IMG/VR virus record: IMGVR_UViG_2645728048_000034
Span: 1-62,864 of that record
Length of the DNA: 62,864 bases
Reading direction: 5' to 3' (one strand)
DNA from: a virus
Taxonomy: Duplodnaviria > Heunggongvirae > Uroviricota > Caudoviricetes
Part shown: positions 1-62,864 of the stretch, piece by piece
Position numbering within the stretch: position 1 is the first letter of the stretch
Layout: the number at the start of each line of letters is the position of its first letter
Program-made: the position numbers and the translations under genes
Notes under the pieces: generated by a model
The model's input: only the letters and a program-made list of their open reading frames with translations
Databases searched by the model: none
Told to the model about the DNA's origin: nothing

Positions 1-342
1 ATGATGAAAAAAAGTATTCTGGCGTTTCTGTTACTCACCAGTTCTGCAGCGGCGCTGGCTGCACCGCAGGTGATTACCGTCAGCCGTTTTGAAGTGGGTA
101 AAGACAAATGGGCGTTTAATCGCGAAGAGGTGATGCTGACTTGCCGACCGGGTAATGCTTTGTATGTCATCAACCCAAGTACCCTCGTGCAGTATCCTTT
201 AAACGATATCGCACAAAAGGAAGTTGCCAGTGGGAAGACTAAAGCCCAACCCATTTCGGTGATTCAGATTGATGATCCTAACAATCCCGGCGAAAAAATG
301 AGTCTGGCACCGTTTATAGAACGAGCTGAAAAACTCTGTTAA
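1..342 (+). CDS. yebY: YebY (DUF2511) periplasmic protein, chromosomal
   Basis: 113-aa ORF with N-terminal signal peptide; matches E. coli YebY from memory; precedes prophage integrase. Confidence 0.8.
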
Positions 343-371
343 TTACCTAAAATAGCCTTTTGATTTCCAAT

Positions 372-414
372 AAAAAAACCGCCTCAGTTCTTTCACCAGA
401 ACGGGCGGTTTTTA
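372..414 (+). terminator. Rho-independent terminator after yebY
   Basis: A-run, GC stem (ccgcc...ggcgg), T-run; looks bidirectional. Confidence 0.55.
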
Positions 415-500
415 ACATTTCAGCTGATGACCACCACGCTTTTTATTGACCATTTTGCACGCAAACTGGAAAACCTGGCGTCGTCATCTATTCTTAAAGG

Positions 501-603
501 GCAAGGCAACTAAGCCTGCATTAATGCCAACTTTTAGCGCACGGCTCTCTCCCAAGAGCCATTTCCCTGGACCGAATACAGGAATCGTATTCGGTCTTTT
601 TTT
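501..603 (+). ncRNA. sdsR: SdsR/RyeB-like small RNA with intrinsic terminator
   Basis: gcaaggcaactaagcctgcattaatgccaacttttagcgcacggctctc... ending in hairpin accgaatacagga/atcgtattcggtc plus T-run; recalled similarity to enterobacterial SdsR; lies beside yebY as expected. Confidence 0.5.
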
Positions 604-734
604 AATTGTATTTAAAATCAATTAGTTGCAAACGTCTTCCCGAAATTCCCCGAAATTTACTCGAATTTCTGTATTCCGGTCTTTTTTGGTTATATCACAA
701 CCAAAATACATTTAACAATCCATTTACGTTAAAA
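604..734. other. Probable attL region with short direct repeats (cccgaaatt x2, ctcgaattt)
   Basis: Lies between sRNA terminator and integrase 3' end; repeats resemble arm-type Int sites; core not defined. Confidence 0.3.
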
Positions 735-1811
735 TCAGAGTAGTAAGTACGTTTTTTCTCTCTCATCAAGATACATTTTTGTTGTCTTCTCCGATGTGTG
801 GCCAAGTAGACGCTGAGCAAATTCTTCTCCACATGTTTCTTTGTACAATCGTCCAGCCAGACTTCTGATCTCGTGAAAAGTTGGTGGGTTTTCACTGAAC
901 TGGATACCTGTTAATTTTCTGGCTGCGACAAATTTTTTTGTCAGGCCATCCGGGTGAATGCTGCCGTCAGGGCTGTTTTTTCTAATCCCGGCACTGATTA
1001 GATAATCTCCCCGGCTTACCAGGCGGCACTGTTCAACTACTGTACCAAGCCGTAGACCAGCGACAGGAAGGCTGAGTGACAGGGGGATAGCAATCATCAT
1101 TCCTGTCTTAATTTGCCTGATGTGGAGACGATCATCATAAATATCACTAAAGCGCATATTCGTTATGTCTTCGCGACGTTGTCCTGTTACAAGGGCTAAA
1201 TCCATAGCTAATGGGAACCATGCCGGAAGTTGATCTGCTGCCTCCCTGATGCAGTTGTATGTCTTTAGTTTCAGTCGTTCTCTTGTAACTACTATTTTCG
1301 GTGCTCTTGTTGGCGTTACTGGATTTTGAGATATACGTCCATCAACAATGGCCTCACGAAACATATCAGACAACACAGAACGCATTGATCCTGCCATTGT
1401 GTTTTTCCCTCCTTCAATCCACAAATCAAGAAACTCGGCAATATGGCGAGTGGTTATTTCTGTCAGTAAAATTTCCCCCAATTTTTCTTTTATTGTCTCC
1501 AGTTGATTTACCCGAATTTTATAAGTATTTCTGGACACTTTTCTCCTTATAAGAATCGTTTTGTAACGTTCAATCCAGTCTGCCATAGTAAATGAGTCGA
1601 ACCCTTTAAGCTTTTCAATTAAGGCAGCAGGAGAGTAGTTTTTGTATATATAATGATTTGCTTCAATTGCCTGCGCTACTGCATCTCTTCTTGAAATTTT
1701 ACCTAGTGTAAATTCTTCTTTCGTCAGAGGGTTGCGCCAGTAATATGCTTTGTCCCTCCTTCGATATGTTAAGTTTTTAGGCAAATTGGGATCGTATTTT
1801 TTCCGCTGCAT
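735..1811 (-). CDS. int: Tyrosine recombinase (lambda-family integrase)
   Basis: 358 aa; R...HxxR...Y catalytic signature ([22 protein letters not shown]); first prophage gene next to chromosome. Confidence 0.85.
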
Positions 1812-2064
1812 GTTTTAACTTCTCCAGTAACGGACTGTCTCTCCCTTGTCGCCCATTAGGCTGATGGTGTGTTATATCGGTATCAACCTTATTTGGGTTG
1901 ATATAGAAAGCCTCCGGAACCACCCTGTAACTCCTCCCGTGTAGTTCAGGTGCAGGATAAATGTTTCCATTCCTTGCCCATCGTCTCAGCGTTGATATTG
2001 ATGGTGGGTTATCCGGATATCTGAGTTTTCCCCACGTTTTGAGTGTCACAAGATTCATTGCCAT
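1777..2064 (-). CDS. Excisionase-like protein (XisR/YdaQ-like)
   Basis: 95-aa ORF overlapping int start; typical int-xis arrangement; recalled similarity to Rac YdaQ. Confidence 0.55.
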   Translation of the reverse strand: MAMNLVTLKTWGKLRYPDNPPSISTLRRWARNGNIYPAPELHGRSYRVVPEAFYINPNKVDTDITHHQPNGRQGRDSPLLEKLKHAAEKIRSQFA

Positions 2065-2164
2065 ACCTCTTACGATATGACCGCCAGTAAATATACAGAA
2101 TACTGGCGGATGTGGTTGATTTTTAATAATCAGCTATGAAGTTCTAATTTGTATATAATGCAAC

Positions 2165-2365
2165 TCACGAGGACAGAAGTTTCTCGCAATTAAAATTTAT
2201 CAGCTTTACTTTCTGCTCTCTGGAAACGCCTGCTTCTTTTTTCCCTGAGAGCATTTTTTCGCATTCTGATTTCGTTAATTTAGATTTTGAATATCTTGTC
2301 CAGTTAGTAGGAGTGCCACCTTCCTTTTCAATAGTGGCAGTAATTTTATACATGAACACCTCCAT
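2165..2365 (-). CDS. YdaC-like small protein (DUF1187)
   Basis: Internal Met start chosen (MEVFMYKITAT...); Rac-like position upstream of lar; start uncertain. Confidence 0.4.
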   Translation of the reverse strand: MEVFMYKITATIEKEGGTPTNWTRYSKSKLTKSECEKMLSGKKEAGVSREQKVKLINFNCEKLLSS

Positions 2366-2540
2366 TATTATTTCCAGTAGTTCGTTTATTCCATCTTTCG
2401 AGTGCTTCTTTTTCACTTCCACCATAGCCAGTTCGGGATTCGCATCCGTTGCATTTTGCCCGGTAATATCCTGAAATTGCTTTCACCGTAACAGATGGAC
2501 AACCACAAAACGGACATGGTTTAACATCGTCATATCTCAT
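2346..2540 (-). CDS. lar: Restriction alleviation protein Lar
   Basis: MRYDDVKPCPFCGC...CNGCESRTG zinc-ribbon; 64 aa from internal Met; Rac gene order lar-recT-recE. Confidence 0.7.
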   Translation of the reverse strand: MRYDDVKPCPFCGCPSVTVKAISGYYRAKCNGCESRTGYGGSEKEALERWNKRTTGNNNGGVHV

Positions 2541-2596
2541 AATTTTTGTCATAAAAACTGTCTCACGTTGGCGGTGCATTACACCGCCAGGCTGAA

Positions 2597-3406
2597 TTAT
2601 TCTTCTGAATTATCGATTACACTGTATTCCCCGGTTAATACAGAGGAGTCTGCCGGATCGATTGTCAGTGGTTCCTTTTCATCCATTGATACTGCACGCT
2701 GGATTTCAATTGAGACAGGCAGGTATTTAAACAGGCGACGAATAGCCGTTTTTTTTGCCATTTCTTCCCAGTGAGTTACCCATGGCCCGTTATTACCAGC
2801 CTTACTCTGGCTGCGCACCAGTTCAATCTGTTTGCGCGTCATAACTTCAAACTGAGTCCCTCCGTCTTTCAGTCTTGCGACAGCATAGACGTGGGTCACT
2901 GGTGCATCTTCGTTTTCTCCCGGGCGGTGTATTAACTTTTCATCAAGGCCAAATTCAAAACTAAACTCGTCACCTTCACGGACAACACGGGCTGACAGGC
3001 TGGCGATTTGACCAGAACGGCGAGCCAGATCAATCATGCCGCGATAACCAATGATTAGCTGAACGTTCTTTTTACCGCTCTTTTCGTTTTTATTACCAAA
3101 AGGCAGTAAATATGCGTGGCCGAGGGCGCTACCTGGCTCAAGGCCGAGCTGTGAACACTGAACGATCGCACTGACAAAACTCATGGTGTCACAGTTTCCT
3201 AGCGCCGGAACCTTACGAATTTCTGTGGTGGCGATACGTATCATTCGTTCAGCCGTCATATGGCGTGGGAGAGCTGCTGCCAGTTGCTCTTTCATTGATG
3301 GCTGATTAATAAAGCTGATCACGTCGTTATTTTTTACTGCTGCTGGTGCACGGTTTCCCTGGGTTTTTTGCAGATCGGCTTTTGCGATAGGTGGTTGCTT
3401 AGTCAT
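2597..3406 (-). CDS. recT: Recombinase RecT (single-strand annealing protein)
   Basis: 269 aa from [17 protein letters not shown]...; recalled near-identity to E. coli RecT. Confidence 0.9.
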
Positions 3407-6074
3407 TTGCATACTCCTTAGCCCAGCGGGGCAGTGATAACGTTTTAATAGCTGGCCATTCATCGGTATTCAGGCAGTCAGCCAGGGTCCTCAGATTGCG
3501 GTGATATTCCTGCTGGCCTGCCAGTTTTGCTTCTTCGCCCATCATGAAAATCTCAACCGGGTAACGTCCGCATTCAACAGTTGTGCTGGCAACCAGAAAA
3601 ACGAAAGTTGGCAGCACACCAAACTGTGCTTCATAACCGTCACTGTAGAATGCATCCTGAACGTGATAGCGGTAGTCGTAATAAGCCGTTTTGAATCGTT
3701 GAATATCCGCTGTGGTTTTCACGTCCATGATCCAGTGAAATTCAGGGATAATTTTGTCCGGACGGCACCGACACAAAATTCCTGTTTCAGGATCTTCCCA
3801 GTAAATTGATGATTCAGCGTGTCCGGCGCTTTCAACAAGCCATTGACCCAGCGGCAAAGCCATAACGCTCTGATACATGAGTTCAATTTTCCGGCCTTCT
3901 TCGGCAGTGATAACCGTTTTTCCTGTGCTTGCGCATTCCATCAGAAACGCTTTCTCCTCTTCTTTTCCGGCGGTTGTACGGCGGTTAAATTCAGGTGCCA
4001 CGATAAAGCGGTTACTGAATTCTTCCGGTTCAAGTACACGGCAGTGGAAAGCGGTTCCTAAATCGAGCGTTTTTGTCTTTGTGGTGTCCGCTGGGGCATT
4101 TTTACGCCACAAATACAGAGCCGGAGTATCAGCAATGTCGTCGAGCTGAGACTTACTGACACCGGGACCCGCGTGGTAATTCTCATTCGAAATTCCGTAA
4201 TAAATACCAGGCTCTATGTCTCCTGCGATTACGGGATCTGCGACTTCGCCAGTTTCATCACTGCAATCGCGATGCGGATCGCTGCCAGCATTCTCATTGT
4301 GCGGATGTTCAGGGCCTTCCATTTCCTCCGGATCTTTTTCCTGAGATTCATCCAGATTTTCTTCATTAAAGGTTTCCTGATATGTGGTGTCGCCCATCAC
4401 CGCGCCACAATCAGGGCAGTTGCCGCCACCGCTCTGACCGCGGGCGGCACAGACTTTTTCCGGTTCCTGTTGCGCTACTGGTTCAGATTGTTTCGTTTCT
4501 GGCTCATTTTTCTGTGCATTTTGGCTGTTTTGTTCCGCTTTCTGGTTGTTTTGTTCCGATTTGGGCTGGTTCTGGTTCACAGAATCTCGGGTTTCAATTC
4601 CCTTAACCCATTTCGGATCATTCGGGTCGCTAATCCCTTCAACAAATTCTCCGCGAGAGGCAGCCAGTAATTTGTCTGCATCGACAGGATTTTTGGGCGG
4701 AATGTTTTTCCGGGCTTCATAGAGTTCTGCCCGCAGTTTCTGATATTTCGCATCAACAGAATTTACCTGTGACTGAGCATCCAGCGGCTGCGTGTCCTGA
4801 TGATGTTCAGTTGCATCCGGTTCCACTGTTTCAGCCGTTGCCTGTTCATCTGCCATTGCGCAAGATGGTTGCAGTTTTTCTTCATCATCCTGTTTTTCTT
4901 CTTCTGTTACACGCTGCGGCATCGGGGCAGAGGAACGACCGCAGGCAATATCCACGATTTCTGGATCAGGGTTGGCATGATCAGTTTCAGTCAGTACTTT
5001 GTTAAGATATTCAGTGACGTGTGCGGGGATAACCTCGATCCCAATTGGTGCTTCTTTTACGGACGCAACCACGATGGCGCGGGAATAATCCAGCCCGCCA
5101 GGCATGGTGATGAATTTGTCGCGGAAAACAGAAAAGGGCGGTTTATTTTCAGCGATAATTTCCTCGACACGTTTAGCGTGTGCCGGATGAAGGTTATAAA
5201 TGTCCACGTCCATTGAACGAGCCAGTACGCCAGTGGCTACGTCGCGCGCCAGTGACGTCAGATCGTGAATGAAACCTTCGCCGCGATCGGTGAGGTTCCC
5301 GCCGCCAGCATTAGCGCCGGAAGCCGTGCGCGTGATGCGTGAAACACGGTTTCCTTTCATCCACTCTTTTGTCAGCAGACCGCGATCGGTGTAGTCTGCG
5401 TCCAGGTATGCTTCGAAAAAAGCAGTCATCAGCCCCAGGCTTGAATTGCCTGGATTAGGGAAAACTCTGTCAGTATCACGCACCAGTTTGTGGAGATCGC
5501 GAATTTCCAGCGGGTCGAGCAGGCTGGTTTTGTGGGAAACAGCCAGGGCAGTAACAGCTGGTAGTTCTTCAGCTCGTGCAATGTGTAATGCCTGTAGTTC
5601 GTTGCGTGAAACGTGCGTTACCGGTTTTTCGCTGCCGTGTTGAGCAAGCCAGCGAATGGGCAGCTCCTGACCGGAAATCGGGAGTAGCATATTCTCCTCA
5701 ATCTCCGTCATGTCTTCGCCATTAACATTGGTATTGTCAGTGCTGGCTGGCTTGTCCTGCGCAGAGGATGAGGGCGCGATAAATACCATTGTGATGCCAT
5801 CTTCCCCGCCTTTTTCGTAACGGTTGCAGAATTCCGTATCAAATACGCCTTCTGGTGGAAGGTCATCAACAACGGGCAAATTGACGCGAACAGGTTTTTT
5901 AAAGTCATCTTCATCGTAGCCAGCATCGTCAATCGCAACAGCACCACGGGAGATGGCAATGGATAATTTTTTCGCTTCAGCCCAGTAGAAACCGCCTTTA
6001 ATACCGAGACGTTTTCTTACTTTGTCATTTTTTGCTTCGTAATACAGTGGGTAAACTTGTTTATCGGTGCTCAT
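3399..6074 (-). CDS. recE: Exodeoxyribonuclease VIII RecE
   Basis: 891 aa; C-terminal exonuclease domain ([14 protein letters not shown]...[17 protein letters not shown]); overlaps recT start. Confidence 0.9.
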
Positions 6075-6173
6075 TGCTTTTTAACCTCAACTCAGATTAA
6101 AATTAATGCGAGTGATGAATAAATGTCCCAGGTTCTTCACTCAGGCCTGCACAGTGTGCAGGCTTTCTTTTTT

Positions 6174-6449
6174 TCAGATTTCACCTTTTAATTTCATTGC
6201 AATCAGAGTTGCCAGAAATTCGGCTTTTTTTTCTGCGGGCAGATTCTTTCCTATGTGCACCAGACACATTTTTTTAACACCATCGTTAAGTGTTTTAACG
6301 TTGCCTGATGGACCGTCGATATCAACCACAGTGAATGGGGTTTCTTTATTTTCTGTCTTAATCACGTAGCCAATACGCTTTCCTTCCAGGGTAACTTCGT
6401 GAACAATGTCATCAGTAGTAACAACAGTGGCTTCATAACTGGTAATCAT
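6174..6449 (-). CDS. racC: RacC protein
   Basis: 91 aa from MITSYEATVVTTDDIVHE...; Rac position after recE. Confidence 0.7.
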   Translation of the reverse strand: MITSYEATVVTTDDIVHEVTLEGKRIGYVIKTENKETPFTVVDIDGPSGNVKTLNDGVKKMCLVHIGKNLPAEKKAEFLATLIAMKLKGEI

Positions 6450-6523
6450 GTTTTTCTCCTTAATTAAGGTTGAGCGAATCCCTGCCATTGCTGGCATAAA
6501 TTCAGTTTCGGATAGTCAGTTAA

Positions 6524-6694
6524 TTAAAGTTCGTGTGCCATCTGGTCTTTTTCGGCACAGATTTCACTACAATATTTTTTCATTTCCGTCGTTGGTATAA
6601 CTCCACGCATGAAATGAAGTGGTCTTGTAATGATTTTGCTTTCTTCAATTTCTTTATTGCAAAGGTGATAAGCACATTTTATTTTCTTAGTCAT
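6524..6694 (-). CDS. ydaE: YdaE-like zinc-binding protein (56 aa)
   Basis: Sub-threshold ORF read by hand: [18 protein letters not shown]...KYCSEICAEKDQMAHEL; start overlaps kilR stop. Confidence 0.5.
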   Translation of the reverse strand: MTKKIKCAYHLCNKEIEESKIITRPLHFMRGVIPTTEMKKYCSEICAEKDQMAHEL

Positions 6695-6915
6695 TACCAT
6701 GACTCCGCCTTTACAGGTAAACCATCACGACCGAGGAAGACTTTAATCATGCAGTCAGAAATGCATGTTTTTGTAGTCAGGCTACGAATATAAAGTTTTC
6801 GCTTTTTAATATTGTTTGCCGAGGCGATATATGTCCGACCTTCATGAAGAACATAATCGCCAGGGGTCACACACTGACGTGGTATTTCATCAGTTCCGAA
6901 GTGATGAGCAATCAT
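6694..6915 (-). CDS. kilR: KilR-like cell division inhibitor
   Basis: 73 aa from [15 protein letters not shown]...; Rac gene order racC-ydaE-kilR. Confidence 0.65.
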
Positions 6916-7323
6916 AATTATCTCCATTTTTACAAATGAATTTTGTCGATGCGGTGCCTGGTGCCTCCAGGTGACGTTAACCAGTTAACAATTAACGCCG
7001 GATAATCCACCCATAACACTGATGCTTTTAACTGTGCCGCGTGCGCTTAGCCGCATTCACCGCATCACAAAATTCACTTTAAAAAGGGGCGGCAGGGCAG
7101 CCACGGAGTAGAACTGATGCCGCCAAAGACTACACATAGCAATGTCGTTATTTACAACCGGAGGCGCACTCCCACCATTTAAATTTAACAGACAAGACCG
7201 ACTCTTTATGGATATCGGAAATGCGCCTTCGTGTTGTGCCCGGTTTTATTTCACCACCTCCGGGCTTTGGTGGTTTCTGCTATACCCCTACAGCGAGAAT
7301 ATTGAATTAATCCAAATAATGGA

Positions 7324-7476
7324 TTAGCAAGTATTTCTGGCAAGCCAGCGACGTGCGCCAGCTTCGGTTTTAAACGTTTTGCTTTTGGTATACGTCATGG
7401 CGGTGAATGTGCCGTCCTGATTGGGAAACACGCCACATACCAGAGATTCGTTGTTGCCAAGATCGATAGTATCCAT
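7324..7476 (-). CDS. YdaF-like protein (DUF1391)
   Basis: 50 aa from MDTIDLGNNESLVCGVFPNQDG...; internal start of 71-aa ORF. Confidence 0.45.
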   Translation of the reverse strand: MDTIDLGNNESLVCGVFPNQDGTFTAMTYTKSKTFKTEAGARRWLARNTC

Positions 7477-7725
7477 GTTGACCTCATTTCCCCTTAACGC
7501 CGGGTGGCGGAACGTTTTATCTACTGCGCTTTGTATCAATCAACAACTGCCGTCATGTTCGTATGCCTCAGGCTGGCTACTTAGCCCTGTTCAGTGGCTG
7601 GATAACTCGAGGTATTGTCCTGCCGTTCTCTGGTGGGGCGTTGTTTGGATATGCTTATTAAACACAATACGTTTTCTTGTGTCAACACGGAATGTGTTTT
7701 GTGGTGGGTGTCATATGATGATGGT

Positions 7726-7750
7726 ACAAAAAAGCCCGCTGATAGCGGGC
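7726..7750 (-). terminator. Rho-independent terminator downstream of repressor gene
   Basis: Minus strand reads gcccgctatcagcgggc followed by T-run. Confidence 0.55.
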
Positions 7751-7781
7751 TGATTGGCATATTACTGTGATAGCAAGATCA

Positions 7782-8201
7782 TTACTCCGGTGGGGGATTA
7801 TCTTTAAGCCTGCCTCTCAAATATTTTTCTACATACTCATCGATTTCTTTTAGCCGGACTTCAAATAGCTCAATCATTCGTTGTTGTTCTGAGCCCGGTA
7901 GCTGGTTAAACAACTCAAGAAGTTTTCGTTGGGATTCATTTAACCACAATTCAGAAGATTCCTGTTCTCCAAAGAGGAGCTCAGGAGGAGATATGCCAAG
8001 TGCCTTTCCCAATATGACAGCGTCATGCACTCCAACATTTCTGCTGCCCGCCTCATAGTTACCTATACGCGATTGCGTCCATCCGCAGATTTCAGCAAGT
8101 TTTCCTTGAGATAAACCAAGCTTCTGCCTGCGCTCTTTAAGACGCATTGCAATTTTGTCATTGAGCCTACTAGCGGCAATTTTTTCGTTTTCTTTTTCCA
8201 T
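7782..8201 (-). CDS. Prophage repressor, XRE-family HTH (CI/RacR-like)
   Basis: 139 aa; HTH LGLSQGKLAEICGWTQSRIGNYEAG; divergent from cro-like gene. Confidence 0.7.
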   Translation of the reverse strand: MEKENEKIAASRLNDKIAMRLKERRQKLGLSQGKLAEICGWTQSRIGNYEAGSRNVGVHDAVILGKALGISPPELLFGEQESSELWLNESQRKLLELFNQLPGSEQQRMIELFEVRLKEIDEYVEKYLRGRLKDNPPPE

Positions 8202-8212
8202 TGCATCCTTGT

Positions 8213-8227
8213 ATCACGAATCGTGAT
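8213..8227. promoter_or_regulatory. Candidate operator: perfect 15-bp palindrome atcacgaatcgtgat in divergent promoter region
   Basis: Seen directly between repressor and cro-like genes; -35-like ttgacc about 20 bp downstream. Confidence 0.4.
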
Positions 8228-8297
8228 TTACATAAAACACAAAATAGCTTGACCATATAACACAAGGTGTGTTTAAAATTGTCATCGGAGGTTTTCA

Positions 8298-8540
8298 ATG
8301 AACAAAATTTCAACATATCGAAAACAGCTTGGGCTGTCTCAAAGACAACTTGCTGTTCAGTTAGGGTGGATACAAAGCCGACTGGCAAATTACGAAGCAA
8401 ATTTTCGTACCCCTGGACTAGAGGAGTGCAGAAAAATTGTTTCTACCCTTAATCGGCTTGGCGCTCATTGTGGACTTGACGATGTATTCCCCCCAGACGG
8501 TAAGCATAGCGAAAACAGCATAGGAGCGGTTGATTCATGA
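8298..8540 (+). CDS. Cro/YdaS-like HTH regulator
   Basis: 80 aa; HTH LGLSQRQLAVQLGWIQSRLANYEA; divergent from repressor. Confidence 0.65.
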   Translation: MNKISTYRKQLGLSQRQLAVQLGWIQSRLANYEANFRTPGLEECRKIVSTLNRLGAHCGLDDVFPPDGKHSENSIGAVDS

Positions 8541-8962
8541 AAATCAGGCATAAGCACATCGAATCAGTGTTGTTAGCCCTGGCAGCCGAAAAAGGGCAGG
8601 CGTGGGTCGCTAACGCAATTACTGAAGAATATCTGCGCCAGGGGGGGGGCGGCGAATTGCCCCTTGTACCAGGCAAGGACTGGAACAATCAGCAGAATAT
8701 CTATCACCGTTGGTTGAAAGGTGAAACGAAAGCGCAAAGGGAAAAAATTCAGAAACTGATCCCTGCGGTTCTGGCAATTCTTCCGCGCGAGCTGCGTCAC
8801 CGACTCTGCATCTTCGATACCCTGGAACGCCGTGCATTACTGGCGGCGCAGGAAGCGTTGAGTACGGCAATTGATGCGCATGATGATGCAGTCCAGGCCG
8901 TTTACCGGAAAGCACATTTCAGCGGTGGTGGGTCGCCCGGCGATTCTGTCGTAGTGCATTGA
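8537..8962 (+). CDS. YdaT-like protein (CII-like regulator)
   Basis: 141 aa; recalled similarity to Rac YdaT; contains a G9 homopolymer in frame. Confidence 0.55.
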   Translation: MKIRHKHIESVLLALAAEKGQAWVANAITEEYLRQGGGGELPLVPGKDWNNQQNIYHRWLKGETKAQREKIQKLIPAVLAILPRELRHRLCIFDTLERRALLAAQEALSTAIDAHDDAVQAVYRKAHFSGGGSPGDSVVVH

Positions 8963-9039
8963 TTGAAATTAATCGTGCCGGATTGTTTTGTTCGGTATCA
9001 GTTAAATGTAACGACGCGAGCGTTACAAGGTGAAAACAA

Positions 9040-9828
9040 ATGGCTTCAAACTGGATAAAGCTCGAGGTTATTACGCCGGATAAGCCGGAAATATTCAGGC
9101 TTGCTGAGATTCTGAATATTGATCCAGATGCCGCATTAGGGAAGGTTATTCGCTTCTGGGCATGGGCGGATCAACAAATGATAGACGGTAATGCAGATTG
9201 TAACGCTCGCGGCGTTACAAAAAGTGCAATAGATCGCATCACTTTTATGGCTGGTTTTGCTGATGCGTTAATTCAGGTTGGATGGCTGGTCGAAAATGAC
9301 GTTGGGCTTTCTCTACCTAACTTTGAACGTCATAACGGAAAAAGCTCAAAAAAACGGGCGGTTACAAACGAGCGAGTTACAAAAATACGCGAACTGAAAC
9401 GAAAAGGTAACGCTGCCAGCGTTACACAAACGGATCAAAAAGCGTTACCAGAGGAAGAGGAAGAGGAAGATCTAAATACTGATCTCCCCCTAAATCCCCC
9501 TCGCCAAAAACGAGCGTCTAAAAAATTCGAGCCGGAGGCTATTGAGCTGCCCGATTGGTTGCCGGAAACACTCTGGCATGAGTGGGTCCGGTTCAGACAG
9601 GCATTGCGAAAACCGATTCGAACGGAGCAGGGCGCTAACGGGGCGATACGGGAACTGGAAAAATTCCGTCAGCAGGGTTTTACACCTGAGCAGGTGATTC
9701 GACACAGCATCGCCAATGAATACCAGGGCCTGTTCGCGCCGAAAGGTGTTCGGCCTGAGACGTTGCTCCGACAGGTTAACACCGTCTCGTTGCCGGACAG
9801 TGCGATCCCGCCAGGCTTCAGGGGGTAA
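9040..9828 (+). CDS. YdaU-like replication initiation protein (DUF1376)
   Basis: 262 aa; position before DnaC-like loader; acidic linker EEEEEED. Confidence 0.55.
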   Translation: MASNWIKLEVITPDKPEIFRLAEILNIDPDAALGKVIRFWAWADQQMIDGNADCNARGVTKSAIDRITFMAGFADALIQVGWLVENDVGLSLPNFERHNGKSSKKRAVTNERVTKIRELKRKGNAASVTQTDQKALPEEEEEEDLNTDLPLNPPRQKRASKKFEPEAIELPDWLPETLWHEWVRFRQALRKPIRTEQGANGAIRELEKFRQQGFTPEQVIRHSIANEYQGLFAPKGVRPETLLRQVNTVSLPDSAIPPGFRG

Positions 9829-9834
9829 CAGACC

Positions 9835-10581
9835 ATGAAAAATATTGCGACAGGAGGCGTTCTGGAGCGTATCCGCAGACTGACCCCACCACATGTAACC
9901 GCCCCATTCAGAACGGTTGCGGAGTGGCGTGAGTGGCAACTTGCTGAAGGCCAGAAACGTTGCGAGGAGATCAACCGCCTGAATCGTCAGTTGCGGGTGG
10001 AAAAAATTCTGAATCGCTCTGGCATCCAGCCGTTGCACCGTAAATGCTCGTTTGCGAATTACCAGGTGCTGAACGACGGCCAGCGATACGCGTTAAGCCA
10101 GGCGAAATCCATCGCCGATGAACTGATGACCGGGTGTACAAATTTTGCGTTCAGCGGAAAACCTGGTACCGGGAAGAATCACTTAGCGGCAGCTATAGGG
10201 AATCGCCTGCTGAAAGACGGTCAGACAGTGATTGTGGTTACCGTGGCTGATGTTATGAGCGCCCTGCACGCCAGCTATGACGACGGGCAGTCAGGCGAAA
10301 AATTTTTGCGGGAGCTGTGCGAAGTGGATCTGCTGGTTCTTGATGAAATTGGCATTCAGCGCGAGACGAAAAACGAGCAGGTGGTGCTGCACCAGATTGT
10401 TGATCGCCGGACAGCGTCGATGCGCAGCGTGGGGATGCTGACAAACCTGAACTATGAGGCCATGAAAACATTGCTCGGCGAGCGGATTATGGATCGCATG
10501 ACCATGAACGGAGGGCGATGGGTGAATTTTAACTGGGAGAGCTGGCGTCCGAATGTTGGTCAGCCAGGAATTGAGAAGTAA
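9835..10581 (+). CDS. DnaC/IstB-like AAA+ helicase loader (YdaV-like)
   Basis: Walker [10 protein letters not shown], Walker B LLVLDEIG. Confidence 0.8.
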
Positions 10582-10603
10582 TTTTTACCGGGAGGAAGTT
10601 TTA

Positions 10604-11365
10604 ATGGAGACTGTTTTTGACGCACTGAAAGCAATGGGAAAAGCCACATCCATAGAACTTGCTGCGCGACTTGATATCAGTCGTGAAGAAGTGCTGAACG
10701 AACTATGGGAACTGAAAAAGGCTGGTTTTGTTGATAAAAGCGCGTACACCTGGCGTGTGGCTGATAACAACGTTCAGCAGGAACAGCCAGCGCAGGCAGA
10801 ACTGCCGGAAGAAACCACCACAGCAACAGTAGCGAAAATCTCAGAGTGCGATTTAACCGCAACGATTGAACAACGCGGACCACAAACGGCTGATGAGCTG
10901 GCTACATTGTTTGGTACCACATCACGCCAAGTGGCTTCAACGCTGGCAATGGCAATCAGCAAAGGTCGTCTGATTCGCGTAAATCAGGGCGGTAAATTTC
11001 GTTACTGCATACCGGGCGATAATTTACCAGCAGAGCCGAAAGCAGCATCGGTAGCGGAAACTGATGGTAAACCCCTTCCTCAGCCAGCAGGTGTTGCGTT
11101 ACCAGTACAGGAAGCTGCTACACAGGAAGATATTAAAACAGAAACTGTAGCGGACATTGTGAAGTCGTTGCCATCGTTCACTGAAACGCAAGCGGATAAT
11201 CTGTTTTTACCATCGCTGCATATGGCAAATCGCGAACTGCGTCGGGCGAAAAATCATGTCCAGAAGTGGGAGCGTGTCTGCGCCGCGCTGCGGGAGCTGA
11301 ACAAACACCGGGATATTGTCCGACAGATTGTCGATTCATCCGGTCGTATTGTGTCGGAAAAGTGA
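10604..11365 (+). CDS. Hypothetical phage protein (DUF1627-like)
   Basis: Start at METVFDAL with ggagg RBS. Confidence 0.5.
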
Positions 11366-11380
11366 TTGTCGGAGGCGCTT

Positions 11381-11803
11381 ATGGCAAAAGTATTTACACA
11401 AGAAGAGCGGGAAAAAATTAAGGGGCAGGTTGTTGAACTCGTGCGCCAGAGCGGACGCGAGACGTTACGGCAACTGGAAGCCAAGACAGGTGCGACAAGA
11501 TATCTGATGAGTGCTCTTGCCAGAGAGCTGGTTGCCAGTGGCGATGTATACAACTCTGGTTACGGGTTATTCCCGTCTGAACAGGCGCGTAAGGACTGGC
11601 AAAACGCCCGCAAAAAACTCTCAAGGGCAAATCTGAAGAAACCATCTGTGGTTGATCCTGACCTTATCTGGCCATTACCAGACGGAGAAATACGCCGCTA
11701 CGACAGGCGTCAAAACATAATCTGTAGCGAGTGCCGGAAGAGCGAAGCTATGCAGCGTGTACTGGCTTTCTATCAGGGTAATTTTCAGAAGGTGCTGTTG
11801 TGA
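11381..11803 (+). CDS. Hypothetical phage protein
   Basis: ORF with ggagg RBS before MAKVFTQEE. Confidence 0.45.
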   Translation: MAKVFTQEEREKIKGQVVELVRQSGRETLRQLEAKTGATRYLMSALARELVASGDVYNSGYGLFPSEQARKDWQNARKKLSRANLKKPSVVDPDLIWPLPDGEIRRYDRRQNIICSECRKSEAMQRVLAFYQGNFQKVLL

Positions 11804-11850
11804 GCCAAATTAACAATCGGAACTTCGTGAAGAGAAAGCATAATCCAAAT

Positions 11851-11908
11851 CTGAATAATTAAGTTCAGCACTGTAAATAAAATTTAATCCTTAACTGGAG
11901 GTATATCT
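11851..11908 (+). repeat. Direct repeat copy 1 (ctgaataattaa...aatttaatccttaacYggagg), about 58 bp
   Basis: About 85% identical to copy at 13118-13172; followed 220 bp later by hairpin gccgcccgaaagggcgg. Confidence 0.6.
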
Positions 11909-12121
11909 ATGTCAAATACACAGAAAATTATTAACACTGAAAAATATAACGAGTGGGTGAAAAAATTCTCTGAGCAGATTTTTAAAATTACTGGCGACGA
12001 GAATGTGGCAAAAAATGAATTGGAACCGTGGACACCTGAAGGAAACGCACCAAATTATTGCTGGTGGGAGGTTGATCCGGTTGATGCTGCAAATGAAGCC
12101 ATGAGTTACCACAACGATTAA
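11909..12121 (+). CDS. Hypothetical small protein
   Basis: 70-aa ORF right after repeat copy 1 with ggagg RBS; followed by hairpin. Confidence 0.45.
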   Translation: MSNTQKIINTEKYNEWVKKFSEQIFKITGDENVAKNELEPWTPEGNAPNYCWWEVDPVDAANEAMSYHND

Positions 12122-12153
12122 TGTCGGGAGGCCGCCCGAAAGGGCGGTAAGAA

Positions 12154-12372
12154 ATGACTACATTATTCAGAAAAGAATATCCGCAAAAAAGTAGGGCGAC
12201 AGAATTTTTGTTTCTCATTCTGTTTATCGTATTGATGATACCGATATCCCCTCTAATTTTTGTCTGGGCAATCGGGAAAATAATTGAGCCAGTTACTGAA
12301 TTGTATAACGACGTGGTATGGGCGTCATTCAACACACTGCACAATAAAATTAATCCGTATAAGGAAAACTGA
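12154..12372 (+). CDS. Small membrane protein (1 TM)
   Basis: 72 aa; hydrophobic segment FLFLILFIVLMIPISPLIFVWAIG. Confidence 0.4.
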   Translation: MTTLFRKEYPQKSRATEFLFLILFIVLMIPISPLIFVWAIGKIIEPVTELYNDVVWASFNTLHNKINPYKEN

Positions 12373-12373
12373 T

Positions 12374-12637
12374 ATGGCAACTTTGACAAAAAAAGAACGG
12401 GCATGGTTGAACGAATTACAGGAAGTTCTTGATCGCTGTCCATCACCGAAAAAAATTGGCTTTTACACCATTGGCGATAAAAGCATTTACCTGTATGACC
12501 TACGCCGCATGGATGAAATCATGGAGGCTCTTGATAATCGTTCGTCGATGGATTGGTGTGTTGCTGTTCATGATATGAATGCAGGGTTTGATGAAAAGAT
12601 TTTGTTCCCCTCATCAGTTGAAAGCACTGCGGGTTAA
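12374..12637 (+). CDS. Hypothetical protein
   Basis: Internal start MATLTKKERAWLNEL one nt after previous stop. Confidence 0.45.
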   Translation: MATLTKKERAWLNELQEVLDRCPSPKKIGFYTIGDKSIYLYDLRRMDEIMEALDNRSSMDWCVAVHDMNAGFDEKILFPSSVESTAG

Positions 12638-12768
12638 GGAGTAACACATGACCACTATTACCAAAGAACGTATTGAATTGTTCATTAAATTTTCAGGAGG
12701 CGGTACTGTGAGTGAAATTAGCTATCAGGCTTCAATTACCGCTGGCATTCGCATCAAAGGAGAGGAGC

Positions 12769-13125
12769 ATGGAAATAAAACCAGAGGATGAGTTAAGCAA
12801 TATCGTTTTATTTCCGGTAAAAGAGGATGACCCTCGTAATCAGGTTAATTTTCTTTATGAGCCATCGGAAAGACCATATTGTCATCACGCCTCTGTCCGG
12901 GTTGACGAAAAAGAGCGTCAGGTCCGCTGTAAAATCTGCGGTGCAGTTGTGGAACCATTTGACTGGATGCTCTCTGTGGCGAAAAGAGAAACCAGACTGG
13001 CAGATGATGTAAGGCTCTTGCGTCAGGAGGAGCGGGAAAGGCGAAAAAATATAGAAAAGCTAATTCAGATTGAGCGTAACGCGAAAGCGCGGATACGCAG
13101 GGCGACAAAATCCAGAACTGAATAA
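12769..13125 (+). CDS. Hypothetical zinc-ribbon protein
   Basis: Start MEIKPEDEL after aggagaggag RBS; CHH...CKICG motif; basic C-terminus. Confidence 0.45.
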   Translation: MEIKPEDELSNIVLFPVKEDDPRNQVNFLYEPSERPYCHHASVRVDEKERQVRCKICGAVVEPFDWMLSVAKRETRLADDVRLLRQEERERRKNIEKLIQIERNAKARIRRATKSRTE

Positions 13126-13172
13126 TTAAATTTAGCTCTGTTAAAAATTTAATCCTTAACCGGAGGGATTTC
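13118..13172 (+). repeat. Direct repeat copy 2; associated ORF absent
   Basis: Matches 11851-11908; followed at about 13193 by hairpin gccgcccgaaagggcggc. Confidence 0.6.
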
Positions 13173-13521
13173 TGCACCCTTAGAACATCAGGAAGCCGCC
13201 CGAAAGGGCGGCGGTTCCATTGTTTAACTATCTAATATTGTGCTAAATCTTTTTATAACCATCAAGAATGTTACTACGGTAAAAAAGAAGGATGAGTATG
13301 CTAAATAACTGATTATGTAAGCAGGGGTTGCGAAATACCATTTTTTTAATTCACTTGGGGGTTCTGGGAGAAAATATATTGCAACCGAAAAAATAACTAA
13401 CGCTACAGATGTTAATATGGCATAAGAAACATTGTGACATAATTGCTCATATACGGTTTTATTATTATTTAAAATTATTAGATTTGAACGTGGTTTGTTG
13501 TTTTCCTCAATGTCTGAAATT

Positions 13522-13779
13522 TTAAATACAGTTTTTTTGTTTTTGATCGTAGATCATAATAACCGCGCTCATTAATAGTGCGGTAGTAATTGCTCCAAAG
13601 TTAACAAAAACAGATGCGATAGAGGTTTTCATTATCCCATAGGTAAAACATATGATTAATGATAATGTAAGAGGAATGATGAAGTGTATTGCGATGTCTT
13701 CGAGTAAAATATTTCCGCGTTGATCCGACATTGTTGTGTAATGTTTTTTTATTACACTCATTACGTTAATCTTGTTCAT
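13522..13779 (-). CDS. Small 2-TM membrane protein, second gene of AT-rich cassette
   Basis: 85 aa; two hydrophobic helices; start overlaps upstream gene stop by 4 nt; AT-rich. Confidence 0.55.
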   Translation of the reverse strand: MNKINVMSVIKKHYTTMSDQRGNILLEDIAIHFIIPLTLSLIICFTYGIMKTSIASVFVNFGAITTALLMSAVIMIYDQKQKNCI

Positions 13780-14708
13780 ATTTTTACTCCCCCATTACCA
13801 CTATGTAACTCACTTAGTATATCATTCGCAATGATTTTAACAGTGTCATGAAGTGCTTTAAGATCGGGGATTCCTGTAGATGCGTTTATGTTTAAGTCGT
13901 TATCATCTAATTCGGCAGAAATTCCTTTTCTTAAGATGGTGTCGTAATTAAAAATGACTGTTCTATTGCCTAATTGTAAACTAACTTTTATTGCGTCACA
14001 CTTATCTTCAATTATTTCTATTATATTTCCTAGTTTTTTGTCTTTTAAGTCTTTAAAACTACCAAATACGCCTTGATTTGCTTTTATTACCAAATCAGTT
14101 TTGATGTTTGTTTTGTTATTTCCGAATGAATCCGTGATGTCCTTTGGTGCTTTGTAACCTTGGGCTTTTATTTGTTTTAATTCTGAATCAAGGATGTGTT
14201 GGGGAATTTTTTTGTGGCAAAGGGGATTGATTCTCGCTTCAAGTTTATATTTTGTTTTCAAGTGGTCTAGTAATGCATCAGAGAGTGTGCTGCGAGCAGA
14301 AATATTGTCATTAGCGTGAAATGCTATAATCCCTTCTTCTAAATTGTCTGGCAAAAATATTAAAATGTAACGCTGTTTGAGAGTTACATCGTTGATAGTT
14401 GTTGTATAACGTATTTTAGTAAGTTTATCGTCTTTTATTTCACTGCTCTCACCATATTTCCCAACCTTTACATATCCATATATTACTTGGTTTTGAGCAT
14501 CAAAGGTGAGTGATGTGTGTTGTTCAAGAGAAACCTTTGTTTTCGAGAGACCAAATTCAATAGGTGTGTTTTTATAGCTATTAAAATACTCAACAAATAA
14601 TTCATATGCTGTTTTTTTATCGCTTAAACCTAGGTTGTTTAGTCTTTTGCTGGTTCGGCTGCCCTTGTGGGTTAACACACGGAATGAATAGAAGTTAACG
14701 CTGTGCAT
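13776..14708 (-). CDS. Hypothetical 310-aa protein, first gene of AT-rich cassette
   Basis: Long ORF in AT-rich island, opposite strand to flanking phage genes; no family recognised. Confidence 0.6.
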   Translation of the reverse strand: MHSVNFYSFRVLTHKGSRTSKRLNNLGLSDKKTAYELFVEYFNSYKNTPIEFGLSKTKVSLEQHTSLTFDAQNQVIYGYVKVGKYGESSEIKDDKLTKIRYTTTINDVTLKQRYILIFLPDNLEEGIIAFHANDNISARSTLSDALLDHLKTKYKLEARINPLCHKKIPQHILDSELKQIKAQGYKAPKDITDSFGNNKTNIKTDLVIKANQGVFGSFKDLKDKKLGNIIEIIEDKCDAIKVSLQLGNRTVIFNYDTILRKGISAELDDNDLNINASTGIPDLKALHDTVKIIANDILSELHSGNGGVKI

Positions 14709-15055
14709 GAAAAGTCCTTTTGAACATATAGGAATATATTAGAGCATGTATGTGTGCAATGCATAAAAGGAAAAGCTACCGCAAGGCGACTCCACCCACA
14801 GATAGCTCTTAACTGATTGTTTGTAAAAAATAATACATTAATTATCTTCTGTGTAAAGAGGGAAACAGCCTTAGGGTAAGGGACACGAGTTGGAGGAGGA
14901 TTGGTGAAATTTGCGTTGAGGATAAAACGATTTGCGGGAAAAGGATAGTTAAGTAGAATAGCTGCGGGTGCTTGAGGCTGTCTGCCTCGGGCATGAACAC
15001 CAACGGCAGATAGATAAAAGCCCCACCCGACTATAAATCGAAGTGAGGCCCCTAT

Positions 15056-15268
15056 ATGCTCGTCACATATAGATTGCCTCTTACGGACCGAAAGGTCAAG
15101 GAGAAGCAGGCTATGAAGCAGCAAAAGGCGATGTTAGTCGCCCTGATCGTCATCTGTTTAACCGTCATAGTGACGGCACTGGTAACGAGGAAAGACCTCT
15201 GCGAGGTACGAATCCGAACCGGCCAGACGGAGGTCGCTGTCTTCACAGCTTACGAACCTGAGGAGTAA
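15056..15268 (+). CDS. mok-like overlapping reading frame of hok locus
   Basis: 70-aa frame starting 57 nt upstream of and in frame with hok. Confidence 0.3.
   Translation: MLVTYRLPLTDRKVKEKQAMKQQKAMLVALIVICLTVIVTALVTRKDLCEVRIRTGQTEVAVFTAYEPEE
15113..15268 (+). CDS. hokD: Hok/Gef-family type I toxin (HokD/RelF-like)
   Basis: MKQQKAMLVALIVICLTVIVTALVTRKDLCEVRIRTGQTEVAVFTAYEPEE; RBS aggaga. Confidence 0.85.
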   Translation: MKQQKAMLVALIVICLTVIVTALVTRKDLCEVRIRTGQTEVAVFTAYEPEE

Positions 15269-15334
15269 GAGACCTGGCGGGGGAGAAATCTCCCGCCACC
15301 TCTGATGTGTCAGGCATCCTCAACGCACCCGCAC

Positions 15335-15392
15335 TTAACCCGCTTCAGCGCTGATTTATGGGGATCCCTCAGCGTTTCGGCGGGTTTTTTGT
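15335..15392 (+). terminator. Structured 3' region and terminator of hok mRNA
   Basis: Extended dyad ccgcttcagcgctga...tcagcgtttcggcgg followed by T-run. Confidence 0.45.
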
Positions 15393-15575
15393 TGCGCGCT
15401 GAATGCGCAGGGTGAAAAATAACCATATATTTGATTATATACACAACATAAAATAAAAGTCATTGCACCTGCACATTAAATAATCAAATATACGGCGTGA
15501 AATAAATATTTTTCAGATTAATATTTTTGTCTCTATGTAGATATAACCGTTTGTACTTATAAACCTGGAGGCATC

Positions 15576-15788
15576 GTGGAAAAAATAAAGAAACTATTTA
15601 GTAGCAAATACGCAGTCATACGTCGTGATGACCTGTCAGTTATAGTCGAAATGGATTACTTCCCTGAAACCCCAAAATCAATGATGTATCGTAATGGTCG
15701 AAAGGCAATTTTTTTACCGATGAGGGTAAGTGACATTATGGGAAATGATAAACTGCTGGATGAATTGCGAGTCAGAGCATCCTGTTAG
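15576..15788 (+). CDS. Hypothetical protein
   Basis: 70-aa ORF with ctggagg RBS after AT-rich leader. Confidence 0.4.
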   Translation: MEKIKKLFSSKYAVIRRDDLSVIVEMDYFPETPKSMMYRNGRKAIFLPMRVSDIMGNDKLLDELRVRASC

Positions 15789-15859
15789 TATTGGCATTAA
15801 TTCTGGTATACTACATAACGGGCTGAACACCCATTCTACTGCGCCAGCGGAGAACTACG

Positions 15860-16459
15860 ATGGCGCATATACAACTGGTCAAACAAACCTCTTCTGGATT
15901 ACTTCTCCCGGCGACGCCGGAGAGTTGCGATTTTTTGCATCAAATCAAAATAGGTGAGTGGATACACGCGGACTTTAAGCGAGTGCGTAACTACGCGTTC
16001 CACAAGCGTTTTTTCAAACTCCTGCAACTGGGATTCGATTACTGGACTCCGAACGGTGGGGCGATCACGCCTCGCGAACGAGAACTGGTGTCCGGTTTCG
16101 TTGATTTCCTGTGCGAATCAGTAGGTCGGGAACATACGCCAGCCCTGAGTGATGCCGCAGAGCAATACCTTAACACCGTTGCGACTTGCAGAACCCGGGA
16201 TACGGCCTTACTCAAGTCATTTGACGCTTTTCGCGAATGGGTAACCATTCAGGCCGGATTTTACACCGAGCATATTTATCCTGATGGTAGTCGTGGGCGC
16301 AGGGCAAAATCTATCGCATTTGCGAACATGGACGAAACCGAGTTTCAGCAGGTTTATAAATCTGTACTGAATGTGCTGTGGAACTGGATCCTGTTCCGTA
16401 AATTTTCCTCTCCGGAGGAAGTCGAAAATGTGGCCGCGCAGTTACTGGAGTTTGCGTAA
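15860..16459 (+). CDS. Lambdoid nin-region protein (DUF1367-like)
   Basis: 199 aa; position before YbcO-like and Q genes. Confidence 0.5.
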   Translation: MAHIQLVKQTSSGLLLPATPESCDFLHQIKIGEWIHADFKRVRNYAFHKRFFKLLQLGFDYWTPNGGAITPRERELVSGFVDFLCESVGREHTPALSDAAEQYLNTVATCRTRDTALLKSFDAFREWVTIQAGFYTEHIYPDGSRGRRAKSIAFANMDETEFQQVYKSVLNVLWNWILFRKFSSPEEVENVAAQLLEFA

Positions 16460-16749
16460 TGGTGGATTTACGTAAAGCGGCGCGGGGGCAGATGTGCACC
16501 GTCAGAATTCCTGGCTACTGCAATCACAATCCCGAAACTTCTGTGCTGGCGCATTACAGGCTGGCGGGGACGTGCGGAACAGCGACAAAACCACACGATA
16601 TGCAGGCAGCGATTGCCTGTAGCTCATGCCACGATTTAATCGACGGGCGGGTAAAAAACAGCGATTACACCAAAGAAGAATTACGCCTGATGCATGCAGA
16701 AGGTGTTTTTCGCACACAAGAAATCTGGAGAAAGGAAGGTTATTTATGA
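16459..16749 (+). CDS. YbcO-like putative nuclease (DUF1364), Cys-rich
   Basis: 96 aa with CxxxxC...C...CSSC; start overlaps previous stop. Confidence 0.5.
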   Translation: MVDLRKAARGQMCTVRIPGYCNHNPETSVLAHYRLAGTCGTATKPHDMQAAIACSSCHDLIDGRVKNSDYTKEELRLMHAEGVFRTQEIWRKEGYL

Positions 16750-17300
16750 TTTACCCAACAAATACAGGCAAAAGCGGGGAACACCTTCGTCTCACCACGC
16801 TGGAAAGTGTCTGGATTCAGGGAAAACTGCGCATGTGGGGGCGCTGGTCGTATATTGGCGGCGGTAAGACGGGAAATATGTTTAACCAGTTGCTGGCATC
16901 CAAAAAATTGACGAAAACAGCCGTCAATGAAGCCCTGCGCAGGATGAAAAAAGCGGGAATAGAGAAACCTGAGCTGGAAGCGTTTTTGCGAGAGATGATC
17001 AATGGCAAGCAAAAGACCTGGCTGGCGCATTGTACTGATGCAGAGGCGTTATGTATTGATAGAGTCATAAGTGAGGTGCTAGCAGAGCATCCTGGATTGA
17101 TTAGTGTCCTCCGGCAACGGTATGAAGGACGGGGGATGACTAAGCGCAAAATGGCTGAATTGCTAAATGATGCACACCCTGAGTGGTGTTTTCGGACGTG
17201 CTGCAGTCGGGTAGATGTATGGCTAAATCTTGCTGAATATATGCTCTATCTGCCGATGCGTGATGCATTCTCTTCCGGGTATTTAAAAACTGTCTGTTGA
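16746..17300 (+). CDS. Late-gene antiterminator Q-like protein
   Basis: 184 aa from internal Met; lies just upstream of late promoter/terminator and lysis genes. Confidence 0.5.
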   Translation: MIYPTNTGKSGEHLRLTTLESVWIQGKLRMWGRWSYIGGGKTGNMFNQLLASKKLTKTAVNEALRRMKKAGIEKPELEAFLREMINGKQKTWLAHCTDAEALCIDRVISEVLAEHPGLISVLRQRYEGRGMTKRKMAELLNDAHPEWCFRTCCSRVDVWLNLAEYMLYLPMRDAFSSGYLKTVC

Positions 17301-17325
17301 CTCAATCTGTTATCCGGGGCTATAT
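17297..17325 (+). promoter_or_regulatory. Candidate late promoter (PR'-like)
   Basis: TTGACT, 17-nt spacer, CTATAT just after Q stop. Confidence 0.35.
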
Positions 17326-17387
17326 TCCTCACGCGCCAGCAAAATCTGGCGTCGGGATTAGGAACCCCGGATAGAGACCGCGACAGA

Positions 17388-17412
17388 CACACGCCGCGAG
17401 CGTGTTTTTTAT
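17388..17412 (+). terminator. tR'-like intrinsic terminator downstream of late promoter
   Basis: cacacgc-cgcga-gcgtgt stem-loop plus tttttatt. Confidence 0.5.
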
Positions 17413-17573
17413 TGTCGTATGCACGCGCACATCTGAATTATGGTGGGGCGTATGGGGGAGCTGAAAAGCTCGCCGGTTGGTTTCCCGGTAGTTCCTAACC
17501 CTGTACGTCTCACCACCCGATGATTAGGAACCTGACGGTGGTGATGGTTTAGAAACCACCAGAGGGCGTCATT

Positions 17574-18155
17574 ATGACAACTCAAATTTCTGTTGAAACT
17601 CTCTCCCCGATCACCCATAACCAGATTCCTGTTATTACCACCGAACTTTTGGCGCAGTTGTACGGTGCTGAAGTTAAGAACATTCAAAATAACTACGCCA
17701 GAAATGCTGAGCGCTTTATTGAAGGAAAGCATTTTTTCAAAGTGGCTGGTGATGCCCTGAAAAATTTGCGGGTAGCTTTAAACTACTCACAAAATTTGCA
17801 ACCATCTTTAAGAGGGTTACAAATTTCCCCGAAAGCCCGCTCCCTCATCCTCTGGACAGAACGCGGAGCAGCCCGTCATGCCAAAATGCTCGAAACCGAT
17901 CAGGCGTGGGATGTGTTCGAAAAGCTGGAAGACTGCTATTTCAGACAAAAGGATCCGTCAGCGCCAGTTTCATGCCAGAAAAGTTACGACACGCGAGTTC
18001 TCTGTTATCAGCGAGGCGGTGTCACTGTTTCCACAATTCAGTTGCGGGATGATGATATTGTTATTTCCCTTGAGTCATGGCTGGAACTGGCGAGAGCCAA
18101 TGGTTGGTTTGTTGTTCGCAGAGATAAACTGGTGGAAAGGTTGATGCAGCTTTAA
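17574..18155 (+). CDS. ORF6N-domain protein (antirepressor-like)
   Basis: N-terminal YGAEVKNIQNNYARNAERFIEGKHFF resembles ORF6N/Bro-N signature; gggcgtcattATG RBS. Confidence 0.55.
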   Translation: MTTQISVETLSPITHNQIPVITTELLAQLYGAEVKNIQNNYARNAERFIEGKHFFKVAGDALKNLRVALNYSQNLQPSLRGLQISPKARSLILWTERGAARHAKMLETDQAWDVFEKLEDCYFRQKDPSAPVSCQKSYDTRVLCYQRGGVTVSTIQLRDDDIVISLESWLELARANGWFVVRRDKLVERLMQL

Positions 18156-18251
18156 AAAAGTTCTTGCATTTTTGCACATAAACTGCTTCAATTCCGGTAC
18201 GCTTCGCAAAGCTGTATCGCGAGGCGAATCAAGCGCATGAACTTTACCAGA

Positions 18252-18279
18252 ACCCGCCATTGAGCGGGTTTTGTTGTTT
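18252..18279 (+). terminator. Rho-independent terminator
   Basis: aacccgc-cattga-gcgggtt plus ttgttgttt. Confidence 0.6.
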
Positions 18280-18651
18280 CTGACGGATAGAAAAATGAAA
18301 TAGCTAAATAAAAAGAATGCATTGGATGCCATATATTGGCAACGTGACGACAGCGTTAATCTGGTCGGGCTCCCATGGCGACGTAGTGAGGGAGAGGAAG
18401 CGTAAAGCATCACTGAGTTACGGTTGGCACCCGGTTTAACGCGTAAGTAGCCTGATAAAGAGATAGTGCACCGCAGCACTAACAGCGGCAACGATTAACT
18501 GACCTCGGCATTTGCCGGGGTTTTTTTATTTAAGGCCGCAGACAGGCCCATTTAGTGCAACGCTTTTCCCCGTTTCCGCTCCTGGAATATTCGGGGATTT
18601 TTTATTCCCTCAATTTGCACCCGCGATATGTGCGAGGTGAGAGATGATGAA

Positions 18652-18987
18652 ATGCCTCATAACCCAAATACCTGGCCGGACTGGCTGGAGTTGTTTCAGA
18701 GCTGGTGGCGTGGAGACACACCGCTGGGTGCAGTGATTATGTCGATCGTTATGGCTGGTTTGCGCATCGCCTATTTTGGCGGTGGTGGGGGCTGGAAACG
18801 AAAAACGCTTGAGATTTTGCTCTGTGGTGCCCTGACGCTGACCTTTGCATCCGCGCTTGAGTATGTCGGATGGCCTAAATCACTTTCTGTTGCCATTGGT
18901 GGTGGGGTGGGGCTGATTGGTGTCGATGCTATTCGTGGTGCGGCAATGAGGGTCATCGGTAACAAGTTCGGTGTCCATAAGGAGTAA
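18652..18987 (+). CDS. Holin
   Basis: About 111 aa with TM segments; directly precedes endolysin. Confidence 0.6.
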   Translation: MPHNPNTWPDWLELFQSWWRGDTPLGAVIMSIVMAGLRIAYFGGGGGWKRKTLEILLCGALTLTFASALEYVGWPKSLSVAIGGGVGLIGVDAIRGAAMRVIGNKFGVHKE

Positions 18988-18990
18988 TTA

Positions 18991-19467
18991 ATGCAGACAC
19001 TTAATTCCCAGCGTAAAGCTTTCCTTGATATGGTGGCATGGTCAGAAGGAACAGATAACGGACGGCAGAAAACCAGAAATCACGGTTATGATGTTATTGT
19101 CGGTGGCGAACTGTTCACTGATTACTCCGATCACCCCCGCAAACTTGTCACGCTAAATCCGAAACTCAAATCAACAGCCGCCGGACGTTACCAGCTTCTT
19201 TCTCGCTGGTGGGATGCCTACCGCAAGCAACTTGGCCTGAAAGATTATTCCCCAGAAAGTCAGGATGCTGTAGCGCTGCAGCAGATTAAAGAGCGTGGCG
19301 CTTTACCGATGATTGACCGTGGCGATATTCGTCAGGCAATCGACCGTTGCAGCAATATCTGGGCGTCGTTACCTGGTGCAGGTTACGGTCAGTATGAACA
19401 TAGAATCGGTGACCTGATTTCCCGATTTAAAGAAGCTGGTGGGGTGGTAAATGAAGCTGAGATATAA
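18991..19467 (+). CDS. Endolysin, lambda R-type lysozyme
   Basis: 158 aa; WSEGTD...GYDVIVGG...AAGRYQ motifs of lambda lysozyme family. Confidence 0.85.
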   Translation: MQTLNSQRKAFLDMVAWSEGTDNGRQKTRNHGYDVIVGGELFTDYSDHPRKLVTLNPKLKSTAAGRYQLLSRWWDAYRKQLGLKDYSPESQDAVALQQIKERGALPMIDRGDIRQAIDRCSNIWASLPGAGYGQYEHRIGDLISRFKEAGGVVNEAEI

Positions 19468-19843
19468 GCTGGTTATTGTTGCCTTCTTTGTTACCGTCAT
19501 CGGTTCTTTTATCTGGTATGCCGGGCATTACTACAGCAAATATCAGTACGAAAAGGAGCGTGCTGATGAGGCTGTACGAAATGCTGAATCTGCAACAGCC
19601 ATTACCAGTAACGTCCTGCAATCACTGCAAATCATCAATACAGTTATAGAGGCTAACCAGCATGCAAAACAGCAGATCGCACTGGAGTCACAGAGAACCC
19701 AGGAAGATATCAAAGTGGCTGTTGCGGATGATGATTGCGCTGTTCGTATCGTTCCTTCTGGCGCAGTTAAGCGGTTGCACGAATACGCGAACGGTATACG
19801 TGTCGGTGCCGGTCGTTCCGTTACCAGCCAGTCTGACGGATGA
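19451..19843 (+). CDS. i-spanin (Rz-like)
   Basis: N-terminal TM helix then coiled-coil-like region; overlaps endolysin stop. Confidence 0.6.
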   Translation: MKLRYKLVIVAFFVTVIGSFIWYAGHYYSKYQYEKERADEAVRNAESATAITSNVLQSLQIINTVIEANQHAKQQIALESQRTQEDIKVAVADDDCAVRIVPSGAVKRLHEYANGIRVGAGRSVTSQSDG

Positions 19844-20006
19844 AACACCCCAGCCAGATTTACCCGACCCGTTTACGTGGGGAGCCAGCCTTAACCTGAA
19901 TGTTGCGTTGCTGTCAGCGTTAGCACAGTGCAACAGGGATAAGGCCGATATCAGGACTTTTGAGAAAAACAGGGCAGCACAAACCAATGGCACGATTAAA
20001 CGTTGA
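19728..20006 (+). CDS. o-spanin (Rz1-like lipoprotein), overlapped
   Basis: MMIALFVSFLLAQLSGC lipobox then proline-rich segment; +1 frame overlapping Rz 3' end. Confidence 0.5.
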   Translation: MMIALFVSFLLAQLSGCTNTRTVYVSVPVVPLPASLTDETPQPDLPDPFTWGASLNLNVALLSALAQCNRDKADIRTFEKNRAAQTNGTIKR

Positions 20007-20172
20007 AGTTATCCCACCAGACAGCGAAACGATGAACGGAATTTTTGCAGAGATTGAACGTAAATATGCGCATCAGCCGATGACGCAAAAAGTTATCGAT
20101 GAAATGCAACGCGAAGCGGCGCGCCTTGTAAGGCGAGCGACAAACACGAAGGTTACGTTTGTTCGGGACTGA
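19987..20172 (+). CDS. Hypothetical small protein
   Basis: ORF between spanins and terminase small subunit. Confidence 0.35.
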   Translation: MARLNVEVIPPDSETMNGIFAEIERKYAHQPMTQKVIDEMQREAARLVRRATNTKVTFVRD

Positions 20173-20229
20173 CATTACAGAAGCTCCTTTGATAAGGGGC
20201 TTCGATAATGTCACTAAGAGGAAAAATTC

Positions 20230-20979
20230 ATGGCAAAACCGGACTGGGAGGCCATCGAATCGGCATACCGGGCCGGAGTCCTTAGCCTCCGTGATATAGG
20301 CGAGAAATACGGCGTTACAGAAGGGGCTATCAGGAAGAGGGCCAAAAAGCTTGGTTGGGTACGCAGTGGCGGTACGCAGGTTTGCAAAAATGGTACGCAA
20401 AAAAGAAAAGTGCGTACCAGCAGAAAGCCTGCCATTACTGGCCTTACACAAAAAGGTACGCAACTAAAAACAGAACCTACACTGGATACGAAACCGATAC
20501 GCGGAATGCGTACCGATCCCCCGACTAACCCATTCCAACCCGGTAACCAGCAGGCATTAAAACACGGTGGTTATGCCCGTCGCCTTCTGCTCAAAGATGA
20601 GGTGATAGAGGACGCTAAAGCGTTGACGCTCGAGGACGAATTATTTCGCCTTCGTGCTAACAACCTTGTCGCTGCAGAGAATATTGGTCGGTGGCTGGTG
20701 TCGCTGGAAGATGCTAGTGGGGACCAGGAAAGGAAGATGCTGATGGAAAATATCAGCGCCGCCGAGAAAGCAATGATGCGCAATACAGTTCGTATTGAGT
20801 CCATCGTTGGCACGCTTGCGACGGTAGGAAAGATATTTGCTGATACAGCCTACCGCAAGGCCGCCACTGATAAGGTGTCTCTGGAGGCTGATCGTCTTCG
20901 CCGTGATGCAGGTATTGATGATGGCAATGGAGAGCGTGACCTCAATGACTTCTACTCTGACATCCAAACCGACGCTTAA
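20230..20979 (+). CDS. Terminase small subunit
   Basis: N-terminal HTH (LSLRDIGEKYGVTEGAIRKRAKKLGW); precedes TerL. Confidence 0.7.
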   Translation: MAKPDWEAIESAYRAGVLSLRDIGEKYGVTEGAIRKRAKKLGWVRSGGTQVCKNGTQKRKVRTSRKPAITGLTQKGTQLKTEPTLDTKPIRGMRTDPPTNPFQPGNQQALKHGGYARRLLLKDEVIEDAKALTLEDELFRLRANNLVAAENIGRWLVSLEDASGDQERKMLMENISAAEKAMMRNTVRIESIVGTLATVGKIFADTAYRKAATDKVSLEADRLRRDAGIDDGNGERDLNDFYSDIQTDA

Positions 20980-22348
20980 TCCGGCTTTACGTAGTTTCTG
21001 GACTACGCGGGCACGTAACAAAGTGCTTTATGGTGGCCGGTCATCGTCAAAATCATGGGATGCCGCTGGCATTGCCATATTTCTGTCGAATAAATACACC
21101 CTGCGTTTTTGTTGTGCCCGCCAGATCCAGAATAAAATCGAAGAGTCGGTGTATACCCTGCTCAAAATTCAGATAGACAGGTTTGGCCTGCGGCACCGTT
21201 TCCGTATTCTGAACAACAAAATCATTAACCGGGTTACAGGCTCGGAATTTGTTTTTTATGGATTATGGCGCAACATCGAAGAAATTAAGTCACTGGAGGG
21301 GATCGATGTGTTGTGGCTGGAAGAAGCCCACGCACTGACGGAATACCAGTGGAAAATTCTGGAGCCAACGATCCGTAAAGAGGGGTCGGAATGCTGGTTC
21401 ATATTCAACCCCGGACTTGTTACTGATTTCGTCTGGCGCAACTTCGTTGTTGATCCGCCCGAAGGCACTCTCATCCGCAAAATTAACTATGACGAAAATC
21501 CGTTTCTGTCTGACACCATGCTTAAGGTTATCGACGCGGCGCGACGCCGTGATCCGGATGGTTTTAAACATGTGTATGAGGGCGTTCCGGAGTCTGATGA
21601 TGATGCGGCAATCATCAAACTGTCCTGGATAGAAGCCGCAGTGGATGCGCACAAAACGTTAAATTTCGAACCCAGTGGAAGAAAGCGTATTGGCTTTGAC
21701 GTGGCTGACAGTGGTACAGATAAGTGCGCTAACGTTTACCGTCACGGATCCGTTGTTTTCTGGGCCGACGAATGGAAGGCCAAAGAAGATGAATTACTGA
21801 AGAGCTGCCAGCGTACTTATCAGGCGGCGCTGGAGCGTGAAGCAGATATTGTTTACGACTCTATCGGTGTTGGTGCGTCTGCCGGTGCTAAATTCTCTGA
21901 AATTAACGCTGACCGGAAGAGCGAGAATGCATACGCGAGACGTGTGAATTACCAGAGGTTTAACGCCAGTGCTGGTGTGCATGAGCCAGATGACGAATAC
22001 AACGGCATCCCCAACAAAGACTTTTTCGCAAATCTTAAGGCTCAGGCATGGTGGCTGGTGGCTGACCGTTTCAGAAATACGTTTAACGCCATTAACAACG
22101 GAGAACAGTATCCTGTGGATGAGCTGATCAGCATAGATTCTCGTTGTCCGTTGCTTGAAAAGCTGAAACTGGAACTGACAACACCTCATCGCGATTTTGA
22201 CCGTAACGGACGTGTGATGGTCGAAAGTAAAAAAGACCTCGCAAAACGCGAGATACCGTCACCAAACGTTGCTGACGCATTCATTATGGCCTTCGCGCCA
22301 ATTGATACATCGCTGGATATCTGGGAACAGCTGGGGAGACAGGCCTGA
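20945..22348 (+). CDS. Terminase large subunit
   Basis: ATPase/nuclease-like motifs (VLWLEEAH, DVADSGTD); start assigned to internal Met, uncertain. Confidence 0.75.
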   Translation: MTSTLTSKPTLNPALRSFWTTRARNKVLYGGRSSSKSWDAAGIAIFLSNKYTLRFCCARQIQNKIEESVYTLLKIQIDRFGLRHRFRILNNKIINRVTGSEFVFYGLWRNIEEIKSLEGIDVLWLEEAHALTEYQWKILEPTIRKEGSECWFIFNPGLVTDFVWRNFVVDPPEGTLIRKINYDENPFLSDTMLKVIDAARRRDPDGFKHVYEGVPESDDDAAIIKLSWIEAAVDAHKTLNFEPSGRKRIGFDVADSGTDKCANVYRHGSVVFWADEWKAKEDELLKSCQRTYQAALEREADIVYDSIGVGASAGAKFSEINADRKSENAYARRVNYQRFNASAGVHEPDDEYNGIPNKDFFANLKAQAWWLVADRFRNTFNAINNGEQYPVDELISIDSRCPLLEKLKLELTTPHRDFDRNGRVMVESKKDLAKREIPSPNVADAFIMAFAPIDTSLDIWEQLGRQA

Positions 22349-23814
22349 TGGCACGAAACAAACAAGCCCTGCGGCGAACTGCGCAGGCCACAGCTGATGG
22401 TTATGAGAATTTTATTGCCCGCGTAGGGATGCAGACATCTAACCAGCACTCAGCATCCACCTACCGGGCTAATTTCACCAGTCGTAACCGCATGCTGGTG
22501 GAATGGTCCTATCGTTCGTCCTGGATCATCGGCGAAGCGGTCGATGCTATCCCGGATGATATGACCCGCAAAGGCATTCGCATCACGTCGGAAATTGATG
22601 CAAAAGATCGTGGCATTCTCGAATCACAACTGGATGAGTTGCAAATCTGGGATGCGCTGAATGACGTGCTGAAATGGTCGCGCCTCTACGGCGGCGCGGT
22701 GGGTTTCATCATGATTGAGGGGCAGGCACCAATGACCCCGCTGCGACCCGAAACCATCGGTAAGGGCAAGTTTAAGGGGATTCTCCCGCTTGACCGCTGG
22801 ATGATCGACCCGGTACTGACCCGCCGCATTAAAGATATGGGGCCGGACCTGGGTAAACCTGAGTTTTACGATGTGGTGACCACAGCAACGGGAATTCCTG
22901 CCTGGCGCATTCATCACAGTCGCCTGATTCGCTTTGATGGCGTCACGCTGCCATTTCAGCAGAAGATGACCGAGAACGAATGGGGAATGTCGGTTGTAGA
23001 GCGTATCTGGGATCGTCTTACCGCGTTCGACAGCGCTACTGTCGGCGCGGCGCAGCTGGTCTACAAAGCGCATTTGCGTACCTACAGCGTGGAGAAACTA
23101 CGCGAGCTTATCGCACTTGGTGGTCCTGCGTATGAAGCGTTGCTGAAGAATATTGACCTGATTCGACAGTTCCAGAGCAATGAAGGCATGACTCTCATGG
23201 ACTCGCGGGATAAGTTTGAAACCCATCAGTACAGCTTCAGTGGTCTGGATGACATCCTTTCACAGTTTGCAGAACAGATTAGTGGCGCTGTTGGTATCCC
23301 ACTGGTGCGGTTGTTCGGACAGTCACCGAAGGGATTTTCTACCGGCGATGCAGACCTTGCCAACTATTACGACCGGGTAAGCTCGTTGCAGGAGAGGCGT
23401 TTACGTCTTCCGGTGCGGCGGATACTGGACATCATGCATCGTTCGGAACTTGGCAAGCCGCTCCCGGATGATTTCACGTTTGAGTTTAACCCGCTCTGGC
23501 AAATGTCTGATGTCGATCGTTCAACGGTGGCGTTAAATACCACCAACGCAATCAGTACAGCGCTGGGTGATGGTCTGATGACACTGAAAGCCGCTATGAC
23601 TGATTTGCGCGAAAATTCTGACGTAACCGGCATCGGGGCATCCATTACCGACGAGGACATAGAGAATGCCGAAGACGAAGCGCCGCCCGGCATCGGCGAA
23701 CCTGATGACGAACCGCAGGAACCGTCAGGCGGAAATCCGGTATCGAACCAGTCTACGCAGGATAGCGCGGGCGGTCGGGGACATCGTAAATGGTCGCTAC
23801 GATGGTTCAAATGA
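22348..23814 (+). CDS. Portal protein
   Basis: 488 aa following TerL; acidic C-terminus. Confidence 0.7.
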   Translation: MARNKQALRRTAQATADGYENFIARVGMQTSNQHSASTYRANFTSRNRMLVEWSYRSSWIIGEAVDAIPDDMTRKGIRITSEIDAKDRGILESQLDELQIWDALNDVLKWSRLYGGAVGFIMIEGQAPMTPLRPETIGKGKFKGILPLDRWMIDPVLTRRIKDMGPDLGKPEFYDVVTTATGIPAWRIHHSRLIRFDGVTLPFQQKMTENEWGMSVVERIWDRLTAFDSATVGAAQLVYKAHLRTYSVEKLRELIALGGPAYEALLKNIDLIRQFQSNEGMTLMDSRDKFETHQYSFSGLDDILSQFAEQISGAVGIPLVRLFGQSPKGFSTGDADLANYYDRVSSLQERRLRLPVRRILDIMHRSELGKPLPDDFTFEFNPLWQMSDVDRSTVALNTTNAISTALGDGLMTLKAAMTDLRENSDVTGIGASITDEDIENAEDEAPPGIGEPDDEPQEPSGGNPVSNQSTQDSAGGRGHRKWSLRWFK

Positions 23815-24439
23815 CAGTATCACGGAAATTATTGAGGCGCTGGAACGCTACAGTGAAATCATCACCCCCTGGGCGACAAAGGTCGCGGAAAACTTTACCG
23901 CCGACATTGTGCGCAAGAATGATGAGCAGTGGCGTAAACACAGCAAAACCATCAGCCGTGAGCTACGCAATCTGGTAAACAGTGCCCCTCCAGGGCAGGT
24001 GATGAAATCCATCGTTGCTGAACAGGTTAAGTACATCAAATCGCTACCCCTCGAGGCGGCTGACAGGGTGTACGACATCCAGAATCGGGCGATAGAAGCT
24101 GTTGTTACCGGTGGGAGAGCGGAACATTTTGCTAAAGAAATAGCCGCATCGGGTGATATAGCAAAGTCCAGAGCTGACCTGATTGCCCGTACTGAACTTG
24201 GACGTGCAACCGGAGCGCTGGATCAGGCGCGTGCGCTGTCAATTGGTTCGAATGGTTATATCTGGCGTACAGCCGAAGATGGTGACGTCAGGCATTCTCA
24301 TCAGGAAATGGAAGGTAAATTTGTCGAATGGGGTAAACCTCCAACGCTTGACGGCATGACAGGTCATGCTGGCGAGCTCCCGAATTGTCGCTGTTATAAA
24401 GAAATCGTTTTTCCCACCTCCCAATCTTATCCCGCCTGA
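23666..24439 (+). CDS. Head morphogenesis protein (Mu F/SPP1 gp7-like)
   Basis: C-terminal RTELGRA...GYIWRTAEDGDVRHSHQEMEGKF...PNCRCY signature; start uncertain, overlaps portal 3' end. Confidence 0.65.
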   Translation: MPKTKRRPASANLMTNRRNRQAEIRYRTSLRRIARAVGDIVNGRYDGSNDSITEIIEALERYSEIITPWATKVAENFTADIVRKNDEQWRKHSKTISRELRNLVNSAPPGQVMKSIVAEQVKYIKSLPLEAADRVYDIQNRAIEAVVTGGRAEHFAKEIAASGDIAKSRADLIARTELGRATGALDQARALSIGSNGYIWRTAEDGDVRHSHQEMEGKFVEWGKPPTLDGMTGHAGELPNCRCYKEIVFPTSQSYPA

Positions 24440-24453
24440 ATCGCAGGTAACCC

Positions 24454-25674
24454 ATGAAATATTTTTTCAATACCCGGCTGGGAGAAACCCGCTACCAGCT
24501 GGCTGACGGCTCGTTGCTGTGCAAAGACGTGCCGATAGGACGAACAGGTAAGCAGCTCTATGGTGCTGATGACCTGCCAAAACTGAAACCCGATAAGTTC
24601 GGTGAAATAGTCGTCACACGTTCTCCTGAGCAGGTATTCCATCCGGCCACGCTTGCCTCATTCGAAGGGATGAGCATCACGATCCTGCATCCTGAAGATG
24701 AAAACGGGAATGTGCGGCTGGTAAATCCCGAGAACTGGAAAGAGCTTGCTGTCGGGCACCTCCAGAATGTCCGGCGCGGGACGGGTGAGCAGTCTGATTT
24801 GATGCTGGCTGACCTTATCGTCAAAGACGAAAACGCCATTCAGCTTATCGAAGATGGCCTGCGTGAAGTGTCGTGCGGCTATGACGCGGAGTACGAGCAG
24901 ACCGAGCCAGGTAAAGCCGAGCAGGTCGATATTACCGGAAACCATGTGGCTCTTGTCCCCAAAGGCAGAGCCGGAAATCGTTGTGCAATTGGAGACAGAG
25001 ACACAATGGCAAATCAAAAGAAAAACTGGTGGAACCGCATGCGCGCAGCCATCAAGACAGGAGATGCCGACACCATGAACGAACTGGTGGAGTCGGCTCC
25101 CGCATCGGTTACAGGAGATGAGGGGGATTTGCCGCAGGGCGTTAATCTCAACATCAACCTGTCCCCGCAGCAACCACTACCGGACAAAGCACCAGAGATG
25201 GGTGGAGGTCCAACCGGCGACAGTGATGATGACCTCAAAACATTACTGAAAGCCCTGCTGGCTAAGCTGGAAGGAAATGCCACGGGCGATAACGATAATA
25301 AGCCTGACGATAATCCGACCGGTGACGGCGAGGACGATGAAGAGGAAACCACGATTACTGGTGACTCAGCCTGGCGTGCCGAAGTTATCGTTCCGGGTAT
25401 CGATCTGAGCCGTAAGATGAAACCGACCGAGTTCAAACGCGAGGTTCTGGCTTCCGCAGATAAAACGCTGGTTCGCCAGATCGTCGGTGATGCGGATATC
25501 CGCAAATTGCCGAAACAATCGGTCGACATGGCGTTTAATGCCGTGTCTGAGATTGCCAAAGGGCGAAACACCCGCGCCACCACCGGCGATGCACAGCGCC
25601 TAAACATGGGCATGACCAGTATCGCTTCCCTGAACAAACAAAACGCTGAATTCTGGGCAAACCGTAAAGGGTAA
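24454..25674 (+). CDS. Putative scaffold/prohead protein (DUF2213-like)
   Basis: 406 aa with acidic low-complexity region; position between portal/F and capsid. Confidence 0.45.
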   Translation: MKYFFNTRLGETRYQLADGSLLCKDVPIGRTGKQLYGADDLPKLKPDKFGEIVVTRSPEQVFHPATLASFEGMSITILHPEDENGNVRLVNPENWKELAVGHLQNVRRGTGEQSDLMLADLIVKDENAIQLIEDGLREVSCGYDAEYEQTEPGKAEQVDITGNHVALVPKGRAGNRCAIGDRDTMANQKKNWWNRMRAAIKTGDADTMNELVESAPASVTGDEGDLPQGVNLNINLSPQQPLPDKAPEMGGGPTGDSDDDLKTLLKALLAKLEGNATGDNDNKPDDNPTGDGEDDEEETTITGDSAWRAEVIVPGIDLSRKMKPTEFKREVLASADKTLVRQIVGDADIRKLPKQSVDMAFNAVSEIAKGRNTRATTGDAQRLNMGMTSIASLNKQNAEFWANRKG

Positions 25675-25677
25675 AAA

Positions 25678-26184
25678 ATGAATAATGTATTTCTGTACCG
25701 GATGCCTGTTGGCATTGCCGGGGCTGTCTCTCGCCCGCAGGACTTAACCGTCGAACCGGTGGTCCTTAAATCCGATAACGCCTTCGCTGCCTATGGCCTG
25801 GCTGGTAAATACGATGATGACGGTTTTTTCGTGCCGCTGGCAGATGGTGATACCGCAGACAAGGTGAAGGGGATCTACGTGCGCCCTTATCCGACCACGT
25901 CGCAGCCGGACATGGTTCGCCAGGTGGGAACAGGCAAGAACTTCCCGGGCGACGCCATGAAGCGTGGCTACGTGACCGTTAATCTCGGTTCTGATTTTGA
26001 TGCCAGCACCATCAAAAAAGGCGACCCGGTATACGTTGTCGTCTCCACTGATGCATCCATCAAAGTGCCGCTGGGTGGATTCATGGCCACGTCAGTCAGT
26101 GGCAAAAACGTGGTGCTGACCAACGCTGAATTCACAGGTGCCGGTGATGCTAACGGCAATGCAGAAATTTCCTGGAAGATTTAA
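25678..26184 (+). CDS. Head structural protein (decoration-like)
   Basis: 168-aa ORF before major capsid gene. Confidence 0.4.
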   Translation: MNNVFLYRMPVGIAGAVSRPQDLTVEPVVLKSDNAFAAYGLAGKYDDDGFFVPLADGDTADKVKGIYVRPYPTTSQPDMVRQVGTGKNFPGDAMKRGYVTVNLGSDFDASTIKKGDPVYVVVSTDASIKVPLGGFMATSVSGKNVVLTNAEFTGAGDANGNAEISWKI

Positions 26185-26195
26185 GGAACAGACGA

Positions 26196-27137
26196 ATGAT
26201 TACTTTTGATCAGGCAACCGTTGACAGCTCTGGTGCCTTTCTCATCGGGGAGCTGGAACGACTCGACCAGACGCTGAACCTGCCACTGGTGGGGTACACC
26301 TGGACCCGCGATATCCAACTGCGTGAAGATGTCTCCATCGCAGATGACATTTCCAGCTGGACGAATACCAGCTTCGCCGCTGCGGGTACTGGCGCAAATC
26401 CGAATGGCAAAAACTGGGTAGGCAAAGACTCAACCGCTATTGCTGGCGTGAACGTGGATATCGGCAAATCCGGTAACCCGCTGAACCTGTGGGGGATGGA
26501 ACTTGGCTGGACGGTCATAGAATTGCAGGCTGCTCAGCAGGTCGGACGCCCGATTGATACGCAGAAGTATGACGGGATGCAACTGAAATGGCAGATGGAT
26601 AACGATGAACAGGTATATGTTGGCGATTCAGCATTAAACCTGAAAGGCCTTGTTACCCTGGACGGCGTGCCTGTCAACAACGCTGCCAAAACGTGGGCAA
26701 CCTCAACACCGGACGAAATCCGCGCAAGCATTAACCAGGTGCTGTCTGATGCGTGGGCCGCTTCCGGTTACTCTGTGGTTCCGAGTGATTTGCTGATCCC
26801 ACCTGAGCAGTTTGCTCTGTTGTCCAGCATCATCGTTTCATCTGCGGGTAACCAGTCCCTGTTGACGTACCTTCAGACCAACACCATCAGCTATCACCAG
26901 AACGGTGTTCCGCTGAATATCCGCGCGGTTAAATGGCTGAAAGGCCGTGGTGTGGGGAAAAAGGATCGCATGGTTGCGTATACCAACGATAAAAAATACG
27001 TCCGCTACCCGCTGGTTCCGCTTCAGAGCGTGCCGGTGCAGTATCGCAGTCTGTATCAGATCGTCACTTACTACGGCAAGCTGGGTGCGGTTGAGCCAGT
27101 GTACAAAGAAACCATTTCGTACGTTGATGGCATTTAA
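26196..27137 (+). CDS. Major capsid protein (DUF2184-like)
   Basis: 313 aa, position and size typical. Confidence 0.6.
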   Translation: MITFDQATVDSSGAFLIGELERLDQTLNLPLVGYTWTRDIQLREDVSIADDISSWTNTSFAAAGTGANPNGKNWVGKDSTAIAGVNVDIGKSGNPLNLWGMELGWTVIELQAAQQVGRPIDTQKYDGMQLKWQMDNDEQVYVGDSALNLKGLVTLDGVPVNNAAKTWATSTPDEIRASINQVLSDAWAASGYSVVPSDLLIPPEQFALLSSIIVSSAGNQSLLTYLQTNTISYHQNGVPLNIRAVKWLKGRGVGKKDRMVAYTNDKKYVRYPLVPLQSVPVQYRSLYQIVTYYGKLGAVEPVYKETISYVDGI

Positions 27138-27179
27138 CAGCCACATGGCCCCCTGGCGGGGGCCATTAAGGATGACCCG

Positions 27180-27401
27180 ATGGCAAAAAATAATGCAGTA
27201 ATACACGTACATACCCCGTTTGTGCTCACGCTTCCCGACGGTTCACGGCGCGAGTTTGTTAAAGGCCGTCATGCTGTGGAGGAAGAAGTTGCCACGCACT
27301 GGTTCACTCGTGCGCACGCGGAGGTATCCGTTGGCAAAGCCACAGACGCGCGTAACGAGGTAAAAAATGCCAAAGAATCAAAGTCTGCCAGCGGTAAGTG
27401 A
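27180..27401 (+). CDS. Hypothetical head-tail joining protein
   Basis: 73-aa ORF in structural operon. Confidence 0.35.
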
Positions 27402-27774
27402 TTTTCGCCGCGACTTCCCGCAGTTTGCTGACCCTGCCAAATATCCCGAAGCGCAAATCCAGTTTCGTCTGAATCTGGCCGATGAACTGCTGAGCGAAAA
27501 CGTCACCGGAAAAAAGTTGTTTCCGTACTTTGCCGGGTTGTTCGTTGCGCACTACATGACGCTCTGGGCGGCAGACAGCCGGGCGATGCTGGCTGGTGGT
27601 CCGGGCGGTTCAACCAATGGTGTTCAGTCCTCAAAGTCCGTGGATAAGGTAAGCGTCAGTTATGACACCAGCGCGACGCTGAATCCTGATGCAGGTTTCT
27701 GGAATAACACCCGATATGGCGCTGAATTTTATCAGTTGATCACGATGTTCGGTGCAGGCGGTCGCCAGCTATGA
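27367..27774 (+). CDS. Head-tail connector protein (DUF4054-like)
   Basis: 135-aa ORF, structural operon. Confidence 0.4.
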
Positions 27775-28325
27775 GTTTCAAAAGCGGTGTAACAACGAGG
27801 GTGGATAACGCTCAGGCCATTCTGGATGCGCTCAGGTCGTTAACCAAAAAAGATGTGCTGGTCGGCATCCCTTCGGAAGACAGCGAGCGGGATGATGTTC
27901 CGTTTGGTAATGCGGGCATCGGTTACCTCAACGAATACGGCTCACCGGCGCAAAACATCCCGCCACGACCTCACCTGGTCCCCGGCGTTAAATCGGTAGA
28001 AGAACAGACAGTGCCGCAGCTCAAAGCAGCGGCGCAGGCTGCGCTTGATGGTAATGCGGCGGGTGCGGAAAGAGCGCTCAACCGTGCCGGAACGCTGGCC
28101 GCTAATGGCGTCAGGCGTTACATGACCATTACCGGCTTTACGCCGCTTGCTGACAGTACTGTTGAAGCCCGGGCTCGTCGGGGGCGCAAGGGGGCAACAC
28201 TGGAACTTACCCGGCGTGCTGCTGGCGAATCCCCGGGAACCGAACTGGCGAAACCATTAATTGACACCGGGCAATATCGCAGAGCGATTACCCATGTAGT
28301 GAGGGATAAAGATGCCGACTCTTGA
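27771..28325 (+). CDS. Hypothetical structural protein
   Basis: Start overlaps previous stop. Confidence 0.4.
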
Positions 28326-28701
28326 TGTAACAGATGTGCTTTTTGACCCCGATTTTTGCGACTTCAATTTGTGGGTAACACGCCGAGTGCAAACGGTTGA
28401 TGAGGACGGGATCGGCAGCGACAGTGAAGTTAAAAAGCAGTTTGCCGGAGTCGTAACTGTTGATCGCTCTCTGGAAAACCGCCGTATGCAGGCAGGGCAG
28501 GTAATCAGCGGTGCAATTCTGATTGTGACGACTGAGCGACTGACACAGGGACAGACTGGCCGTGATGCCGATATCGTGACGTATCAGGGTCGTGATTATC
28601 GTGTGACCTTCGTCGACCCGTATACAGCTTATGGGGCCGGATTCGTTCAGGCGCATTGTGAGTTGATGCCGTTTGATGGGGGAACTCCGGTTGAGCAATA
28701 A
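28312..28701 (+). CDS. Hypothetical structural protein
   Basis: 129-aa ORF, overlapping start. Confidence 0.4.
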   Translation: MPTLDVTDVLFDPDFCDFNLWVTRRVQTVDEDGIGSDSEVKKQFAGVVTVDRSLENRRMQAGQVISGAILIVTTERLTQGQTGRDADIVTYQGRDYRVTFVDPYTAYGAGFVQAHCELMPFDGGTPVEQ

Positions 28702-29239
28702 CACCAGTACAGAGCGCGGATGGTTAATACCAACCAGTGGCGATCCGGATTATGACGAAGCGCTCGACAGGCTGTTAAGCCAGTGGATGCGTAACGTTTC
28801 CGGCCTGTCTGCCGGGATGGTTCGCCCGCGCTGGCAGAAAGAGCAGCCGCCACTGCTACCGGTTGAAACGAACTGGTGTGCGTTTGGGGTTATCGGATGG
28901 TCAGGTGATGACAGTCCGGCATTCACCAGACAGACCGATAATGGCTCTCAGCTCTGGCGGCATGAAACGATTGAGTGTATGGCTTCGTTTTATGGACCGG
29001 CGGGGATGGTGTATGCGTCCCGGTTTCGTGACGGTATATCTGTGCCGCAGAACAATGCAGCACTGAATGCGCTGGGGCTGTCTCTTGGCGATTACACAGG
29101 TTTGACTCCCTTCCCTGAACTTATTAATCAGCAATGGGTCCGCCGCTACGATATGACGGTGCGCCTGCGCCGGAAGGTTGTGCGCGAGTACGGTATTAAA
29201 TCGCTGGTGGAAGCACCAGTCATCTTTTTCGGAGATTAA
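28673..29239 (+). CDS. Hypothetical tail completion protein
   Basis: 188-aa ORF before sheath gene. Confidence 0.4.
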   Translation: MMGELRLSNNTSTERGWLIPTSGDPDYDEALDRLLSQWMRNVSGLSAGMVRPRWQKEQPPLLPVETNWCAFGVIGWSGDDSPAFTRQTDNGSQLWRHETIECMASFYGPAGMVYASRFRDGISVPQNNAALNALGLSLGDYTGLTPFPELINQQWVRRYDMTVRLRRKVVREYGIKSLVEAPVIFFGD

Positions 29240-29242
29240 GCT

Positions 29243-30388
29243 ATGGCACAGGGCTTGCCTGTATCAAACGTTGTTAATGTTGATGTGATCATGTCGCCGC
29301 GTGCAGCATCAGGGCGAAATTTTGGTGCATTACTCATTCTCGGCCCATCCACAATCATTCCGGTAAGTGAGCGCATTCGCCGTTATTCTGCCGCGGAAGA
29401 TATTGGAAAAGATTTTGGCGTGGAATCACCAGAATATAAGGCTGCGCAGGTGTTTTTCTCACAATCACCGAAACCTCAGGAGGTTTTTGTTGGTCGTTGG
29501 GTGAAAACGAAGGGAGACAGCGAACAGGCCACGCCTGAGACGCTGGAGCAGGCTGTGAATGCCATGCTTGATTATACTTCATGGTATGGGCTGGGGATTG
29601 CAGACGATGCAGATATTCCGGATGCAGACTGGCTGCAAGTGGCTGCGGCGATCGAATCCTCTTCTGTAAGCCGTATTCTGGCGATTACGACAAGCGATGA
29701 GAAATGCCTGCAGACTGCATCCAGAGATGATTTGGCATCAAAACTGAAAACCGCCGGATATTCACGCAGTTTTATTCAGTATTCATCGGGTAATAAATAC
29801 GCTGCGTTATCTGCATTTGGCCGGGCATTCACGGTTAATTTCAATGGCAGTAATACCGCGATTACGCTCAAGTTTAAGCAGGAGCCGGGTGTCGGGTATG
29901 AAACACTGACAGTCAGCCAGGCATCGGCACTTGATGCAAAAAACTGCAATGTGTTCGTGTACTACCAGAATGATACGGCTATCCTCCAGCAGGGAGTGAT
30001 GGCTAACGGCGATTTCTTTGATGAACGCCACGGCCTGGACTGGTTACAGAATTATGTGCAGACCAGCCTCTATAACCTGCTTTATACCAGCACCACGAAA
30101 GTTCCCCAGACTGAAGCCGGTATTACCCGACTGTTATCAAATGTTGAAAAATCACTGGATCAGGCCGTTCAGAATGGACTGATTGCTCCGGGCGTATGGA
30201 ACGGGGGCGACCTTGGCCAGTTGTCATCAGGTGACACGCTGCCCAAAGGTTATTACGTATACGCCCAGCCGCTGGATGAACAGGCACAATCAGAACGTGA
30301 AGCCCGTAAGGCTCCGGTGATTCAGGCTGCAATAAAACTTGCAGGCGCGGTTCATTACGCTGACGTACAGATTAACGTTGTTCGCTAA
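29243..30388 (+). CDS. Tail sheath protein (DUF3383-like)
   Basis: 381 aa, followed by tube, chaperone and tape-measure genes. Confidence 0.6.
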
Positions 30389-30398
30389 GGGGAAGTGA

Positions 30399-30839
30399 AT
30401 GTCTACCTATTCTTTTATGGATGTCACTGCGACGCTGACCGGGCCGACCGGTTCGATTGACCTCGGGTACGGTTCGGCAAGTTCTGAAGAGGGGATTGTG
30501 GTTGCGATGGGTGGTCCTAAAAACACCATGACCATCGGTGCTGATGGTGAAGTGATGCACAGCCTCCATGCAGATAAAAGCGGGACGATTACCGTTAACC
30601 TTCTGAAGACATCACCGACAAATAAAAAATTGTCGCTGGCGTATAACGCACAGAGCCAGTCTTCTGCCACATGGGGGAATAACGTTATCGTGATCCGCAA
30701 CAAGGTCAGCGGCGACATCATCACGGCACGCAGTGTTGCGTTCCAGAAACAACCGGATAACGCCAACGCTAAAACCGGTAATACGATGCCGTGGGTGTTT
30801 GACTGCGGCAAGATTGACCAGGTTCTCGGGGAGTTTTAA
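30399..30839 (+). CDS. Tail tube protein
   Basis: 146 aa, position after sheath. Confidence 0.55.
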   Translation: MSTYSFMDVTATLTGPTGSIDLGYGSASSEEGIVVAMGGPKNTMTIGADGEVMHSLHADKSGTITVNLLKTSPTNKKLSLAYNAQSQSSATWGNNVIVIRNKVSGDIITARSVAFQKQPDNANAKTGNTMPWVFDCGKIDQVLGEF

Positions 30840-30842
30840 TAC

Positions 30843-31295
30843 ATGGAATTCGAAATTAAAGGCGTGAAATATCGCACGGCAAAACTCAGCGTTTTTGACC
30901 AGCTGAAAGTGACCCGCAAACTTCTGCCGGTGCTGGCAGGAATGATGTCAGATTTCGGGAGTATTCGCTCCCGTTTGCCTGCTGACGGCAAAATCGACAC
31001 CGTGAAATTCGAACAGTTAAAACCGGTGTTTGAAACCATGCTCCCGCGTATCGCTGAGGAACTGTCTTCCCTGACCGAAGATGACACCGATGCGATTATT
31101 CATCCCTGTCTTGCGGTGGTATCGCGGCGTCATATGGACGGATGGGTGCCGGTATTTACCCAGGGTGAACTGATGTTTGATGATATTGACCTGCTGGTCA
31201 TGCTGCAACTGGTGGCGCGGGTGGTCGCCGATTCGCTGGGAAATTTTTTGCCTACACCCCTTACCAGCACGACGCAGAGCCTGCAACAGGGCTGA
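30843..31295 (+). CDS. Tail assembly chaperone (short form)
   Basis: 150 aa just upstream of tape measure; TTTTTTG slippery site near 3' end. Confidence 0.55.
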   Translation: MEFEIKGVKYRTAKLSVFDQLKVTRKLLPVLAGMMSDFGSIRSRLPADGKIDTVKFEQLKPVFETMLPRIAEELSSLTEDDTDAIIHPCLAVVSRRHMDGWVPVFTQGELMFDDIDLLVMLQLVARVVADSLGNFLPTPLTSTTQSLQQG

Positions 31296-31483
31296 CGTTT
31301 AACAGCCTGCCGGACGGGCTGTCCTACCTTCTCAATCCGGTTGACGCCGGGTTAATTCCTTATACAGCACTTAAAGATGGCTCTGTCGATTTGTATGACA
31401 TTGCTCTCTTGAATGACCATCTGGCGGTAAAAGCGGATAACCAGCGACGCATTGAGAAATGGAGAGAGGATAATGAACGCTGA
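31244..31483 (+). other. -1 frame extension for frameshifted tail assembly chaperone (long form)
   Basis: Frame -1 open from slippery T TTT TTG (31244-31250) to TGA at 31481-31483, read by hand. Confidence 0.4.
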
Positions 31484-33461
31484 AACTATTAAAGATTTCC
31501 TCGTCTCGCTTGGCTTCAGTGTGGATGATGCAGGAGCGAAAAAGTTCGGTTCTGTCCTCGCCGGTACAACTGCAAATGTCATCAAAATGGGGCTGGCTGT
31601 TGAAGGAGCTGCGCTGTCCGTGGTGGCCTTCACGGCTAAGATCGCCTCCGGCCTGGATAATCTTTACTGGGCGTCACAGCGCACCGGCGCGACAGTCCAG
31701 GGAATTCAGTCTATTGGCTATGCGGTTTCGCAGGTTGGCGGCAGCGTGGACGCTGCGCGATCTTCTCTGGAAAGCCTCTCCCGGTTTATTCGTAACAATC
31801 CCGGTGCAGAAGGCTTTCTGAATCGCCTGGGCGTACAGACCCGTGATGCCAGCGGTAACATGCGTGACATGGCCGCTATTTTTACGGGCGTTGGACAGAA
31901 ACTCAGCAGCATGCCGTATTACCGGGCTAACCAGTATGCGCAGATGCTGGGCATTGACGAAAATACCCTTATGGCGATGCGCCGGGGTGTGGGTGGCTTC
32001 TCCGGGCAGTACAGCGCAATGGCGAAAGCTATCGGCTTCAATGCTGACGAGGCGGCCAGAAGCTCCAACAAATTTATGACCTCCCTGCGTGAGTTTGGCG
32101 CGATGGCAGGCATGGCCCGTGACAAAATCGGCTCTAATCTTGCGGGGGGGCTTGCGGGTTCGCTGGACACCCTGCGCCGCCATATCCTGGACAACTTCCC
32201 TCGTATCGAGCAGACCCTGACGAAAGCCATAAAAGGCATTCTGGCGCTCGGGGATATTATTGGGCGGCTGTTCTTCAGACTGATTGAGGGGACATCAGGC
32301 CTTATCACCTGGTGGCAATCGCTGGATAAGCAAACGCGGGAGTTGATCTCGCTGTTTGGCGCACTGACGATTGCGCTGCGCATTCTGAACAGTACGTTCT
32401 GGATGTCGCCGATTGGCCTCATTACCGCGCTGGCGGCGGGTATTGCCCTCCTGTGGGAGGACTATCAGACCTGGAAGGAAGGCGGCGACAGCCTGATTGA
32501 CTGGGGCAAGTGGAAACCGGAGGTCGATGCCGCGCTGAAGATGGTTCGTGACCTTAAAACGACCGTTAACGACCTGGTGAAAGCGCTGGCGAAACTGCTC
32601 AATATTGACCCCAAATCATGGTCCCTGAAGTGGGATTTCAGCAACTTCATCGACCAGATGGGCGAATTCAGCAAAATGCTGAACATGATCGCTGACCTGC
32701 TCAACGCTATCAAAGATGGCCGCTGGGCTGATGCCGTCAGCATCGGCAAACAGATACTTAATCAGGGCAGCGAAAATCCGTCAGCGATGCCGATGGTTAC
32801 AGACAGCGCTAACAGTACTGCCGACTGGATTAAAGAGCACTGGGGATTCGATCCCCGCAGTGTGGGCCGGACGGTACGCGGCTGGTTTGGTGATGATGAG
32901 CCGGAACAACATGCACAGGCTACGAAACGAGGAGAACGGAATAACAATCCGGGAAACCTTAATTTTGCTGGTCAGGCAGGGGCTTCTCTTGAACGCCCGG
33001 GCGGGCGATTTGCCAGATTTGAAACTGCCTTTGATGGATTACGGGCTCTTGCTCGTCAGTTAATGCTGTACGCTGGACGGGGAATAAACAGTGTGGAGAA
33101 AATTATCTCTACCTGGGCTCCTGCGTCTGATAATAACAACACAACTGCGTATATCAGGGCTGTATCGCAACGACTGGGAGTGGATTCCCGGGCTGCCCTG
33201 AATATGAGCGATCCGCAAACCATGTCAGCATTGATGAGCAGCATTATCCAGCATGAGAATGGAAGAAATATCTATTCTCGGGAGCTGATTAATAAGGCTG
33301 CCGTGGCGGGAATTAGTGGCAAAGTGACAGAGGTTAACCAGCAAAATACCTACCACATTTACGGTGGCGGAGATCCGCACGCTGTCGGTAATGAGGTTGC
33401 ACGTCGGCAACAGTCTGCAAATGCTCAGGTCATGCGAAGTAATCAGGTGAGGGTGGGTTAG
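31473..33461 (+). CDS. Tail tape measure protein
   Basis: About 660 aa, repetitive Ala/Gly-rich; start at MNAETIKDF with ggagagagg RBS. Confidence 0.8.
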   Translation: MNAETIKDFLVSLGFSVDDAGAKKFGSVLAGTTANVIKMGLAVEGAALSVVAFTAKIASGLDNLYWASQRTGATVQGIQSIGYAVSQVGGSVDAARSSLESLSRFIRNNPGAEGFLNRLGVQTRDASGNMRDMAAIFTGVGQKLSSMPYYRANQYAQMLGIDENTLMAMRRGVGGFSGQYSAMAKAIGFNADEAARSSNKFMTSLREFGAMAGMARDKIGSNLAGGLAGSLDTLRRHILDNFPRIEQTLTKAIKGILALGDIIGRLFFRLIEGTSGLITWWQSLDKQTRELISLFGALTIALRILNSTFWMSPIGLITALAAGIALLWEDYQTWKEGGDSLIDWGKWKPEVDAALKMVRDLKTTVNDLVKALAKLLNIDPKSWSLKWDFSNFIDQMGEFSKMLNMIADLLNAIKDGRWADAVSIGKQILNQGSENPSAMPMVTDSANSTADWIKEHWGFDPRSVGRTVRGWFGDDEPEQHAQATKRGERNNNPGNLNFAGQAGASLERPGGRFARFETAFDGLRALARQLMLYAGRGINSVEKIISTWAPASDNNNTTAYIRAVSQRLGVDSRAALNMSDPQTMSALMSSIIQHENGRNIYSRELINKAAVAGISGKVTEVNQQNTYHIYGGGDPHAVGNEVARRQQSANAQVMRSNQVRVG

Positions 33462-34048
33462 TGGATATTCTCTCTACACTTTTTCATCAGCAGAGCAGAA
33501 AAATAGGAATGATTGTTCCCAGTGTTGTTATTTCAGAGAAGCATACAGATATGCTTGAAATAACCGAGCATCCGGTAGAGGTCGGGGCCGCTGTCGCTGA
33601 TCATGCCTATAAAAAACCGTCAGAAGTGGTGATGGAGGTTGGTTTCGCCGGTGGCGGCGCATTGCTGGATTTTGCCAGTAACCTGACGGCTACCAGCCTG
33701 CTCGGCCTGAGTCCTCAGCAGACGTATCAGGAGCTACTGGATCTGCAGGAAAGCCGTATCCCCTTCGATGTGGTAACCGGTAAACGGCTGTACAGCAACA
33801 TGTTGATCCGGGCGCTGGAAGTGACGACGGACAAGACAAGCGAAAACGTCCTGTCCGCCGTCCTCACCCTGAGGGAGGTCATTATCTCCCGGACACAGCA
33901 GATTACCGTCGCGGATAAAACCAACATGAAGGAAGGGGCCAGCACGTCGGCGGTACAGAACAGCGGCAACAAAACCACAAAACCTCCAGATACTTCACTG
34001 CTGAAAAGCATCACGGGTAACGTGGCGTCATTACTGGGGGGCGGCTAA
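33461..34048 (+). CDS. Tail/baseplate protein
   Basis: 195-aa ORF, translationally coupled to tape measure. Confidence 0.4.
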   Translation: MDILSTLFHQQSRKIGMIVPSVVISEKHTDMLEITEHPVEVGAAVADHAYKKPSEVVMEVGFAGGGALLDFASNLTATSLLGLSPQQTYQELLDLQESRIPFDVVTGKRLYSNMLIRALEVTTDKTSENVLSAVLTLREVIISRTQQITVADKTNMKEGASTSAVQNSGNKTTKPPDTSLLKSITGNVASLLGGG

Positions 34049-34350
34049 TGACAATTCAGGAAATTCCGCTGACAGCGGACAACCAGCAGTTCAGCATCGT
34101 CCTGGGTGGTGTCACCTGGCGGATTAGCATCATATGGCGCGATCTGTACTGGATTATGGACCTGCAGAACGACAGAGGGGAGCCGGTAATCTCCGGTATT
34201 CCTCTCGTCACTGGTGCTGACCTGCTGGCGCAGTACGCCTGTATGGGGCTTGGTTTTAAGCTGGTGGTGGTCTGTGATGACAACACACAGGATTACCCCA
34301 CAAAAACTGACCTGGGCTGTCGCAGCCATTTACTGGTATCAACGGAGTAA
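34048..34350 (+). CDS. Hypothetical baseplate protein
   Basis: 100-aa ORF. Confidence 0.35.
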   Translation: MTIQEIPLTADNQQFSIVLGGVTWRISIIWRDLYWIMDLQNDRGEPVISGIPLVTGADLLAQYACMGLGFKLVVVCDDNTQDYPTKTDLGCRSHLLVSTE

Positions 34351-34352
34351 GC

Positions 34353-35417
34353 ATGTCACAGAACTGGATGAGACATTTCGAGCTGCAGCTTGTGGACGGG
34401 AACGGTCAGGGAATTGAGCTAAGTGATTTTAAAGTCACCTTTACGATCGACTGGTTCAACATCAGCAGCGCGTCCCGGGTAGGGACTATCAAAATTTATA
34501 ACCTCTCGGCAGATACTGTGAACCGAATCACCGGGCAGGAGTTTTCGAAAGTGCGTCTGATTGCCGGTTACGACGGTATCGCGCCGGAGGTGTCGGCAAG
34601 CGACGTCGGGACCGTGCGGGAAGTTGACGCGGCGGACGTGGGTCAGAGTGATGGCCGCAACTACGGACTGATTTTCAGCGGTGAAATTCGCTACTCGGTC
34701 ACAGGAAAAGACAGTCCGGTTGATTCCTACGTCCTGATTCAGGCAGCAGATACTGATCTGGCTTTTGCCACCAGTATAACCTCACAGACGCTGGCTGCCG
34801 GTTACACGGTCGCTGATGTAAACCGTGCGCTGATGAAAGACTTCGAAGCCAAAGGTGCGACCGAAGGCCTGACGCCTGAAATGCCTGCTACTGTATTCCC
34901 CCGGGGGCGGGTACTCTTTGGCATGACGCGGCATCTAATGGATAACGTAGCCGGGCAATGTGGCGCAACATGGCAATTCGTGGACGGTCAGCGCCAGATG
35001 GTGGCGAATAACGAATATGTTCATGAAGCGATTGTGCTCAACAGCGCTACCGGGCTTATTGGCATGCCGCAGCAGACTATCGGTAACGGCGTAAACGTCC
35101 GCGCGCTTATTAATCCGAACATCCGGGTTAACGGACTCATTCAGCTGGATCAGGCTTCCGTGTATCGTACCGCCTTGTCGAACAACGATATTGCGATGGC
35201 TGGTGGTCAGATCACCGACCAGAACACGGATGGAAATATCACGCTAAGCGGCACCACATCGCAGCCTGCCAGCATCGCAACGGATGGCGTTTATATTGTG
35301 CGCGGTATTATGTACACTGGCGACACAAGGGGCCAGGCGTGGTACATGGATATGATGTGCTTTGCTCGAGGTGCTAGTGATATTCCTAGCCAGTCAGCGA
35401 TGAATCGAGGTGCATAA
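34353..35417 (+). CDS. Baseplate hub-like protein
   Basis: 354-aa ORF between tape measure and spike genes. Confidence 0.45.
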   Translation: MSQNWMRHFELQLVDGNGQGIELSDFKVTFTIDWFNISSASRVGTIKIYNLSADTVNRITGQEFSKVRLIAGYDGIAPEVSASDVGTVREVDAADVGQSDGRNYGLIFSGEIRYSVTGKDSPVDSYVLIQAADTDLAFATSITSQTLAAGYTVADVNRALMKDFEAKGATEGLTPEMPATVFPRGRVLFGMTRHLMDNVAGQCGATWQFVDGQRQMVANNEYVHEAIVLNSATGLIGMPQQTIGNGVNVRALINPNIRVNGLIQLDQASVYRTALSNNDIAMAGGQITDQNTDGNITLSGTTSQPASIATDGVYIVRGIMYTGDTRGQAWYMDMMCFARGASDIPSQSAMNRGA

Positions 35418-35419
35418 TA

Positions 35420-36145
35420 GTGAGCAGGCTTGCGATAACCACAATCGTATTTTCTCTTTTTTTAACTTCATGTAGTTGGGATCCTAATGGTGCTAAAGCG
35501 CAGGAAAAATGGCTATCCCAAAAAAATGAAGAAAAACAAGCGTACGATAAGCAAGTTGAGGAGAGCCAGAAAAGCAGGCTTCAAATACAGCGCGAAGAAA
35601 AGTCTCAATTTGAAGTTTCACATCCAGAGGTTATCGTTGCTGGTGTTGGGAACGAGCTTAAAAGTAAGGGTGCAGAATCTTTGCGAGATGCGTACAACAG
35701 CATTCCATTCGTAACTCGTTATCCGGGAACCACGGACCCTAACAAAGTTTATACCTATGTCGGTGACTACAAATTAAATTTGCAACTGGTTAACACATCT
35801 GTGCTTTCTCAGATCTCAGATTGCAAACGCATTTCAGCGTATGCCGATGTTGATATTAATCGTACTTGCTTCAATCAAATTGGAAATGATTTGAGTTTGT
35901 TTGCATCTGTAATTAAAGACAAAAATATTACTGGAATTGCCAAAAAAGCAGCTCTACGAGATTCAACTTACGGAACCAAAATTGATTTTGGTCATGCTGC
36001 GCGTTTAGCAAAAATGCATGCCACTTTATGCCAAAAGCAGGGCGGTAAAGGATTTGTCAAAATGTCGACTGTAGCTGTGCCTTGCGGCTCTTCAGGCGAT
36101 GTAATTAACTATCGAAGCGCCGGTAAGATGGGGCTTATAAACTGA
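35420..36145 (+). CDS. Lipoprotein (moron) within tail module
   Basis: Signal peptide plus lipobox LFLTSC; AT-rich codons; own terminator downstream. Confidence 0.6.
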   Translation: MSRLAITTIVFSLFLTSCSWDPNGAKAQEKWLSQKNEEKQAYDKQVEESQKSRLQIQREEKSQFEVSHPEVIVAGVGNELKSKGAESLRDAYNSIPFVTRYPGTTDPNKVYTYVGDYKLNLQLVNTSVLSQISDCKRISAYADVDINRTCFNQIGNDLSLFASVIKDKNITGIAKKAALRDSTYGTKIDFGHAARLAKMHATLCQKQGGKGFVKMSTVAVPCGSSGDVINYRSAGKMGLIN

Positions 36146-36166
36146 AAAGATCAAATTAGTCACATA

Positions 36167-36193
36167 AAACCCGCCGGATGGCGGGTTTTTTGC
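36167..36193 (+). terminator. Rho-independent terminator after lipoprotein gene
   Basis: acccgcc-ggat-ggcgggt followed by tttttt. Confidence 0.65.
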
Positions 36194-36210
36194 TTTCTGG
36201 AGCCTACTAA

Positions 36211-36963
36211 ATGGCAGTATCTGACCAGACCCGCTGCGGCGACCTTGCCGAAACATTCAAATCTGAACGGGAAACAACAAAGAACCAGATCCGTGTCGCC
36301 TTGCCTGGCATTATTCAGTCATTCGATCCTGATGCGGTTACGGCAGTTGTGCAGCCTGCTATACGTTCGGTTGAAAAGGATAATGACGGCAACCGCATTA
36401 CCCAAAATTACCCATTGCTGGTGGATGTGCCAGTGGTATTCCCGCGCGGAGGAGGCTGTACGTTGACTTTTCCGGTAAAAGCCAGGGATGAGTGTCTTGT
36501 CGTTTTTGCCGATCGTTGTATTGATTTCTGGTGGCAGAACGGCGGGATACAGGAGCCTGTTGATGACAGAATGCATGATTTATCGGATGCGTTTTGTATT
36601 GTCGGTCCCCAGTCGCAGGCGAGGAAGATTAGCGGTATTAATACCAGTGCCACACAGTTGCGTAGTGACGACGGCAGCACCTATTTTGAGCTTAATCCTG
36701 ACACCAGGAAAATTAAAATTGTCGCTCCGGGTGGTCTTGATGTGGTTGCCCCTCTGGCTGATTTTTCTGAGAAAGTAACCATTCATGGCCTGTTAACCTG
36801 GATGGGTGGCATGGTGGGGTCTGTTGTTTCTGGTGTGGCTTCAAAAATCACTGGTGCTGTTGAGTTCTTGGGGAGCGTTAAGGCTAACGGCAAGTCAATC
36901 GATGATACGCACACTCATGGCGGTGTTCAGCGCGGTGGAAGCAATACCGATGGGGTAAACTGA
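36211..36963 (+). CDS. Baseplate spike/assembly protein V-like
   Basis: 250 aa; position before W-like and J-like genes. Confidence 0.5.
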   Translation: MAVSDQTRCGDLAETFKSERETTKNQIRVALPGIIQSFDPDAVTAVVQPAIRSVEKDNDGNRITQNYPLLVDVPVVFPRGGGCTLTFPVKARDECLVVFADRCIDFWWQNGGIQEPVDDRMHDLSDAFCIVGPQSQARKISGINTSATQLRSDDGSTYFELNPDTRKIKIVAPGGLDVVAPLADFSEKVTIHGLLTWMGGMVGSVVSGVASKITGAVEFLGSVKANGKSIDDTHTHGGVQRGGSNTDGVN

Positions 36964-37316
36964 TGCGATACAGACGTGAAGACGCCGATGGCGATTACAC
37001 CTTTGGCAGCGGTGATGACACCTGGCTGATTAACTCACCGGAGGCCGTGGCGCAGGCGGTAAAAACGCGATTCGAATTGTGGTATGGGCAATGGTTTCTC
37101 GACACCACCGAAGGGACTCCGTGGATCCAGTCCGTGCTCGGAAAGCAGAAGCCGGAAACCTACAACCTGGCGATCCGTAAGCGCATCCTCGAAACGCGGG
37201 GCGTTAAATCAATCCTCTCTTTCAATACGACAGTGGATACCACGACCCGACGTGTCATGTTTTCCGCTGAAATCGACACTCTTTATGGAATAACGACTGT
37301 TACATCGGAGGCGTAA
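36963..37316 (+). CDS. Baseplate protein W/gp25-like
   Basis: 117 aa; ATGA overlap with previous gene. Confidence 0.55.
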   Translation: MRYRREDADGDYTFGSGDDTWLINSPEAVAQAVKTRFELWYGQWFLDTTEGTPWIQSVLGKQKPETYNLAIRKRILETRGVKSILSFNTTVDTTTRRVMFSAEIDTLYGITTVTSEA

Positions 37317-38515
37317 TGGCTCTGAACCTTGATTCTCTCGGTTTATCTGCAAAGGTAACCGCGGAGGGGATCAGTGCGCCTGATTATCAGACGATACTCA
37401 GCACCCTGATTAGCTATTTTCAGCAGATTTATGGCAGTGATGCCTACCTCGAACCGGACAGCAAAGACGGCCAGATGGTGGCTCTGATGGCGCTGGCGAT
37501 TCATGATGCCAATAATATGGCGATAACTGTCTACAACTGTTTTTCACCGGCAACCGGCTATGGGGCTGCACTGACCAGTAACGTGAAAATAAATGGTATT
37601 TCACGTAAAGGCGCGACGAACTCTACGGTTGATTTGCTTCTTGCAGGAACTGCCGGAACAACCATCATTAATGGCAGCGTGAAAGACAGTAATAATGTGA
37701 TATGGCGTTTGCCTGCTTCAGTAGTGGTCGGCGTGGATGGTACAGTGATGGCGACCGCAACATGTTCCGTCAGTGGTGCAGTGGCGGCGCTGGCTGGAAC
37801 TATCACTGAAATTAATACGCCAACCCGTGGCTGGGTTTCGGTAACTAATCCTGCTGCGGCTACTGTGGGCACTCCGGCAGAAACTGACGCGGAGTTACGT
37901 ATCCGTCAGTCGCAAAGTGTTGCGTTGCCATCAATAACCCCATTTGAAGCACTGGATGGTGCTGTTTCTAATGTTACCGGTGTAACCCGCCACAAACTCT
38001 ATGAAAACGATACTGGTTCGGAGGACGGTAACGGGTTACCGCCACACTCTGTTGCTGTAATTGTGGATGGCGGTGATGTGACGGATATTGCTCAGGCTAT
38101 CAGAGGGAATAAAGGCCAGGGGACAGCCACTCACGGTACAACATCCGTTACGGTTCCGGATAAATACGGCAATCCCCATGTAATCAAATTCTCGCGTTCC
38201 AGTGATGTGCCTGTTTATGCCCGGATTAAATTAAAAGTTTTTACGGGTTATACCTCACAGATAGGGCAGCAGATCCAGCAGGCTATTTCCGACTATATCA
38301 ATAGTCTGATGATTGGTGATTCGGTCCTTTTAAGTCGCATTTACTCACCGGCGAATCTTGGCGTGGTGAGTGGCGGGAATGCACGCTATTACGATATTCA
38401 GGAACTGACGATTGGGAAATCCCCGGGGGCTTTGTCGTCATCAAACATTGATATCAGATACAACGAATCTGCGTCCTGTACCCCGGAAAATATCGTTATA
38501 ACGGTGGAGTCATGA
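37316..38515 (+). CDS. Baseplate J-like protein
   Basis: 399 aa; position and size. Confidence 0.65.
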   Translation: MALNLDSLGLSAKVTAEGISAPDYQTILSTLISYFQQIYGSDAYLEPDSKDGQMVALMALAIHDANNMAITVYNCFSPATGYGAALTSNVKINGISRKGATNSTVDLLLAGTAGTTIINGSVKDSNNVIWRLPASVVVGVDGTVMATATCSVSGAVAALAGTITEINTPTRGWVSVTNPAAATVGTPAETDAELRIRQSQSVALPSITPFEALDGAVSNVTGVTRHKLYENDTGSEDGNGLPPHSVAVIVDGGDVTDIAQAIRGNKGQGTATHGTTSVTVPDKYGNPHVIKFSRSSDVPVYARIKLKVFTGYTSQIGQQIQQAISDYINSLMIGDSVLLSRIYSPANLGVVSGGNARYYDIQELTIGKSPGALSSSNIDIRYNESASCTPENIVITVES

Positions 38516-39192
38516 GCAAATACACCGAACTAATCACGAACTACCACGCCACTAAACCTAAATTTCTTGCGCATGTTGATCTGATGACCCGGCCGCTTAT
38601 TGATGTTGCGGCTGCCACCAGAGGGCTGATTACTGCATTTGATATTGACTCTGCGGTTGGTGTGCAACTTGACATTCTGGGATTGTGGATCGGACGTAGC
38701 CGTGTTGTCAGCCAGCCTATCTCAGGTGTCTATTTCAGCTGGGATACCGACGGGCTTGGATATGATCAGGGGGTATGGCAGGGACCATACGATCCTGATT
38801 CCGGATACATGTACCTCAGCGATGAAACTTATCGTGTCATTCTTAAAGCGAAGATTGCGATTAATAACTGGGATGGACGGAATGATTCTCTTCCGGCAAT
38901 TCTTGACGCTGCAACAGCAGGATCCGGGCTGCGAATGCAGATAGTCGATAACCAGGACATGACGATATCGGTCTGGGTCTTTCCTGATACTGATATTTCA
39001 GATGTATCGCGTGAGTTAATTGCGGCAATTAAACAGGGGTATCTCACAGTAAAAGCCGCCGGGGTATGGGCGGGTGGCATTGAAACACCTTCGGTGGAAA
39101 CCCCATCGGAAGGCTCAAAATTTTTTGGTTTTGATATGGATAACGAATTCATCAGTGGTTTTGATGTAGGAGCATGGGGAGTATTACTCTGA
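38512..39192 (+). CDS. Tail protein I-like (baseplate wedge)
   Basis: 226 aa following J-like. Confidence 0.5.
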
Positions 39193-40067
39193 TGGCGAAA
39201 AATGACTTTAAAGCGTTTGCAACGGATCGAAATGCCAATGTTATGTCGCAGGAGGAATGGGAAGCGTTGCCTGCGCTTTTATCCGGATTTACAGCAGGGA
39301 AAGCATCCAGTGCGCAGGTGAACAAAGCCATTCGACAGGCCAGCTTTATTGCTGCAGCTCTGGCCCAGTTTGTAAGTGACAAAACGCAACGGGATGTGCT
39401 TGATAATGGTGATCTGCCCGGTTTTGTTGAATTGCTTGGATCGGGGTTTGCTGTTGAATACCTGAGCCGCAAAAATCCGTTTGGCGATATCAAATCGGAC
39501 GGCACAGTGAAAACGGCTCTCGAAAACCTTGGTTTGGGAGAAGGCTCTGCATTACCGGTTGGGGTGCCTGTTCCGTGGCCTTCAGCCACTCCGCCAACAG
39601 GCTGGCTGAAATGCAATGGTGCGGCTTTTTCTGCTGAAGAATACCCGGAACTGGCAAAGGCTTACCCGACCAATAAATTGCCTGATTTACGCGGTGAATT
39701 TATTCGTGGCTGGGATGATGGACGTGGAGTGGATGCGGGGCGAGCCTTGCTAAGTCTTCAGGATGACTCTTTTGAAGCTCACAGGCATGAGTCCTTTTTT
39801 TACGCGGGTATTTCACGCAATGAAATACCATTAAAAAATCTTCCAAGTTCAGACGAGATGCTGACTTTAAGTTCTACAACTAATGCCTTGTCCCCGGACG
39901 GTATTGATGCCACTAATTCGTTAATTGGTAATGATGATTACAACTGTCTGATTGAAGGAAATAAAAATAACAAACGAACAGCGACGGGGTTGAGTACCAG
40001 TATTGTCGGTGCAGCAGAGACACGCCCACGTAATATTTCATTTAATTACATTGTGAGGGCTGCATGA
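39174..40067 (+). CDS. Tail fibre protein (tail-collar domain)
   Basis: 297 aa; collar-type motif [34 protein letters not shown]. Confidence 0.65.
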
Positions 40068-40669
40068 TGTATAATGCCATCTTGAATAGTAAATTTATTG
40101 CCACAAAGGCAGGAGAGATTACCGTTTATAACTATGACAGTGAGACACGGGAGTATATTTCTGCATCAACTGAATATCTTGCTGTGGGTGTCGGTATCCC
40201 TGCATATTCCTGTTTAGATGCTCCTGGCACACATAAGGCGGGTTATGCAATCTGCCGTTCGGCAGATTTAAACTCATGGGAATATGTGTCAGACCATCGC
40301 GGTGAAATCATCTATAGCACCGAAACAGGAGAATCGAAAGAAATCACAGCTCCGGGTGATTATCCTGAAAATACAACCACTATCGCCCCGTTAACGCCAT
40401 ACGATGAATGGGATGGTGAGAAATGGGTAACAGATACTGTGGCACAGCATAGCGCCGCAGTAGGCGCGGCAGAAGCACAGCGTCAGTCACTGATTGATAC
40501 TGCAATGGCTTCCATTAGTCTGATTCAGCTGAAATTGCAGGCCGGACGGAATCTGACGCAGGCAGAAACCGCCCGACTTAACGCTGCGCTGGATTACATT
40601 GACGCGGTGACGGCAACAGATACGAGCACCGCGCCGGATGTCATCTGGCCTGAACTGCCGGAGGCGTAG
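40064..40669 (+). CDS. Tail fibre assembly protein (Tfa)
   Basis: 201 aa; conserved Tfa C-terminus [24 protein letters not shown]. Confidence 0.65.
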
Positions 40670-41075
40670 GCCATTCAATATCTGGAGCACTGGAGGTATC
40701 AACCAGTTCCAGTGCGTCCAGATAATCCAGCCACAAATTATATTGCGCCAGTTCCTCACCTTTCAGACGACCAATAGCCGCTTTACCAGGCCATTGCTTG
40801 GTATTCATATATTCGTTGGACTGATTAATCAATTGCTGTTTTTTCAATTCGGCTGCGGCAATCTGTTCCTCATGCGTTGGTGGTGGAATTTCAGACCATG
40901 CAGGAAAACCATTTTCCCCAGCGATACGGATTTTTCCTTTCGGCGGTAATCCGGAAAACTCAATATACACCTGCTCATCAACTTCAACAGCATCATCTGG
41001 CCATGAATTTACATTGATGTAGTCATCCTTAAGCGCAGGATTCACAAAAATATTTAAAGATGGACTAAAAAACAC
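40641..41075 (-). CDS. G: P2 G-like tail fibre assembly protein
   Basis: Tfa C-terminus [21 protein letters not shown]; follows H; 3' end overlaps the + strand tfa by 29 nt. Confidence 0.7.
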   Translation of the reverse strand: MFFSPSLNIFVNPALKDDYINVNSWPDDAVEVDEQVYIEFSGLPPKGKIRIAGENGFPAWSEIPPPTHEEQIAAAELKKQQLINQSNEYMNTKQWPGKAAIGRLKGEELAQYNLWLDYLDALELVDTSSAPDIEWPTPPAVQAR

Positions 41076-41076
41076 A

Positions 41077-42252
41077 TCACCCTCCTATAGCAACATAACA
41101 GCCCGATACAGGATTTGCGGCAGTCACTACGCTGGAAAAACCACGAAAGCCGCTTTTTGTGATTGCGGAAGCAGATAGTATTCCGGCACCCGAAGGTGTA
41201 TGCCCCACGTGGCTGGCAACCATCACGTAGCACGCCGACGGAAAAGCGAAAGGGAAATTGTTTAAATATCCCGCATCATCCCCCAGACTTCCCCCAAACT
41301 GCCCCACTCCCCACTGGATAATAAGTGGTCTCCGAACGCCAGAAATAATTAATGGAATTGCTACATACCCATTCACCAACATAGCGCCGGTTGTTGCGCC
41401 AGCCAGAGCCAATTCCCCCAAACCAAGGTATGCGAGAAGACCGGCAACATCCTTTCCACTCAAATGAGTCAGCGTCTCATCCAGTGGCTGCTTACCTGAC
41501 AGCGCATTGTTAATGGTGGTGCTGAATTTCGGGTCATTGTTAATGGCCGCGGCAATTTCTTTCAGTGTGTCCAGTGTGGCTGGCGCACCGTTAATCAGAG
41601 CGGTAATAGCGGCCTGAACAAACGCAGTGGTCGCAATCCGCGTGGTGTTATTTCCTGCGGCAGGCGTCGGCGCTTTTGGTTCTCCGGTAAATGTCGGATT
41701 ATGTTTCTGCGCATACTGGGTATGAGGATCCTGTGCGGCAATGTGGTTCCTCATCTGGTCATCCACATACAGCTTTAATTCCAGGACTTCATCATCCACG
41801 TATTTACGGGTCGCCAGTACCACCGACGGGTCGATTTTCAGCGTGATGGCTTCGGTATTCGTGACAACCAGAATCATGCGGATAGTCTGGGTACGACCAC
41901 TGCCTTCCTGCAACTGCGGTTTGTACGTTTCCGGGCAGTTCGCCACCGCAATGAGTACGCCTTCATCATCATAAAGCCCAATCTCACGGATCCAGAATCC
42001 GCCCTCGTTCTCAGGGATGATTTGCTCCGCAATAATCTGGCTCTGGTTGTTCGGGTCAACACTCAGAAGATTCAGCGGCGCGATGCGTTTCTGGTTAATC
42101 AGTTTTGTCTGTGCCGGGTCTGGGGTCGGCAAGACACCATTCGCATCACCAACGGCCATTTGCGTCAGATTCAGCTTACTGCCGAGCATCGTCGCGTTAG
42201 CCAGCCGTGCTGCGCCCTGATTAGTCAGAATGGCGTAGTATTTCACTGTCAT
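41077..42252 (-). CDS. H: P2 H-like tail fibre protein
   Basis: Conserved N-terminus MTVKYYAILTNQGAARLANA...MAVGDANG; shorter than P2 H. Confidence 0.7.
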   Translation of the reverse strand: MTVKYYAILTNQGAARLANATMLGSKLNLTQMAVGDANGVLPTPDPAQTKLINQKRIAPLNLLSVDPNNQSQIIAEQIIPENEGGFWIREIGLYDDEGVLIAVANCPETYKPQLQEGSGRTQTIRMILVVTNTEAITLKIDPSVVLATRKYVDDEVLELKLYVDDQMRNHIAAQDPHTQYAQKHNPTFTGEPKAPTPAAGNNTTRIATTAFVQAAITALINGAPATLDTLKEIAAAINNDPKFSTTINNALSGKQPLDETLTHLSGKDVAGLLAYLGLGELALAGATTGAMLVNGYVAIPLIISGVRRPLIIQWGVGQFGGSLGDDAGYLNNFPFAFPSACYVMVASHVGHTPSGAGILSASAITKSGFRGFSSVVTAANPVSGCYVAIGG

Positions 42253-42860
42253 GCGTTTACTCTCAGGTTATCAATTAAATGAATGGCCGAGGCCGGGAAA
42301 TAATCCCCTCCGACAATAATGGCCTCCGGGGTGTAGGGATAAACCGTCATGGCGTCGCCGTGATAGCATCCCGCACCGGCAAAAATGTTGCCGGTTGTAC
42401 TTAAGCTGATAGCCAGTCCCGTCAGATGGCGGCTTGCCGGTTTTGCATCAGCAACGAGGCGCTCCAGCTCCTGATACATTTCCTCGGTAATACCCTGCTC
42501 AAGCACGCCAACAACGATGCGGAACGTCCCCGGCTCCTCGTTGAGCTGCCACCACTCCCTCACCTCAATCAGATAGCCGAGCGGCTCCACCACACGCCGG
42601 ATTGCGCCTATAGTGCCCTTATGGCAGTGAATGAAATACGCATCGCGGATAACAGCGCGTTTTGTCGCTTCCGGCCACTTATCATCCCAGCGGTCAACCG
42701 AAAATGACCACGCCAGCCACGGCAGCAGATTTGCCGGGCAGGTGTCCGGGTTCCACAGCTCACGAATACTGACCGGCGTTTTTTCAATTTCCGCACAGGC
42801 TTTTGCGGCAGCGACTTCAAGCGGTGATGAGCCGGTCGGCAGCAGTCGCGAATCACTCAT
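42249..42860 (-). CDS. I: P2 I-like baseplate protein
   Basis: N-terminus MSDSRLLPTGSSPLEVAAAKA; P2 gene order. Confidence 0.75.
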   Translation of the reverse strand: MSDSRLLPTGSSPLEVAAAKACAEIEKTPVSIRELWNPDTCPANLLPWLAWSFSVDRWDDKWPEATKRAVIRDAYFIHCHKGTIGAIRRVVEPLGYLIEVREWWQLNEEPGTFRIVVGVLEQGITEEMYQELERLVADAKPASRHLTGLAISLSTTGNIFAGAGCYHGDAMTVYPYTPEAIIVGGDYFPASAIHLIDNLRVNA

Positions 42861-43761
42861 CCGAGCCTCCGGTCACGACGCTGTATTCGGTACAGAAAGA
42901 CGCCTGAGTATTGTTGAGCACGATGTCGGCCAGCGGTGCAGCCAGTTCGACACGCTGCACGCCTTCCACATGCAAAGCGGCATAAATGGCAGACAGTCGG
43001 ATGTCGCGCCCCAGCCGGTGCTGTGCCGTGATATACGCTTCCAGTTTTTTCACGGCGGCAGCGCGAATGGGTTCGCTTTCGGGGCCAGGATAAAGGTAAA
43101 GCGTGGCATTTATCTGGTATTCAACGATGACGGCAGACTGCACGGTCACACGGTCGGCCACCGGTCTGACGTCCTCACCATTAAGGGCGTTGCGCACCAC
43201 CGCCAGCAGGTCTTCGGATGCCACACCGTTATTTTCACGTGACAGCACAGAGATGGTGACGCAGGCCGGAGACGGACTGGTGACAGAAATATCCGCGACA
43301 CGCCCGTCGGCACTGCGACCATGATACTGATAGGCTCCCACCGACCCGGCGACGCTTAAGCCCTCAAACGCCTGCTGAATACGCAGACGATAATCGGTGT
43401 CAGACTCCATCACTGCCGGTGTCGGCGGGATGGTCGAATCATCTGCCGGGGTGATAATCAGGCGCGTGGTGTTGTAATTGGCACCAATCACATCAAGGTC
43501 ATTACCGGCGGCACAGGCCAGCATTACCGCCCGTGCGGCCTCATTCACACGCTGACGCCAGATAAGCTCACGATAAGCATTTTCCTCCAGCAGTTTGACG
43601 AGAGGCTCGGATTCCAGCGTCAGGGTACGGGCAACCGCCTCCTGCTGGTCTTCCGGGTAAAGGGAAATCAGTGTCGCCTTGCGTTCGGCAAGAATGGTTT
43701 CAAAGTCCAGCTCCTCGACCACATCCGGTGCGGGTAGCTGGTTCAGGTCGATAATCGGCAT
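42853..43761 (-). CDS. J: P2 J-like baseplate protein
   Basis: 302 aa, same as P2 J. Confidence 0.8.
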   Translation of the reverse strand: MPIIDLNQLPAPDVVEELDFETILAERKATLISLYPEDQQEAVARTLTLESEPLVKLLEENAYRELIWRQRVNEAARAVMLACAAGNDLDVIGANYNTTRLIITPADDSTIPPTPAVMESDTDYRLRIQQAFEGLSVAGSVGAYQYHGRSADGRVADISVTSPSPACVTISVLSRENNGVASEDLLAVVRNALNGEDVRPVADRVTVQSAVIVEYQINATLYLYPGPESEPIRAAAVKKLEAYITAQHRLGRDIRLSAIYAALHVEGVQRVELAAPLADIVLNNTQASFCTEYSVVTGGSDE

Positions 43762-43765
43762 GGTT

Positions 43766-44113
43766 TCAACTCACAGGGATGGTTAACGAAAGTGGCTGGC
43801 CGGTGTCGTTGTGCTGGCCGGTTAACGTGACCGTCATTCGCCCGTCAAAACTGCGCTCAGTGGTGACGGATGACAGGGTGACGCGGGGTTCCCATTTCAG
43901 CACCGCCATGTAACAGGCGACCTTAATCTGCAACTCAAGCGCCGGGGTCTGCGGCTGGTCAATCATTGACGCCAGCAATGAGCCGTAATCACGACGCATC
44001 ACCCGTGAGCCGACCGGCGTGCGCAGGATATCGCCGATACTCTGGCTGATATGCTCAAGGTCAGTGACAGTCAGGCCATCACTGCGATTCATTCCAAGAT
44101 AACGCACTGTCAT
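43766..44113 (-). CDS. W: P2 W-like baseplate protein (gp25-like)
   Basis: 115 aa, same as P2 W. Confidence 0.8.
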   Translation of the reverse strand: MTVRYLGMNRSDGLTVTDLEHISQSIGDILRTPVGSRVMRRDYGSLLASMIDQPQTPALELQIKVACYMAVLKWEPRVTLSSVTTERSFDGRMTVTLTGQHNDTGQPLSLTIPVS

Positions 44114-44745
44114 AGAGGACTCCCGGTTGTGCCGCCGCTGTCGCCGGGGTGTTTATGGGTATGCAGTACCTTACCGTTTGATGAGAGTTCACCGCCGGTA
44201 TGTTTAATGTTGCCGCGCATCGTCCCGCCCTTCTGCACTTCCAGCGTGCCGGTAATCAGTCTGTTGGTGCAGACCACCTCCGGGGTGTCCAGGGTGATGC
44301 GGGTTGACGCTTTCACCATGACCACCGGCACCGTGGCAGTAACAGAATCAGAAGCCGTCACGCTGGCCGTTTTAATTCCGCTTACCGTGAGTGCACTGGT
44401 TTCGGGTTCATACTCAATCACCGCCCCGTCAGGGAAACGGATATGCAGGGCATCCGCCGACGTAGACGGCGCGGGGTTATCGCCGGAATAAATCCCCGGC
44501 AGAACGAACGCCGTGTCGAGTTCACCGCCCACGGCCAGAATCAGCACCTGTTCCCCCACGGAAGGTGCCCACCATGTGCGCGAACGTCCGGCGCGATGGG
44601 TCAGCCACTGAAGCCAGTCGGTGCACATGCCGCCGGTCTGCACACGGCAGCGACCGGCGTTAAGGTCGGTTTCGACGATAATGCCGGTGCGGATCATGTT
44701 GCGCAGTGCGCGCGCGAGTTCCTGAATATTTGCGAGAGTGTTCAT
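44110..44745 (-). CDS. V: P2 V-like baseplate spike
   Basis: 211 aa, same as P2 V. Confidence 0.8.
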   Translation of the reverse strand: MNTLANIQELARALRNMIRTGIIVETDLNAGRCRVQTGGMCTDWLQWLTHRAGRSRTWWAPSVGEQVLILAVGGELDTAFVLPGIYSGDNPAPSTSADALHIRFPDGAVIEYEPETSALTVSGIKTASVTASDSVTATVPVVMVKASTRITLDTPEVVCTNRLITGTLEVQKGGTMRGNIKHTGGELSSNGKVLHTHKHPGDSGGTTGSPL

Positions 44746-44811
44746 AACGGGAAGGATGCCGCCGGGTCATACCGGCGGCAATGTGCCGATGAGGTGTCGG
44801 GAATGGCACAA

Positions 44812-45264
44812 CTAACGGTCGAGGTGAGCCAGGATAATCTCTTCAATCATCTGCACATCCTCACCGGTAAAGCCGAGCAGAGGACGCGCCGGATAATCAA
44901 TTTTCTTACCGTCTTTCCGGTTTTCTTCCGACAGACCGAACTGATGCACACTGGCGATTTTCGGCGACTTCCCGCCGTAAAACTCCATTGATGCCTGCTC
45001 CGGGCTGGCGCGGATATGCAAAAAACGACTGGTGATAAGTTTCGCAAACATTTTTCGCTTAACGCGACCGGTCTTTTTTCTGGCGCTCTGCTGCTGGCGT
45101 GGTGCGTAGGGTGTGCCGTCCGGGGCTTTCTGTGCCATCACCCGGCGCTGCTGACTCTGACGCAGACGTTTCGCCAGTTCGGCGCTCAGTCGCCGACGCC
45201 CTGACGGTGACAGCGACTCAATCAGTCCGGTCAGCCGGTCTTCAAAACGCTTAAACTCATTCAT
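44812..45264 (-). CDS. S: P2 S-like tail completion protein
   Basis: 150 aa, same as P2 S. Confidence 0.75.
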   Translation of the reverse strand: MNEFKRFEDRLTGLIESLSPSGRRRLSAELAKRLRQSQQRRVMAQKAPDGTPYAPRQQQSARKKTGRVKRKMFAKLITSRFLHIRASPEQASMEFYGGKSPKIASVHQFGLSEENRKDGKKIDYPARPLLGFTGEDVQMIEEIILAHLDR

Positions 45265-45724
45265 CCCACTTGCTCACCAGTTCACCATTGATATAAAGCT
45301 CCATCGGGCGGGTGACCGGCTCCGGCGGCGGGGGTTCCGGGATATTCTTCACATGCAGCGCGCCATCCACCTCACTGACCAGCGTGCGCTCGGTCAGCAT
45401 CAGGCTGATGCTGATATCAAAGCTGCTGTCATTGTTGATGTCCGCATAAAACGTGAAGCCCTTTTTCTGGCCTTCGTCGGTGGTCATGATGTCGGGCTGA
45501 TTTTCCCGCAGCCACGCCAGCACCGGCACGATGAGCAGGTCAAAATCACCGGTAAAGTCGGTCACAATCACATTGAGCGTGTAACGCTTTTCGAATGACA
45601 GCGACGTCGCCAGCGTGGAGGCAATACTCCCGTTATCCACGAATATCCGCAACATATCGGGGTTAGTTTTCAGCACCGTGACGGCATCAGTCAGCGCCCT
45701 GCGCAGGCTGTCGGGTTTGAGCAT
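45257..45724 (-). CDS. R: P2 R-like tail completion protein
   Basis: 155 aa, same as P2 R. Confidence 0.75.
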   Translation of the reverse strand: MLKPDSLRRALTDAVTVLKTNPDMLRIFVDNGSIASTLATSLSFEKRYTLNVIVTDFTGDFDLLIVPVLAWLRENQPDIMTTDEGQKKGFTFYADINNDSSFDISISLMLTERTLVSEVDGALHVKNIPEPPPPEPVTRPMELYINGELVSKWDE

Positions 45725-45977
45725 CGTTTTCGTCCTGACAGTGTTTAATCATTTTTACCTGGCTGGCACAGCGTGCCAGCGCGTTCTCAAGCTGCCGGAT
45801 ATCGGCACTTAAATCGCCGTTCGTCTGCGGGTCACTGCCCGGCATCGGGCAAAGGCTCACTTTCGGGCAGGCGTTGGCGACAATCACTGGCGTCAGTGCA
45901 GGCGGGGCGCTGGTGCAACCGGCGCACAGCATCAGGCAGGCCAGCGCCGTACCAGCGGCGAAAATCTTCGTTTTCAT
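45687..45977 (-). CDS. lysC: P2 LysC-like o-spanin lipoprotein
   Basis: 96 aa from internal Met; lipobox LCAGCTS; overlaps lysB in +1 frame. Confidence 0.55.
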   Translation of the reverse strand: MKTKIFAAGTALACLMLCAGCTSAPPALTPVIVANACPKVSLCPMPGSDPQTNGDLSADIRQLENALARCASQVKMIKHCQDENDAQTRQPAQGAD

Positions 45978-46257
45978 TAAGTAACCTCGTGATGGTTTTC
46001 TCGCGCTGTGCTTCACGCTTCGCGGCGTTCTCCAGTTCCTGACGCAGTGCCACCTGCGCCAGCTCGTTTTTGTCTGCCCTGGTGATGGCAACATGAAGCT
46101 GATTTTGCAGCATGGTGATGGTCGTCTGCTGCCCGCTGGCGACGTTGTTCGCCCTGTCCAGCGAGGCGCGCAGGCTGGCGTTTTCATGCTTCACCAGAAA
46201 CAGCCCCGCCACCGCCAGCGATAACAGCACAACCATCACAATCATCAGCTTTGACAT
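45832..46257 (-). CDS. lysB: P2 LysB-like i-spanin
   Basis: 141 aa with N-terminal TM helix. Confidence 0.65.
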   Translation of the reverse strand: MSKLMIVMVVLLSLAVAGLFLVKHENASLRASLDRANNVASGQQTTITMLQNQLHVAITRADKNELAQVALRQELENAAKREAQREKTITRLLNENEDFRRWYGAGLPDAVRRLHQRPACTDASDCRQRLPESEPLPDAGQ

Positions 46258-46670
46258 GGTTCCCGCCCCTCAAAACGCTGACGGCAGGCCGTACGTATCA
46301 GCCGGAAGAACACCGACGCCACGAGATAAATCAGCGCGGTAAAAATCCACCCGGCAGCGACCAGCGAGATAAACGTCGCCACCATCACCACCAGAGCCAC
46401 CGCCCGTCTGCGCCACGGCACCGGCTGCAAAAACAGCGACGTGACAATCTTCACGGCCAGCGATTCCGGCGGAAGCTCCCGCCCGTAGCGTTCCAGCACA
46501 TACTCAGTGGCATACACGCCGACACCACCGGCAACCACACAGATAACCGTCGCCAGAATCGCCCAGGCGGCGACAAAACTGACGGCCACGCTCTGCGGGT
46601 AAATCAGGGACAGTGCCAGCATCAGCGCCAGCGACACGTTCAGCATCAGTGAAAGGGATAATTTCTTCAT
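46245..46670 (-). CDS. lysA: P2 LysA-like membrane protein
   Basis: 141 aa, multi-TM. Confidence 0.6.
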   Translation of the reverse strand: MKKLSLSLMLNVSLALMLALSLIYPQSVAVSFVAAWAILATVICVVAGGVGVYATEYVLERYGRELPPESLAVKIVTSLFLQPVPWRRRAVALVVMVATFISLVAAGWIFTALIYLVASVFFRLIRTACRQRFEGREPCQS

Positions 46671-46684
46671 GGTGTTTACTCCGT

Positions 46685-47182
46685 TTAAGCCGGTACGCCG
46701 CCAGCGGTACGCCAGACGGTGACCAGTTTTTCCAGTGAATGCTCACGCTGACCGTAACCGGCACCCGGCAGGGACGCCCAGATATTGCGACAGCGTGAAA
46801 TGGCTCGCTCAATGCGTCCCGCCCGGATGTCATCCAGTGCACCGCGTTCGCGGATCAACTGAATGGCAAGTCTGTCCTGTGACAACGGACTGAAATCCGG
46901 CAGGGCAAGCTGTTTGCGGTAATGCGGCCAGAACAGGTAAAGCTGCTGATAGCGACCGGAGGCCGTGGATTTTTCACCGCGACGGTTAAACACCTTCGCC
47001 GGTCGGCCATGTGCGAACGGGTGGTCACTGTAGTCGGTGAAAATTTCCGGCTTCCCGTCCAGTCCGGTGACTATCACGTCATAGCCCCGGTTTTTCGTCA
47101 GCGGATGATTTGCCGTCCCTTCGGACACGGCCAGCATGTCGAGAAAGGCGGCGATATTCTGATGCGTGTTAATTACCGGCAT
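46685..47182 (-). CDS. K: P2 K-like endolysin (lambda R-type lysozyme)
   Basis: 165 aa; GYDVIV...TDYSDHP...SGRYQ motifs. Confidence 0.85.
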   Translation of the reverse strand: MPVINTHQNIAAFLDMLAVSEGTANHPLTKNRGYDVIVTGLDGKPEIFTDYSDHPFAHGRPAKVFNRRGEKSTASGRYQQLYLFWPHYRKQLALPDFSPLSQDRLAIQLIRERGALDDIRAGRIERAISRCRNIWASLPGAGYGQREHSLEKLVTVWRTAGGVPA

Positions 47183-47463
47183 TACTGTTTCCCCCTGCCC
47201 TTAAAGCGGCGCTGAATGGCAATCTCAATCACCTGATAACCGGCGATACCCAGCATGGAGCCAATGCCGCACACCGCAGGCAGTGACAGGTCAGGAAACT
47301 GCACCAGAACAACACCGGCAACCATCGAGACAAAACCACCGAGCAACATGCGCCCGATAAACAGACGTGGGGTGATGGGTTCACCACCGGCAAGCACCTT
47401 GCCGACAACAATCAGCACCCCAATCATGAAAAGCGACAGGACGCTTTTTTCTTCTGCTGTCAT
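47182..47463 (-). CDS. Y: P2 Y-like holin
   Basis: 93 aa, TM helices. Confidence 0.7.
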   Translation of the reverse strand: MTAEEKSVLSLFMIGVLIVVGKVLAGGEPITPRLFIGRMLLGGFVSMVAGVVLVQFPDLSLPAVCGIGSMLGIAGYQVIEIAIQRRFKGRGKQ

Positions 47464-47466
47464 GCG

Positions 47467-47670
47467 TTACTCCCACAGATTGACAGTTTCAGCCACGGGC
47501 GCGGTCTGAACGTCGGGCAGTTCGACGGCGGTGCCGTGTGGCAGCACCGCACCCAGTTCAGCCAGTCCCGGATTTGCGGCGAGCACGGTCTCAACCACGC
47601 CCTCAGTGCGCCCGTAATACCGGACACAAATGGCGTCGAGCGTGTCGCCCTGTAGCGCAAAGGTCTTCAT
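47467..47670 (-). CDS. X: P2 X-like tail protein
   Basis: 67 aa from internal Met MKTFALQGDTLDAI. Confidence 0.6.
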   Translation of the reverse strand: MKTFALQGDTLDAICVRYYGRTEGVVETVLAANPGLAELGAVLPHGTAVELPDVQTAPVAETVNLWE

Positions 47671-48179
47671 CAGATTTGACTCACGATGCAGCGCGGCTTG
47701 TCCTGGATACGCGCCACCGCCCAGCGCATATCCCGCCACAGCTCATCAATGGTGCTGTCAATGCTGTCGGCCTTCTTGTCGCCTTTCGCACTGGCATCCA
47801 CGCCGCGGTAACGCTCATAAAGCGACGCGGTCGCCATCGCACACACGGCGCGCTCGTAGTAAAAAACTTTGATGCTTTCACCGTCGATGTCGTCCGCCGG
47901 AACGTCCGCCAGACGCGTAAAACCGGCGGCAATTTTCTGTTCGCGGTACTCGTACAGCTCCGCATTCGTCTCCGCCATGCCTGACTTGATGGCCTCACGC
48001 AGACGGGCGGGGGCGACGGTCTGCTCAAGGCGCATACGTTCCCGGACGCGCTTCGGGTCGATATCGGGAAAAAAGAACGTGTTTTTAATCACCGGCTCGT
48101 CGCCTGCCGGTTGCGGGATGACCACCGTACCCTCACCGGACACGGGAGCCTCCTTTCGCGGAATAATCAGCGTCATCAT
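47670..48179 (-). CDS. L: P2 L-like head completion protein
   Basis: 169 aa from internal Met, same as P2 L. Confidence 0.7.
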   Translation of the reverse strand: MMTLIIPRKEAPVSGEGTVVIPQPAGDEPVIKNTFFFPDIDPKRVRERMRLEQTVAPARLREAIKSGMAETNAELYEYREQKIAAGFTRLADVPADDIDGESIKVFYYERAVCAMATASLYERYRGVDASAKGDKKADSIDSTIDELWRDMRWAVARIQDKPRCIVSQI

Positions 48180-48278
48180 GACTACCTCTGAAAAGTCGGG
48201 CGGTGGACGCCGGTACAGCGTCAGGTGATTCACCCTCCCTGACCGGCGTGCCGCCCTGGCGCGGGGCGCATTCGGTTG

Positions 48279-49022
48279 TTAACTGGCTTTCTTTTTCGGG
48301 CGTCCACGTTTTGCCGGTGTCACGCTCCGGGTCTTACGCGGGGTACGGGTGGCCGCTTTGGGCTGCGGCTCCGGCTTCGGTTTCAGCTCCCGCTCCAGTC
48401 GTTCAATCTCTTTTTTGACACCTGCCTGACAGTCGAGCTGTGTCGCACGTTGCAGGTGAGCCAGCGCACCGGCGGCATCACCACCATCACGCAGAAACAG
48501 ACCGGTGATTTTGTGCAGCTTTGCGCGCACTTCATCAGGCATGTCAGCCGTGGCGGTCAGTTCAAGGGTCTCCGTCAGCAGGCGGGTATCCACAGACTCA
48601 CCGGCAGCGTGAGCACGCATGGCCGCGAGCGCCACCTCCTCGGTGAACATGTACGGCGGGGTGCGGCGGTGTTTACCCGGCATGGTCAGACCGTACTTCA
48701 GGGCATAACGGGCAATCTCCAGCGCACCGGCAATATCGCCGGTATCCAGACGCCACAGCATGACCGTCATCAGAATGTCATCCTGTGCACCTTTGCCCTG
48801 CTCCAGCACGCCGTTCACCCACGGCAACCAGAACGGCAGCAGTTCGCGTTTTTTCGCGGCCTTCAGCTCTTTTGAATAAATCGCTTTCAGTGTGCGCTGG
48901 TCTGCGGCGAGCTTAACCAGCATCTGCTCATAGACAGTTGCATGTCGCAGCGGGGCGGCTTCCCGCTGCGCGGTCATCGCTGCCGAGACCCGCATCATGT
49001 GGCGCTGTGCGGGACTCGTCAT
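48279..49022 (-). CDS. M: P2 M-like terminase small (endonuclease) subunit
   Basis: 247 aa, same as P2 M. Confidence 0.8.
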   Translation of the reverse strand: MTSPAQRHMMRVSAAMTAQREAAPLRHATVYEQMLVKLAADQRTLKAIYSKELKAAKKRELLPFWLPWVNGVLEQGKGAQDDILMTVMLWRLDTGDIAGALEIARYALKYGLTMPGKHRRTPPYMFTEEVALAAMRAHAAGESVDTRLLTETLELTATADMPDEVRAKLHKITGLFLRDGGDAAGALAHLQRATQLDCQAGVKKEIERLERELKPKPEPQPKAATRTPRKTRSVTPAKRGRPKKKAS

Positions 49023-49025
49023 CGG

Positions 49026-50099
49026 TTACGCTCCCGGCTCTGCGGTCGCTTTAGCCAGTGTGGAGAAATCACCGACCTTAATTTTTTCCACCAGACAACC
49101 GGCGGCGTAGTCTTCCACCACGTAATCAATGTTCATTGACTCGTAGTTCTCCACGCGGTCGAGTTTCGGGTTTTCCTCAATCACGCGGCGATGGCTGTCA
49201 TCCATGTAGTAGATGGACAGGTTTTCCAGCTTTGTGATGAGCATCGCATCCGCCGGGAAGTACGGGACGCGTACCGCCGGCAGGTTACCGATGCGTTTCT
49301 GGCTGATGATGACGTCAGCGGCCAGCATTTCGCTGTTGTCCTGCTCCTTGTTGACGATGGGAAAATACTTGTCCGCCAGTAGCTGACGTCCCACAATCAC
49401 CACAAGGTCAGGGTCTTCCTGATACCACGGCTCAATCAGGTTGTTGGTCGCATCCATCACCAGTGCGTCAAGGCTGGCATAATCACCGCCCTTACCCACG
49501 CGGATAACCTCAGAGGTGGTGTGCCCTTCCTCGTCAGTGACCTTGCTCATCACGCGCGCCGGGGCTTCATTGCGGTATTTCTGCAGCCAGCCGACCGCCA
49601 CATCCTGCAGCATCGGATTGCTGCTGCGGTCAGAGGTTTCGGCACGCCTCACGCCGTTAAAACCGGCCATGATTAAATCAAGGGACTGGCGTTTGATAAT
49701 GGCGTTACGGACACGGAGCTGGAAATCCTGATAACGCGCCCACAGGTCCAGCGTTTTGTAGCGGATATAAAAATCGAAGTTAATCTGGTCGCATTCGTAC
49801 TTGTTTGACGCCAGCTTCGAGAAGTCCTTCGGCTGACGCTCGGTGCCACCGGCGGTGTCGCTGGTGCTGGCGATGGAGCCGGTGACACCAATACCAATTT
49901 TTTCCCCTTTCATTTCGCTGACCGGCACAATGTTGATGCGGGTCAGAAAGTCAGAGGACTCCTGCATGGTGTTCATCAGGGTCTGGGTGACCGACGGTTC
50001 AACGGTAAATTTTTTCGACACATCACCGGCGTCGATGCCGTTCAGTTCGGCAACACGGGACAGGTAGGCATTAAATTTAAAGCGGGTTTCCTGGCGCAT
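49026..50099 (-). CDS. N: P2 N-like major capsid protein
   Basis: 357 aa, same as P2 N. Confidence 0.85.
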   Translation of the reverse strand: MRQETRFKFNAYLSRVAELNGIDAGDVSKKFTVEPSVTQTLMNTMQESSDFLTRINIVPVSEMKGEKIGIGVTGSIASTSDTAGGTERQPKDFSKLASNKYECDQINFDFYIRYKTLDLWARYQDFQLRVRNAIIKRQSLDLIMAGFNGVRRAETSDRSSNPMLQDVAVGWLQKYRNEAPARVMSKVTDEEGHTTSEVIRVGKGGDYASLDALVMDATNNLIEPWYQEDPDLVVIVGRQLLADKYFPIVNKEQDNSEMLAADVIISQKRIGNLPAVRVPYFPADAMLITKLENLSIYYMDDSHRRVIEENPKLDRVENYESMNIDYVVEDYAAGCLVEKIKVGDFSTLAKATAEPGA

Positions 50100-50157
50100 A
50101 GTTTTTCCTGAAATTAAGGGTTAATCGTGAAGGTTTTCCCGGACTGACTGACACCGG

Positions 50158-51012
50158 TCAGCAGTTCGTCATCAGGGCGTCACCGCCACCGCCGGTGGCT
50201 TTACTGCGGCGCTGCTGGGTCAGACTTTCGGTGTGGTCGAGACTGTTTTTCAGGCGGGTGAATGCCTGACTGGTTTCATCCGCCCTGTCAGTCACATCCT
50301 GCTTAAGTGCGGAAAAGGCGGTTTCCATCTCAGCAAGGCGCTGCTCAGTGGCGCTCAGTTTTTCCTGCACATGCTCAGCGACAGCGGTCACCGCTTCATG
50401 CACGTCATTCAGACGGGCGTCATCGCTGGCCTGTTTGCGGCCAAAAATGGATTTCACCTTTTCGGTCAGGGCTGTGAACACGGTTTCAGGCAGGTCTTCA
50501 AATTCCAGCTCAACAGGCGTTGCCACTGAAATCAGGTTTTCAGGGCTTAATTTGAAGCGGTTCAGGGGGTTGTGTTTTGCCGTGCGGCAGAATTCCAGGT
50601 ATTCCGTGCCGAGGCTTGCCGGGTCATCGGTGACGGCCAGACCCACCAGATAACATTTGCCGGTATTGGCAAAGTTCGGCTGAATTTCCATTGAGGTATA
50701 GACCTTCTGCGCGGCCTTGTTCATCGCGATAAGGTCATCGGTCGGGGTGATTTTCGCAAACAGCGCCCATTTGCCTTTCAGCGCCGAATCATCGTCAATC
50801 TTTTCGGCCTTCAGTTCGGCCACATCGCCATAACGCTTAAAAATACCGTCAGGCAGGATGCCGCGCAGATGTTCCAGGTTAATGCGGCAACCATAGACTC
50901 GCGGGTCAAAGGTTTCGGCCATTTCCTGAATATCCTGCGCACTGATGACACGCCCGTCACAGGTGTCACCCTCAACGCCGATACGAAAGAATTTTGAGAC
51001 TTTTTTTGCCAT
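50158..51012 (-). CDS. O: P2 O-like capsid scaffold protein
   Basis: 284 aa from internal Met MAKKVSKFFRIGVEGD. Confidence 0.8.
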   Translation of the reverse strand: MAKKVSKFFRIGVEGDTCDGRVISAQDIQEMAETFDPRVYGCRINLEHLRGILPDGIFKRYGDVAELKAEKIDDDSALKGKWALFAKITPTDDLIAMNKAAQKVYTSMEIQPNFANTGKCYLVGLAVTDDPASLGTEYLEFCRTAKHNPLNRFKLSPENLISVATPVELEFEDLPETVFTALTEKVKSIFGRKQASDDARLNDVHEAVTAVAEHVQEKLSATEQRLAEMETAFSALKQDVTDRADETSQAFTRLKNSLDHTESLTQQRRSKATGGGGDALMTNC

Positions 51013-51185
51013 TGTCAGGAGTCCTGAATAGTGATTAGAGGAGTCACATGTCGGCATCAGTTTCCCGACGATGCGCATCCTCCGCCATCAGTCCCGGATG
51101 GCTTATCACTGACACAACAGCACCTTAGCGAATCGCGGGGTGCGACTCAGTAGCCTTGCCGTGTATTCATCACGGCGAGGTATTC

Positions 51186-52958
51186 ATGACCATCACCACA
51201 GACACCACTCTTTTACACGACCCGCGTCGTCAGGCGGCGCTGCTGTACTGGCAGGGATTTTCCGTGCCGCAGATTGCCGCCATGTTGCAGATGAAACGCC
51301 CGACGGTGCAGAGCTGGAAACAGCGCGACGGCTGGGACAGCGTTGCCCCCATCAGCCGTGTCGAAATGAGTCTGGAAGCGCGGCTGACCCAGCTCATCAT
51401 CAAACCGCAGAAAACCGGCGGTGATTTCAAGGAAATTGACCTGCTGGGACGCCAGATTGAACGACTGGCACGGGTCAACCGCTACAGCCAGACCGGCAAC
51501 GAGGCAGACCTTAATCCGAACGTCGCTAACCGCAACAAAGGCGGGCGCCGCAAACCGAAAAAGAATTTTTTCAGTGACGAGGCCATCGAAAAGCTGGAGC
51601 AGATTTTCTTTGAGCAGTCTTTCGACTATCAGTTGCACTGGTATCGCGCCGGGCTTGAGCACCGCATCCGCGATATCCTGAAATCCCGCCAGATTGGCGC
51701 GACATTTTATTTTTCCCGCGAGGCGCTGCTGCGCGCCCTGAAAACCGGCCATAACCAGATTTTTCTGTCGGCCAGTAAAACGCAGGCGTATGTGTTCCGC
51801 GAATACATCATCGCCTTTGCCCGTCTGGTTGACGTTGACCTGACCGGTGACCCGATTGTCCTGGGCAATAACGGCGCAAAACTGATTTTTCTCGGCACCA
51901 ACTCCAACACCGCGCAGAGCCATAACGGCGACCTGTACGTCGACGAGATTTTCTGGATCCCGAATTTTCAGGTACTGCGTAAGGTGGCATCAGGTATGGC
52001 CTCACAGAGTCACCTGCGCTCGACCTATTTCTCCACCCCATCCACGCTGGCGCACGACGCCTACCCGTTCTGGTCGGGTGAACTGTTCAACCGGGGACGC
52101 GCCAGCGCCGCCGAACGCGTGGAAATCGACGTCAGTCATAACGCCCTTGCCGGTGGTCTTCTCTGTGCGGACGGCCAGTGGCGGCAGATTGTCACCATTG
52201 AGGACGCACTGAAAGGCGGCTGCACGCTGTTCGACATTGAGCAGCTCAAACGCGAAAACAGCGCCGACGATTTTAAAAACCTGTTCATGTGTGAATTTGT
52301 TGACGACAAGGCGTCGGTATTCCCGTTCGAGGAGCTGCAACGCTGCATGGTCGACACGCTGGAAGAATGGGAAGACTATGCGCCGTTTGCCGCCAATCCG
52401 TTCGGCTCCCGCCCGGTATGGATTGGTTACGACCCGTCACACCGTGGCGACAGCGCCGGATGCGTGGTGCTGGCACCGCCGGTGGTGGCCGGTGGCAAAT
52501 TCAGAATACTTGAGCGTCACCAGTGGAAAGGCATGGACTTTGCCACCCAGGCGGAATCCATCCGCAAACTCACCGAAAAATATAACGTCGAATACATCGG
52601 TATTGATGCCACCGGCCTCGGTGTCGGCGTGTTCCAGCTCGTGCGCTCGTTCTATCCCGCCGCGCGCGATATCCGCTACACGCCGGAAATGAAAACCGCA
52701 ATGGTGCTCAAGGCAAAAGACGTTATTCGCCGTGGCTGTCTGGAATATGACGTCAGCGCCACCGACATCACCAGCTCGTTTATGGCTATCCGCAAGACCA
52801 TGACCAGCAGCGGACGCAGCGCCACCTATGAGGCCAGCCGCAGCGAGGAAGCCAGCCACGCCGACCTCGCCTGGGCGACCATGCACGCCCTGTTAAATGA
52901 GCCACTCACCGCGGGTATCAGCACTCCGCTGACATCCACCATTCTGGAGTTTTACTGA
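51186..52958 (+). CDS. P: P2 P-like terminase large subunit
   Basis: 590 aa from MTITTDTTLL; divergent from O. Confidence 0.85.
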   Translation: MTITTDTTLLHDPRRQAALLYWQGFSVPQIAAMLQMKRPTVQSWKQRDGWDSVAPISRVEMSLEARLTQLIIKPQKTGGDFKEIDLLGRQIERLARVNRYSQTGNEADLNPNVANRNKGGRRKPKKNFFSDEAIEKLEQIFFEQSFDYQLHWYRAGLEHRIRDILKSRQIGATFYFSREALLRALKTGHNQIFLSASKTQAYVFREYIIAFARLVDVDLTGDPIVLGNNGAKLIFLGTNSNTAQSHNGDLYVDEIFWIPNFQVLRKVASGMASQSHLRSTYFSTPSTLAHDAYPFWSGELFNRGRASAAERVEIDVSHNALAGGLLCADGQWRQIVTIEDALKGGCTLFDIEQLKRENSADDFKNLFMCEFVDDKASVFPFEELQRCMVDTLEEWEDYAPFAANPFGSRPVWIGYDPSHRGDSAGCVVLAPPVVAGGKFRILERHQWKGMDFATQAESIRKLTEKYNVEYIGIDATGLGVGVFQLVRSFYPAARDIRYTPEMKTAMVLKAKDVIRRGCLEYDVSATDITSSFMAIRKTMTSSGRSATYEASRSEEASHADLAWATMHALLNEPLTAGISTPLTSTILEFY

Positions 52959-53992
52959 TGAGCAAGAAAAAAGGGAAAACACCGCAACCTGCGGCAAAAA
53001 AAATGACCGCCAGCACCCCGAAAATGGAGGCATTCACCTTTGGCGAGCCGGTGCCGGTACTCGACCGCCGTGACATTCTGGATTACGTCGAATGCATCAG
53101 TAACGGCAGATGGTATGAGCCACCGGTCAGCTTTACCGGTCTGGCAAAAAGCCTGCGTGCTGCCGTGCATCACAGCTCACCGATTTACGTCAAACGCAAT
53201 ATTCTGGCGTCGACATTTATCCCGCATCCGTGGCTTTCCCAGCAGGATTTCAGCCGCTTTGTGCTGGATTTTCTGGTGTTCGGTAATGCGTTTCTGGAAA
53301 AGCGTTACAGCACCACCGGTAAAGTTATCAGGCTGGAAACCTCACCGGCAAAATATACCCGCCGTGGTGTGGAAGAGGATGTTTACTGGTGGGTGCCGTC
53401 CTTCAACGAGCCGACAGCCTTCGCGCCCGGCTCCGTGTTTCACCTGCTGGAGCCGGATATTAATCAGGAGCTGTACGGCCTGCCGGAATATCTCAGCGCC
53501 CTTAACTCTGCCTGGCTGAATGAGTCGGCCACGCTGTTCCGCCGCAAGTATTACGAAAATGGCGCACATGCCGGATACATCATGTACGTCACTGATGCCG
53601 TGCAGGATCGCAACGATATCGAAATGCTTCGCGAAAACATGGTCAAGTCGAAAGGCCGCAACAACTTTAAAAATCTGTTTCTCTATGCCCCGCAGGGGAA
53701 AGCCGACGGCATTAAAATTATCCCGCTCAGTGAAGTGGCAACGAAGGACGATTTTTTTAATATCAAAAAAGCCAGCGCCGCTGACCTGCTGGACGCGCAC
53801 CGCATCCCCTTTCAGTTGATGGGCGGCAAGCCGGAGAACGTCGGGTCGCTGGGTGATATTGAGAAAGTGGCAAAGGTCTTTGTCCGCAATGAACTTATCC
53901 CGTTACAGGACAGGATTCGGGAAATAAACGGCTGGCTCGGCCAGGAGGTCATCCGCTTTAAAAACTACTCACTGGACACTGACAACGGCTGA
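52958..53992 (+). CDS. Q: P2 Q-like portal protein
   Basis: 344 aa, same as P2 Q; ATGA overlap with P. Confidence 0.85.
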   Translation: MSKKKGKTPQPAAKKMTASTPKMEAFTFGEPVPVLDRRDILDYVECISNGRWYEPPVSFTGLAKSLRAAVHHSSPIYVKRNILASTFIPHPWLSQQDFSRFVLDFLVFGNAFLEKRYSTTGKVIRLETSPAKYTRRGVEEDVYWWVPSFNEPTAFAPGSVFHLLEPDINQELYGLPEYLSALNSAWLNESATLFRRKYYENGAHAGYIMYVTDAVQDRNDIEMLRENMVKSKGRNNFKNLFLYAPQGKADGIKIIPLSEVATKDDFFNIKKASAADLLDAHRIPFQLMGGKPENVGSLGDIEKVAKVFVRNELIPLQDRIREINGWLGQEVIRFKNYSLDTDNG

Positions 53993-53996
53993 ACAT

Positions 53997-54020
53997 CGCC
54001 GCCTGCGGGCGGCTTTTTTA
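53997..54020 (+). terminator. Rho-independent terminator after Q
   Basis: gccgcc-tgc-gggcggc followed by tttttt. Confidence 0.6.
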
Positions 54021-54161
54021 CACCCCGTCATCACGCCCTCACACGCTCACCACCGCACAAAACACCCCGCAGACACACCAACGCCCCGGCGCACAATCTA
54101 AACGCCATCAAGACGCGCTCAGACGCTGAAAAAATAAAATCAGCACCACCGCCAGCGCGCA

Positions 54162-54180
54162 GTGCTTTCCCCGCCTCGCC
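54162..54180 (-). other. P2-type cos cohesive-end sequence
   Basis: + strand gtgctttccccgcctcgcc is the reverse complement of the P2 19-nt cos sequence as recalled. Confidence 0.6.
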
Positions 54181-54363
54181 CGCCCGCTTCATGGGGCGGT
54201 TTTAATGCAACCTCGTATTAAAGGGGACACCATAGCCCATCAAACCTCAGACTTCGCCCCTAGCTAACGTTTATGAATGCAATGTAATGCAACTTAATGC
54301 AAGTTATGGTAATGATAATTCTGCGTTAACAATTAAACTAATGTACCTGTAAGAGGATAAAAA

Positions 54364-56847
54364 ATGTCTGGTTTTTTCCTTGATTTAACCAAGCTTTCGC
54401 CCAGTGTAAATAGCGACACAGCGATTCCACCGCGAGATATATTTACAGCTCTACCGAGCAAAGACACCAAATTTCAATACCCTCGAGATGTGCAATCAGA
54501 GGTCTGGGAAAAATGGTATGAAGCAAGGAGAAGCCCAACCAATGTAATAAAAATGAATACCGGAAGCGGTAAAACTTCAGTTGGGTTAATCATTCTTAAA
54601 AGCTGTATAAATGAAGGAGAAGGTCCCGCTGTATATGTTGTTCCTGACAACTATCTAGTTGAGCAAGTGGTTTTGGAGGCTAATCAACTTGGTATACCTG
54701 TAACTCAGGATGAGAGGTCCCCCAAATTTATTGCAGGTAAAGAAATTTTAGTTACAAATATATTCAAAGTGGTTAATGGACGTTCTGCATTTGGCGTTGG
54801 AGATGATGGACAAAAAATACCAATAGGCTCTATAATAATTGACGATGCTCACGCTTGCCTTTCTTCAATTGAAGAACAATTCTCCATTAGCATTCAAAAA
54901 AATAACCCTGCCTATGATAAATTATTCAGAATTTTTGAAAATTCACTAATGACACAAGCTGGTGCAAAAACACTAGAGATAAAATCCGGCGATAGAAATG
55001 CTTATGTGAGAGTTCCATTTTGGAAATGGCAAGAAAGCATAAATGATATAATGACAATCTTGTTAGAAAATAAAGACCATGATGACTTGAGTTTCAAATG
55101 GCCATTAATAAAAGACAATCTAATATTATCGAAATGCGTTGTAAGTGCTTCCAAAATAGAGATATCACCTCATTGCATACCAATCCAAATGATCCCAAGC
55201 CTATCAAACGCAAGAAGAAAAATATTCATGACAGCTACTCTTGTCGATGAATCCATTCTAGCGAGCCACTTCGGAATAACGGATGAATCACTCTCTAATC
55301 CGATAACACCAAAAACAATTGGTGATATTGGTGATAGAATGATACTAATGCCTCAGGTTATAAACCCTAGTCTTTCTGATGTAGATATCAAAGCTATGTG
55401 CAAGGAGATATCCTCCAAACATAATGTTGTTGTAATTGTACCATCCGATTACAGAACTAGATTTTGGCAAGATGTTGCAGACAGAATATTAGATAAAAAT
55501 ACAATTTATCAAGGTGTACAAGAATTAAGGACACAACATGTTGGCTTAGTAGTCCTAGTTAATAGATATGATGGTATTGATTTACCAAATACCGCATGTC
55601 GTCTATTAGTAATAGATGGACTTCCTGACGTTCGTAGACTAATAGATAAAGTCTCACAAAGCTTATTGCTTGGAAGCGAAAAAACCAAAGATGAAATTAT
55701 CCAGAAAATTGAACAAGGAATGGGGCGAGGAGTGAGATCAAGCGACGACTTCTGCGGAGTGATCTTACTTGGCAAAGCATTAAATGGCGCTGTTTTCCTT
55801 GGCTCCTCCTTAGAAAGGTTTTCTCCAGCAACGAAAGCACAAATTCAACTTTCACAGCAATTGGTATCGATACTGCCGGATACAACTATTGATTCAATCA
55901 AAGGTGCTCTTGATTATTGTCTGTTACGCAATTCTGACTGGGTCTCAAAAAGCAAAGGTATATTGACTGGCTTAACATTGGAAAATAAGCAGATTGACCA
56001 GCATACTATAAACAAAAGATTGGCATATGACTTAGCATCACGAAATATGTTTCAACAAGCCGCTTTAACTCTAAAAAATGATAGTAGCACAGCTGACAAA
56101 GTTTATAAGGGTTATCTAAAAGAACATGCTGCGGAATATGTAAACTTATATGACAAATCTGAAGCTCAGATATTGCTTCAGTCTGCATCAAACGATAACT
56201 ATCGGGTATTAAAACCACTAATCGGCGTAACATATAATAGACTTAATGGTGCGGCACTTGAACAGGCTAGGGAATGTAGCTCCTATCTCAGAAGTAATTT
56301 TGAATCGGCGAATCAAGTCGTTGTGCATACTAATTCAATAATAGAAAACCTTATTTTCTCCGAGGGCACATCGAATCCCTTCGAAGATGCTATCGAAAAA
56401 GTTGCATATTTGGTCGGTTTTCGTAGCCAACGGCCAGAAAATGATACAGGTAAAGGACCTGACAATTTATGGGCAATGGGAGAAAACAATTATCTAGTAA
56501 TTGAATGCAAAAATGGAGCAACCGCAGAAAGAATAAGTAAGCATGACTGCAATCAGTTAAATGGGTCGGGTGCATGGTTCAGAAACATGTATGATCAAAC
56601 TGCTACCGCCACACCTATAATGATACATCACTCTAACATGCCTGAATATGCCGCAACACTAAACGAAGGGTCTCGAATAATGACCATAAATGATCTTGAA
56701 CGTTTTAAAGCATCTATCCTCAGTTTTATCACGGCCATTTGTACAAGTGATAAACGACACGATGAGATATTTATAAGAGAACAATTGATTACATGTAAAT
56801 TACGTGCATCAGACATAGTTGAAACCTATACGCGAAATCCTCGTTAA
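54364..56847 (+). CDS. SF2 (DExH-like) helicase fused to C-terminal PD-(D/E)xK-like nuclease domain; candidate anti-phage gene
   Basis: 827 aa; Walker A GSGKT (aa 67-71), motif II DDAH (160-163), FMTATL, QGMGRGVR; C-terminal GPD(699-700)...VIECK(714-716); AT-rich; between A and cos. Confidence 0.7.
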   Translation: MSGFFLDLTKLSPSVNSDTAIPPRDIFTALPSKDTKFQYPRDVQSEVWEKWYEARRSPTNVIKMNTGSGKTSVGLIILKSCINEGEGPAVYVVPDNYLVEQVVLEANQLGIPVTQDERSPKFIAGKEILVTNIFKVVNGRSAFGVGDDGQKIPIGSIIIDDAHACLSSIEEQFSISIQKNNPAYDKLFRIFENSLMTQAGAKTLEIKSGDRNAYVRVPFWKWQESINDIMTILLENKDHDDLSFKWPLIKDNLILSKCVVSASKIEISPHCIPIQMIPSLSNARRKIFMTATLVDESILASHFGITDESLSNPITPKTIGDIGDRMILMPQVINPSLSDVDIKAMCKEISSKHNVVVIVPSDYRTRFWQDVADRILDKNTIYQGVQELRTQHVGLVVLVNRYDGIDLPNTACRLLVIDGLPDVRRLIDKVSQSLLLGSEKTKDEIIQKIEQGMGRGVRSSDDFCGVILLGKALNGAVFLGSSLERFSPATKAQIQLSQQLVSILPDTTIDSIKGALDYCLLRNSDWVSKSKGILTGLTLENKQIDQHTINKRLAYDLASRNMFQQAALTLKNDSSTADKVYKGYLKEHAAEYVNLYDKSEAQILLQSASNDNYRVLKPLIGVTYNRLNGAALEQARECSSYLRSNFESANQVVVHTNSIIENLIFSEGTSNPFEDAIEKVAYLVGFRSQRPENDTGKGPDNLWAMGENNYLVIECKNGATAERISKHDCNQLNGSGAWFRNMYDQTATATPIMIHHSNMPEYAATLNEGSRIMTINDLERFKASILSFITAICTSDKRHDEIFIREQLITCKLRASDIVETYTRNPR

Positions 56848-56856
56848 ACAGTAAAA

Positions 56857-56885
56857 GACCACCTCCTAAGGAGGTGGTCCTTGTA
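56857..56885 (+). terminator. Stem-loop terminator after helicase-nuclease gene
   Basis: Perfect 10-bp stem gaccacctcc-taa-ggaggtggtc. Confidence 0.5.
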
Positions 56886-57087
56886 TGATAAAAAGAACCA
56901 GTTTTTATTGTTAATAATACAATTCTCGAATTTCAACATAGACTTATTGTACCACCAGTAAAATCATCAATATTAATATATAGAAAAAAAAGAAATGTCG
57001 ATTATTTGTACGTAGCGTAATCATATTAACATATACAGATAAACAGCAACCTTACCATTATGCAACCAATCTAAAACATTATATTTA

Positions 57088-59367
57088 TTACTCTGAATAA
57101 CCAGAAAACCCACTCCACTCATCTACACCAGGATATGAAAATTGCTTTTCATTGTAATTGACGATCGCACCGCGTACTAACGCCTCAAGCTCCCATCGCT
57201 GCGGCCTGATACCGTTTTGAGCAAGGTCAACGCGGATACGGGTGATTTGCATTCGTTCCGACCTGGTCAGTCTGGCCGATGGTGCAATTTCATGTGGTTT
57301 TAACGGGCTTCCGTTTCTTTGCTGACGACTTGGCGTTCTCCGACCGTGTTTTAATGCACCCCTGAGCGCCCTCACCACCTCCGGGTCATTCCATTCGATA
57401 ACACCGTCATCAACCAGATTAAGCACTGCTGCGGCATGCTCAGAAGGTGTGGGAGCCGGTAACGAAGTATCACCACCGGTGAGCTTTCCACAGTTATTGA
57501 CAGGACTCCGAGGCGCGGCGATGCCGCTTTTTAAAGTCAAAGGCTCAACGACCGGAACTTTCGGCACAATGCGCCAGTCCGTCGTTCTGGTGATATGAAT
57601 ATGACGCGCGCCGAGATGCGGCGCGTAAATGCCGACCACCCTCTCGACCTCTTCCTCGTACTCGTTAACGTCATCCGACGGGCTACGGGCGACCCTGACA
57701 GTCTGACAATCGCGCGGGACATTTGCCCCACCCTGCGCGCTGATATACAACGCAAAATCACCACTGTCTGCGGCGGCGCGTGCAGCCTCGACGCGCTCGT
57801 CAAACTCATCAGCAATGCTGACGCCGCGCGGCAATTTGCGTAGTTCACGGTAAGCCCCCATTGTCGGCAGACCAACCGTTTTAAATTGCGGGATGCGCCA
57901 CGTTGACGCCCATGCGGTAACAGCCGCAGCAGTGTCTTTCAGCGGCCTGCCGGTATCGTTATCGAGCTGACCATCCAGTGCATAGCCGTCGATGTTTTTT
58001 GAGATGTATTTCGCGATATACCCCGCAGCACCGCCCCGGTTAAGGTGTTTTGCCTGAAAACGGTTTCGCGCGGCTCCTCTTTCGTCGCCATCCTCTTTGA
58101 GCGCATAGCGACGCATGATTTCGATAATCTGGTTACGCTGGCGCGGATTACAAAAAAGCATCATATGCCAGTGCGGCGTTCCGTCGTGGTGTGGCTCGAC
58201 GACACGCAAACCGTAGACCTGTAAATCATTATCCTTGAATGCCGTGCGCATCAGGCTCCAGATACGGCAGAGATAACGCTGCGCATCCTTTGGATTAAAT
58301 GCCTCATCGTTCCAGCCGTGATTTAGCTGGACGGTTTTACTTTCGCCTTTTCTGACCTGACGTGTCGGGTGATACTTTGACGGCGCGGTCAGCGTGATAA
58401 ACATCCCCACATCACCCTCTGCTGCGGCGTAACGCTCAATACCGGCAATGGTGTTCATCAGCTCCATCCGGCGAATTTCAGGATTAGAAATACTGCCCAT
58501 CACCTTACTGATAAGGTCGATGCGCTCGCCGGTTTCCCTGTTTTCGAGATCACACGATTTAAGAAATTCCAGATTTGCCTGGCGGCGTGCACGCACATCA
58601 CGAATGGCATGTTTACTGGCATAAGGAGAACGGTCTTTATTGACCTCCCCGACAGCAATCAGTAACGCCTCATGCCAGCGCATACGCTGGCCTTTAAGCT
58701 GATGGGTCCACCACTCATCGTTAAACAGACGGGCAACGGCAGAATATGCCTGCCTCGTGGTCATCTGCCCTTTACGGTATTTTTTCCAGTAGAGAGGGGA
58801 AATATTGAAAGCACGTGCAGCACCAGCAACATGACCATAGAGGTGAGCCTGCGCCTCATCCGTAAACAGCGATTCTTTTTCGCCATGCGCATCCACCCAG
58901 GCATCGCAGAGTTCCTCATACATCATGAAAAGCTGCGATGAGATACGGGCGGCAAACTTTTTCAGCTCCTTGTCATTCATCCCCGGCAGACGCGCATAAT
59001 GGTCACGCTCTGCCAGAAACAGCAACGACGCGTCGGTGTTCATTTCATGGCGCTGATTCACACGCTCAATGCGCGGCCATAAACGACGCTGAAAAGTGGA
59101 TGTGAGAAAATAAAACCCGTGCACCGGGCTTTTATTGCGCCGGATGTAGTCATAGCGTGAAGTAAACAGCGAGCGCAAAAAGTAAGGCAGGCGGTTAATC
59201 GTGGATAAAACACCTTGCACCTGACGCATCTCGTCACGTGTAAGGGGTCTTTCGCGCCCGACAGCCTCGCGTGGCGCGTTCCATGCATAAGCACCGGTAA
59301 ACGCCTTACCGGTGCCTGCGGCAAATGCTGACGGAGGGACAAAACGCCCGGAGGCTTTAACGGCCAT
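57088..59367 (-). CDS. A: P2 A-like replication initiation endonuclease (rolling-circle Rep)
   Basis: HUH motif EPHHDGTPHWHMMLF; about 760 aa from MAVKASGRF. Confidence 0.85.
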   Translation of the reverse strand: MAVKASGRFVPPSAFAAGTGKAFTGAYAWNAPREAVGRERPLTRDEMRQVQGVLSTINRLPYFLRSLFTSRYDYIRRNKSPVHGFYFLTSTFQRRLWPRIERVNQRHEMNTDASLLFLAERDHYARLPGMNDKELKKFAARISSQLFMMYEELCDAWVDAHGEKESLFTDEAQAHLYGHVAGAARAFNISPLYWKKYRKGQMTTRQAYSAVARLFNDEWWTHQLKGQRMRWHEALLIAVGEVNKDRSPYASKHAIRDVRARRQANLEFLKSCDLENRETGERIDLISKVMGSISNPEIRRMELMNTIAGIERYAAAEGDVGMFITLTAPSKYHPTRQVRKGESKTVQLNHGWNDEAFNPKDAQRYLCRIWSLMRTAFKDNDLQVYGLRVVEPHHDGTPHWHMMLFCNPRQRNQIIEIMRRYALKEDGDERGAARNRFQAKHLNRGGAAGYIAKYISKNIDGYALDGQLDNDTGRPLKDTAAAVTAWASTWRIPQFKTVGLPTMGAYRELRKLPRGVSIADEFDERVEAARAAADSGDFALYISAQGGANVPRDCQTVRVARSPSDDVNEYEEEVERVVGIYAPHLGARHIHITRTTDWRIVPKVPVVEPLTLKSGIAAPRSPVNNCGKLTGGDTSLPAPTPSEHAAAVLNLVDDGVIEWNDPEVVRALRGALKHGRRTPSRQQRNGSPLKPHEIAPSARLTRSERMQITRIRVDLAQNGIRPQRWELEALVRGAIVNYNEKQFSYPGVDEWSGFSGYSE

Positions 59368-59632
59368 ATGAGCCAAAAGCCTCTGAACAACGCTTGCTGA
59401 GTTGCTCAACCTGCACGTTTAAATCAGCAAAAGACTTTGCGCTTCCGGTCAGAATATCGTGATGCATCAGGCCGGAAACGAGCTGGCTTAATTTCGGGTA
59501 ATAACCAACCACCGACAGCCATTCCTGACCGGCGTTTTTACCGCTTTCCGCTCTCTTTTTCTCGTGGAGAATAAACTGAAAGCTGTCACTGGTAACGACA
59601 TAACGTTCGCCAATTTCAATACGAATACTCAT
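59357..59632 (-). CDS. Hypothetical P2 early-region protein
   Basis: 91-aa ORF upstream of A. Confidence 0.45.
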   Translation of the reverse strand: MSIRIEIGERYVVTSDSFQFILHEKKRAESGKNAGQEWLSVVGYYPKLSQLVSGLMHHDILTGSAKSFADLNVQVEQLSKRCSEAFGSYGR

Positions 59633-59853
59633 GCCGTTCTCCGGTAATGTTTGTTTTTTGCTTCAAAGACTGACTGACAGGAAACACAACGCGTGGCTGA
59701 CGGATAAGCCGCACGACGGGCAGCAGGTATTGGCGCGTCACACTCTTCGCAAACCAGCGCAGAAGCACCGCAATGTTTTACCCTTGCCGCGTTAATCTGG
59801 CGCTCCAGTAATTCAGTCTGTTGTTCCTGAATAAAATCTACGTTGTCCGGCAT
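59629..59853 (-). CDS. DksA/TraR-family C4 zinc-finger protein
   Basis: CEECDAPIP...CVSCQ four-Cys motif. Confidence 0.6.
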   Translation of the reverse strand: MPDNVDFIQEQQTELLERQINAARVKHCGASALVCEECDAPIPAARRAAYPSATRCVSCQSVFEAKNKHYRRTA

Positions 59854-59855
59854 TA

Positions 59856-60158
59856 TCAGCTCCTTTTATCGTTAAGTTTCCTGGATACATCAGCGCAATA
59901 ACTGGCAAGTTCTGTCGTTAATTTTGTCAGTTCATCCACGGAGGAAATTTGCTTGTGGAATACAGCGCGTTTAACAAGTAAATTGACCACATCAGACAGG
60001 AGGTTTAATTCATTCTGATAAATCGCGATAACAGATTCAGTTATGTCGCGTTTTTCTTTATCAAGACAAAGTTGAATAAGAGACAAATCACCATTTTCCA
60101 TAACGGCGATTTTTAAGGCGTTATTCAGTAATACAACTGAATGAGAACAGGACATCAA
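59856..60158 (-). CDS. Hypothetical P2 early-region protein
   Basis: 100-aa ORF in operon with B and A. Confidence 0.45.
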
Positions 60159-60379
60159 AGCACCTCCCCGCGAGACAATCCGATATTGTGAAATTTTTCC
60201 GACTCCTGACTGAGCAGCTCGACTATCTCCACGCGGGATAACTCCGCCTTTGTTATGTGGCGAATCATGGCGTCAAGATGAGAAGAAAAGCGCGTCGCAG
60301 CGTCGGCCTGTGCTTCGGTTCTGGCCTGTTGCAGCAGTAATGCGTATTTACCGCACTGATTTTCAGAAACTGTATGCAT
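60155..60379 (-). CDS. Hypothetical P2 early-region protein
   Basis: 74-aa ORF. Confidence 0.45.
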
Positions 60380-60442
60380 GACTTTCTCCAGGCAAAAAGA
60401 AGCCCCGCACGATTAAGTGCGTTAAAAACTCTGGTTAATTAC

Positions 60443-60949
60443 TTAATGCAGATATTGCTCTGGTTTTACCGACGTCAGAATTGTCGGTGCATACTCAAAC
60501 AGACTGAATAATTCACGTAATGCACGGAATAAAGCATCACGCCAGTAACATGACTCTTCATTAATTCGCCAGTATGGCTGGTTGAATTCTTTTTCAGTCA
60601 ATCCGGCATGCATAAATAAAGTACGACGCTGACTGACTGTTAAAAAACTAATATATGCATACTCACTTGCGCCAACCTGACGGCGTTTTGAGAATGCCCC
60701 ACGCAATTCATCAATTGCACAAACCAGCCGTTCACGTTCGACGTCGTTCATTTCTTCAAAACGCATCGTTGCGTGACGTTGTTTTAACTGCGCATGAAAG
60801 CAAACTGTTAGCCGTTCGCGCTCCATCATCTGATTATAATAATCACATGTATCCTGCCAGCGAGGGACGGCCAGATGCTTACCAATTATCCGGCGCATAG
60901 CTGCTGGCTGTTTTTCAACGAGATTGAGCGTCATCACTGTCATTTCCAT
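60443..60949 (-). CDS. B: P2 B-like replication protein
   Basis: 168 aa (P2 B 166 aa), position between cox and A. Confidence 0.6.
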   Translation of the reverse strand: MEMTVMTLNLVEKQPAAMRRIIGKHLAVPRWQDTCDYYNQMMERERLTVCFHAQLKQRHATMRFEEMNDVERERLVCAIDELRGAFSKRRQVGASEYAYISFLTVSQRRTLFMHAGLTEKEFNQPYWRINEESCYWRDALFRALRELFSLFEYAPTILTSVKPEQYLH

Positions 60950-61137
60950 ACCCTCCGGCTTTTCAGAAAGGTCAGAGCCTTTTTTAACGGACTCTGTTTT
61001 TTGGTGCGGATAATGATTCCCTTGCGTCCCTTCCCGTGGGTGATGGTGAAGTCAATCGCCCTGGGGCTTTCGTTACGCAGTAACTGAGCAATACAACGCG
61101 GTTCATTCATAATCACAACCCCATCCACAAAAGCCAT
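60940..61137 (-). CDS. Hypothetical protein (P2 orf78 position)
   Basis: 65-aa ORF between cox and B. Confidence 0.35.
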   Translation of the reverse strand: MAFVDGVVIMNEPRCIAQLLRNESPRAIDFTITHGKGRKGIIIRTKKQSPLKKALTFLKSRRVWK

Positions 61138-61385
61138 GCATCACGCTGTTCAACCGGTCGGTTATAAAACGCCTCACGTACAGCGCGATTAAACTCTGGA
61201 ATGAAAACCCATTTCTCACCGGCGCGGGCCTTCGGCTTATTTGGATCTCGAAGCTCGATAACCGGTAGCTTGTTAGCCTTTATCATTTCTGTAACTGCGG
61301 TTTTTGGTTTACCCAATAAATCTGCAAACTTTTCCGCATGTACCGCATCAAGCGGGTACTTAATCACATAATCATTAACTTCCAT
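61113..61385 (-). CDS. cox: P2 Cox-like excisionase/regulator
   Basis: 90 aa; divergent from C repressor. Confidence 0.65.
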   Translation of the reverse strand: MEVNDYVIKYPLDAVHAEKFADLLGKPKTAVTEMIKANKLPVIELRDPNKPKARAGEKWVFIPEFNRAVREAFYNRPVEQRDAWLLWMGL

Positions 61386-61520
61386 CTATGTTACCCTCAT
61401 AGGATCCAGCCCCTTAAAAACCGCTTGGAACCGTTTAAGCGGCGCTGGACTCACGCCCGAAAAGGTTCTGGATTAATGACCTTTTCGGGGAATATAGTCA
61501 TTAAGTCAGGACTATGTCAA

Positions 61521-61814
61521 ATGAATATCGCACAGAAATTAAGAGCAATAAGACAATCGGAAGGGCTAACTCAAGCAAAATTCAGTGAAATCAGCGGCAT
61601 AGCGTTAGGAACGCTAAAGAATTACGAAGGAGGCCATCAAGACCCTGGCATCCAAGTTGTGTTGCAGGTCACCAATGCACCTCAGTTCCAAAAATACACA
61701 CTATGGCTCATGACAGATAAAACAGCGCCGGAAGCGGGACAAATCGCACCGGCTCTCGCGCACAGTGGGCCAGAGTCAACAGAATCCAACCACTCCGCGA
61801 AAAGGATTGGCTAA
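61521..61814 (+). CDS. C: P2 C-like immunity repressor
   Basis: 97 aa from MNIAQKLRAIRQSEGLTQ...; C-terminal ...QFQKYTLWLMTDKTAPEAGQIAPALAH matches P2 C as recalled. Confidence 0.7.
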   Translation: MNIAQKLRAIRQSEGLTQAKFSEISGIALGTLKNYEGGHQDPGIQVVLQVTNAPQFQKYTLWLMTDKTAPEAGQIAPALAHSGPESTESNHSAKRIG

Positions 61815-61883
61815 CTCTATATAAAAATTACATTTTCACCATTTGCCACCAAGATGGTGAATACAGCGCCGGAGGGCTTTCTT

Positions 61884-62864
61884 ATGGCAATTAAGAAGCT
61901 CGATGATGGTCGCTATGAAGTGGACATTAGACCTCGCGGTCGCGACGGAAAACGCATCCGCAGGAAATTTGAAAGAAAAGCTGAAGCACTAGCATTTGAG
62001 CGATACACAATCGCCAATGCCAGTCAGAAAGAATGGGGAGGCCAGCGAGCAGACCGCCGAACTTTGACAGAATTACTCGACATCTGGTGGAAATACCACG
62101 GGCAAAACCACGAGCATGGGACAAAAGAGTTTAATCATCTGCTCAAAACCATCAGCGGCATAGGTGATATACCAGTGAGTCGGATGAACAAAAGGGCTTT
62201 GATGGATTATCGCTCCATGCGACTACGTGATGGCATCAGTGCTGCAACGATAAACCGCGACATGTACCGATTATCCGGCATGTTCACAAAATTAATTCAA
62301 TTGGATGAATTTTCCGGGCAACACCCAATTCACGGACTGCCGCCACTGACGGAGGCTAACCCTGAAATGACGTTCCTGGAAAAAGCAGAAATCGAAAAAC
62401 TGCTAAATGTTTTGACTGGTGATGACTTACTTGTCGCGCTTTTATGTCTGAGCACTGGAGGAAGGTGGACGGAAGTTGCCACGCTAAAACCAGCACAGAT
62501 TACAAGTTGCAGGGTTACCTTCCTGAAAACCAAAAACGGTAAAAAGCGAACAGTGCCGATTTCTGAGGAACTGGAGAAAAAAGTTAAAGAGGAGGCCAGC
62601 GCCAAATTGTTCAAGGTAGATTATGAGAAGTTTTGCGGGATTTTACGCAGAGTGAAACCTGATATACCTCCCAATCAGGCAACCCACATTCTGCGGCATA
62701 CATTCGCAAGCCATTTCATGATGAATGGGGGCAACATAATTGCACTGCAACAGATTCTGGGGCATGCGAGCATTCAGCAGACAATGACCTATGCGCACCT
62801 TGCGCCTGACTACCTGCAGAACGCCGTCGCTCTGAATCCACTAAAAGGCGGAGTGACGTTATAA
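61884..62864 (+). CDS. int: P2-type tyrosine integrase
   Basis: Starts MAIKKLDDGRYEVDIRP; ...HILRHTFASHFMMNGG...LGHASIQQTMTYAH catalytic region; stop at window end. Confidence 0.85.
   Translation: MAIKKLDDGRYEVDIRPRGRDGKRIRRKFERKAEALAFERYTIANASQKEWGGQRADRRTLTELLDIWWKYHGQNHEHGTKEFNHLLKTISGIGDIPVSRMNKRALMDYRSMRLRDGISAATINRDMYRLSGMFTKLIQLDEFSGQHPIHGLPPLTEANPEMTFLEKAEIEKLLNVLTGDDLLVALLCLSTGGRWTEVATLKPAQITSCRVTFLKTKNGKKRTVPISEELEKKVKEEASAKLFKVDYEKFCGILRRVKPDIPPNQATHILRHTFASHFMMNGGNIIALQQILGHASIQQTMTYAHLAPDYLQNAVALNPLKGGVTL

Follow-up and report, generated by a model that had tools for sequence, protein, structure and literature searches.

The stretch of DNA analysed here (the window, 62,864 nucleotides in all) opens with yebY (1-342, plus strand), an open reading frame annotated as such in the matching genomes and in E. 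coli K-12. It is conserved and always precedes sdsR, the gene for the small RNA SdsR (RyeB), and sdsR has been described as lying invariably downstream of yebY (PMC3333887). In the window sdsR occupies 501-603 on the plus strand, its ends being given by the K-12 annotation and by mapped 5' and 3' ends (PMC6610125). An Rfam scan matched the SdsR_RyeB family (RF00111) at 504-603 on the plus strand with 118.1 bits against a gathering score of 38 (E = 2e-22), and the match spans the full model, positions 1-100. SdsR, an Hfq-dependent RNA, belongs to the RpoS regulon and to the core sRNAs of enterobacteria. The K-12 annotation (NC_000913.3) has the order yebY - sdsR/ryeA - pphA, with sdsR at 1923104-1923207 and ryeA at 1923066-1923337. 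When the two were aligned, the window proved to be the same as K-12 without difference from 330 to 588, including the DNA upstream of the sdsR start site, and only two bases, 589 (G>A) and 598 (C>U), differed between 588 and the end of homology at 604. An earlier, sequence-only reading of this DNA had recognised an sdsR-like sequence beside yebY and had proposed an alignment to the K-12 sdsR/sraC region as a check; both the family match and the K-12 alignment, with identity up to 588 and homology lost after 604, bear this out. The same reading had called the sRNA upstream of the integrase gene, which is true in plus-strand coordinates only: because int (735-1811) is on the minus strand, the sRNA lies past its stop codon, that is, downstream.

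The sRNA gene ends in an intrinsic terminator (569-603, plus strand) that was recovered by a terminator scan and by folding. It consists of an 11-bp stem (569-597) and, directly after it, TTTTTT (598-603), and agrees with the hairpin that had been suggested at about 568-603. Comparison with K-12 and with a phage attP showed that the 3' arm and the tail of this terminator are phage-derived. The phage bases give an A-U pair for a G.U pair in the stem and a UUUUUUU tail, as against UCUUUUU in K-12. We considered that the change at 589 (G>A) stabilises the terminator, but this was dropped, the hairpin energy being -15.3 kcal/mol in the window and K-12 versions alike. As the two bases at 589 do not differ in energy, only the one change in the U tract would be left to affect SdsR, and the UUUUUUU tail might favour termination and Hfq binding. 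A separate observation concerns the same two positions in the wider family. The phage-derived bases, A at 589 and U at 598, match the Rfam family consensus where K-12 has G and C, and thus the K-12 allele is the unusual one and not the allele of the lysogen.

On the other side of the junction lies the gene for a tyrosine integrase of the lambda type (735-1811, minus strand, 358 aa), which was identified by Pfam and is annotated as an integrase in 228 genomes. The protein carries the domains Arm-DNA-bind_1 (PF09003, 28.1 bits against a threshold of 22), Phage_int_M (PF22022) and Phage_integrase (PF00589), and it contains LLGH...KMY and a further 11-residue stretch that match the catalytic motifs of lambda Int. 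Next to it is an excisionase gene (1777-2064, minus strand), annotated as such and matched by the Pfam family Exc (PF07825, 52.1 bits, E = 6.5e-14).

We defined the attachment site by a four-way comparison that used attL from the window and from PEC399, attB from K-12, attP from the free phage record PP818812.1, and attR from PEC399. PEC399 has a complete related prophage between sdsR and pphA, with pphA restored on the far side, while PP818812.1 has an int region 96.5% identical to that of the window and carries its attP between the last tail gene and int. All four sites share the core ACAGGAATCGT[A/G]TTCGGTCT[T/C]TTTTTA, which in the window is located at 578-604, so that attP and attB have 27 bp in common with two mismatches. 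With the core set off by slashes, attP of the phage record reads TTGACGAAA / ACAGGAATCGTATTCGGTCTTTTTTTA / ATTGTATTT, attR of PEC399 reads TTGACGAAA / ACAGGAATCGTGTTCGGTCTCTTTTTA / TCTGTTAAA, and attB of K-12 reads GGACCGAAT / ACAGGAATCGTGTTCGGTCTCTTTTTA / TCTGTTAAA; attL of PEC399 is the same as that of the window. The comparison places the core at the 3' end of sdsR and not elsewhere, and the unoccupied site in K-12 shares the whole 27-bp block but for the two mismatches. The junction between foreign and host DNA (578-588, with homology ending at 604) falls within the last 27 nt of sdsR and belongs to the sdsR 3'-end hot spot, which has been defined by a junction in the last ~23 bp of ryeB (PMC7380047). 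One side observation from this comparison is that PP818812.1 (locus L005) is titled 'Actinobacillus phage vB_Apl-pPE4', yet its attP core is an enterobacterial sdsR terminator, and the stated Actinobacillus host looks doubtful.

The window holds only one of the two prophage ends. No second copy of the core was found in it, either with phage-type and K-12-type queries allowing up to three mismatches or by BLAST of the K-12 locus, and therefore attR lies outside the window. Searches of the whole window with the K-12 locus likewise found no pphA, no K-12 right flank and no attR, and for this reason the core was defined with the attR of the relative PEC399. Direct repeats across the whole window amounted to chance-level families only.

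The two variable bases of the core allowed us to narrow down the point of strand exchange. In the PEC399 lysogen, attL has both phage-type bases and attR has both K-12-type bases, while at 577 attL is still of the host type. Because the variable bases segregate in this manner, exchange took place within ACAGGAATCGT (578-588), an interval made up of the terminator loop AGGAATC (580-586) and the bases adjacent to it. On either side of this loop, the stem arms CCGAATAC and GTATTCGG form inverted repeats. By analogy with the lambda model and with phages that target tRNA genes, the terminator arms at 572-579 and 587-594 are likely to be core-type Int sites, and the loop is likely to be the 7-bp overlap.

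The DNA from the core to the int stop codon is the int-proximal phage arm of attL (605-734), the equivalent of the lambda P' arm; an identical arm is present in attP of PP818812.1, and homology to K-12 ends at 604. A putative IHF site was located in this arm at 616-628 (plus strand), in the position of lambda H'; it is a perfect match to the IHF consensus AATCAATTAGTTG (WATCAANNNNTTR), of which there are two matches in the 62.8-kb window. It is followed at 639-668 (plus strand) by three tandem repeats with a period of 10-11 bp, candidates for the arm-type Int sites P'1-P'3. Two copies are CCCGAAATT, at 639-647 and 649-657, and the third, CTCGAATTT at 660-668, is degenerate. The sequence CCCGAAATT occurs four times in the window against 0.97 expected, and the two copies in the arm are 10 bp apart. 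Last comes a core-like element, GTATTCCGGTCTTTTTT (671-687, plus strand), which resembles the right half of the core (GTATTCGGTCTTTTTTT).

A search with the single integrase sequence gave two near-identical loci only, hence IMG/VR was scanned for the core itself, and this yielded more than 120 loci. From these and the earlier loci we obtained 64 distinct int-proximal arms, whose integrases are 49-100% identical, and placed them in an ungapped alignment anchored on the core. In this alignment the first 40 bp are mostly free to vary and the spacers are variable. The conserved parts are CAA....TT at +21 to +29 from the core, three CGAAAWT units at +43, +53 and +64, an element like TATTCCGGTCT at +74 to +84, which is the core-like element, and a short block ahead of the int stop codon. 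The same motif, as CCGAAAWT, was found in the int-distal arms of attP and attR at ~115-150 bp from the core. These results suggest that the cccgaaatt repeats are arm-type Int sites, as had been proposed before any comparison was made; the Arm-DNA-binding domain of the integrase and the distal-arm motif point the same way, and this assignment appears well supported because the sequence, the number and the distance from the core are all kept in arms that have otherwise diverged. Int would accordingly be predicted to bind both in the arms and at the core.

We also weighed the possibility that the repeats at 639-668 bind another protein, such as Xis, Fis or a repressor, or that they form a transcription signal at the end of int. 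The repeats do fall in the 3' untranslated region of int, and lambda Xis, too, binds closely spaced direct repeats. However, the Xis sites of lambda are confined to one arm, whereas the motif described here is present in both arms of attP, as is expected of arm-type Int sites, and the arm-binding domain of the integrase needs such sites. Even where the integrases are only 49% identical, the repeats keep their number, their spacing and their position relative to the core, and folding of 604-700 gave no significant RNA structure (z = -0.64). We therefore consider another role for the repeats improbable. In attL of one IMG/VR locus (L066, UViG_2728369554_000022) there is an 84-bp deletion that runs from the core (GTATTCGGTCTTTTT) to the core-like element (GTATTCCGGTCTTTTTT) and takes out the IHF site and all three repeats, and this suggests that the core and the core-like element can recombine with each other.

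The prophage that begins at this junction has an early region of the Rac type, with RalA/ralR, recET and kilR, together with genes for a contractile tail. The Rac prophage of K-12 has the same type of early region, but the window phage differs from it in its integrase and its att site. The RalA antitoxin sRNA (2169-2347, plus strand, 223.8 bits in Rfam) lies opposite ralR and adjoins recT/recE. Rfam also identified DicF (7087-7138, minus strand), sok (14966-15115, plus strand), which has hokD alongside in relatives, and a cluster of isrK, C4 and a1b1 of the kind that controls antirepressors (17320-17520, plus strand).

This prophage ends without an att site and is joined to a P2-like prophage inside a tail-fibre open reading frame (39174-40067). 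The fibre gene is chimeric: its N-terminal part is that of the Rac-like prophage and from ~39525 it is P2-like, the junction being at ~39515-39544. The join is on a crossover site of the hix/cix type (GGCTCTCGAAAACC TT GGTTTGGGAGAAGG), whose left half matches the Rac-like phage and whose right half matches the P2-like phage. Both parental types encode Pin-family invertases, and no invertase gene is present in the window. We had taken the hybrid crossover site as proof of recombination by an invertase, and this was withdrawn, since the combination of constant and variable fibre parts seen in the window is shared by 48 genomes. The whole arrangement of two prophages was found in no complete E. 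coli genome. The fusion could be due to the action of an invertase, to homologous recombination inside the shared cassette, or to an error of assembly.

The P2-like prophage (39525-62864, minus strand) is truncated after the G gene, and the window ends with the stop codon of its integrase. It is without FI, FII, E, T, U, D and ogr, and its sheath, tube, tape-measure and invertase genes are missing. Its closest relative, in strain CH4804, is located between fieF and cpxP, a site that is far from yebY in K-12, and a large rearrangement would have to be assumed if the fusion is real. An 827-aa protein of the DEAD/DEAH-box helicase family is encoded at 54364-56847, between the portal gene and replication gene A of the P2-like prophage; it possibly serves in anti-phage defence, because this is a variable cargo position of P2-like phages.

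From the evidence at the junction we conclude that the left end of the window is very probably the attL of a temperate phage that entered the 3' end of sdsR by lambda-type site-specific integration. The attP of the phage brings in 27 bp that repeat the 3' half of the sdsR terminator. Strands would then be exchanged within the terminator loop and its flanks by Int, probably together with IHF, and the two stem arms would probably act as core-type Int sites in inverted orientation. In the integrated state, sdsR is of host origin as far as the loop, its 3' stem arm and U tail come from the phage, and because the phage copy supplies these, sdsR stays complete. The 130 bp from the core to the int stop codon would serve as an arm made up of the IHF site, the three arm-type Int sites in tandem and the core-like element. 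The promoter and the first ~38 nt of RyeA/SraC would move to attR, tens of kb away, and pphA would be uncoupled from read-through off the sdsR promoter.

The window taken by itself has no attR, and its prophage is truncated and fused to a P2-like one, as might be expected of an old, fixed remnant that came to lie next to sdsR by chance and not through integration into it. This explanation we regard as barely credible in view of the other genomes: a free phage record has the matching attP, PEC399 has both attL and attR with pphA restored, and occupancy of the site is polymorphic, at 4% of genomes in many lineages and hosts. Site-specific integration also agrees with the make-up of the module. 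The integrase domains, a common core with reciprocal attL and attR (the latter from PEC399) and the adjacent excisionase are all those of a lambda-type system, and the repeats found in both arms, with a putative IHF site between the core and the arm sites, are predicted from sequence and conservation to complete it.

While sdsR is rebuilt, the overlapping antisense gene is not. When K-12 ryeA was mapped onto the window, its 3' part was found to be retained at 370-604 on the minus strand, ~235 of 272 nt. Rfam recognised SraC_RyeA (RF00101) over the full model at 463-607 (minus strand) with 179.1 bits against a gathering score of 37 (E = 2.5e-41), a model that covers only the conserved part overlapping sdsR. 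The RyeA start site of K-12 lies 38 nt beyond the 3' end of sdsR, and its -10 box is farther out; this box, TATGGT, was mapped by mutation and lies within the oligonucleotide PM_RyeAF according to Choi et al. 2019 (PMC6610125). The flank with the K-12 5' end and the -10 TATGGT is absent from the whole window, and in the complete lysogen PEC399 it was found at attR. Because homology to K-12 ends at 604 and the start site and -10 box lie beyond the core, the RyeA promoter and the first ~38 nt have been replaced by phage DNA. The expectation that the antisense SraC/RyeA would be truncated or altered by the insertion was thus correct, the K-12 start and -10 box having given way to the phage arm.

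A sigma-70-like match (TTTGCA, a 16-nt spacer and TACAAT; 605-632, minus strand) points into sdsR in the antisense direction. It is the sole promoter-like match in 340-2400, and since shuffled sequences give 4.8 matches on average, it is weak by itself; it also overlaps the IHF consensus. As a candidate replacement promoter, predicted from its sequence, it could drive a shortened RyeA. On this basis integration would be regulatory and not neutral, either through the new promoter at 632-605 or through antisense read-through from int, and the expression of SdsR and int would then be coupled via RNase III cleavage of the duplex. The promoter-like site, which is on the strand of RyeA, does abut the core; int is read from that strand too, and a terminator scan of the minus strand from 735 to 604 found nothing terminator-like. 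Work on related systems is also in favour. In K-12, RyeA transcription is reported to lower SdsR, to block sdsR-pphA read-through and to interfere with expression of both sdsR and pphA (PMC6610125), and lysogeny by the Salmonella phage PhiW104 is reported to alter both RNAs, with RyeA down and RyeB up (PMC7380047, citing Balbontin et al. 2008, J Bacteriol 190:4075). Against it, the match agrees with the consensus at 9 of 12 positions and overlaps a probable IHF site, and in the arm alignment the core-adjacent sequence is poorly conserved among phage families. A regulatory role of this kind seems to us rather unlikely. Displacement of the RyeA promoter may alter the levels of SdsR or RyeA in the window's host.

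It is also possible, and we suggest this tentatively, that the 'empty' site of K-12 is itself a fossil attL, and that one phage after another, on integrating, has provided RyeA/SraC with a new promoter and 5' end. K-12 has 134 bp from sdsR to pphA, and these align, correctly placed and oriented, with the int-proximal arm end and the closing ~17 codons of integrases from one sdsR-targeting family (49-53% identical). The scores are modest, with a Smith-Waterman z of 6.8 against dinucleotide shuffles and an nhmmer E of 0.0014 in 5 kb (locus L001, 1995-2060; NC_000913.3). In this alignment the RyeA -10 box TATGGT coincides with the final codons of the integrase (..ATG GTT TAG). The K-12 flank is ~36 bp shorter than those arms, at the place where three arm repeats would be, and the repeat block is of about this size. 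The identities of the neighbouring genes, pphA, a homologue of the lambda phosphatase, and yebW, annotated as YdfD/YebW family, fit an old prophage remnant. Frohlich et al. (PMC3333887) are our source for SraC being ~35 nt longer in Shigella and Salmonella, which matches the ~36-bp shortfall in K-12. A fossil attL, if true, would account for the conservation of SdsR as against the lack of it in SraC, and it would mean that lysogeny by the window phage re-sets a toxin/antitoxin-like sRNA pair of the host. The idea may already stand in Balbontin et al.

We then looked at how often the site is used. The yebY-sdsR region was present in all of the complete E. coli genomes (5426/5426); the attB region was intact in 5191 of them and split in 235, and the same int junction was found in 228 genomes. 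The sequence-only reading had described the sdsR/sraC locus between yebY and pphA as an insertion hot spot, and such use of the locus has been published for Salmonella. There, the att site of PhiW104 is the last 23 bp of ryeB, as given in a review (PMC7380047) that cites Balbontin et al. 2008. As far as that account goes, PhiW104 and the window phage are alike in having an att site at the 3' end of ryeB/sdsR that is internal to ryeA, with the 5' part of ryeA replaced upon lysogeny. They differ in that the host of the window phage is E. coli and its backbone is Rac-like with a contractile tail, and the effect on RyeA and SdsR was measured for PhiW104 only. We did find a prophage record from Salmonella that shares this core and the layout of the arm, although the integrase DNA of the window is only ~73% identical to that of this relative. 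A Yersinia enterocolitica prophage described in 2025, vB_Yen_24-YE00064, has a 27-bp att between its integrase gene and a YebY-family gene (PMC12653942); it resembles our case in the 27-bp att beside YebY, but belongs to another genus and is another phage, and that paper makes no mention of sdsR.

Compared with lambda, the system has the same arm-binding, core-binding and catalytic domains in Int, an adjacent Xis and the prophage order attL-int-xis. The int-proximal arm of lambda has the layout C'-H'-P'1-P'2-P'3, and the order observed here, core, IHF site, three tandem repeats and int 3' end, is like it. In contrast, the sequences of the core and of the arm sites (CCGAAAWT) are different from those of lambda, there is an extra core-like element beyond the arm sites, and the target is an sRNA terminator hairpin, whereas that of lambda is the gal-bio intergenic attB. 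The phage also resembles the elements that use the 3' ends of tRNA or tmRNA genes for integration (for example P4, P22 and the ssrA islands; PMC3603311). These also carry the 3' end of a structured RNA gene, and because the integrating phage carries such a copy the target gene is rebuilt; the symmetry of the hairpin likewise gives inverted core sites around a 7-nt loop. The difference is that here the targeted sRNA depends on Hfq and is overlapped by an antisense gene, and because of this overlap one of the two RNAs of the sdsR/RyeA pair is not rebuilt.

In the E. coli literature we found no description of an att site at the 3' end of sdsR. The mechanism has been known in Salmonella since 2008, and the E. 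coli case adds a member and leaves the current understanding unchanged. The map of core, IHF site and arm sites for a previously unstudied lambda-like att site may be of use in integration vectors and in the calling of prophage boundaries. With the junction carried by ~4% of complete E. coli genomes, those strains should express the sdsR/RyeA pair differently from K-12, and comparisons of sRNA regulation or of RNA-seq data across strains should take an occupied sdsR site into account.

Follow-up and report, generated by a model that had tools for sequence, protein, structure and literature searches.

A predicted DicF/KilS-type small RNA gene and a structured kilR leader between kilR and the ydaF-type gene of a Rac-type prophage

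Introduction

DicF, a small RNA (sRNA) of the Qin prophage of Escherichia coli K-12, represses the translation of ftsZ by direct pairing through its 3′ region, together with Hfq, and its 5′ end is used for xylR and pykA (PMC5069750). Multiplied copies of DicF are carried by EHEC (PMC7873438). KilS of the K-12 Rac prophage is a 98-nt sRNA that was predicted from Hfq RIL-seq and confirmed by northern blotting; it has its own promoter and forms chimeras with yncL (Bar et al. 2021, PMC8175672). About three RIL-seq interactions (partner yncL) and low sRNA scores are on record for K-12 KilS, which has no demonstrated regulatory effect (PMC8175672). The kilR gene, in whose 5′ UTR KilS is encoded, specifies an inhibitor of FtsZ; it is silenced through NusG, and induction follows when the NusG level is reduced by OxyS (PMC5793797).

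In Qin, dicF has a DUF1391 gene (ydfA) upstream and the cell-division inhibitor gene dicB downstream, and DicF is cut from a long operon transcript. Faubladier et al. reportedly traced, in 1990, the 3′ ends of DicF to termination and to RNase III cleavage and its 5′ end to RNase E. Sequences like dicF in other prophages are said to have been described by Faubladier and Bouché in 1994, and Melson and Kendall reportedly counted four dicF copies in EHEC in 2019.

The genes of the K-12 Rac prophage are ordered recE, racC, ydaE, kilR, ncRNA kilS, sieB, ydaF, ydaG and racR. This order agrees with the original prediction, made from the letters of the present DNA, that sieB lies between kilR and ydaF in Rac. 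Here we analyzed a 62,864-nt stretch of viral DNA (IMG/VR record IMGVR_UViG_2645728048_000034, hereafter referred to as the window), in which the gap between kilR and the ydaF-type gene is an ORF-free interval of 408 bp (6916–7323). We consider it probable that this interval is a minus-strand RNA module of the early-left operon of a Rac-type prophage, consisting of a DicF/KilS-type sRNA gene and the leader of kilR.

Results

The interval is bounded by two minus-strand genes. On one side lies kilR (6694..6915), which encodes the 73-aa form of the FtsZ inhibitor and is served by the leader described below; its Shine–Dalgarno (SD) motif and start codon are found in GGAGATAATTATG (6925..6913), with the ATG at 6915..6913. 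The O157 homolog of this gene is named "kil" by PGAP. The other side, which is upstream, is formed by the ydaF-type DUF1391 gene (7324..7476, stop codon at 7326..7324; PF07151, E = 1e-29). Its product is 88% identical to K-12 YdaF, the gene is the equivalent of ydfA in Qin, and a DUF1391 gene occupies the upstream position in 91 of 101 related loci. The surroundings are the leftward-transcribed early region of a Rac-type prophage, with a recE-like gene (3399–6074, minus), a racC-like ORF (6174–6497) and a ydaE-like zinc-finger ORF (6524–6700) beyond kilR, and with an HTH repressor gene (7782–8201, minus) that faces a cro-like gene (8298–8540, plus). The spacer between the repressor gene and ydaF holds ydaG in K-12 Rac but none in the window. 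A strong intrinsic-terminator-like hairpin (AGCCCGCTATCAGCGGGCT then TTTTTTG; 7733–7751, minus) stands directly after the repressor gene, upstream of ydaF.

The original prediction held that sieB is missing from this gap and that no credible protein gene takes its place. A tblastn search of the whole window with K-12 SieB, which gave a best E value of 0.3, bore out the former, and the latter stood as well: the 61-aa plus-strand frame at 7142–7327 matches no Pfam or PHROG family. The position is nevertheless not "empty", as it had been called. The proposed alignment with the Rac kilR–ydaF interval showed window 7290..6900 to be colinear with K-12 Rac, beginning shortly before the kilS promoter and reaching to the start of kilR, and about 375 of the 408 bp correspond to the K-12 kilR–sieB spacer, which includes kilS. 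The RNA features described below lie on the minus strand; they had been missed because only ORFs were looked for. An ORF-free gap of 408 bp is by itself statistically unremarkable. What makes the interval non-random is its content, namely Rfam matches, a fold with a z-score of −5.3 and matches across E. coli genomes, 4624 of 5426 complete ones containing part or more of it.

Rfam was scanned over 5500–9500 and, at the gathering threshold, over the whole window. On the minus strand, the DicF family (RF00039) matched 7138..7087 with 60.9 bits (threshold 48; E = 4e-12) over model positions 1–52 of 52, and the match also passed the whole-window scan. The suggestion of a small-RNA locus, one of three readings that the original prediction had offered, was thus supported. 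The 52-nt DicF-family core (7087..7138, minus) lies within a predicted primary sRNA of 95 nt (7081..7175, minus), the positional ortholog of K-12 KilS, whose 5′ end at 7175 was placed from the annotated KilS 5′ end and whose 3′ end was set at the U-run (about 7081). An extended −10 element, TGTTAAATT (7182..7190, minus), was read from the sequence for a start at 7175; a simple −35/−10 promoter scan did not report this element at 7190..7182. A 93-nt stretch (7248..7156) that comprises the promoter and the first 20 nt of the sRNA is 100% identical to K-12 Rac, and the identity to K-12 KilS is unbroken over the first 38 nt or so of the sRNA.

The sRNA ends in a terminator hairpin, GGCGGCAUCAGUUCUACUCCGUGGCUGCCCUGCCGCC followed by CCUUUUU (7088..7124, minus; fold −17 kcal/mol), and the terminator scan reported a GC-rich stem with a T-run on the minus strand at 7104..7089. 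This hairpin holds the DicF-type stretch complementary to the ribosome-binding site of ftsZ. As in DicF, an RNA of about 53 nt would end in a Rho-independent terminator hairpin and a U-run. Next to the hairpin, the KilS-type stretch AUUGCUAUGUGUAGUCUUUG (7124..7143, minus) is a candidate for a single-stranded 5′ seed. With a minus-strand promoter, an sRNA, a terminator and a folded kilR leader in the interval, the second of the earlier readings, a regulatory region, was likewise justified.

Between the ydaF stop and the kilS-type promoter, a conserved segment (7238..7274, with no strand assigned) can form two mutually exclusive GC-rich hairpins (ACCACC/GGTGGT and GCCCGG/CCGGGC) and is also found upstream of sieB in K-12. 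The terminator scan did not report it, and no terminator-type T-run follows it on the minus strand.

Other RNA families were matched elsewhere in the window. RalA, the antitoxin sRNA of the Rac RalR/RalA type I pair, matched 2169–2347 (plus, 223.8 bits), and a sok antitoxin RNA (hok/sok-type) matched 14966–15115 (plus, 102.9 bits). A cluster at 17320–17520 (plus), composed of isrK, C4 antisense RNA and c4 a1/b1 targets, is an immunity RNA module of the P1/P7 type. The core-genome sRNA genes SraC/RyeA (minus) and SdsR/RyeB (plus) lie at 463–607, near the left window end, and the prophage is therefore close to the ryeA/ryeB locus. Weak matches to Trp_leader (7726–7812) and beta-tmRNA were far below threshold and were discounted.

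We aligned the window, the K-12 Rac kilR–ydaF interval and the K-12 Qin ydfC–dicB interval in the direction of transcription. The DicF model scored 76.7 bits with Qin dicF, 60.9 with the window and 39.1, which is below threshold, with K-12 KilS. The Qin and window RNAs, both above the family threshold, share the architecture of the terminator hairpin with its ACUCCGU stretch, which is complementary to the ftsZ ribosome-binding site, and their hairpin loops (UAUCAGUUUUACUCCGUGACUGCUCU in Qin, CAUCAGUUCUACUCCGUGGCUGCCCU in the window) are of the same type. They also share the conserved leader downstream, the DUF1391 gene upstream and a gene for a cell-division inhibitor downstream, although this gene is dicB in Qin and kilR in the window. 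As for DicF, the location is the early operon of a lambdoid prophage, in the order DUF1391 gene, sRNA, leader and kilR. In contrast, the 5′ 13–15 nt are wholly different: the DicF seed UUUCUGGUGAC is absent from the window and is replaced by the KilS-type AUUGCUAUGUGUAGUC. Their origins differ too: Qin DicF is excised from its operon transcript, and in the window a KilS-type promoter precedes the DicF core by about 37 nt.

K-12 KilS (b4833) and the window sRNA share the locus (the kilR 5′ UTR), an identical promoter and the leader, and the position of the window sRNA gene in the kilR 5′ UTR, with a promoter of the kilS type, is identical to that of kilS. The likeness does not extend over the whole 98 nt of KilS; only the 5′ 64 nt or so align, at about 95% identity. 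The hairpin loop of K-12 KilS is UUUUUUUCUUGAAGUUCGG, in which the DicF-type complementarity to ftsZ has been lost, whereas that of the window is of the DicF type. A further difference is that sieB lies upstream of the KilS locus in K-12 Rac and not in the window. The KilS-type 5′ part combined with a DicF-type loop and an above-threshold DicF score marks the window sRNA, judging from its sequence, as a natural hybrid of a KilS-type promoter and 5′ part with a DicF-type 3′ hairpin.

At the position of sieB, the gene and about 45 bp upstream of it in K-12 are replaced in the window by some 26–33 bp that have no K-12 counterpart, and the window is about 530 bp shorter than K-12 across the kilR–ydaF interval. 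An allele-specific filler of 26 bp (7298..7323, minus) directly follows the ydaF stop codon and forms with it a small AT-rich hairpin (TAATCCA-TTATT-TGGATTA). The original prediction had considered that the interval might be a deletion scar, that is, leftover non-functional DNA after a recent loss of sieB. The shortness of the window relative to K-12 would fit this reading, as would the greater frequency of the K-12-type interval containing sieB, found at ≥80% coverage in 1370 genomes (many of them laboratory strains) vs 167 with the compact form. However, a 71-bp query specific for the compact junction, filler included, found it in 167 of 5426 complete E. coli genomes, and it also recurs in independent phage contigs. 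The filler does not stem from K-12 sequence; it is confined to compact alleles, and diverged variants of it exist in several lineages and phage contigs, including O157:H7 strain 493/89. Everything outside the 26 bp is conserved, functional-looking sequence common to K-12, and neither the alignment with K-12 Rac nor tblastn of the whole window found a sieB remnant. Among the KilS-type IMG/VR loci in the matches listed, 9 have sieB and 14 of 23 lack it, and one contig (L087) holds a different gene allele at the same boundary. The 1755 genomes with at least 80% coverage of the interval include sieB-containing alleles and are not a count of sieB-less ones, because the K-12 allele with sieB covers 92% of the query. 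Taken together, these results make sieB an optional insertion, placed at a mosaic joint that precedes the RNA module, and the window carries an established sieB-less allele. Since sieB is optional at this joint, the allele is not a fresh deletion scar, and we regard the scar as a very improbable explanation of the interval.

Between the U-run of the sRNA and the kilR SD motif lies a structured, STnc100-like leader of 154 nt (6928..7081, minus). Its minimum free energy is −59.3 kcal/mol, whereas shuffled sequences average −38.9 (z = −5.3) and none of 200 reached as stable a fold. Several hairpins are enclosed by a closing helix of about 22 bp (7079..7058 with 6956..6934), in which the nucleotides immediately following the sRNA terminator pair with those immediately preceding the SD motif. 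One leader hairpin is CCUGG-AGGCA-CCAGG (6957..6971, minus); another is CGUUAAUUGUUAACUGGUUAACG (6975..6997, minus), which contains what had been described as a palindrome. The sequence in question, gttaaccagttaac, does exist, but it lies at 6976–6989, one base from the position first given, and consists of two GTTAAC hexamers with CA between them, which is not a true palindrome.

The alignment revealed the same leader in K-12 Rac and in the Qin dicF–dicB spacer. Further loci (at least 120) were gathered from IMG/VR by a scan for the leader region's first 23 nt. The 117 comparable leaders, including those of the window and K-12 Rac, comprised 64 different sequences of 185 nt, which reduced to 58 once they were trimmed to the conserved blocks. 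Among these 117 loci the leader occurs upstream of both dicB and kilR, and two near-invariant blocks flank a variable middle. In the GUUAAC hairpin, compensatory double substitutions, one from G-C to U-A and one from U-A to G-C, affect two pairs in 4 of the 58 variants, and the changes in the closing helix are only wobble-compatible ones (C-G to U-G in 8 sequences and G-C to G-U in 18). Covariation thus agrees with the fold but is sparse, since the conserved blocks hardly vary. Given this sparseness, and given that the loci were collected with a pattern inside the leader, the conservation may be at the DNA level, for example as a recombination joint.

The leader aligns with the whole 206-position model of STnc100/PasD (RF02076; 7097..6908, minus), and this full-length match scores 44.3 bits, below the threshold of 47; the corresponding scores are 34.4 bits for Qin and 28 for K-12 Rac. 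Shared with STnc100/PasD are the closing helix GGUGAAU...CACC, the GUUAAC hairpin and the CCUGGAGGCACCAGG hairpin. According to the literature, STnc100 is an element associated with prophages of E. coli and Salmonella, and its published copies sit elsewhere, for instance downstream of stx2, whereas the window leader lies upstream of kilR. The central part of the kilR leader (query 260–374, with the GUUAAC and CCUGG hairpins) is also about 85% identical to sequences in the P1-like phages P7 (AF503408) and D6 (MF356679), where the copies stand outside a Rac/Qin context.

Within the leader, a 29-aa minus-strand frame (7019..6930) ends just before the kilR SD motif, and it could in principle be a leader peptide. 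It matches phrog_24763, a family of unknown function (E = 5e-13); no stop codon interrupts it within the conserved block in any of the 58 scorable variants, and it continues in-frame into dicB in loci of the dicB type. The open frame is uninformative, though, because the DNA of this block hardly varies. The frame starts at a GTG without an SD motif, and in many variants a start codon is lacking upstream of the block, on which grounds we rejected the peptide; phrog_24763 most likely collects ORFs miscalled on the conserved RNA leader. As the 61-aa plus-strand frame (7142–7327) is without a family match and is antisense to the sRNA, there is hardly any chance that a small protein encoded by either frame explains the interval.

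The 3′ half of the window sRNA is complementary in silico to the ribosome-binding site of ftsZ, as is characteristic of DicF. With ftsZ positions −35 to +6, it gave a predicted duplex of −31.5 kcal/mol, an energy reached by 4 of 500 shuffles; in the same test, K-12 DicF gave −27.9 kcal/mol (23 of 500) and K-12 KilS −25.9 kcal/mol (54 of 500), all three values ignoring the cost of opening the hairpin and being only modestly better than shuffles. By this calculation, the duplex of the window RNA would be at least as good as that of K-12 DicF and better than that of K-12 KilS. When the whole sRNA was paired with ftsZ −60 to +30, shuffles scored equally well. As the DicF 5′ seed is absent, the window sRNA should not regulate xylR and pykA. 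Regarding yncL, its 5′ UTR holds a plausible site (ACACAUAG...GCAAUG) for the seed of KilS and the window; pairing of the window allele's seed with this site was no better than with shuffles (99 of 300). In duplex prediction with yncL, KilS and RprA both favored a site 3′ of the ORF.

These predictions bear on whether the RNA acts in trans at all, since the hairpin and leader might merely be an attenuator and a 5′ UTR that keep kilR off, with the short RNA as a by-product. The terminator does lie inside the kilR 5′ UTR, kilR is known to be controlled at termination (PMC5793797), and the few RIL-seq interactions and low scores of K-12 KilS (PMC8175672) would agree with such a role. The window hairpin, however, keeps the DicF-type complementarity to ftsZ that the K-12 KilS hairpin has lost, and the window RNA passes the DicF family threshold. 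Moreover, DicF RNAs of identical architecture act in trans (PMC5069750), and even the K-12 counterpart, KilS, has been detected in Hfq RIL-seq chimeras (PMC8175672). We therefore think it unlikely that the module works in cis only, and favor an sRNA gene combined with a kilR leader.

The seed candidate of the sRNA resembles part of RprA. AUUGCUAUGUGUAGUCUUUG (7143..7124) matches, at 19 of 20 positions, an RprA stretch that is written in upper case, as most conserved, in the Rfam consensus; the match extends to about 24 of 26 positions with one gap. Both RNAs contain AUUGCUGUGUGUAGUCUUUG as a single-stranded stretch that immediately precedes the terminator hairpin. When the window was searched for the RprA 20-mer, this site was the one match, and 100 shuffles of the window gave none. 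K-12 KilS also carries the RprA-like stretch (compared sequences: K-12 RprA, L003 173–278; K-12 KilS, L001 2906–3003, minus). The rest of RprA, including the stem-loops that pair with rpoS, is missing from the window sRNA, and a linker of 20–30 nt is all that is common. The RprA model (RF00034) scored 32.2 bits, far below its threshold of 70 (E = 0.45); the element is therefore not an RprA gene. A literature search found no paper linking KilS and RprA. It is conceivable, though doubtful, that the RNA is a chimeric sRNA whose 5′ stretch is a functional copy of the RprA element while its hairpin separately represses ftsZ.

The full-length hybrid sRNA is present in 86 of 5426 complete E. coli genomes. 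In about 1400 other matching genomes, only the 5′ two-thirds of the sRNA align (11 listed rows cover 64–67%). O157:H7 strain 493/89 has an identical sRNA in the same gene order, in a gap that is unannotated. Parts of the interval match 41 sequenced phages, with a full-length match in vB_EcoS-683R6, and the annotation of phage Tritos names the element DicF.

The make-up of related loci was typed for 122 loci among the matches listed; this set is redundant, and the numbers are indicative only. At least four seed types occur, which are that of DicF (UUUCUGGUGAC), that of KilS (AUUGCUGUGUGUAGUC), CCAUGUGUAGU and CCAUGUUGAUU, along with at least three types of hairpin loop, and the downstream gene is dicB, kilR or another. 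The DicF seed and DicF loop with dicB form the commonest combination among these listed loci (71 of 122), followed by the KilS seed and KilS loop with kilR (17). The combination seen in the window, a KilS seed and a DicF loop with kilR, was found in 3 of the 122, the window included. Other recombinants among the listed loci join a DicF seed with kilR or a KilS seed with dicB. On the evidence of these alignments, the sRNAs of the DicF/KilS type look to be mosaics that recombine around an invariant terminator base and leader.

Discussion

The element described here is of the known DicF/KilS kind, which is common in E. coli prophages, and by analogy it would work as those RNAs do; this hybrid form may so far have gone without a description of its own. 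From the sequence family, predicted structures, conservation and distribution established in this analysis, we infer transcription in this strain, dependence on Hfq, repression of ftsZ, attenuation and processing. A promoter identical to that of kilS would start an sRNA of about 95 nt, in which a KilS-type 5′ part is followed by a DicF-type terminator hairpin, and longer transcripts running through ydaF could be processed to an RNA of DicF size (about 55 nt). Like DicF, the RNA would act in trans: together with Hfq, its hairpin and 3′ half would base-pair at the ribosome-binding site of ftsZ and reduce FtsZ synthesis. The single-stranded 5′ stretch may serve as a second seed with targets unlike those of DicF.

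In cis, the intrinsic terminator would halt most transcription before the toxic kilR gene. RNA that reads through would carry the 154-nt leader, whose long closing helix, a plausible substrate of RNase III, likely corresponds to the site that this enzyme cleaves beyond dicF in Qin. The leader lies where NusG/Rho-dependent silencing of kilR may be expected to act; the RNase III site and the place of Rho action are proposed by analogy with Qin and K-12. The adjacency of the sRNA and kilR would thus put an RNA brake on ftsZ translation beside a protein inhibitor of FtsZ, as with dicF and dicB in Qin.

If the RprA-like stretch were indeed a functional copy, Rac-type prophages, by means of KilS or the DicF-type hybrid, would tap or compete for some of the targets of RprA or its handling by Hfq and RNase E. 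Prophages would then shuffle the seed, the hairpin loop and the downstream toxin gene (dicB or kilR) as cassettes around the invariant terminator base and leader.

RefSeq annotates nothing in the interval, although a DicF-family sRNA gene immediately precedes kilR. The features recently found to predict severe O157:H7 disease include variation in kilR itself and in about 25 bp upstream of it (PMC12711010). Given this gap in the annotation and the disease-linked variation, deletions or comparisons of "kilR upstream" sequences must reckon with an sRNA gene, a terminator and a leader further upstream. The field's current understanding is left unchanged by this locus, in which sieB proves to be optional and not fixed in the region. 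What the locus would add is an extension to Rac-type prophages of the arrangement found in Qin, where an RNA inhibitor of ftsZ translation stands beside a protein inhibitor of FtsZ.

Follow-up and report, generated by a model that had tools for sequence, protein, structure and literature searches.

RexAB-type systems, in the broad sense of the term, comprise RexAB of phage lambda, gp30/31 of Sbash and RexABpp of Pseudomonas putida. One obstacle to understanding how lambda RexAB senses infection and how RexB acts at the membrane is the scarcity of clearly related systems, and the mechanism of lambda Rex itself is still debated (PMC11077077). Lambda RexA (PDB 8TWQ) is a dimer which binds DNA non-specifically and adopts an RdgC-like fold, RdgC (PDB 2OWL) being a recombination-associated, DNA-binding ring protein which is encoded by a stand-alone chromosomal gene and has no membrane partner. 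RexABpp, encoded by PP_5643/PP_5644 of P. putida prophage P1 and described in Sci Rep 2026 (PMC12894663), is without BLAST similarity to Rex. Its RexApp component is a DNA-binding dimer and its RexBpp component a four-transmembrane (TM) effector which damages the membrane; together they protect against phages, and their toxicity is escaped when the membrane gene acquires a stop or frameshift mutation (PMC12894663).

The locus analysed here is a two-gene cassette of an E. coli lambdoid prophage, located within a stretch of viral DNA of 62,864 nt (the whole of which is hereafter referred to as the window), and it harbors the following features, the coordinates being those of the window.

13776..14708, minus strand: gene A, encoding a 310-aa soluble protein of predicted RexA/RdgC-like fold (phrog_15676), with no Pfam, NCBIfam or PADLOC family.
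13522..13779, minus strand: gene B, 5′ part, an 85-aa ORF spanning TM1-TM2, including the invariant VNFGAITTALLM motif, and ending at a premature TAA (13524-13522).
13532..13538, minus strand: frameshift site in gene B, a homopolymer that reads A7 here and A6 in intact relatives.
13224..13535, minus strand: gene B, 3′ part, out-of-frame residues ~83-184 with TM3-TM4 and the C-terminal TFLMVIKRFS, ending at the ancestral stop TAA (13226-13224).
14830..14857, minus strand: candidate sigma-70 promoter TTTACA-16-TATTAT, ~120 nt upstream of gene A, with 10/12 consensus positions.
14715..14719, minus strand: Shine-Dalgarno-like AAGGA, preceding the ATG of gene A by 6 nt.
13195..13212, no strand assigned: GC-rich hairpin GCCGCCC-TTTC-GGGCGGC in the interval from the end of gene B to a convergent plus-strand gene, a candidate bidirectional terminator.

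A preliminary description of this DNA, made from the sequence alone, had reported 310-aa and 85-aa minus-strand ORFs with a 4-nt overlap, and the coordinates in the ORF list agree, the overlap of the two genes being the tetranucleotide ATGA; in lambda, by contrast, rexA and rexB are separated by a short gap. On the plus strand, the upstream neighbors encode DUF1627 and DUF977 proteins of the replication region and, after these, several small unknown ORFs, while the downstream neighbors comprise hok/sok, DUF1367, YbcO and a DUF1133/Q-like antiterminator. As phage genes are present on both flanks, the cassette is placed in the nin-equivalent region, between the replication genes and Q and on the strand opposite to the phage genes, and the families of these flanking genes thus uphold the lambdoid nin location originally proposed. 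This setting differs from that of lambda rexAB, which lies downstream of cI in the PRM transcript, whereas the cassette has a candidate promoter of its own. The canonical rexAB pair directly followed a CI-like repressor gene in all five loci examined, and no canonical rex genes were found in the 62,864-nt window.

The GC content of the cassette is 32.5%, compared with 49.7% for the window, which puts the cassette 17 points below the prophage. Along the sequence, GC remains at 0.31-0.35 over approximately positions 13200-14850 and is ~0.5 in both flanks. An AT-rich island had earlier been delimited at 13130-15560; its low GC is confirmed over the cassette, but the tract does not continue to 15560 because the hok/sok locus (~14850-15450) has a normal GC of ~0.5.

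With regard to expression signals, both hexamers of the putative promoter are retained in a version of the cassette with 76% identity, and the AAGGA sequence preceding gene A is invariant in a three-way alignment. Promoter and terminator scans returned a number of sites in the region that was not above chance, and the promoter is consequently referred to as a candidate only. The hairpin at 13195..13212, which has a local folding energy of ~-23 kcal/mol on either strand and is conserved in the three related E. coli loci L001, L002 and L003, was missed by the simple terminator scan because of its weak T-tract.

The 85-aa ORF, which the preliminary description had taken to be a complete two-TM partner of protein A, corresponds to the 5′ portion of a conserved four-TM gene of 184 aa, truncated here by a frameshift, and is not a natural product. 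Alignment of the window with three other E. coli genomes (L001, L003 and the 76%-identical L002) placed an A7 run at positions 13538-13532 against A6 in each of the others. The rest of the gene, 102 codons in the -1 frame, runs on to the TAA at 13226-13224 and specifies two more hydrophobic segments downstream of the early stop. The repaired B protein was accordingly matched by tblastn in two frames of the window (13779-13534 and 13544-13227), and in a PHROG profile of 184 positions the 85-aa product covers no more than positions 1-83. Intact gene B, as annotated in RefSeq for L001 and L002, comprises 555 nt encoding 184 aa, with the same 4-nt overlap. An intact allele is carried, for instance, by E. 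coli L73 (NZ_CP033378, 2612558-2614041).

A survey of 27 IMG/VR loci, in which gene A was intact in 25 and disrupted in 2, revealed an intact B of 178-184 aa with the same -4 overlap in 23 of the 25 loci having an intact gene A. The two others were L007, which harbors an A7 allele, and a locus running off its contig; when run length was scored over the IMG/VR loci, L007 alone shared the allele of the window. A simple hydropathy scan of the 23 intact B genes detected four TM segments in 21 and three in 2.

Protein records identical to the 85-aa truncated form exist for three E. coli assemblies (CTV33930.1, CTV37061.1 and CTV76325.1), as against at least 1000 contigs carrying the intact form in E. 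coli alone, and the truncated form is, therefore, a lineage-specific allele rather than a natural gene. A systematic homopolymer sequencing error is a less likely source of the A7 run. Since B is cut after TM2, the module may do nothing in the window, where the cassette is probably a defective, inactive copy, and the message for the window itself is thus more modest than that for the family to which its genes belong.

Intact B has a RexB-like layout, namely that of a small predicted inner-membrane protein with four TM segments encoded directly after a RexA-like gene, and the window retains TM1-TM2 of this layout in frame. The structural model of intact B (pLDDT 87, pTM 0.83) consists of four long helices (residues 26-47, 52-92, 100-135 and 147-183), and all full-length members of the family are ~175-195 aa in length. 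Among these members the TM2 segment VNFGAITTALLM-A--M--QK is invariant over a range of 39% to 99% identity. Conservation extends to the motifs Y..LC.N and TF.M..KRF, and related forms of these motifs persist in the partners of A proteins that are just ~20% identical. A fold search with the B model returned generic helical bundles only. To our knowledge, no RexB structure exists with which the model might be compared. At the sequence level, B did not match the RexB Pfam model PF15968, and comparison of the B and RexB families by hhalign returned a probability of 0.1%, i.e., no relation. B (184 aa) is longer than RexB (144 aa) and has no detectable sequence relation to it, and their likeness is limited to size, the four TM helices and gene position.

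For protein A, ordinary family searches were equally negative: no model of Pfam (at E≤1 for A), NCBIfam or PADLOC was matched by either A or B, and within PHROGs both A and B fell into families of unknown function only. A word-indexed search with A retrieved 37 clusters, restricted to the Enterobacterales and all of ~310 aa. An exhaustive profile search extended this set to 591 cluster representatives (50% identity) at E≤1e-3, nearly all of which are 300-320 aa in length and align end to end. None of 134 sampled members of this superfamily contained a Pfam (E≤0.01) or PADLOC family. A fold predicted to be that of RexA, together with a two-gene design, thus appears to be common to a large family (591 A clusters) for which Pfam, NCBIfam and PADLOC have no model.

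The AlphaFold2 model of A has a mean pLDDT of 72, being confident over residues 1-165 and poor over residues 188-225, and describes a mixed alpha/beta protein. The top PDB match to this predicted fold was lambda RexA. In keeping with the RexA fold, the model comprises a split globular domain (a seven-stranded sheet with helices), an inserted four-stranded alpha/beta dimerisation domain and a long C-terminal helix. The best matches among structural models of viral proteins comprised a phage “recombination-associated protein” as well as phage proteins that are uncharacterised and 277-322 aa in length (E 3e-13, TM 0.65); lambda RexA was not among the top 50 in this Foldseek search. HMM and structure searches had been proposed at the outset as checks for both proteins: the HMM searches of Pfam, NCBIfam and PADLOC yielded no match, and the structure searches led from A to RexA and from B to generic bundles.

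The relation to RexA was also approached by profile comparison. A narrow A profile gave no signal against a 31-sequence alignment of the RexA family, the RexA-family profile did not match A significantly by hmmsearch, and PDB sequence-profile searches with narrow and broad A profiles returned nothing meaningful. The profile built from 134 A sequences, by contrast, aligned with the RexA family by hhalign at E 2.8e-4 and a probability of 41% over 131 co-linear columns, and under other hhalign settings at P 7.7e-5 and a probability of 62%; three negative-control pairings gave P values of 0.07-0.22. The score of 38.1 compares with a maximum of 23.8 over 60 block-shuffled RexA alignments and with 15.4 for the reversed alignment. 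In the alignment, the conserved LEARINPLCHK of A falls on VQIEPLMRG of RexA, which forms the strand leading into the G140 hinge loop, and DLVIK falls on DIVIKPK.

Based on the profile comparison and the predicted fold, we conclude that A is likely a remote RexA homologue within the RexA/RdgC fold class and not a member of the Pfam RexA family PF15969; no match to Pfam RdgC was detected among the 134 A members. The RexA/RexB parallel drawn in the preliminary description is, therefore, stronger than was claimed, with RexA as the top PDB match of A and a deep profile scoring above shuffled controls. As to the stated absence of similarity to any known family, ordinary HMM searches bear it out.

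The segment of A that aligns with the RexA strand had also been read as a possible HEPN-like R-x5-H motif, which would make A an RNase of HEPN type with a small membrane effector as its partner. The motif E157-A-R159-I-N-P-L-C-H165 is present, with E157 and R159 invariant throughout the close family. Conservation nevertheless fails this idea because H165 varies, with N or Y taking its place in some members. Moreover, in the mixed alpha/beta model the motif lies on a strand (157-162) and a low-confidence loop rather than on a HEPN helix, and no HEPN family of Pfam or PADLOC was matched among the 134 A members. With fold, conservation and the alignment to IEPLMRG of the hinge-leading strand all against it, the HEPN reading of EARINPLCH is effectively refuted, and an RNase of this type is extremely unlikely.

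Given the resemblance in overall design, A and B were compared with RexABpp, the sequences of which were taken from the KT2440 prophage (L068), with gene ends set by the primers of the published study; the native start codon is GTG, and the cloning primer carries ATG. RexApp and A showed no significant similarity by hmmsearch and hhalign (P 0.12 when RexApp was used as a single sequence, 0.004 with a two-sequence profile), and the same applied to RexBpp and B (P 0.03-0.1). No more than three of the seven reported RexBpp residues were present, at any offset, in any of 22 B homologues, and RexBpp lacks the MNKIN, VNFGAI..ALL and MVIKRF motifs which are conserved in B. Identity of A/B with RexABpp was consequently rejected, there being no significant similarity for either protein. 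RexABpp, which has been tested experimentally, also differs in setting, being located a few genes downstream of a CI-like repressor. As A/B differs in sequence from both canonical RexAB and RexABpp, it is best filed as a third lineage of RexAB-type systems. A literature search by protein accession for the A/B family returned no papers.

In every intact locus examined, and down to ~20% identity, homologues of A and B adjoin one another, mostly with a 4-nt overlap, and this pairing is far beyond chance. Each of the sampled distant A genes is followed by a partner of 165-189 aa scoring four TM segments (the partner in L043 being left unscored). The VNFGAI and QLY.NIC motifs are retained in two of these distant loci (L034 and L035) and are degenerate in three (L036, L038 and L043). 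Conversely, when 22 B loci were drawn from species-representative genomes, an upstream gene matching the A profile was present in 19 (E 1e-27 to 1e-103), of which 18 scored 1e-65 or better and the weakest is located on a short contig; the three B loci without an upstream A match are probably artefacts of crude ORF-start calling. These 22 genomes cover Enterobacterales, Halomonadaceae, Alteromonas, Vibrio, Alcanivorax, Zobellella, Pseudoalteromonas, five Pseudomonas species and an Alcaligenaceae MAG.

The genomic settings of the pair are diverse. Among complete E. coli genomes, the cassette is present in 36 of 5,426, where it is carried by lambdoid prophages in two versions, 99% and 76% identical. 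Elsewhere, A+B was found to adjoin TraG, TraH and an integrase on a conjugative element (on a contig from a sequencing run), a phage integrase in one locus, and QatB with a TatD-DNase gene in another; in a myovirus-like prophage it lies inside the tail module. In the representative genomes the end of a P2-like tail operon (tape measure, GpU and GpD) recurs as a neighbor, and other neighbors include CI-like repressors, conjugation genes, methylases and known defence genes. A+B is mobile accessory cargo which is inherited as a unit across the Gammaproteobacteria and is transferred among mobile elements of unrelated kinds, and the suggestion that the cassette is a moron is borne out by these varied settings on mobile elements, together with its low GC.

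Such a distribution bears on the possibility of a role intrinsic to the prophage or element, whereby A, as a DNA-binding protein of RexA/RdgC type, would modulate recombination, replication or the lysogeny-lysis switch and B would serve as a membrane anchor or modulator. Positions as unrelated as the nin region, tail modules, conjugative elements and a Qat locus fit portable cargo rather than core regulation, as does the sporadic occurrence in E. coli of a cassette that is AT-rich and carried on the opposite strand. A purely DNA-level function would, in addition, leave the strict co-inheritance of a four-TM protein unexplained, and this role is considered quite unlikely.

The presence of the module on conjugative elements as well as prophages is, in turn, compatible with a non-abortive mode of defence akin to that of Kiwa, in which B would be a membrane sensor and anchor and A the effector, a membrane-tethered, non-specific DNA binder that seizes phage or plasmid DNA on entry and blocks its replication or transcription without cell death. 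Kiwa is likewise widespread mobile defence cargo and pairs a four-TM protein with a DNA-binding dimer of ~310 aa (PMC11785009), and the RexA/RdgC fold is a DNA-clamp fold. In addition, the cytosolic component of the Rex-type system of mycobacteriophage Butters is reported as the effector (PMC12894663). On the other hand, A and B are without sequence or fold relation to KwaA and KwaB: KwaB is composed of a Rossmann-like domain and DUF4868 and KwaA has an intracellular beta-barrel (PMC11785009), whereas B is predicted to be all-helical, and the membrane gene comes first in Kiwa, an order which is reversed in A/B. No PADLOC KwaA or KwaB model was matched among 134 A and 37 B members, and neither was Pfam DUF4868; membership of A/B in Kiwa was rejected on the absence of HMM matches and the different architecture. 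A resemblance between KwaB and RdgC received no support in the literature searched. A Kiwa-like mode of action for A/B is, overall, unlikely.

The explanation towards which we lean is that the cassette represents a prophage-borne, RexAB-type two-component module for phage exclusion, belonging to a previously unannotated lineage and probably inactive in the window. The structural part of this explanation, taken alone, is considered highly probable. By analogy with lambda RexAB and RexABpp, dimers of A would sense an infection cue, such as foreign DNA or a DNA-protein intermediate, and would then activate oligomeric B. Activated B, again by analogy, would permeabilise or depolarise the inner membrane, such that the infected cell is arrested and phage growth is aborted. 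In the lysogen, expression may be driven from the candidate promoter of the module (14857-14830), antisense to the early-right operon of the phage, and translation of B is coupled to that of A through the ATGA overlap.

A more far-reaching proposal, which we regard as tentative, is that A/B constitutes a distinct, unnamed and widespread defence system of Gammaproteobacterial mobile elements, in which a DNA sensor of RexA fold would operate with a new family of four-helix membrane effectors. The latter would be characterized by the invariant TM2 sequence VNFGAI(T/F)(T/S)ALL(M/L)S and by a pore or signalling chemistry unlike that of RexB. Were this to be the case, the RexA/RdgC clamp fold would have been repeatedly recruited, or would have anciently diverged, as a general infection sensor with interchangeable membrane effectors, and the 70-year-old question of the Rex cue would become open to comparison across three lineages. 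If A/B is a defence system, annotation tools would gain a common module which is currently missed, and a Rex-type system that is native to E. coli, genetically tractable and equipped with a different membrane effector would become available, so that conserved features could be told from lineage-specific ones in a comparison of three lineages with distinct sequences (lambda, P. putida and A/B).

Within the phage-exclusion explanation, B is the presumed toxic effector, and loss-of-function alleles such as the A7 frameshift would consequently be expected to accumulate. Broken alleles do recur: strain 64EVA harbors an independent frameshift and, thus, another broken allele, and further B variants of 143 aa and 154 aa were identified. 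Recurrent loss of B function, coupled with the plausible toxicity of a membrane protein, would also suit an addiction module of toxin-antitoxin type, in which a membrane toxin, B, is held in check by A and acts with hok/sok to stabilise the prophage. A bona fide hok/sok locus adjoins the cassette in both E. coli versions, but this adjacency is not kept outside the E. coli lambdoid context. Moreover, A greatly exceeds typical antitoxins in size and is predicted to have a DNA-clamp fold. An essential antitoxin is, in addition, difficult to reconcile with the truncated, 131-aa variants of A found on 31 contigs, where A alone was scored, and an addiction function of this kind is very unlikely. In the light of the favored phage-exclusion explanation, the recurrent frameshift and truncation alleles may be viewed as a natural record of the cost of carriage.

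Broken alleles of the module, which comprises gene A (the RexA/RdgC-like protein) and gene B (its membrane partner), occur independently in both genes. In E. coli 64EVA (NZ_CP138399; locus L003, 3202-3630), gene B carries a frameshift that differs from that of the window, an extra C following a T-run, which leaves a product of 142 aa; variant B proteins 143 aa and 154 aa long were also present, and truncated A proteins of 131 aa were encoded on 31 contigs. Such independent inactivation of A and B suggests recurrent decay of the module or counter-selection against it.

The genomic settings of the module elsewhere were varied. In five loci (L052, L054, L060, L064 and L067, at approximately 6550-11200 in each) from Halomonas-group and Pseudomonas genomes, the tail operon is P2-like (tape measure, GpU and GpD), and the module converges on its end. 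This repeated placement suggests that P2-like prophages have a recurrent slot for cargo following gpD. A distant A/B pair, whose A protein is approximately 19% identical, lies immediately downstream of Qat-type genes at locus L043 (498-4955); upstream of the pair are QatB, an unannotated 436-aa gene, which is possibly a candidate QatC, and a TatD-DNase (QatD-like) gene, a gene order which represents a defence-island arrangement. A 1666-bp contig (QFQM01000595.1; locus L047), binned under a "Flavobacterium psychrophilum" MAG, harbors part of gene A and a B gene whose product shares 71% identity with its E. coli counterpart. This contig most likely derives from an enterobacterium and was mis-binned, rather than representing a Bacteroidota occurrence.

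At the P. putida KT2440 prophage P1 locus (L068, 573-2134), the start codon of rexApp (PP_5643) is GTG, not ATG, and two nucleotides separate rexApp from rexBpp. This start codon was replaced by the published cloning primers (PMC12894663).

Three features of the window surround the cassette, as follows.

11909-13125, + strand: run of small, fairly AT-rich ORFs (70, 72, 117 and 137 aa) between DUF977 and the cassette
14966-15268, + strand: hok/sok locus, a complete type I toxin-antitoxin system (Rfam sok, 103 bits; Pfam HOK_GEF, E 7e-24)
15576-15788, + strand: 70-aa ORF between hok and DUF1367, lying in a second patch of low GC (0.33-0.38)

The hok/sok locus adjoins gene A in divergent orientation, an adjacency which is present in the 99% and 76% identical E. 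coli versions alike and is not retained outside lambdoid prophages.

Within the 11909-13125 run, the three ORFs scanned (70, 117 and 137 aa) returned no Pfam family match, the 137-aa ORF giving a weak, sub-threshold Zn-ribbon match; the 70-aa ORF at 15576-15788 likewise had no match in Pfam. Strain L73 (locus L001) lacks the 11909-13125 stretch, gene B there directly following DUF977, and carries an IS421 transposase between hok and DUF1367.

Follow-up and report, generated by a model that had tools for sequence, protein, structure and literature searches.

A predicted lipoprotein gene in a terminator-closed accessory slot between the baseplate hub and spike genes of an SEN34-like lambdoid prophage

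Envelope proteins encoded in phage tail modules, such as Llp, Cor and gp15 of HK97, are to our knowledge among the few known DNA-independent controls of phage entry, and only few families of them are known to us. Llp of phage T5 is a lytic-conversion lipoprotein that blocks FhuA and that is encoded beside the gene for the receptor-binding protein. In 2022 accessory/defence hotspots in P2 and P4 prophages were reportedly described by Rousset et al. Cor, an exclusion protein which is found in phi80, N15 and HK022, is the product of an accessory gene in the tail region of temperate lambdoid phages and acts at the outer membrane (PMC3594210). [quoted passage not shown] In the definition of Juhala et al. 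(2000; summarised in PMC3594210), morons are extra DNA when compared with close relatives, have a deviating GC content, possess their own promoter and their own terminator, and are expressed while the prophage is repressed.

The gene considered here is located in a window of 62,864 nucleotides, by which is meant the whole stretch of DNA that was analysed. The source element, a lambdoid prophage whose tail is of the myovirus type, resembles Salmonella phage SEN34 (genus Brunovirus), a phage described as lambdoid with Myoviridae morphology (PMC5261728). The prophage contains genes for an integrase, RecT/RecE, a CI-like repressor, a Q-type antiterminator candidate, a holin, an endolysin, Rz and Rz1/LysC; the features referred to in the following are collected in Table 1. 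A sequence-only reading of the window had pointed out an AT-rich ORF of 241 aa between a "hub-like" and a "V-like spike" gene, had taken its product for a lipoprotein, possibly one for superinfection exclusion or host interaction, and had called it a moron with its own terminator within a cluster of tightly packed tail genes. The description of the gene and of its neighbours was borne out. Both labels of the flanking genes are supported by profile matches (Table 1), and the tail genes from TMP through J do indeed overlap or abut (TMP/Dit at 33461, Dit/plug at 34048, plug/hub at 34350/34353, spike/initiator at 36963, and initiator/J at 37316), the spike gene being followed by the gene for a sheath-initiator/wedge protein and then by that for baseplate J. 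The assignment of the terminator to the gene did not stand, and the term moron stood only in part, as will be shown below.

The ORF (35420–36145, + strand) starts with GTG and encodes 241 aa with the N-terminus MSRLAITTIVFSLFLTSC. As claimed, it is AT-rich: the GC content across the ORF is 0.39–0.41 as compared with 0.50–0.57 on either side, and that of the slot is 0.41 as compared with 0.54 in the final 600 nt of the hub gene. This ORF is a genuine gene under constraint because the lipoprotein has homologs in 15 clusters (clustering at 90% identity), because Cys18 of the lipobox is invariant in the 15 close homologs, and because the dN/dS of the gene is 0.11–0.13 (versus alleles with 85% and 78% protein identity).

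The hub gene ends with the stop codon TAA at 35415–35417, and the GTG of the lipoprotein gene follows 2 nt further on, its Shine-Dalgarno sequence lying within the hub coding sequence. At this junction intergenic room for a promoter is absent, and no sigma-70-like site was found upstream of the lipoprotein gene in a consensus scan of the + strand, a scan that could miss a promoter embedded in the hub ORF. With its coupling to the hub stop codon, and without intergenic space or a promoter-like site, the gene therefore looks in its architecture like a gene of the late operon. An Rfam scan of 33–38 kb gave no matches.

Table 1. Coordinates of the slot, of its flanks and of other prophage features (positions in the window)
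Feature	Position	Strand	Evidence or remark
Q-type late antiterminator candidate	16626–17300	+	PF06576 DUF1133 at 5e-108; PF06530 Phage_antitermQ at 5.8e-06
Holin	18628–18987		Beside spanin pair and endolysin
Spanin pair	19451–20006	+	Rz-like 19451–19843, Rz1/LysC-like 19662–20006; PF10828 weak, PF23793 LysC at 3.5e-18
Baseplate hub gene	34353–35417	+	phrog_196 at 6.8e-88, PF22759 weak; stop codon is left boundary of the slot
Shine-Dalgarno GAGG for lipoprotein gene	35407–35410	+	Within hub coding sequence; read from the sequence
Signal peptide and lipobox (predicted)	35420–35473	+	n-region MSR, h-region LAITTIVFSLF, lipobox LTSC; Cys18 codon 35471–35473
Charged single-helix stalk (predicted)	35483–35620	+	Residues 22–67; AF2 helix H22–67, pLDDT 87–94
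Globular alpha/beta domain, predicted periplasmic, and stop codon	35621–36145	+	Residues 68–241; AF2
Intrinsic terminator, right boundary of the slot	36166–36193	+	10-bp stem, GGAT loop, T-run
Spike gene	36211–36963	+	PF18352 at 6.8e-43 and GpV Apex motif; RBS GGAG 36199–36202

By signal peptide and lipobox the product is predicted to be a lipid-modified lipoprotein, as had been proposed: the n-region is basic and the h-region forms an 11-residue hydrophobic core with a mean Kyte-Doolittle hydropathy of 2.36. The lipobox was present in 18 of 23 further representatives that were read; the other five comprise two fragments and three sequences in which the residue preceding the Cys is non-canonical. 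Every full-length distant relative begins with a signal peptide ending in Cys, mostly a canonical one. Among 19 non-redundant loci the pattern [LVI][ASTVI][GAS]C was found in 17, and in the remaining two LNGC was recognized by eye. The +2 residue after the Cys is Ser in the protein of the window and S, G or A in 18 of the 19 loci; Asp was found in none, and the single exception, F, stems from a doubtful start call. In E. coli a +2 residue other than Asp results in sorting to the outer membrane (Lol rule). Because +2 is S, G or A and never Asp, it is predicted via this rule that the lipoprotein is anchored in the outer membrane.

AlphaFold2 yielded a full-length model with a pLDDT of 86 and a domain-only model with a pLDDT of 94.1 and a pTM of 0.88. 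The predicted stalk (9 acidic residues, 9 basic residues and 8 Gln) would be about 6.9 nm long if wholly helical. In the mature part there are four conserved Cys (135, 150, 204 and 222), consistent with periplasmic disulfides, and C135 and C150 are the sole invariant columns in an alignment of 34 diverse relatives. Since only two Cys are invariant among these 34, the globular domain fits a binding domain better than an enzyme. The lipoprotein has no C-terminal transmembrane segment and is thus not a u-spanin. An o-spanin, which would be a small outer-membrane lipoprotein whose gene is paired with or nested in an i-spanin gene of the lysis cassette, was likewise considered and rejected: the prophage has its own Rz/Rz1 pair, and the lipoprotein gene lies 15 kb away from it and encodes as many as 241 aa.

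The lipoprotein gave no match in Pfam (E ≤ 0.01), NCBIfam or PADLOC, and in the PHROG search the sole match was to phrog_3727 (function unknown) with E 0.0048, covering the N-terminus only. There was also no convincing fold match for the domain. RefSeq gives WP_029399670.1 the name "HMG-box domain-containing protein"; the full protein matched no Pfam family at E ≤ 0.01, and a scan of 34 members at E ≤ 10 matched 38 families, of which the 25 listed include no HMG-box family. The name probably derives from the charged helix. More generally, neither "HMG-box domain" nor "thioredoxin domain", both of which RefSeq uses as names within this cluster, found support in the scans run.

The terminator consists of the hairpin AAAACCCGCC-GGAT-GGCGGGTTTT at 36166–36189 and a T-run reaching 36191. 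It had been called strong, and rightly so: it is the top terminator-like site in 29–42.5 kb (13.5 kb) and folds at −18.2 kcal/mol (z = −3.85), none of 200 shuffles being as stable. However, it is not a terminator of the lipoprotein gene's own. A GC-rich hairpin followed by a T-run is present 18–29 nt before the next structural ATG in 32 of 32 related loci, distant phages included, and it is there whatever the cargo in front of it, non-homologous cargo included. The E. coli alleles all end with ACCCGCC-loop-GGCGGGTTTTTTGCTTTCTGGAGCC...ATG(spike), regardless of which cargo precedes. Their loops are hypervariable (GGAT, ACTT, ACCC, TTCG, ACCA and others), and the stem occurs in compensatory variants (CCCGCC/GGCGGG, CCCACC/GGTGGG, CCTCGCC/GGCGAGG, GGTCGC/GCGGCC and GCCGC/GCGGC). 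Because it is kept behind non-homologous cargo in every allele, the terminator belongs to the slot; judged by this comparison of loci it is a conserved architectural element that was not carried in by the lipoprotein gene. Between the T-run and the spike RBS there is too little space for a promoter. The spike gene and the downstream baseplate genes therefore need read-through.

What remains of the moron are the deviating GC content and the fact that the gene is extra DNA in 12 of 355 genomes sharing the flanks. Against it are that the terminator is not the gene's own, that no promoter was detected, and that the start of the gene is coupled to the end of the hub gene. By these marks the lipoprotein gene is not a canonical moron. 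A comparison with gp15 of HK97 makes the difference clear: both are accessory envelope proteins encoded in a lambdoid tail operon, but gp15 is small, belongs to the inner membrane and is encoded by a gene that has a promoter and a terminator of its own, whereas the protein described here is a lipoprotein of the outer-membrane type, encoded by a gene with a slot-shared terminator and without a detected promoter.

The 355 genomes were found among 5426 complete E. coli genomes (about 6.5%) by megablast of 34300–37400, and only in 12 of them was the insert present. A search with just the gene yielded 12 E. coli genomes and two diverged partial matches among the 5426. One natural lysogen with this allele is E. 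coli NCTC9022 (NZ_LR134237), in which the gene is 99.2% identical. The isolates from which alleles of the gene were obtained are of human, bovine and companion-animal origin. In a spread sample of 45 two-flank matches there were at least 12 slot size classes. The hub gene is 95–98% identical (DNA) across the slot alleles. The layout of the slot is always the same: the hub stop codon is followed by the gene of an exported protein (designated F1, F2 or F3, the latter being the lipoprotein family of the window gene), by 0–2 more cassette genes, by the conserved terminator and by the spike gene. Fifteen non-F3 alleles from E. coli, SEN34, Yersinia phage YP3 and Klebsiella phage Mulock were read, and in 15 of 15 the first gene, which encodes an exported protein, shows the coupling to the hub stop codon. 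These slots have a GC content of 0.37–0.45 as compared with about 0.55 in the hub gene.

F1, present in 13 of the 15 alleles, is a signal-peptide protein of 110–117 aa belonging to phrog_3443; F2, present in the other two, is a signal-peptide protein of 153–154 aa. F2 and F3 have a C-terminal domain in common (hhalign probability 97.4%, E 1.6e-11), and F2 matches a distant F3 relative in BLASTP with 1e-11. A kinship of F1 to F3 was considered as well and was rejected at an hhalign probability of 0.3%. Some RefSeq records name F1 "STY1065/STY2022 family"; in the searchable literature nothing was found on STY1065/STY2022, on the hub-spike slot or on SEN34 proteomics.

In 343 of the 355 flank-sharing, near-identical E. 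coli prophages F3 is absent, and its place is taken by the unrelated F1 or the shorter F2. Likewise, in each of the four isolated phages examined, SEN34, YP3, Mulock and vB_EcoM-689R2, position 1 is held by F1 and not by F3. Because most relatives thus hold the unrelated F1 at position 1, the lipoprotein gene is replaceable and dispensable. These findings also bear on the view that the protein is a virion or tail-assembly component, encoded where such a component naturally belongs within the baseplate operon. The position among baseplate genes and the conserved synteny would agree with such a function, but the many F3-free relatives, the F1 genes of the four isolated phages, and a lipoprotein signal that is cleavable and contains an invariant Cys, which directs the protein out of the cytoplasm, where tails assemble, together make it most improbable. 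As a putative non-virion lipoprotein of the outer-membrane type encoded by a phage in a host-recognition/tail-tip neighbourhood, F3 resembles Llp of T5. With Cor it has in common that it is encoded by an accessory gene in the tail region of a temperate lambdoid phage. The earlier reading had seen no similarity to Cor or Llp, and this was confirmed: searches in Pfam, in PHROG and by tblastn versus 50,697 phage records were all without such a match. From Cor, F3 also differs in the location of its gene, which lies in a hub-spike cassette slot and is coupled to the hub gene.

A profile search of 1.84 billion protein representatives yielded only 36 F3 relatives at E ≤ 1e-3; in the 50,697 deposited phage genomes none was found by tblastn, also when two long-form relatives were used as queries. 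Relatives with 36–48% identity hold the same hub-spike junction in other phages of Enterobacterales, including Limnobaculum and Serratia prophages, IMG/VR contigs and metagenomic contigs. Indeed, in 33 of 34 mapped loci F3 is located between hub and spike. The remaining locus has a distant long form of 341 aa with an extra N-terminal domain, which is located one junction further upstream, between the plug and hub genes of a cluster of that type, and is likewise followed by a hairpin and a T-run. Because the family keeps the junction down to 36% identity across genera, and because the position is always filled by an exported protein, the lipoprotein gene, as judged from its distribution, is not a one-off or sporadic acquisition. 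In each cluster comparison F3 is the most diverged gene, with 42–48% identity as compared with 50–77% for TMP, Dit, plug, hub, spike, initiator, J and wedge. Such fast divergence at a fixed position would be as expected for an interaction or arms-race protein. The presence of F3 does not co-vary with the type of the phage's own TMP C-terminal lysin domain (endolysin-like, at about 32859–33461 in the window) or with the type of its spike C-terminal domain, so that no partner is indicated.

An outer-membrane lipoprotein of a prophage could also be a lysogenic-conversion factor that alters the host envelope, e.g., with respect to serum resistance, adhesion or stress tolerance. There is a precedent in Bor of lambda, a phage outer-membrane lipoprotein (PMC3594210), and the predicted outer-membrane anchor, the deviating GC content and the origin of the isolates from humans, cattle and companion animals would be in line with it. 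It is nevertheless a rather doubtful explanation, since there is no Pfam match and hence none to Bor/Iss, TraT or Lom/Ail, since no promoter for expression in the lysogen was found, and since F3 is rare (12–14 of 5426 E. coli genomes). In addition, members of the family occur at a single junction of a single type of tail cluster, whereas conversion genes are usually scattered.

Downstream of position 1 the slot contains cassettes of various kinds. One consists of the genes for a weakly HEPN-like protein and one of two partner proteins, another of those for a protein with three transmembrane segments (weak PycTM match) and a small acidic protein, and a third of those for a 190-aa protein and an annotated YafO-family toxin; others encode DUF4282 proteins, DUF2335 proteins and further ones. 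Any of F1, F2 and F3 is freely combined with these cassettes; in one locus (L010), for instance, F3 is followed by the three-transmembrane pair. In three of four other alleles there are promoter-like sites between genes 1 and 2, their counts being not above those in shuffled controls. The cargo of the slot other than the first gene looks defence-like by its composition. With prophage defence hotspots the slot has in common that conserved flanks enclose many alternative low-GC cassettes, several of which are defence- or toxin-like. It differs from them in that it is situated inside the baseplate operon, starts with a hub-coupled exported protein and ends in a terminator before the spike RBS.

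Superinfection exclusion or host interaction, which had been suggested for the gene from the outset, is by analogy still the most plausible reading. In our proposal the protein would be exported via Sec, lipid-modified and anchored in the inner leaflet of the outer membrane, from where the charged helical stalk of about 7 nm would hold a disulfide-stabilised, non-enzymatic binding domain in the periplasm. Most likely the lipoprotein is made together with the late tail operon, given the coupling of its gene to that of the hub and the lack of a detectable promoter. Late transcripts antiterminated by Q would continue past the slot terminator, which would stop any transcription that begins within the slot and is not antiterminated, and would thereby insulate the baseplate genes. 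The lipoprotein may mask a receptor, or block a tail tip in the periplasm, and thus interfere with phage entry. The outcome would be that superinfecting phages are excluded and/or that progeny is not wasted on the debris of lysed cells, as with Llp of T5, Cor and gp15 of HK97; with Llp of T5 in particular it would plausibly share both roles, superinfection exclusion and protection of progeny from debris. We assign to this explanation as a whole (an outer-membrane lipoprotein in slot position 1 that is expressed late and interferes with phage entry at the level of the envelope) a probability of roughly 40%.

Exclusion appears to be favoured by the linkage to the tail module, the fast divergence, the defence-like cargo and the precedents in tail operons. 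It is weakened considerably by the finding that there is no similarity to any known exclusion protein in the searches of Pfam, PHROG and PADLOC and by tblastn, and by the missing co-variation of the allele with the TMP lysin and spike C-terminal types. Expression in the lysogen, which is needed for classic superinfection exclusion, appears unsupported by the promoter scan. And the position 1 that is always filled could instead reflect a routine function in the lytic cycle. Such a function at the envelope other than exclusion, e.g., in outer-membrane disruption or in lysis timing, with F1, F2 and F3 being interchangeable, would be consistent with the translational coupling of the lipoprotein gene to a late structural gene and with the exported protein at position 1 in every locus examined. 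It is quite unlikely, however, because the phage already has a holin, an endolysin, Rz and Rz1, and because the lipoprotein, being without a C-terminal transmembrane segment, is not a u-spanin and is encoded far from the lysis cassette.

A special mechanism of exclusion would be an anti-puncture immunity, in which the globular domain binds and neutralises a peptidoglycan hydrolase or another tip component of incoming contractile tails. Spackle of T4 does so with the lysozyme gp5, and TsiV3 of V. cholerae with the T6SS spike VgrG3. This sub-mechanism must be considered unlikely. None of the 34 members matches PF07007 (LprI/DUF1311), and one of the 34 matches T4_Spackle (PF25676) with E 0.031; Spackle, TsiV3 and LprI differ from F3 in that there is no profile-level match and the fold scores are at noise level, and F3 has in addition a lipid anchor and a long stalk. 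A broader form, no likelier than the first, would make the hub-spike slot in SEN34-like phages a locus devoted to periplasmic immunity. Its obligatory first gene (F1, or the domain family shared by F2 and F3) would then encode a secreted or outer-membrane-tethered protein by which the penetration machinery of incoming contractile tails, e.g., the TMP lysin domain or the spike tip, is disarmed in the periplasm. Such a protein would be the counterpart in phages of Spackle of T4 and of T6SS immunity proteins like TsiV3, and the stalk of F3 would be the spacer that places the inhibitor at the depth of the peptidoglycan.

Whatever the mechanism of the favoured envelope-level interference with phage entry, F3 would be an uncharacterised lipoprotein family of the kind of the tail-module envelope and exclusion genes. 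The finding exposes a conserved accessory slot within the baseplate operon of a prophage family that is common in enterobacteria, with boundaries that are fixed and easily recognised and with at least 12 alternative cassettes, several of them toxin- or HEPN-like. The slot could therefore serve as a compact and tractable catalogue of candidate exclusion and defence genes, and it raises the question of why the hub gene is always followed by the gene of an exported protein. When RefSeq records are used for this purpose it should be noted that several slot ORFs carry no annotation in them and that the start codon of SEN34_20 is mis-called.

The hub-spike slot (related loci L002-L005, L011-L018, L022, L023 and L054), i.e., the accessory site between the hub stop codon and the terminator before the spike gene, holds in Escherichia coli at least 12 alternative cassettes, which are candidate defence or toxin systems. 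Among them are weakly HEPN-like proteins together with partners of 241–257 amino acids, a protein with three transmembrane segments (weak PycTM match) together with a small acidic protein, and a 190-aa protein together with a toxin that is annotated as a YafO-family member; DUF4282 and DUF2335 proteins are also found. The cassette modules are reassorted without regard to which gene comes first in the slot (position 1). In 13 of the 15 alleles that do not carry the lipoprotein family (F3), including those of phages SEN34, YP3 and Mulock, position 1 is occupied by family F1 (phrog_3443), whose members have 110–117 amino acids, a signal peptide, a QCG motif and two cysteines, and which is unrelated to the lipoprotein. 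The F1 protein of SEN34 (SEN34_20) is annotated with 77 amino acids, but its open reading frame has a TTG start codon lying 1 nt behind the hub stop codon and comprises a signal peptide.

The only structural neighbour of the lipoprotein with a notable score is BFVD H9C1A6, a viral protein of 324 amino acids (Foldseek E = 2.7e-3, probability 1.00, 172 aligned columns); it is possibly a long-form relative that an isolated phage encodes. In the slot terminator an A-run lies 5′ of the stem and a T-run 3′ of it, and therefore the minus strand also fits the hairpin-plus-T pattern, with one mismatch. The terminator could be bidirectional.

In the RefSeq records NZ_CM136170 and NZ_AP042480 the lipoprotein is called an "HMG-box domain-containing protein", a name for which there was no support in any profile search run. 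The 117-aa gene after the spike gene is called a "thioredoxin domain-containing protein"; a Pfam search with it returned no match, the gene matches phrog_120, a PHROG baseplate wedge subunit family, and its homologs have precomputed PF10934 (Sheath_initiator) matches. Furthermore, some slot alleles have unannotated gaps of 440–770 nt in RefSeq, which hold intact open reading frames homologous to cassette genes (HEPN-like, three-transmembrane and small acidic) that carry annotations in other genomes.

Features of the window and of related loci (L numbers, own coordinates)
Feature	Coordinates	Strand	Remarks
TMP C-terminal domain	32859-33461		residues about 470-669
Lipoprotein (F3)	35420-36145	+	
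Slot terminator	36165-36190 (both strands)		
Spike	36211-36963		
117-aa gene	36963-37316		
P2-like late-gene block	40641-53992	- (P and Q on +)	tail-fibre assembly, fibre, I, J, W, V, capsid, terminase, portal
ResIII/DEAD helicase-like gene	54364-56847		827 aa
F1	L003:1621-1968; L005:1618-1953; L022:about 2625-2965; L054:4078-4416		others besides
RefSeq gaps	L014:2306-2760; L018:2318-2770; L015:1481-2240		

Variation is also seen in the tape-measure protein (TMP) and the spike. At its C terminus the TMP has an endolysin-like domain (PDB 7q47, E = 6e-13; 9vvp Gp29, E = 7.7e-21), in the place of which the TMPs of relatives have a second domain type 20–33% identical to that of the window; the middle of the TMP is likewise mosaic. 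Otherwise near-identical prophages carry one of two types of the spike's C-terminal third (30–48% identical), and which type is present does not depend on the slot allele.

The SEN34-like prophage (lambdoid, with a myovirus tail) is abutted by the P2-like late-gene block, and the two tail-fibre-assembly genes are convergent and overlap at 40641-40669. By the P2 gene order, the sheath-to-D genes would lie beyond G; they are absent there and the SEN34-like prophage occupies their place. The helicase-like gene sits at the old/tin place of the P2 map.

What the first reader, a model, noticed from the sequence alone, without database searches (positions are those of the whole stretch)
39174..42252. 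Two complete tail-fibre modules converge, with tfa 3' ends overlapping by 29 nt
The + strand fibre/tfa of the lambdoid prophage ends at 40669; the P2-like G ends at 40641 on the other strand, so the two tfa genes overlap tail-to-tail. Both Tfa proteins share the conserved C-terminus (LDYIDA...DTSTAPD.WP). No attR, Z/fun or chromosomal DNA lies between the two phage genomes, and integrases sit at both outer ends. This looks like a rearrangement joining two prophages (inversion or deletion) or an unusual composite element.
Basis: partly seen in the sequence, partly recalled or inferred. Interest (0 to 1): 0.55.

Follow-up and report, generated by a model that had tools for sequence, protein, structure and literature searches.

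The report
Invertible tail-fibre cassette; probable chimeric contig
The two tail-fibre chaperone genes that meet tail-to-tail are the normal core of a well-known flip-flop DNA switch that phages use to change host range. The apparent fusion of two prophages around it is most likely an assembly error in a draft genome.

Summary
ORFs 39174-40067 and 40064-40669 (+) converge on 40641-41075 and 41077-42252 (-), with a 29-nt overlap.

The convergence is not a junction between two phages. It is the native interior of a Pin/Gin/Cin-type invertible tail-fibre cassette of about 1.9 kb. The cassette is bounded by two inverted 26-bp crossover sites (39517-42 and 41413-38). Single P2-like prophages, and single relatives of the left-hand prophage, carry the same tfa><tfa pair with the same 29-nt overlap, followed by a DNA invertase gene.

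The real switch between phage A DNA and P2-like DNA lies at 39524-39535, in the core of the left crossover site. Identity is 99.99% to separate relatives on either side.

The window comes from draft contig JHSN01000032.1. That contig links the yebY arc (1.92 Mb in K-12) to the cpxP arc (4.11 Mb) in direct orientation. On a syntenic chromosome this would close a 2.18-Mb circle.

None of 5,426 complete E. coli genomes has the composite. A sister assembly has a hairpin contig at the same cassette.

Verdict: a known switch plus a probable chimeric contig (about 0.8). A real recombinant is not excluded (about 0.12). Interest is low.

The parts
36211..39192 (+). Phage A baseplate genes: spike, sheath initiator, baseplate J and wedge (DUF2612).
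   Evidence: Pfam labels on the source contig. 99.99% identical to prophage A in GCA_040813075.1 (L031).
39192..39528 (+). Constant N-terminal part of the phage A tail fibre (Sc_A, about 112 codons).
   Evidence: Identity to L031 (1 mismatch in 10,220 nt) runs to 39535 and then stops.
39517..39542 (.). Left crossover site, CTCTCGAAAACC TT GGTTTGGGAGAA (12-2-12, hix/gix/cix/pix type). Encodes ..ENLGLGE..
   Evidence: One of only 2 matches to the family consensus in the window, with 0 expected by chance. Inverted repeat I1. Positions 39529-39544 equal the published e14 P-segment repeat TTGGTTTGGGAGAAGG (PMC12529663).
39531..40067 (+). Variable fibre tip X (tail Collar domain), currently fused in frame to Sc_A.
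   Evidence: PF07484. Identical, apart from one base at 40075, to the silent tip next to the invertase in the CH4804 P2-like prophage.
40064..40669 (+). TfaE-like tail-fibre assembly chaperone for tip X.
   Evidence: PF02413. Annotated as tfaE in RefSeq relatives.
40641..40669 (.). 29-nt tail-to-tail overlap of the two tfa genes.
   Evidence: The same overlap is present in all native cassettes examined.
40641..41075 (-). Tfa (gpG-like) chaperone for tip Y.
   Evidence: PF02413.
41077..41424 (-). Variable fibre tip Y (Gp53-like C domain), currently fused to the P2-like H constant part.
   Evidence: PF21882 at residues 310-390 of the 391-aa protein.
41413..41438 (.). Right crossover site, TTCCCCCAAACC AA GGTATGCGAGAA, inverted relative to the left one. 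Encodes ..AYLGLGE.. on the - strand.
41427..42252 (-). Constant N-terminal part of the P2-like fibre H.
   Evidence: PF12571 at residues 1-150. Collinear with P2-like prophages and with Peduovirus pro483.
42249..44745 (-). P2-like baseplate genes I, J, W and V.
735..1811 (-). Phage A integrase, next to yebY (1-342) and the RyeA/SdsR locus.
61884..62864 (+). P2-like integrase. In the source contig it is followed by cpxP, cpxR and cpxA.

Best explanation
Positions 39517-41438 are one Pin/Gin/Cin (Din-family) invertible tail-fibre cassette. Two inverted 26-bp crossover sites lie inside the fibre reading frames. They enclose two alternative receptor-binding tips, each with its own Tfa chaperone, arranged head-out and tail-in. 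A serine invertase flips the cassette, so a constant fibre N-terminus is fused to one tip or the other. The convergent, overlapping tfa genes are therefore native to a single phage.

In the window, this cassette is flanked on both sides by a constant fibre part. On the left is the constant part of a contractile-tailed prophage with lambda-like early genes, integrated at pphA|yebY. On the right is the constant part of a P2-like prophage integrated at cpxP|fieF. No invertase gene is present.

Most likely this double flank is not a physical molecule. The assembler of a draft genome walked from the phage A fibre gene into the P2-like cassette and out the other side. Two routes could have allowed this:
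(b') An 88-nt stretch after the crossover site is identical in both cassette types (shown for the closest phage A relative).
(a) A complete second copy of the cassette sits in phage A (inferred as an alternative).

The missing P2 genes (invertase, FI-ogr, attR) and the phage A right end (invertase remnant, attR) would then lie on other contigs.
For: Native architecture.
- P2-like prophages in CH4804 and ATCC 8739, and Peduovirus pro483, read I-H-tfa><tfa-silent tip-DNA invertase-sheath.
- Phage A relatives, including phage vB_EcoM-606R2, read wedge-fibre-tfa><tfa-silent tip-pinE-host.

Crossover sites.
- They are the only two consensus matches in 62.8 kb, with 0 expected by chance.
- In-silico inversion of 39529-41426 keeps both fibres in frame: 291 to 228 aa and 391 to 454 aa.
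- The 454-aa product is exactly the ORF found on a sister-strain contig, so the cassette flips in vivo.

Junction.
- Identity to phage A in L031 is 99.99% up to 39535. Identity to the P2-like prophage in L044 is 99.99% from 39524.
- The silent tip of L031 is identical to window 39529-39616, 88 nt.

Topology.
- The source is WGS contig JHSN01000032.1.
- Its left flank is yebY-yebZ-yobA-holE-yobB-exoX-ptrB. Its right flank is cpxP-cpxR-cpxA-yiiM-kdgT-sodA-rhaT.
- Both flanks run in descending K-12 order, from 1.923 Mb and from 4.106 Mb. The join would therefore circularise the intervening arc instead of inverting or deleting it viably.

Rarity.
- 0 of 5,426 complete E. coli genomes and 0 of 50,697 phage records span the composite.
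- The exact 291-aa fibre occurs on this one contig only.

Pipeline behaviour.
- Sister assembly JHRP01000069.1 is a hairpin: positions 8704-13176 are the reverse complement of 2375-6849, centred on the same cassette.
- CYBY01000012.1 carries a tandem artefact at the same place.
Against: No reads or other contigs of the assembly could be inspected, so the mis-join is inferred and not shown.

The junction falls exactly at the crossover-site core. That is also the signature of genuine site-specific recombination.

An 88-nt shared stretch is short for a mis-join if long k-mers or read pairs were used. The sequencing and assembly method of JHSN01 could not be established.

Synteny of the 2.18-Mb arc in this strain is assumed from K-12 and from the 6-7 kb of flanking DNA seen on each side.
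Confidence: 0.8

Rival explanations
1. The join is real. An invertase (Pin of the P2-like prophage acting in trans) or homologous recombination exchanged strands between the phage A fibre-proximal site and the P2-like invertase-proximal site. This fused the two prophages around one cassette. The chromosome stays viable because the strain carries a further large rearrangement that had placed the two prophages in inverted orientation. The reciprocal product (invertase-cassette-invertase) lies at the other inversion end.
For: The switch between backbones lies within the 12-nt core of the crossover site. Both fibre genes remain intact and in frame. Pin-type invertases act in trans on sites in other prophages (PMC12529663). 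The cassette demonstrably flips in this lineage.
Against: It needs at least two large rearrangements, because the flanks are in direct orientation. An inversion between 1.92 and 4.11 Mb would displace oriC strongly; this rests on established knowledge of replichore balance and was not tested. The structure was not seen in any of 5,426 closed genomes. The same project produced an impossible hairpin at this cassette.
Confidence: 0.12
2. The contig shows the join point of a large tandem duplication of about 2.18 Mb, or a minority recombinant subpopulation. It would arise by unequal exchange between the two cassettes on sister chromosomes. That is the only single-event product giving yebY-A|B-cpxP in direct orientation.
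For: The direct-orientation join geometry matches a duplication join.
Against: Such a duplication would include oriC, would be unstable, and would be present in few cells. An assembler would not prefer it over the native paths. There is no depth information.
Confidence: 0.04
3. One reading: each phage contributes its own complete fibre and tfa module, and the two genomes abut at 40.65 kb after a deletion or inversion.
For: Each strand carries an intact fibre ORF followed by a tfa ORF.
Against: Positions 39524-42349 match one contiguous native P2-like cassette with a single mismatch. Identity to phage A ends at 39535. The overlap at 40641-40669 is conserved inside single phages.
Confidence: 0.01

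Closest known systems
e14 P segment with PinE (E. coli K-12: stfP/tfaP/tfaE/stfE, 1,797 bp)
   Same: The repeat TTGGTTTGGGAGAAGG is identical (window 39529-39544; PMC12529663). The tfa genes are convergent, and one is tfaE-like. Inversion re-pairs fibre N-termini with alternative C-termini. PinE, PinQ and PinR all work in trans.
   Different: e14 is a defective element with pinE adjacent to the segment. In the window no invertase is adjacent, and both flanks are full tail modules of two different phages.
Mu G segment/Gin and P1 C segment/Cin (also Min of p15B)
   Same: Sc-[Sv U >< U' S'v]-invertase logic, 26-bp sites with a 2-bp core, and host-range switching (PMC4272514, PMC6906374; established knowledge).
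   Different: The fibre and chaperone sequence families differ. In Mu and P1 one side of the segment is always the invertase gene, never a second constant fibre part.
Invertible fibre cassette of P2-like prophages (Peduovirus pro483; the E2348/69 P2-like prophages shown to flip in culture)
   Same: Gene order I-H-G><G'-H'v-invertase-FI. Window 39524-42300 matches pro483 at 92.7%. Flipping in culture is documented in PMC4272514.
   Different: The window lacks the invertase and FI-ogr. Where they should be, a foreign fibre N-terminus sits.
Mis-joins at repeats and invertible segments in short-read draft assemblies
   Same: A hairpin contig (JHRP01000069.1) and a tandem duplicate (CYBY01000012.1) occur at the same cassette.
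   Different: Here the mis-join would link two loci 2.18 Mb apart, not one locus to itself.

Membership tests
Din-family (Hin/Gin/Cin/Pin) invertible tail-fibre segment | Two roughly 26-bp crossover sites (12-2-12) in inverted orientation that match the family consensus. | tested here: met
   Sites at 39517-39542 and 41413-41438, with 1 and 2 mismatches to TTCTCNNAAACCWWGGTTTNNGAGAA. Cores are TT and AA. 0 matches expected by chance.
Din-family (Hin/Gin/Cin/Pin) invertible tail-fibre segment | The sites lie in the fibre ORF at the constant/variable boundary, and both orientations give in-frame fibres. | tested here: met
   In-silico inversion gives 228-aa and 454-aa ORFs. The 454-aa ORF is identical to a called gene in a sister assembly.
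Din-family (Hin/Gin/Cin/Pin) invertible tail-fibre segment | Two alternative tip-plus-chaperone sets lie in convergent orientation inside the segment. | tested here: met
   Collar tip with a 201-aa Tfa on the + strand, and Gp53-like tip with a 144-aa Tfa on the - strand.
Din-family (Hin/Gin/Cin/Pin) invertible tail-fibre segment | An adjacent serine invertase gene, which carries the recombinational enhancer. | tested here: not met
   tblastn with both invertase types found no hit in the 62.8-kb window. The gene is present next to the cassette in all native relatives.
Din-family (Hin/Gin/Cin/Pin) invertible tail-fibre segment | Both orientations are observed in nature. | tested here: met
   Phage A relatives are found in both states (L003/L004 versus L031/L005). 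The flipped H junction occurs in JHRP01000069.1.
Complete P2-like (Peduovirus) prophage | Tail genes FI, FII, E, T, U, D plus ogr and attR lie downstream of the fibre cassette. | tested here: not met
   They are absent from the window. They are present in CH4804 and ATCC 8739.
Genuine composite or fused prophage | The same junction is found in independent or closed assemblies, and the chromosome topology is consistent. | tested here: not met
   0 of 5,426 complete genomes, 0 of 50,697 phage records, and one contig only. The flanks are in direct orientation, 2.18 Mb apart in K-12.
Genuine composite or fused prophage | Read-level support spans the whole cassette from Sc_A to H. | not testable with these tools
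   Neither the reads nor the other contigs of GCA_001265995.1 are accessible.

The most novel reading that the evidence does not exclude
The join is physical. A Pin-type invertase recombined crossover sites of two unrelated co-resident prophages and left one invertible cassette flanked by two complete tail modules. A single flip, driven in trans, would then reciprocally swap receptor-binding tips and chaperones between two different phages. Both tips would be expressed at once instead of one being silent.

A milder version: phage A recently captured the P2-like cassette by exchange at both sites, a natural form of recombinase-mediated cassette exchange. The contig then merely collapses the two copies.
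Probability: 0.12. Interest if true: 0.5.

Novelty: already known. Interest (0 to 1): 0.13.

Why it matters
As it stands, the value is practical. Convergent, overlapping tfa genes flanked by fibre fragments mark a Din-type host-range switch, not a prophage boundary. These cassettes flip in culture and are shared between phages, so they are hot spots for chimeric or hairpin contigs in draft assemblies. Prophage fusions called across them should be distrusted until long reads confirm them.

A secondary point supports an old idea: crossover sites serve as module-exchange points in tail-fibre evolution. I recall that idea from Sandmeier, Iida and Arber's work in the early 1990s and did not check it here. 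The evidence from this analysis is twofold:
- The same cassette allele (99.1% identical) sits in a P2-like backbone and in an unrelated phage A-type backbone.
- The boundary in this window falls exactly at the crossover core.

If the join were real, it would be an unusual case of one switch serving two phages.

Tried and rejected
- Exact-protein look-up with the 297-aa start (39174) found nothing. The 291-aa start (39192) found the source contig.
- Look-ups with the P2 integrase, gpB and the 827-aa helicase returned only other strains. gpA and RecE reached the contig flanks.
- Literature searches for the WGS and assembly accessions found nothing, so the sequencing and assembly method is unknown.
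- I tried to look up the closest phage A relative's own TfaE, to see whether the assembly holds a second, A-type cassette. I ran no further search on this. Only 90% cluster representatives can be looked up, and even a hit would not separate a real reciprocal product from a collapsed repeat.
- Simple deletion and simple inversion were both rejected on geometry.
- A junction at 40.65 kb was rejected on the identity profiles.
Full report
**1. What is in the sequence**

- + strand: a fibre ORF at 39174-40067 (291 aa from the ATG at 39192 that public gene calls use) and a 201-aa Tfa at 40064-40669.
- - strand: a 391-aa fibre at 41077-42252 and a 144-aa Tfa at 40641-41075.
- The two tfa genes overlap by 29 nt (40641-40669).

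Pfam gives Collar for the + fibre, Phage_tail_fib plus Gp53-like_C for the - fibre, and Caudo_TAP for both chaperones.

Upstream on the + strand lies a full contractile-tail baseplate module (36211-39192). Upstream on the - strand lie P2-like I, J, W and V (42249-44745). Integrases sit at both outer ends, and no host DNA lies between.

**2. The convergence is native to single phages**

A search of 5,426 complete E. coli genomes with 39174-42252 returned thousands of hits. Every long hit begins at query base 351, which is window 39524.

In CH4804 and ATCC 8739 the matching region is a P2-like prophage. It reads I-H-tfa><tfa-191-aa fibre fragment-recombinase-sheath...ogrK-fieF. Peduovirus pro483 has the same layout, with an annotated DNA invertase.

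Relatives of the left-hand phage ('phage A') read wedge-fibre-tfaE><tfa-gp53-like fragment-pinE-host. These include ETEC-2264, O103:H2 12009, PEC399 and phage vB_EcoM-606R2.

In each of the native relatives annotated, the annotated tfa genes overlap by the same 29 nt. This is the Sc-[Sv U >< U' S'v]-invertase architecture of the Mu G segment, the P1 C segment and the e14 P segment. P2-like prophage versions are documented to flip continuously in culture (PMC4272514).

**3. The switch itself**

One inverted repeat stands out:
- 39517-39542: CTCTCGAAAACC TT GGTTTGGGAGAA
- 41413-41438: TTCCCCCAAACC AA GGTATGCGAGAA

These are the only two matches in the window to the 12-2-12 hix/gix/cix consensus, with none expected by chance. 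Positions 39529-39544 equal the published e14 P-segment repeat (PMC12529663).

Both sites are translated as (N/Y)LGLGE in the two fibre frames. Inverting 39529-41426 in silico keeps both genes open: 291 to 228 aa and 391 to 454 aa. The 454-aa product is identical to a gene called on a sister-strain contig, so the cassette really flips in this lineage.

The window contains no invertase gene.

**4. Where the two phage backbones actually meet**

- The phage A part is 99.99% identical (1 mismatch in 10,220 nt) to a prophage at pphA|yebY in a 5.3-Mb contig of GCA_040813075.1. That identity stops at 39535.
- The P2-like part is 99.99% identical (1 mismatch in 8,729 nt) to a native P2-like prophage (CYCC01000024.1). 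That identity starts at 39524.
- Against CH4804, the whole stretch 39529-42349 has one mismatch.

The switch therefore lies in the 12-nt core of the left crossover site, not at 40.65 kb. The X tip and the tfaE-like gene on the + strand are the normally silent half of the P2-like cassette.

The closest phage A relative has its own cassette, only 90-92% identical to this one. However, the first 88 nt of its silent tip after the core are identical to window 39529-39616. Its pinE is frameshifted.

**5. Source and topology**

The window is 100% identical to WGS contig JHSN01000032.1 (119,987 bp, GCA_001265995.1).
- Left of the window the contig continues yebY-yebZ-yobA-holE-yobB-exoX-ptrB-yebE-yebF.
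- Right of it, the contig continues cpxP-cpxR-cpxA-yiiM-kdgT-sodA-rhaT.

In K-12, yebY is at 1,923,365 and cpxP at 4,105,820. Both flanks run in descending K-12 order in the window.

The native sites are pphA|yebY for phage A and cpxP|fieF for the P2-like phage. The contig therefore joins the constant-side arm of phage A to the constant-side arm of the P2-like phage across one cassette.

If the yebY...cpxP arc is intact, this closes it into a 2.18-Mb circle. No single deletion or inversion yields this on one viable chromosome. The only one-step product is a huge tandem-duplication join. Otherwise a second, unrelated large rearrangement is required. This step is inference from geometry plus assumed synteny.

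**6. Independent indications of an assembly artefact**

(a) No complete E. coli genome and no phage record carries the composite. The exact 291-aa fibre is on this one contig only.

(b) A sister assembly carries the same P2-like prophage (exact gpA and H proteins; the JH** accession prefix suggests the same project, unverified). It contains JHRP01000069.1, a hairpin contig in which 8704-13176 is the reverse complement of 2375-6849. P2 late genes therefore appear on both sides of the cassette. That structure is expected when an assembler enters an invertible segment by one orientation's junction and leaves by the other's.

(c) CYBY01000012.1 shows a tandem artefact at the phage A cassette.

A mis-join in JHSN needs only reads for the Sc_A-tip X junction, which any flipped phage A cassette supplies, plus the 88-nt identity. 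Alternatively it needs a full second copy of the cassette in phage A.

**7. What cannot be decided here**

I could not see the reads or the other contigs of the assembly. I also could not establish how it was sequenced.

A junction exactly at the crossover core is also what true site-specific recombination would leave. Pin-type enzymes do act in trans across prophages (PMC12529663).

My estimates are:

| Explanation | Probability |
|---|---|
| Chimeric contig | about 0.8 |
| Real multi-step recombinant | about 0.12 |
| Duplication join or subpopulation | about 0.04 |

**8. Comparison and novelty**

The cassette meets every defining feature of a Din-family invertible fibre segment except the adjacent invertase gene, and that gene is present in all native relatives. 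The switch is therefore already known. The only unusual element is the double constant flank, which is probably not real.

One modestly interesting by-product concerns cassette exchange. The ATCC 8739 P2-like cassette and the ETEC-2264 phage A cassette are 99.1% identical over 1,483 nt, although the backbones are unrelated. This fits cassette exchange bounded by the crossover sites.

**9. Verdict**

The biology is a known host-range switch, and the fusion is probably an artefact. Interest is 0.13.

Noticed in passing
L045 (JHRP01000069.1, GCA_001265535.1) 2375-6849 versus 8704-13176: This sister-strain contig is a hairpin. P2 late genes appear in inverted duplicate on both sides of the same invertible cassette (99.93% over 4,475 nt). 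It is almost certainly an assembly artefact of a flipping segment.
   Followed up: yes
L034 (CYBY01000012.1) 8001-16820: Baseplate J, the wedge gene, the fibre and the cassette of a phage A-type prophage appear twice in tandem, once for each cassette orientation. This is another draft-assembly artefact at this kind of locus.
   Followed up: partly
L002 9001-10483 versus L003 9275-10755: The cassette of a P2-like prophage (ATCC 8739) and that of an unrelated phage A-type prophage (ETEC-2264) are 99.1% identical, and they even share the TfaE protein WP_001386003.1. Cassettes evidently move between phage lineages, with boundaries at the crossover sites.
   Followed up: partly
L031 12109-12659; L034 16267-16817; also L004 and L006: The pinE gene of the closest phage A relatives is frameshifted or carries an internal stop. 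Their cassettes would depend on an invertase supplied in trans, for example by a co-resident P2-like prophage.
   Followed up: partly
window 54364-56847 (+): An 827-aa DEAD/ResIII helicase-like gene occupies the variable cargo slot between the P2 portal gene and gpA. Relatives carry quite different cargo there, including retron Ec48, cytolethal distending toxin genes, HEPN/GmrSD and AAA_15 ATPases. This looks like a defence or cargo hotspot.
   Followed up: no
window 42350-51252 versus 39529-42349 and 53900-62864: Relative to CH4804, the P2-like prophage is mosaic. The cassette plus the H N-terminus, and the early region, are essentially identical (1 mismatch, and 100%). The late genes in between are only about 98.7% identical.
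   Followed up: no
window 463-607, 2169-2347, 7087-7138, 14966-15115, 17320-17520: Rfam gathering-score hits: RyeA/SdsR directly between yebY and the phage A integrase (at the attachment site), RalA, DicF, sok, isrK, and C4 with its targets. No tRNA genes were found.
   Followed up: no
window 35420-36145 (+); 13776-15124 (-): A 241-aa ORF with a lipoprotein-like N-terminus (..LFLTSCSW..) sits among the baseplate genes and has no Pfam match. That slot holds different genes in relatives. Two opposite-strand ORFs in phage A, near the sok RNA, also have no Pfam match.
   Followed up: no
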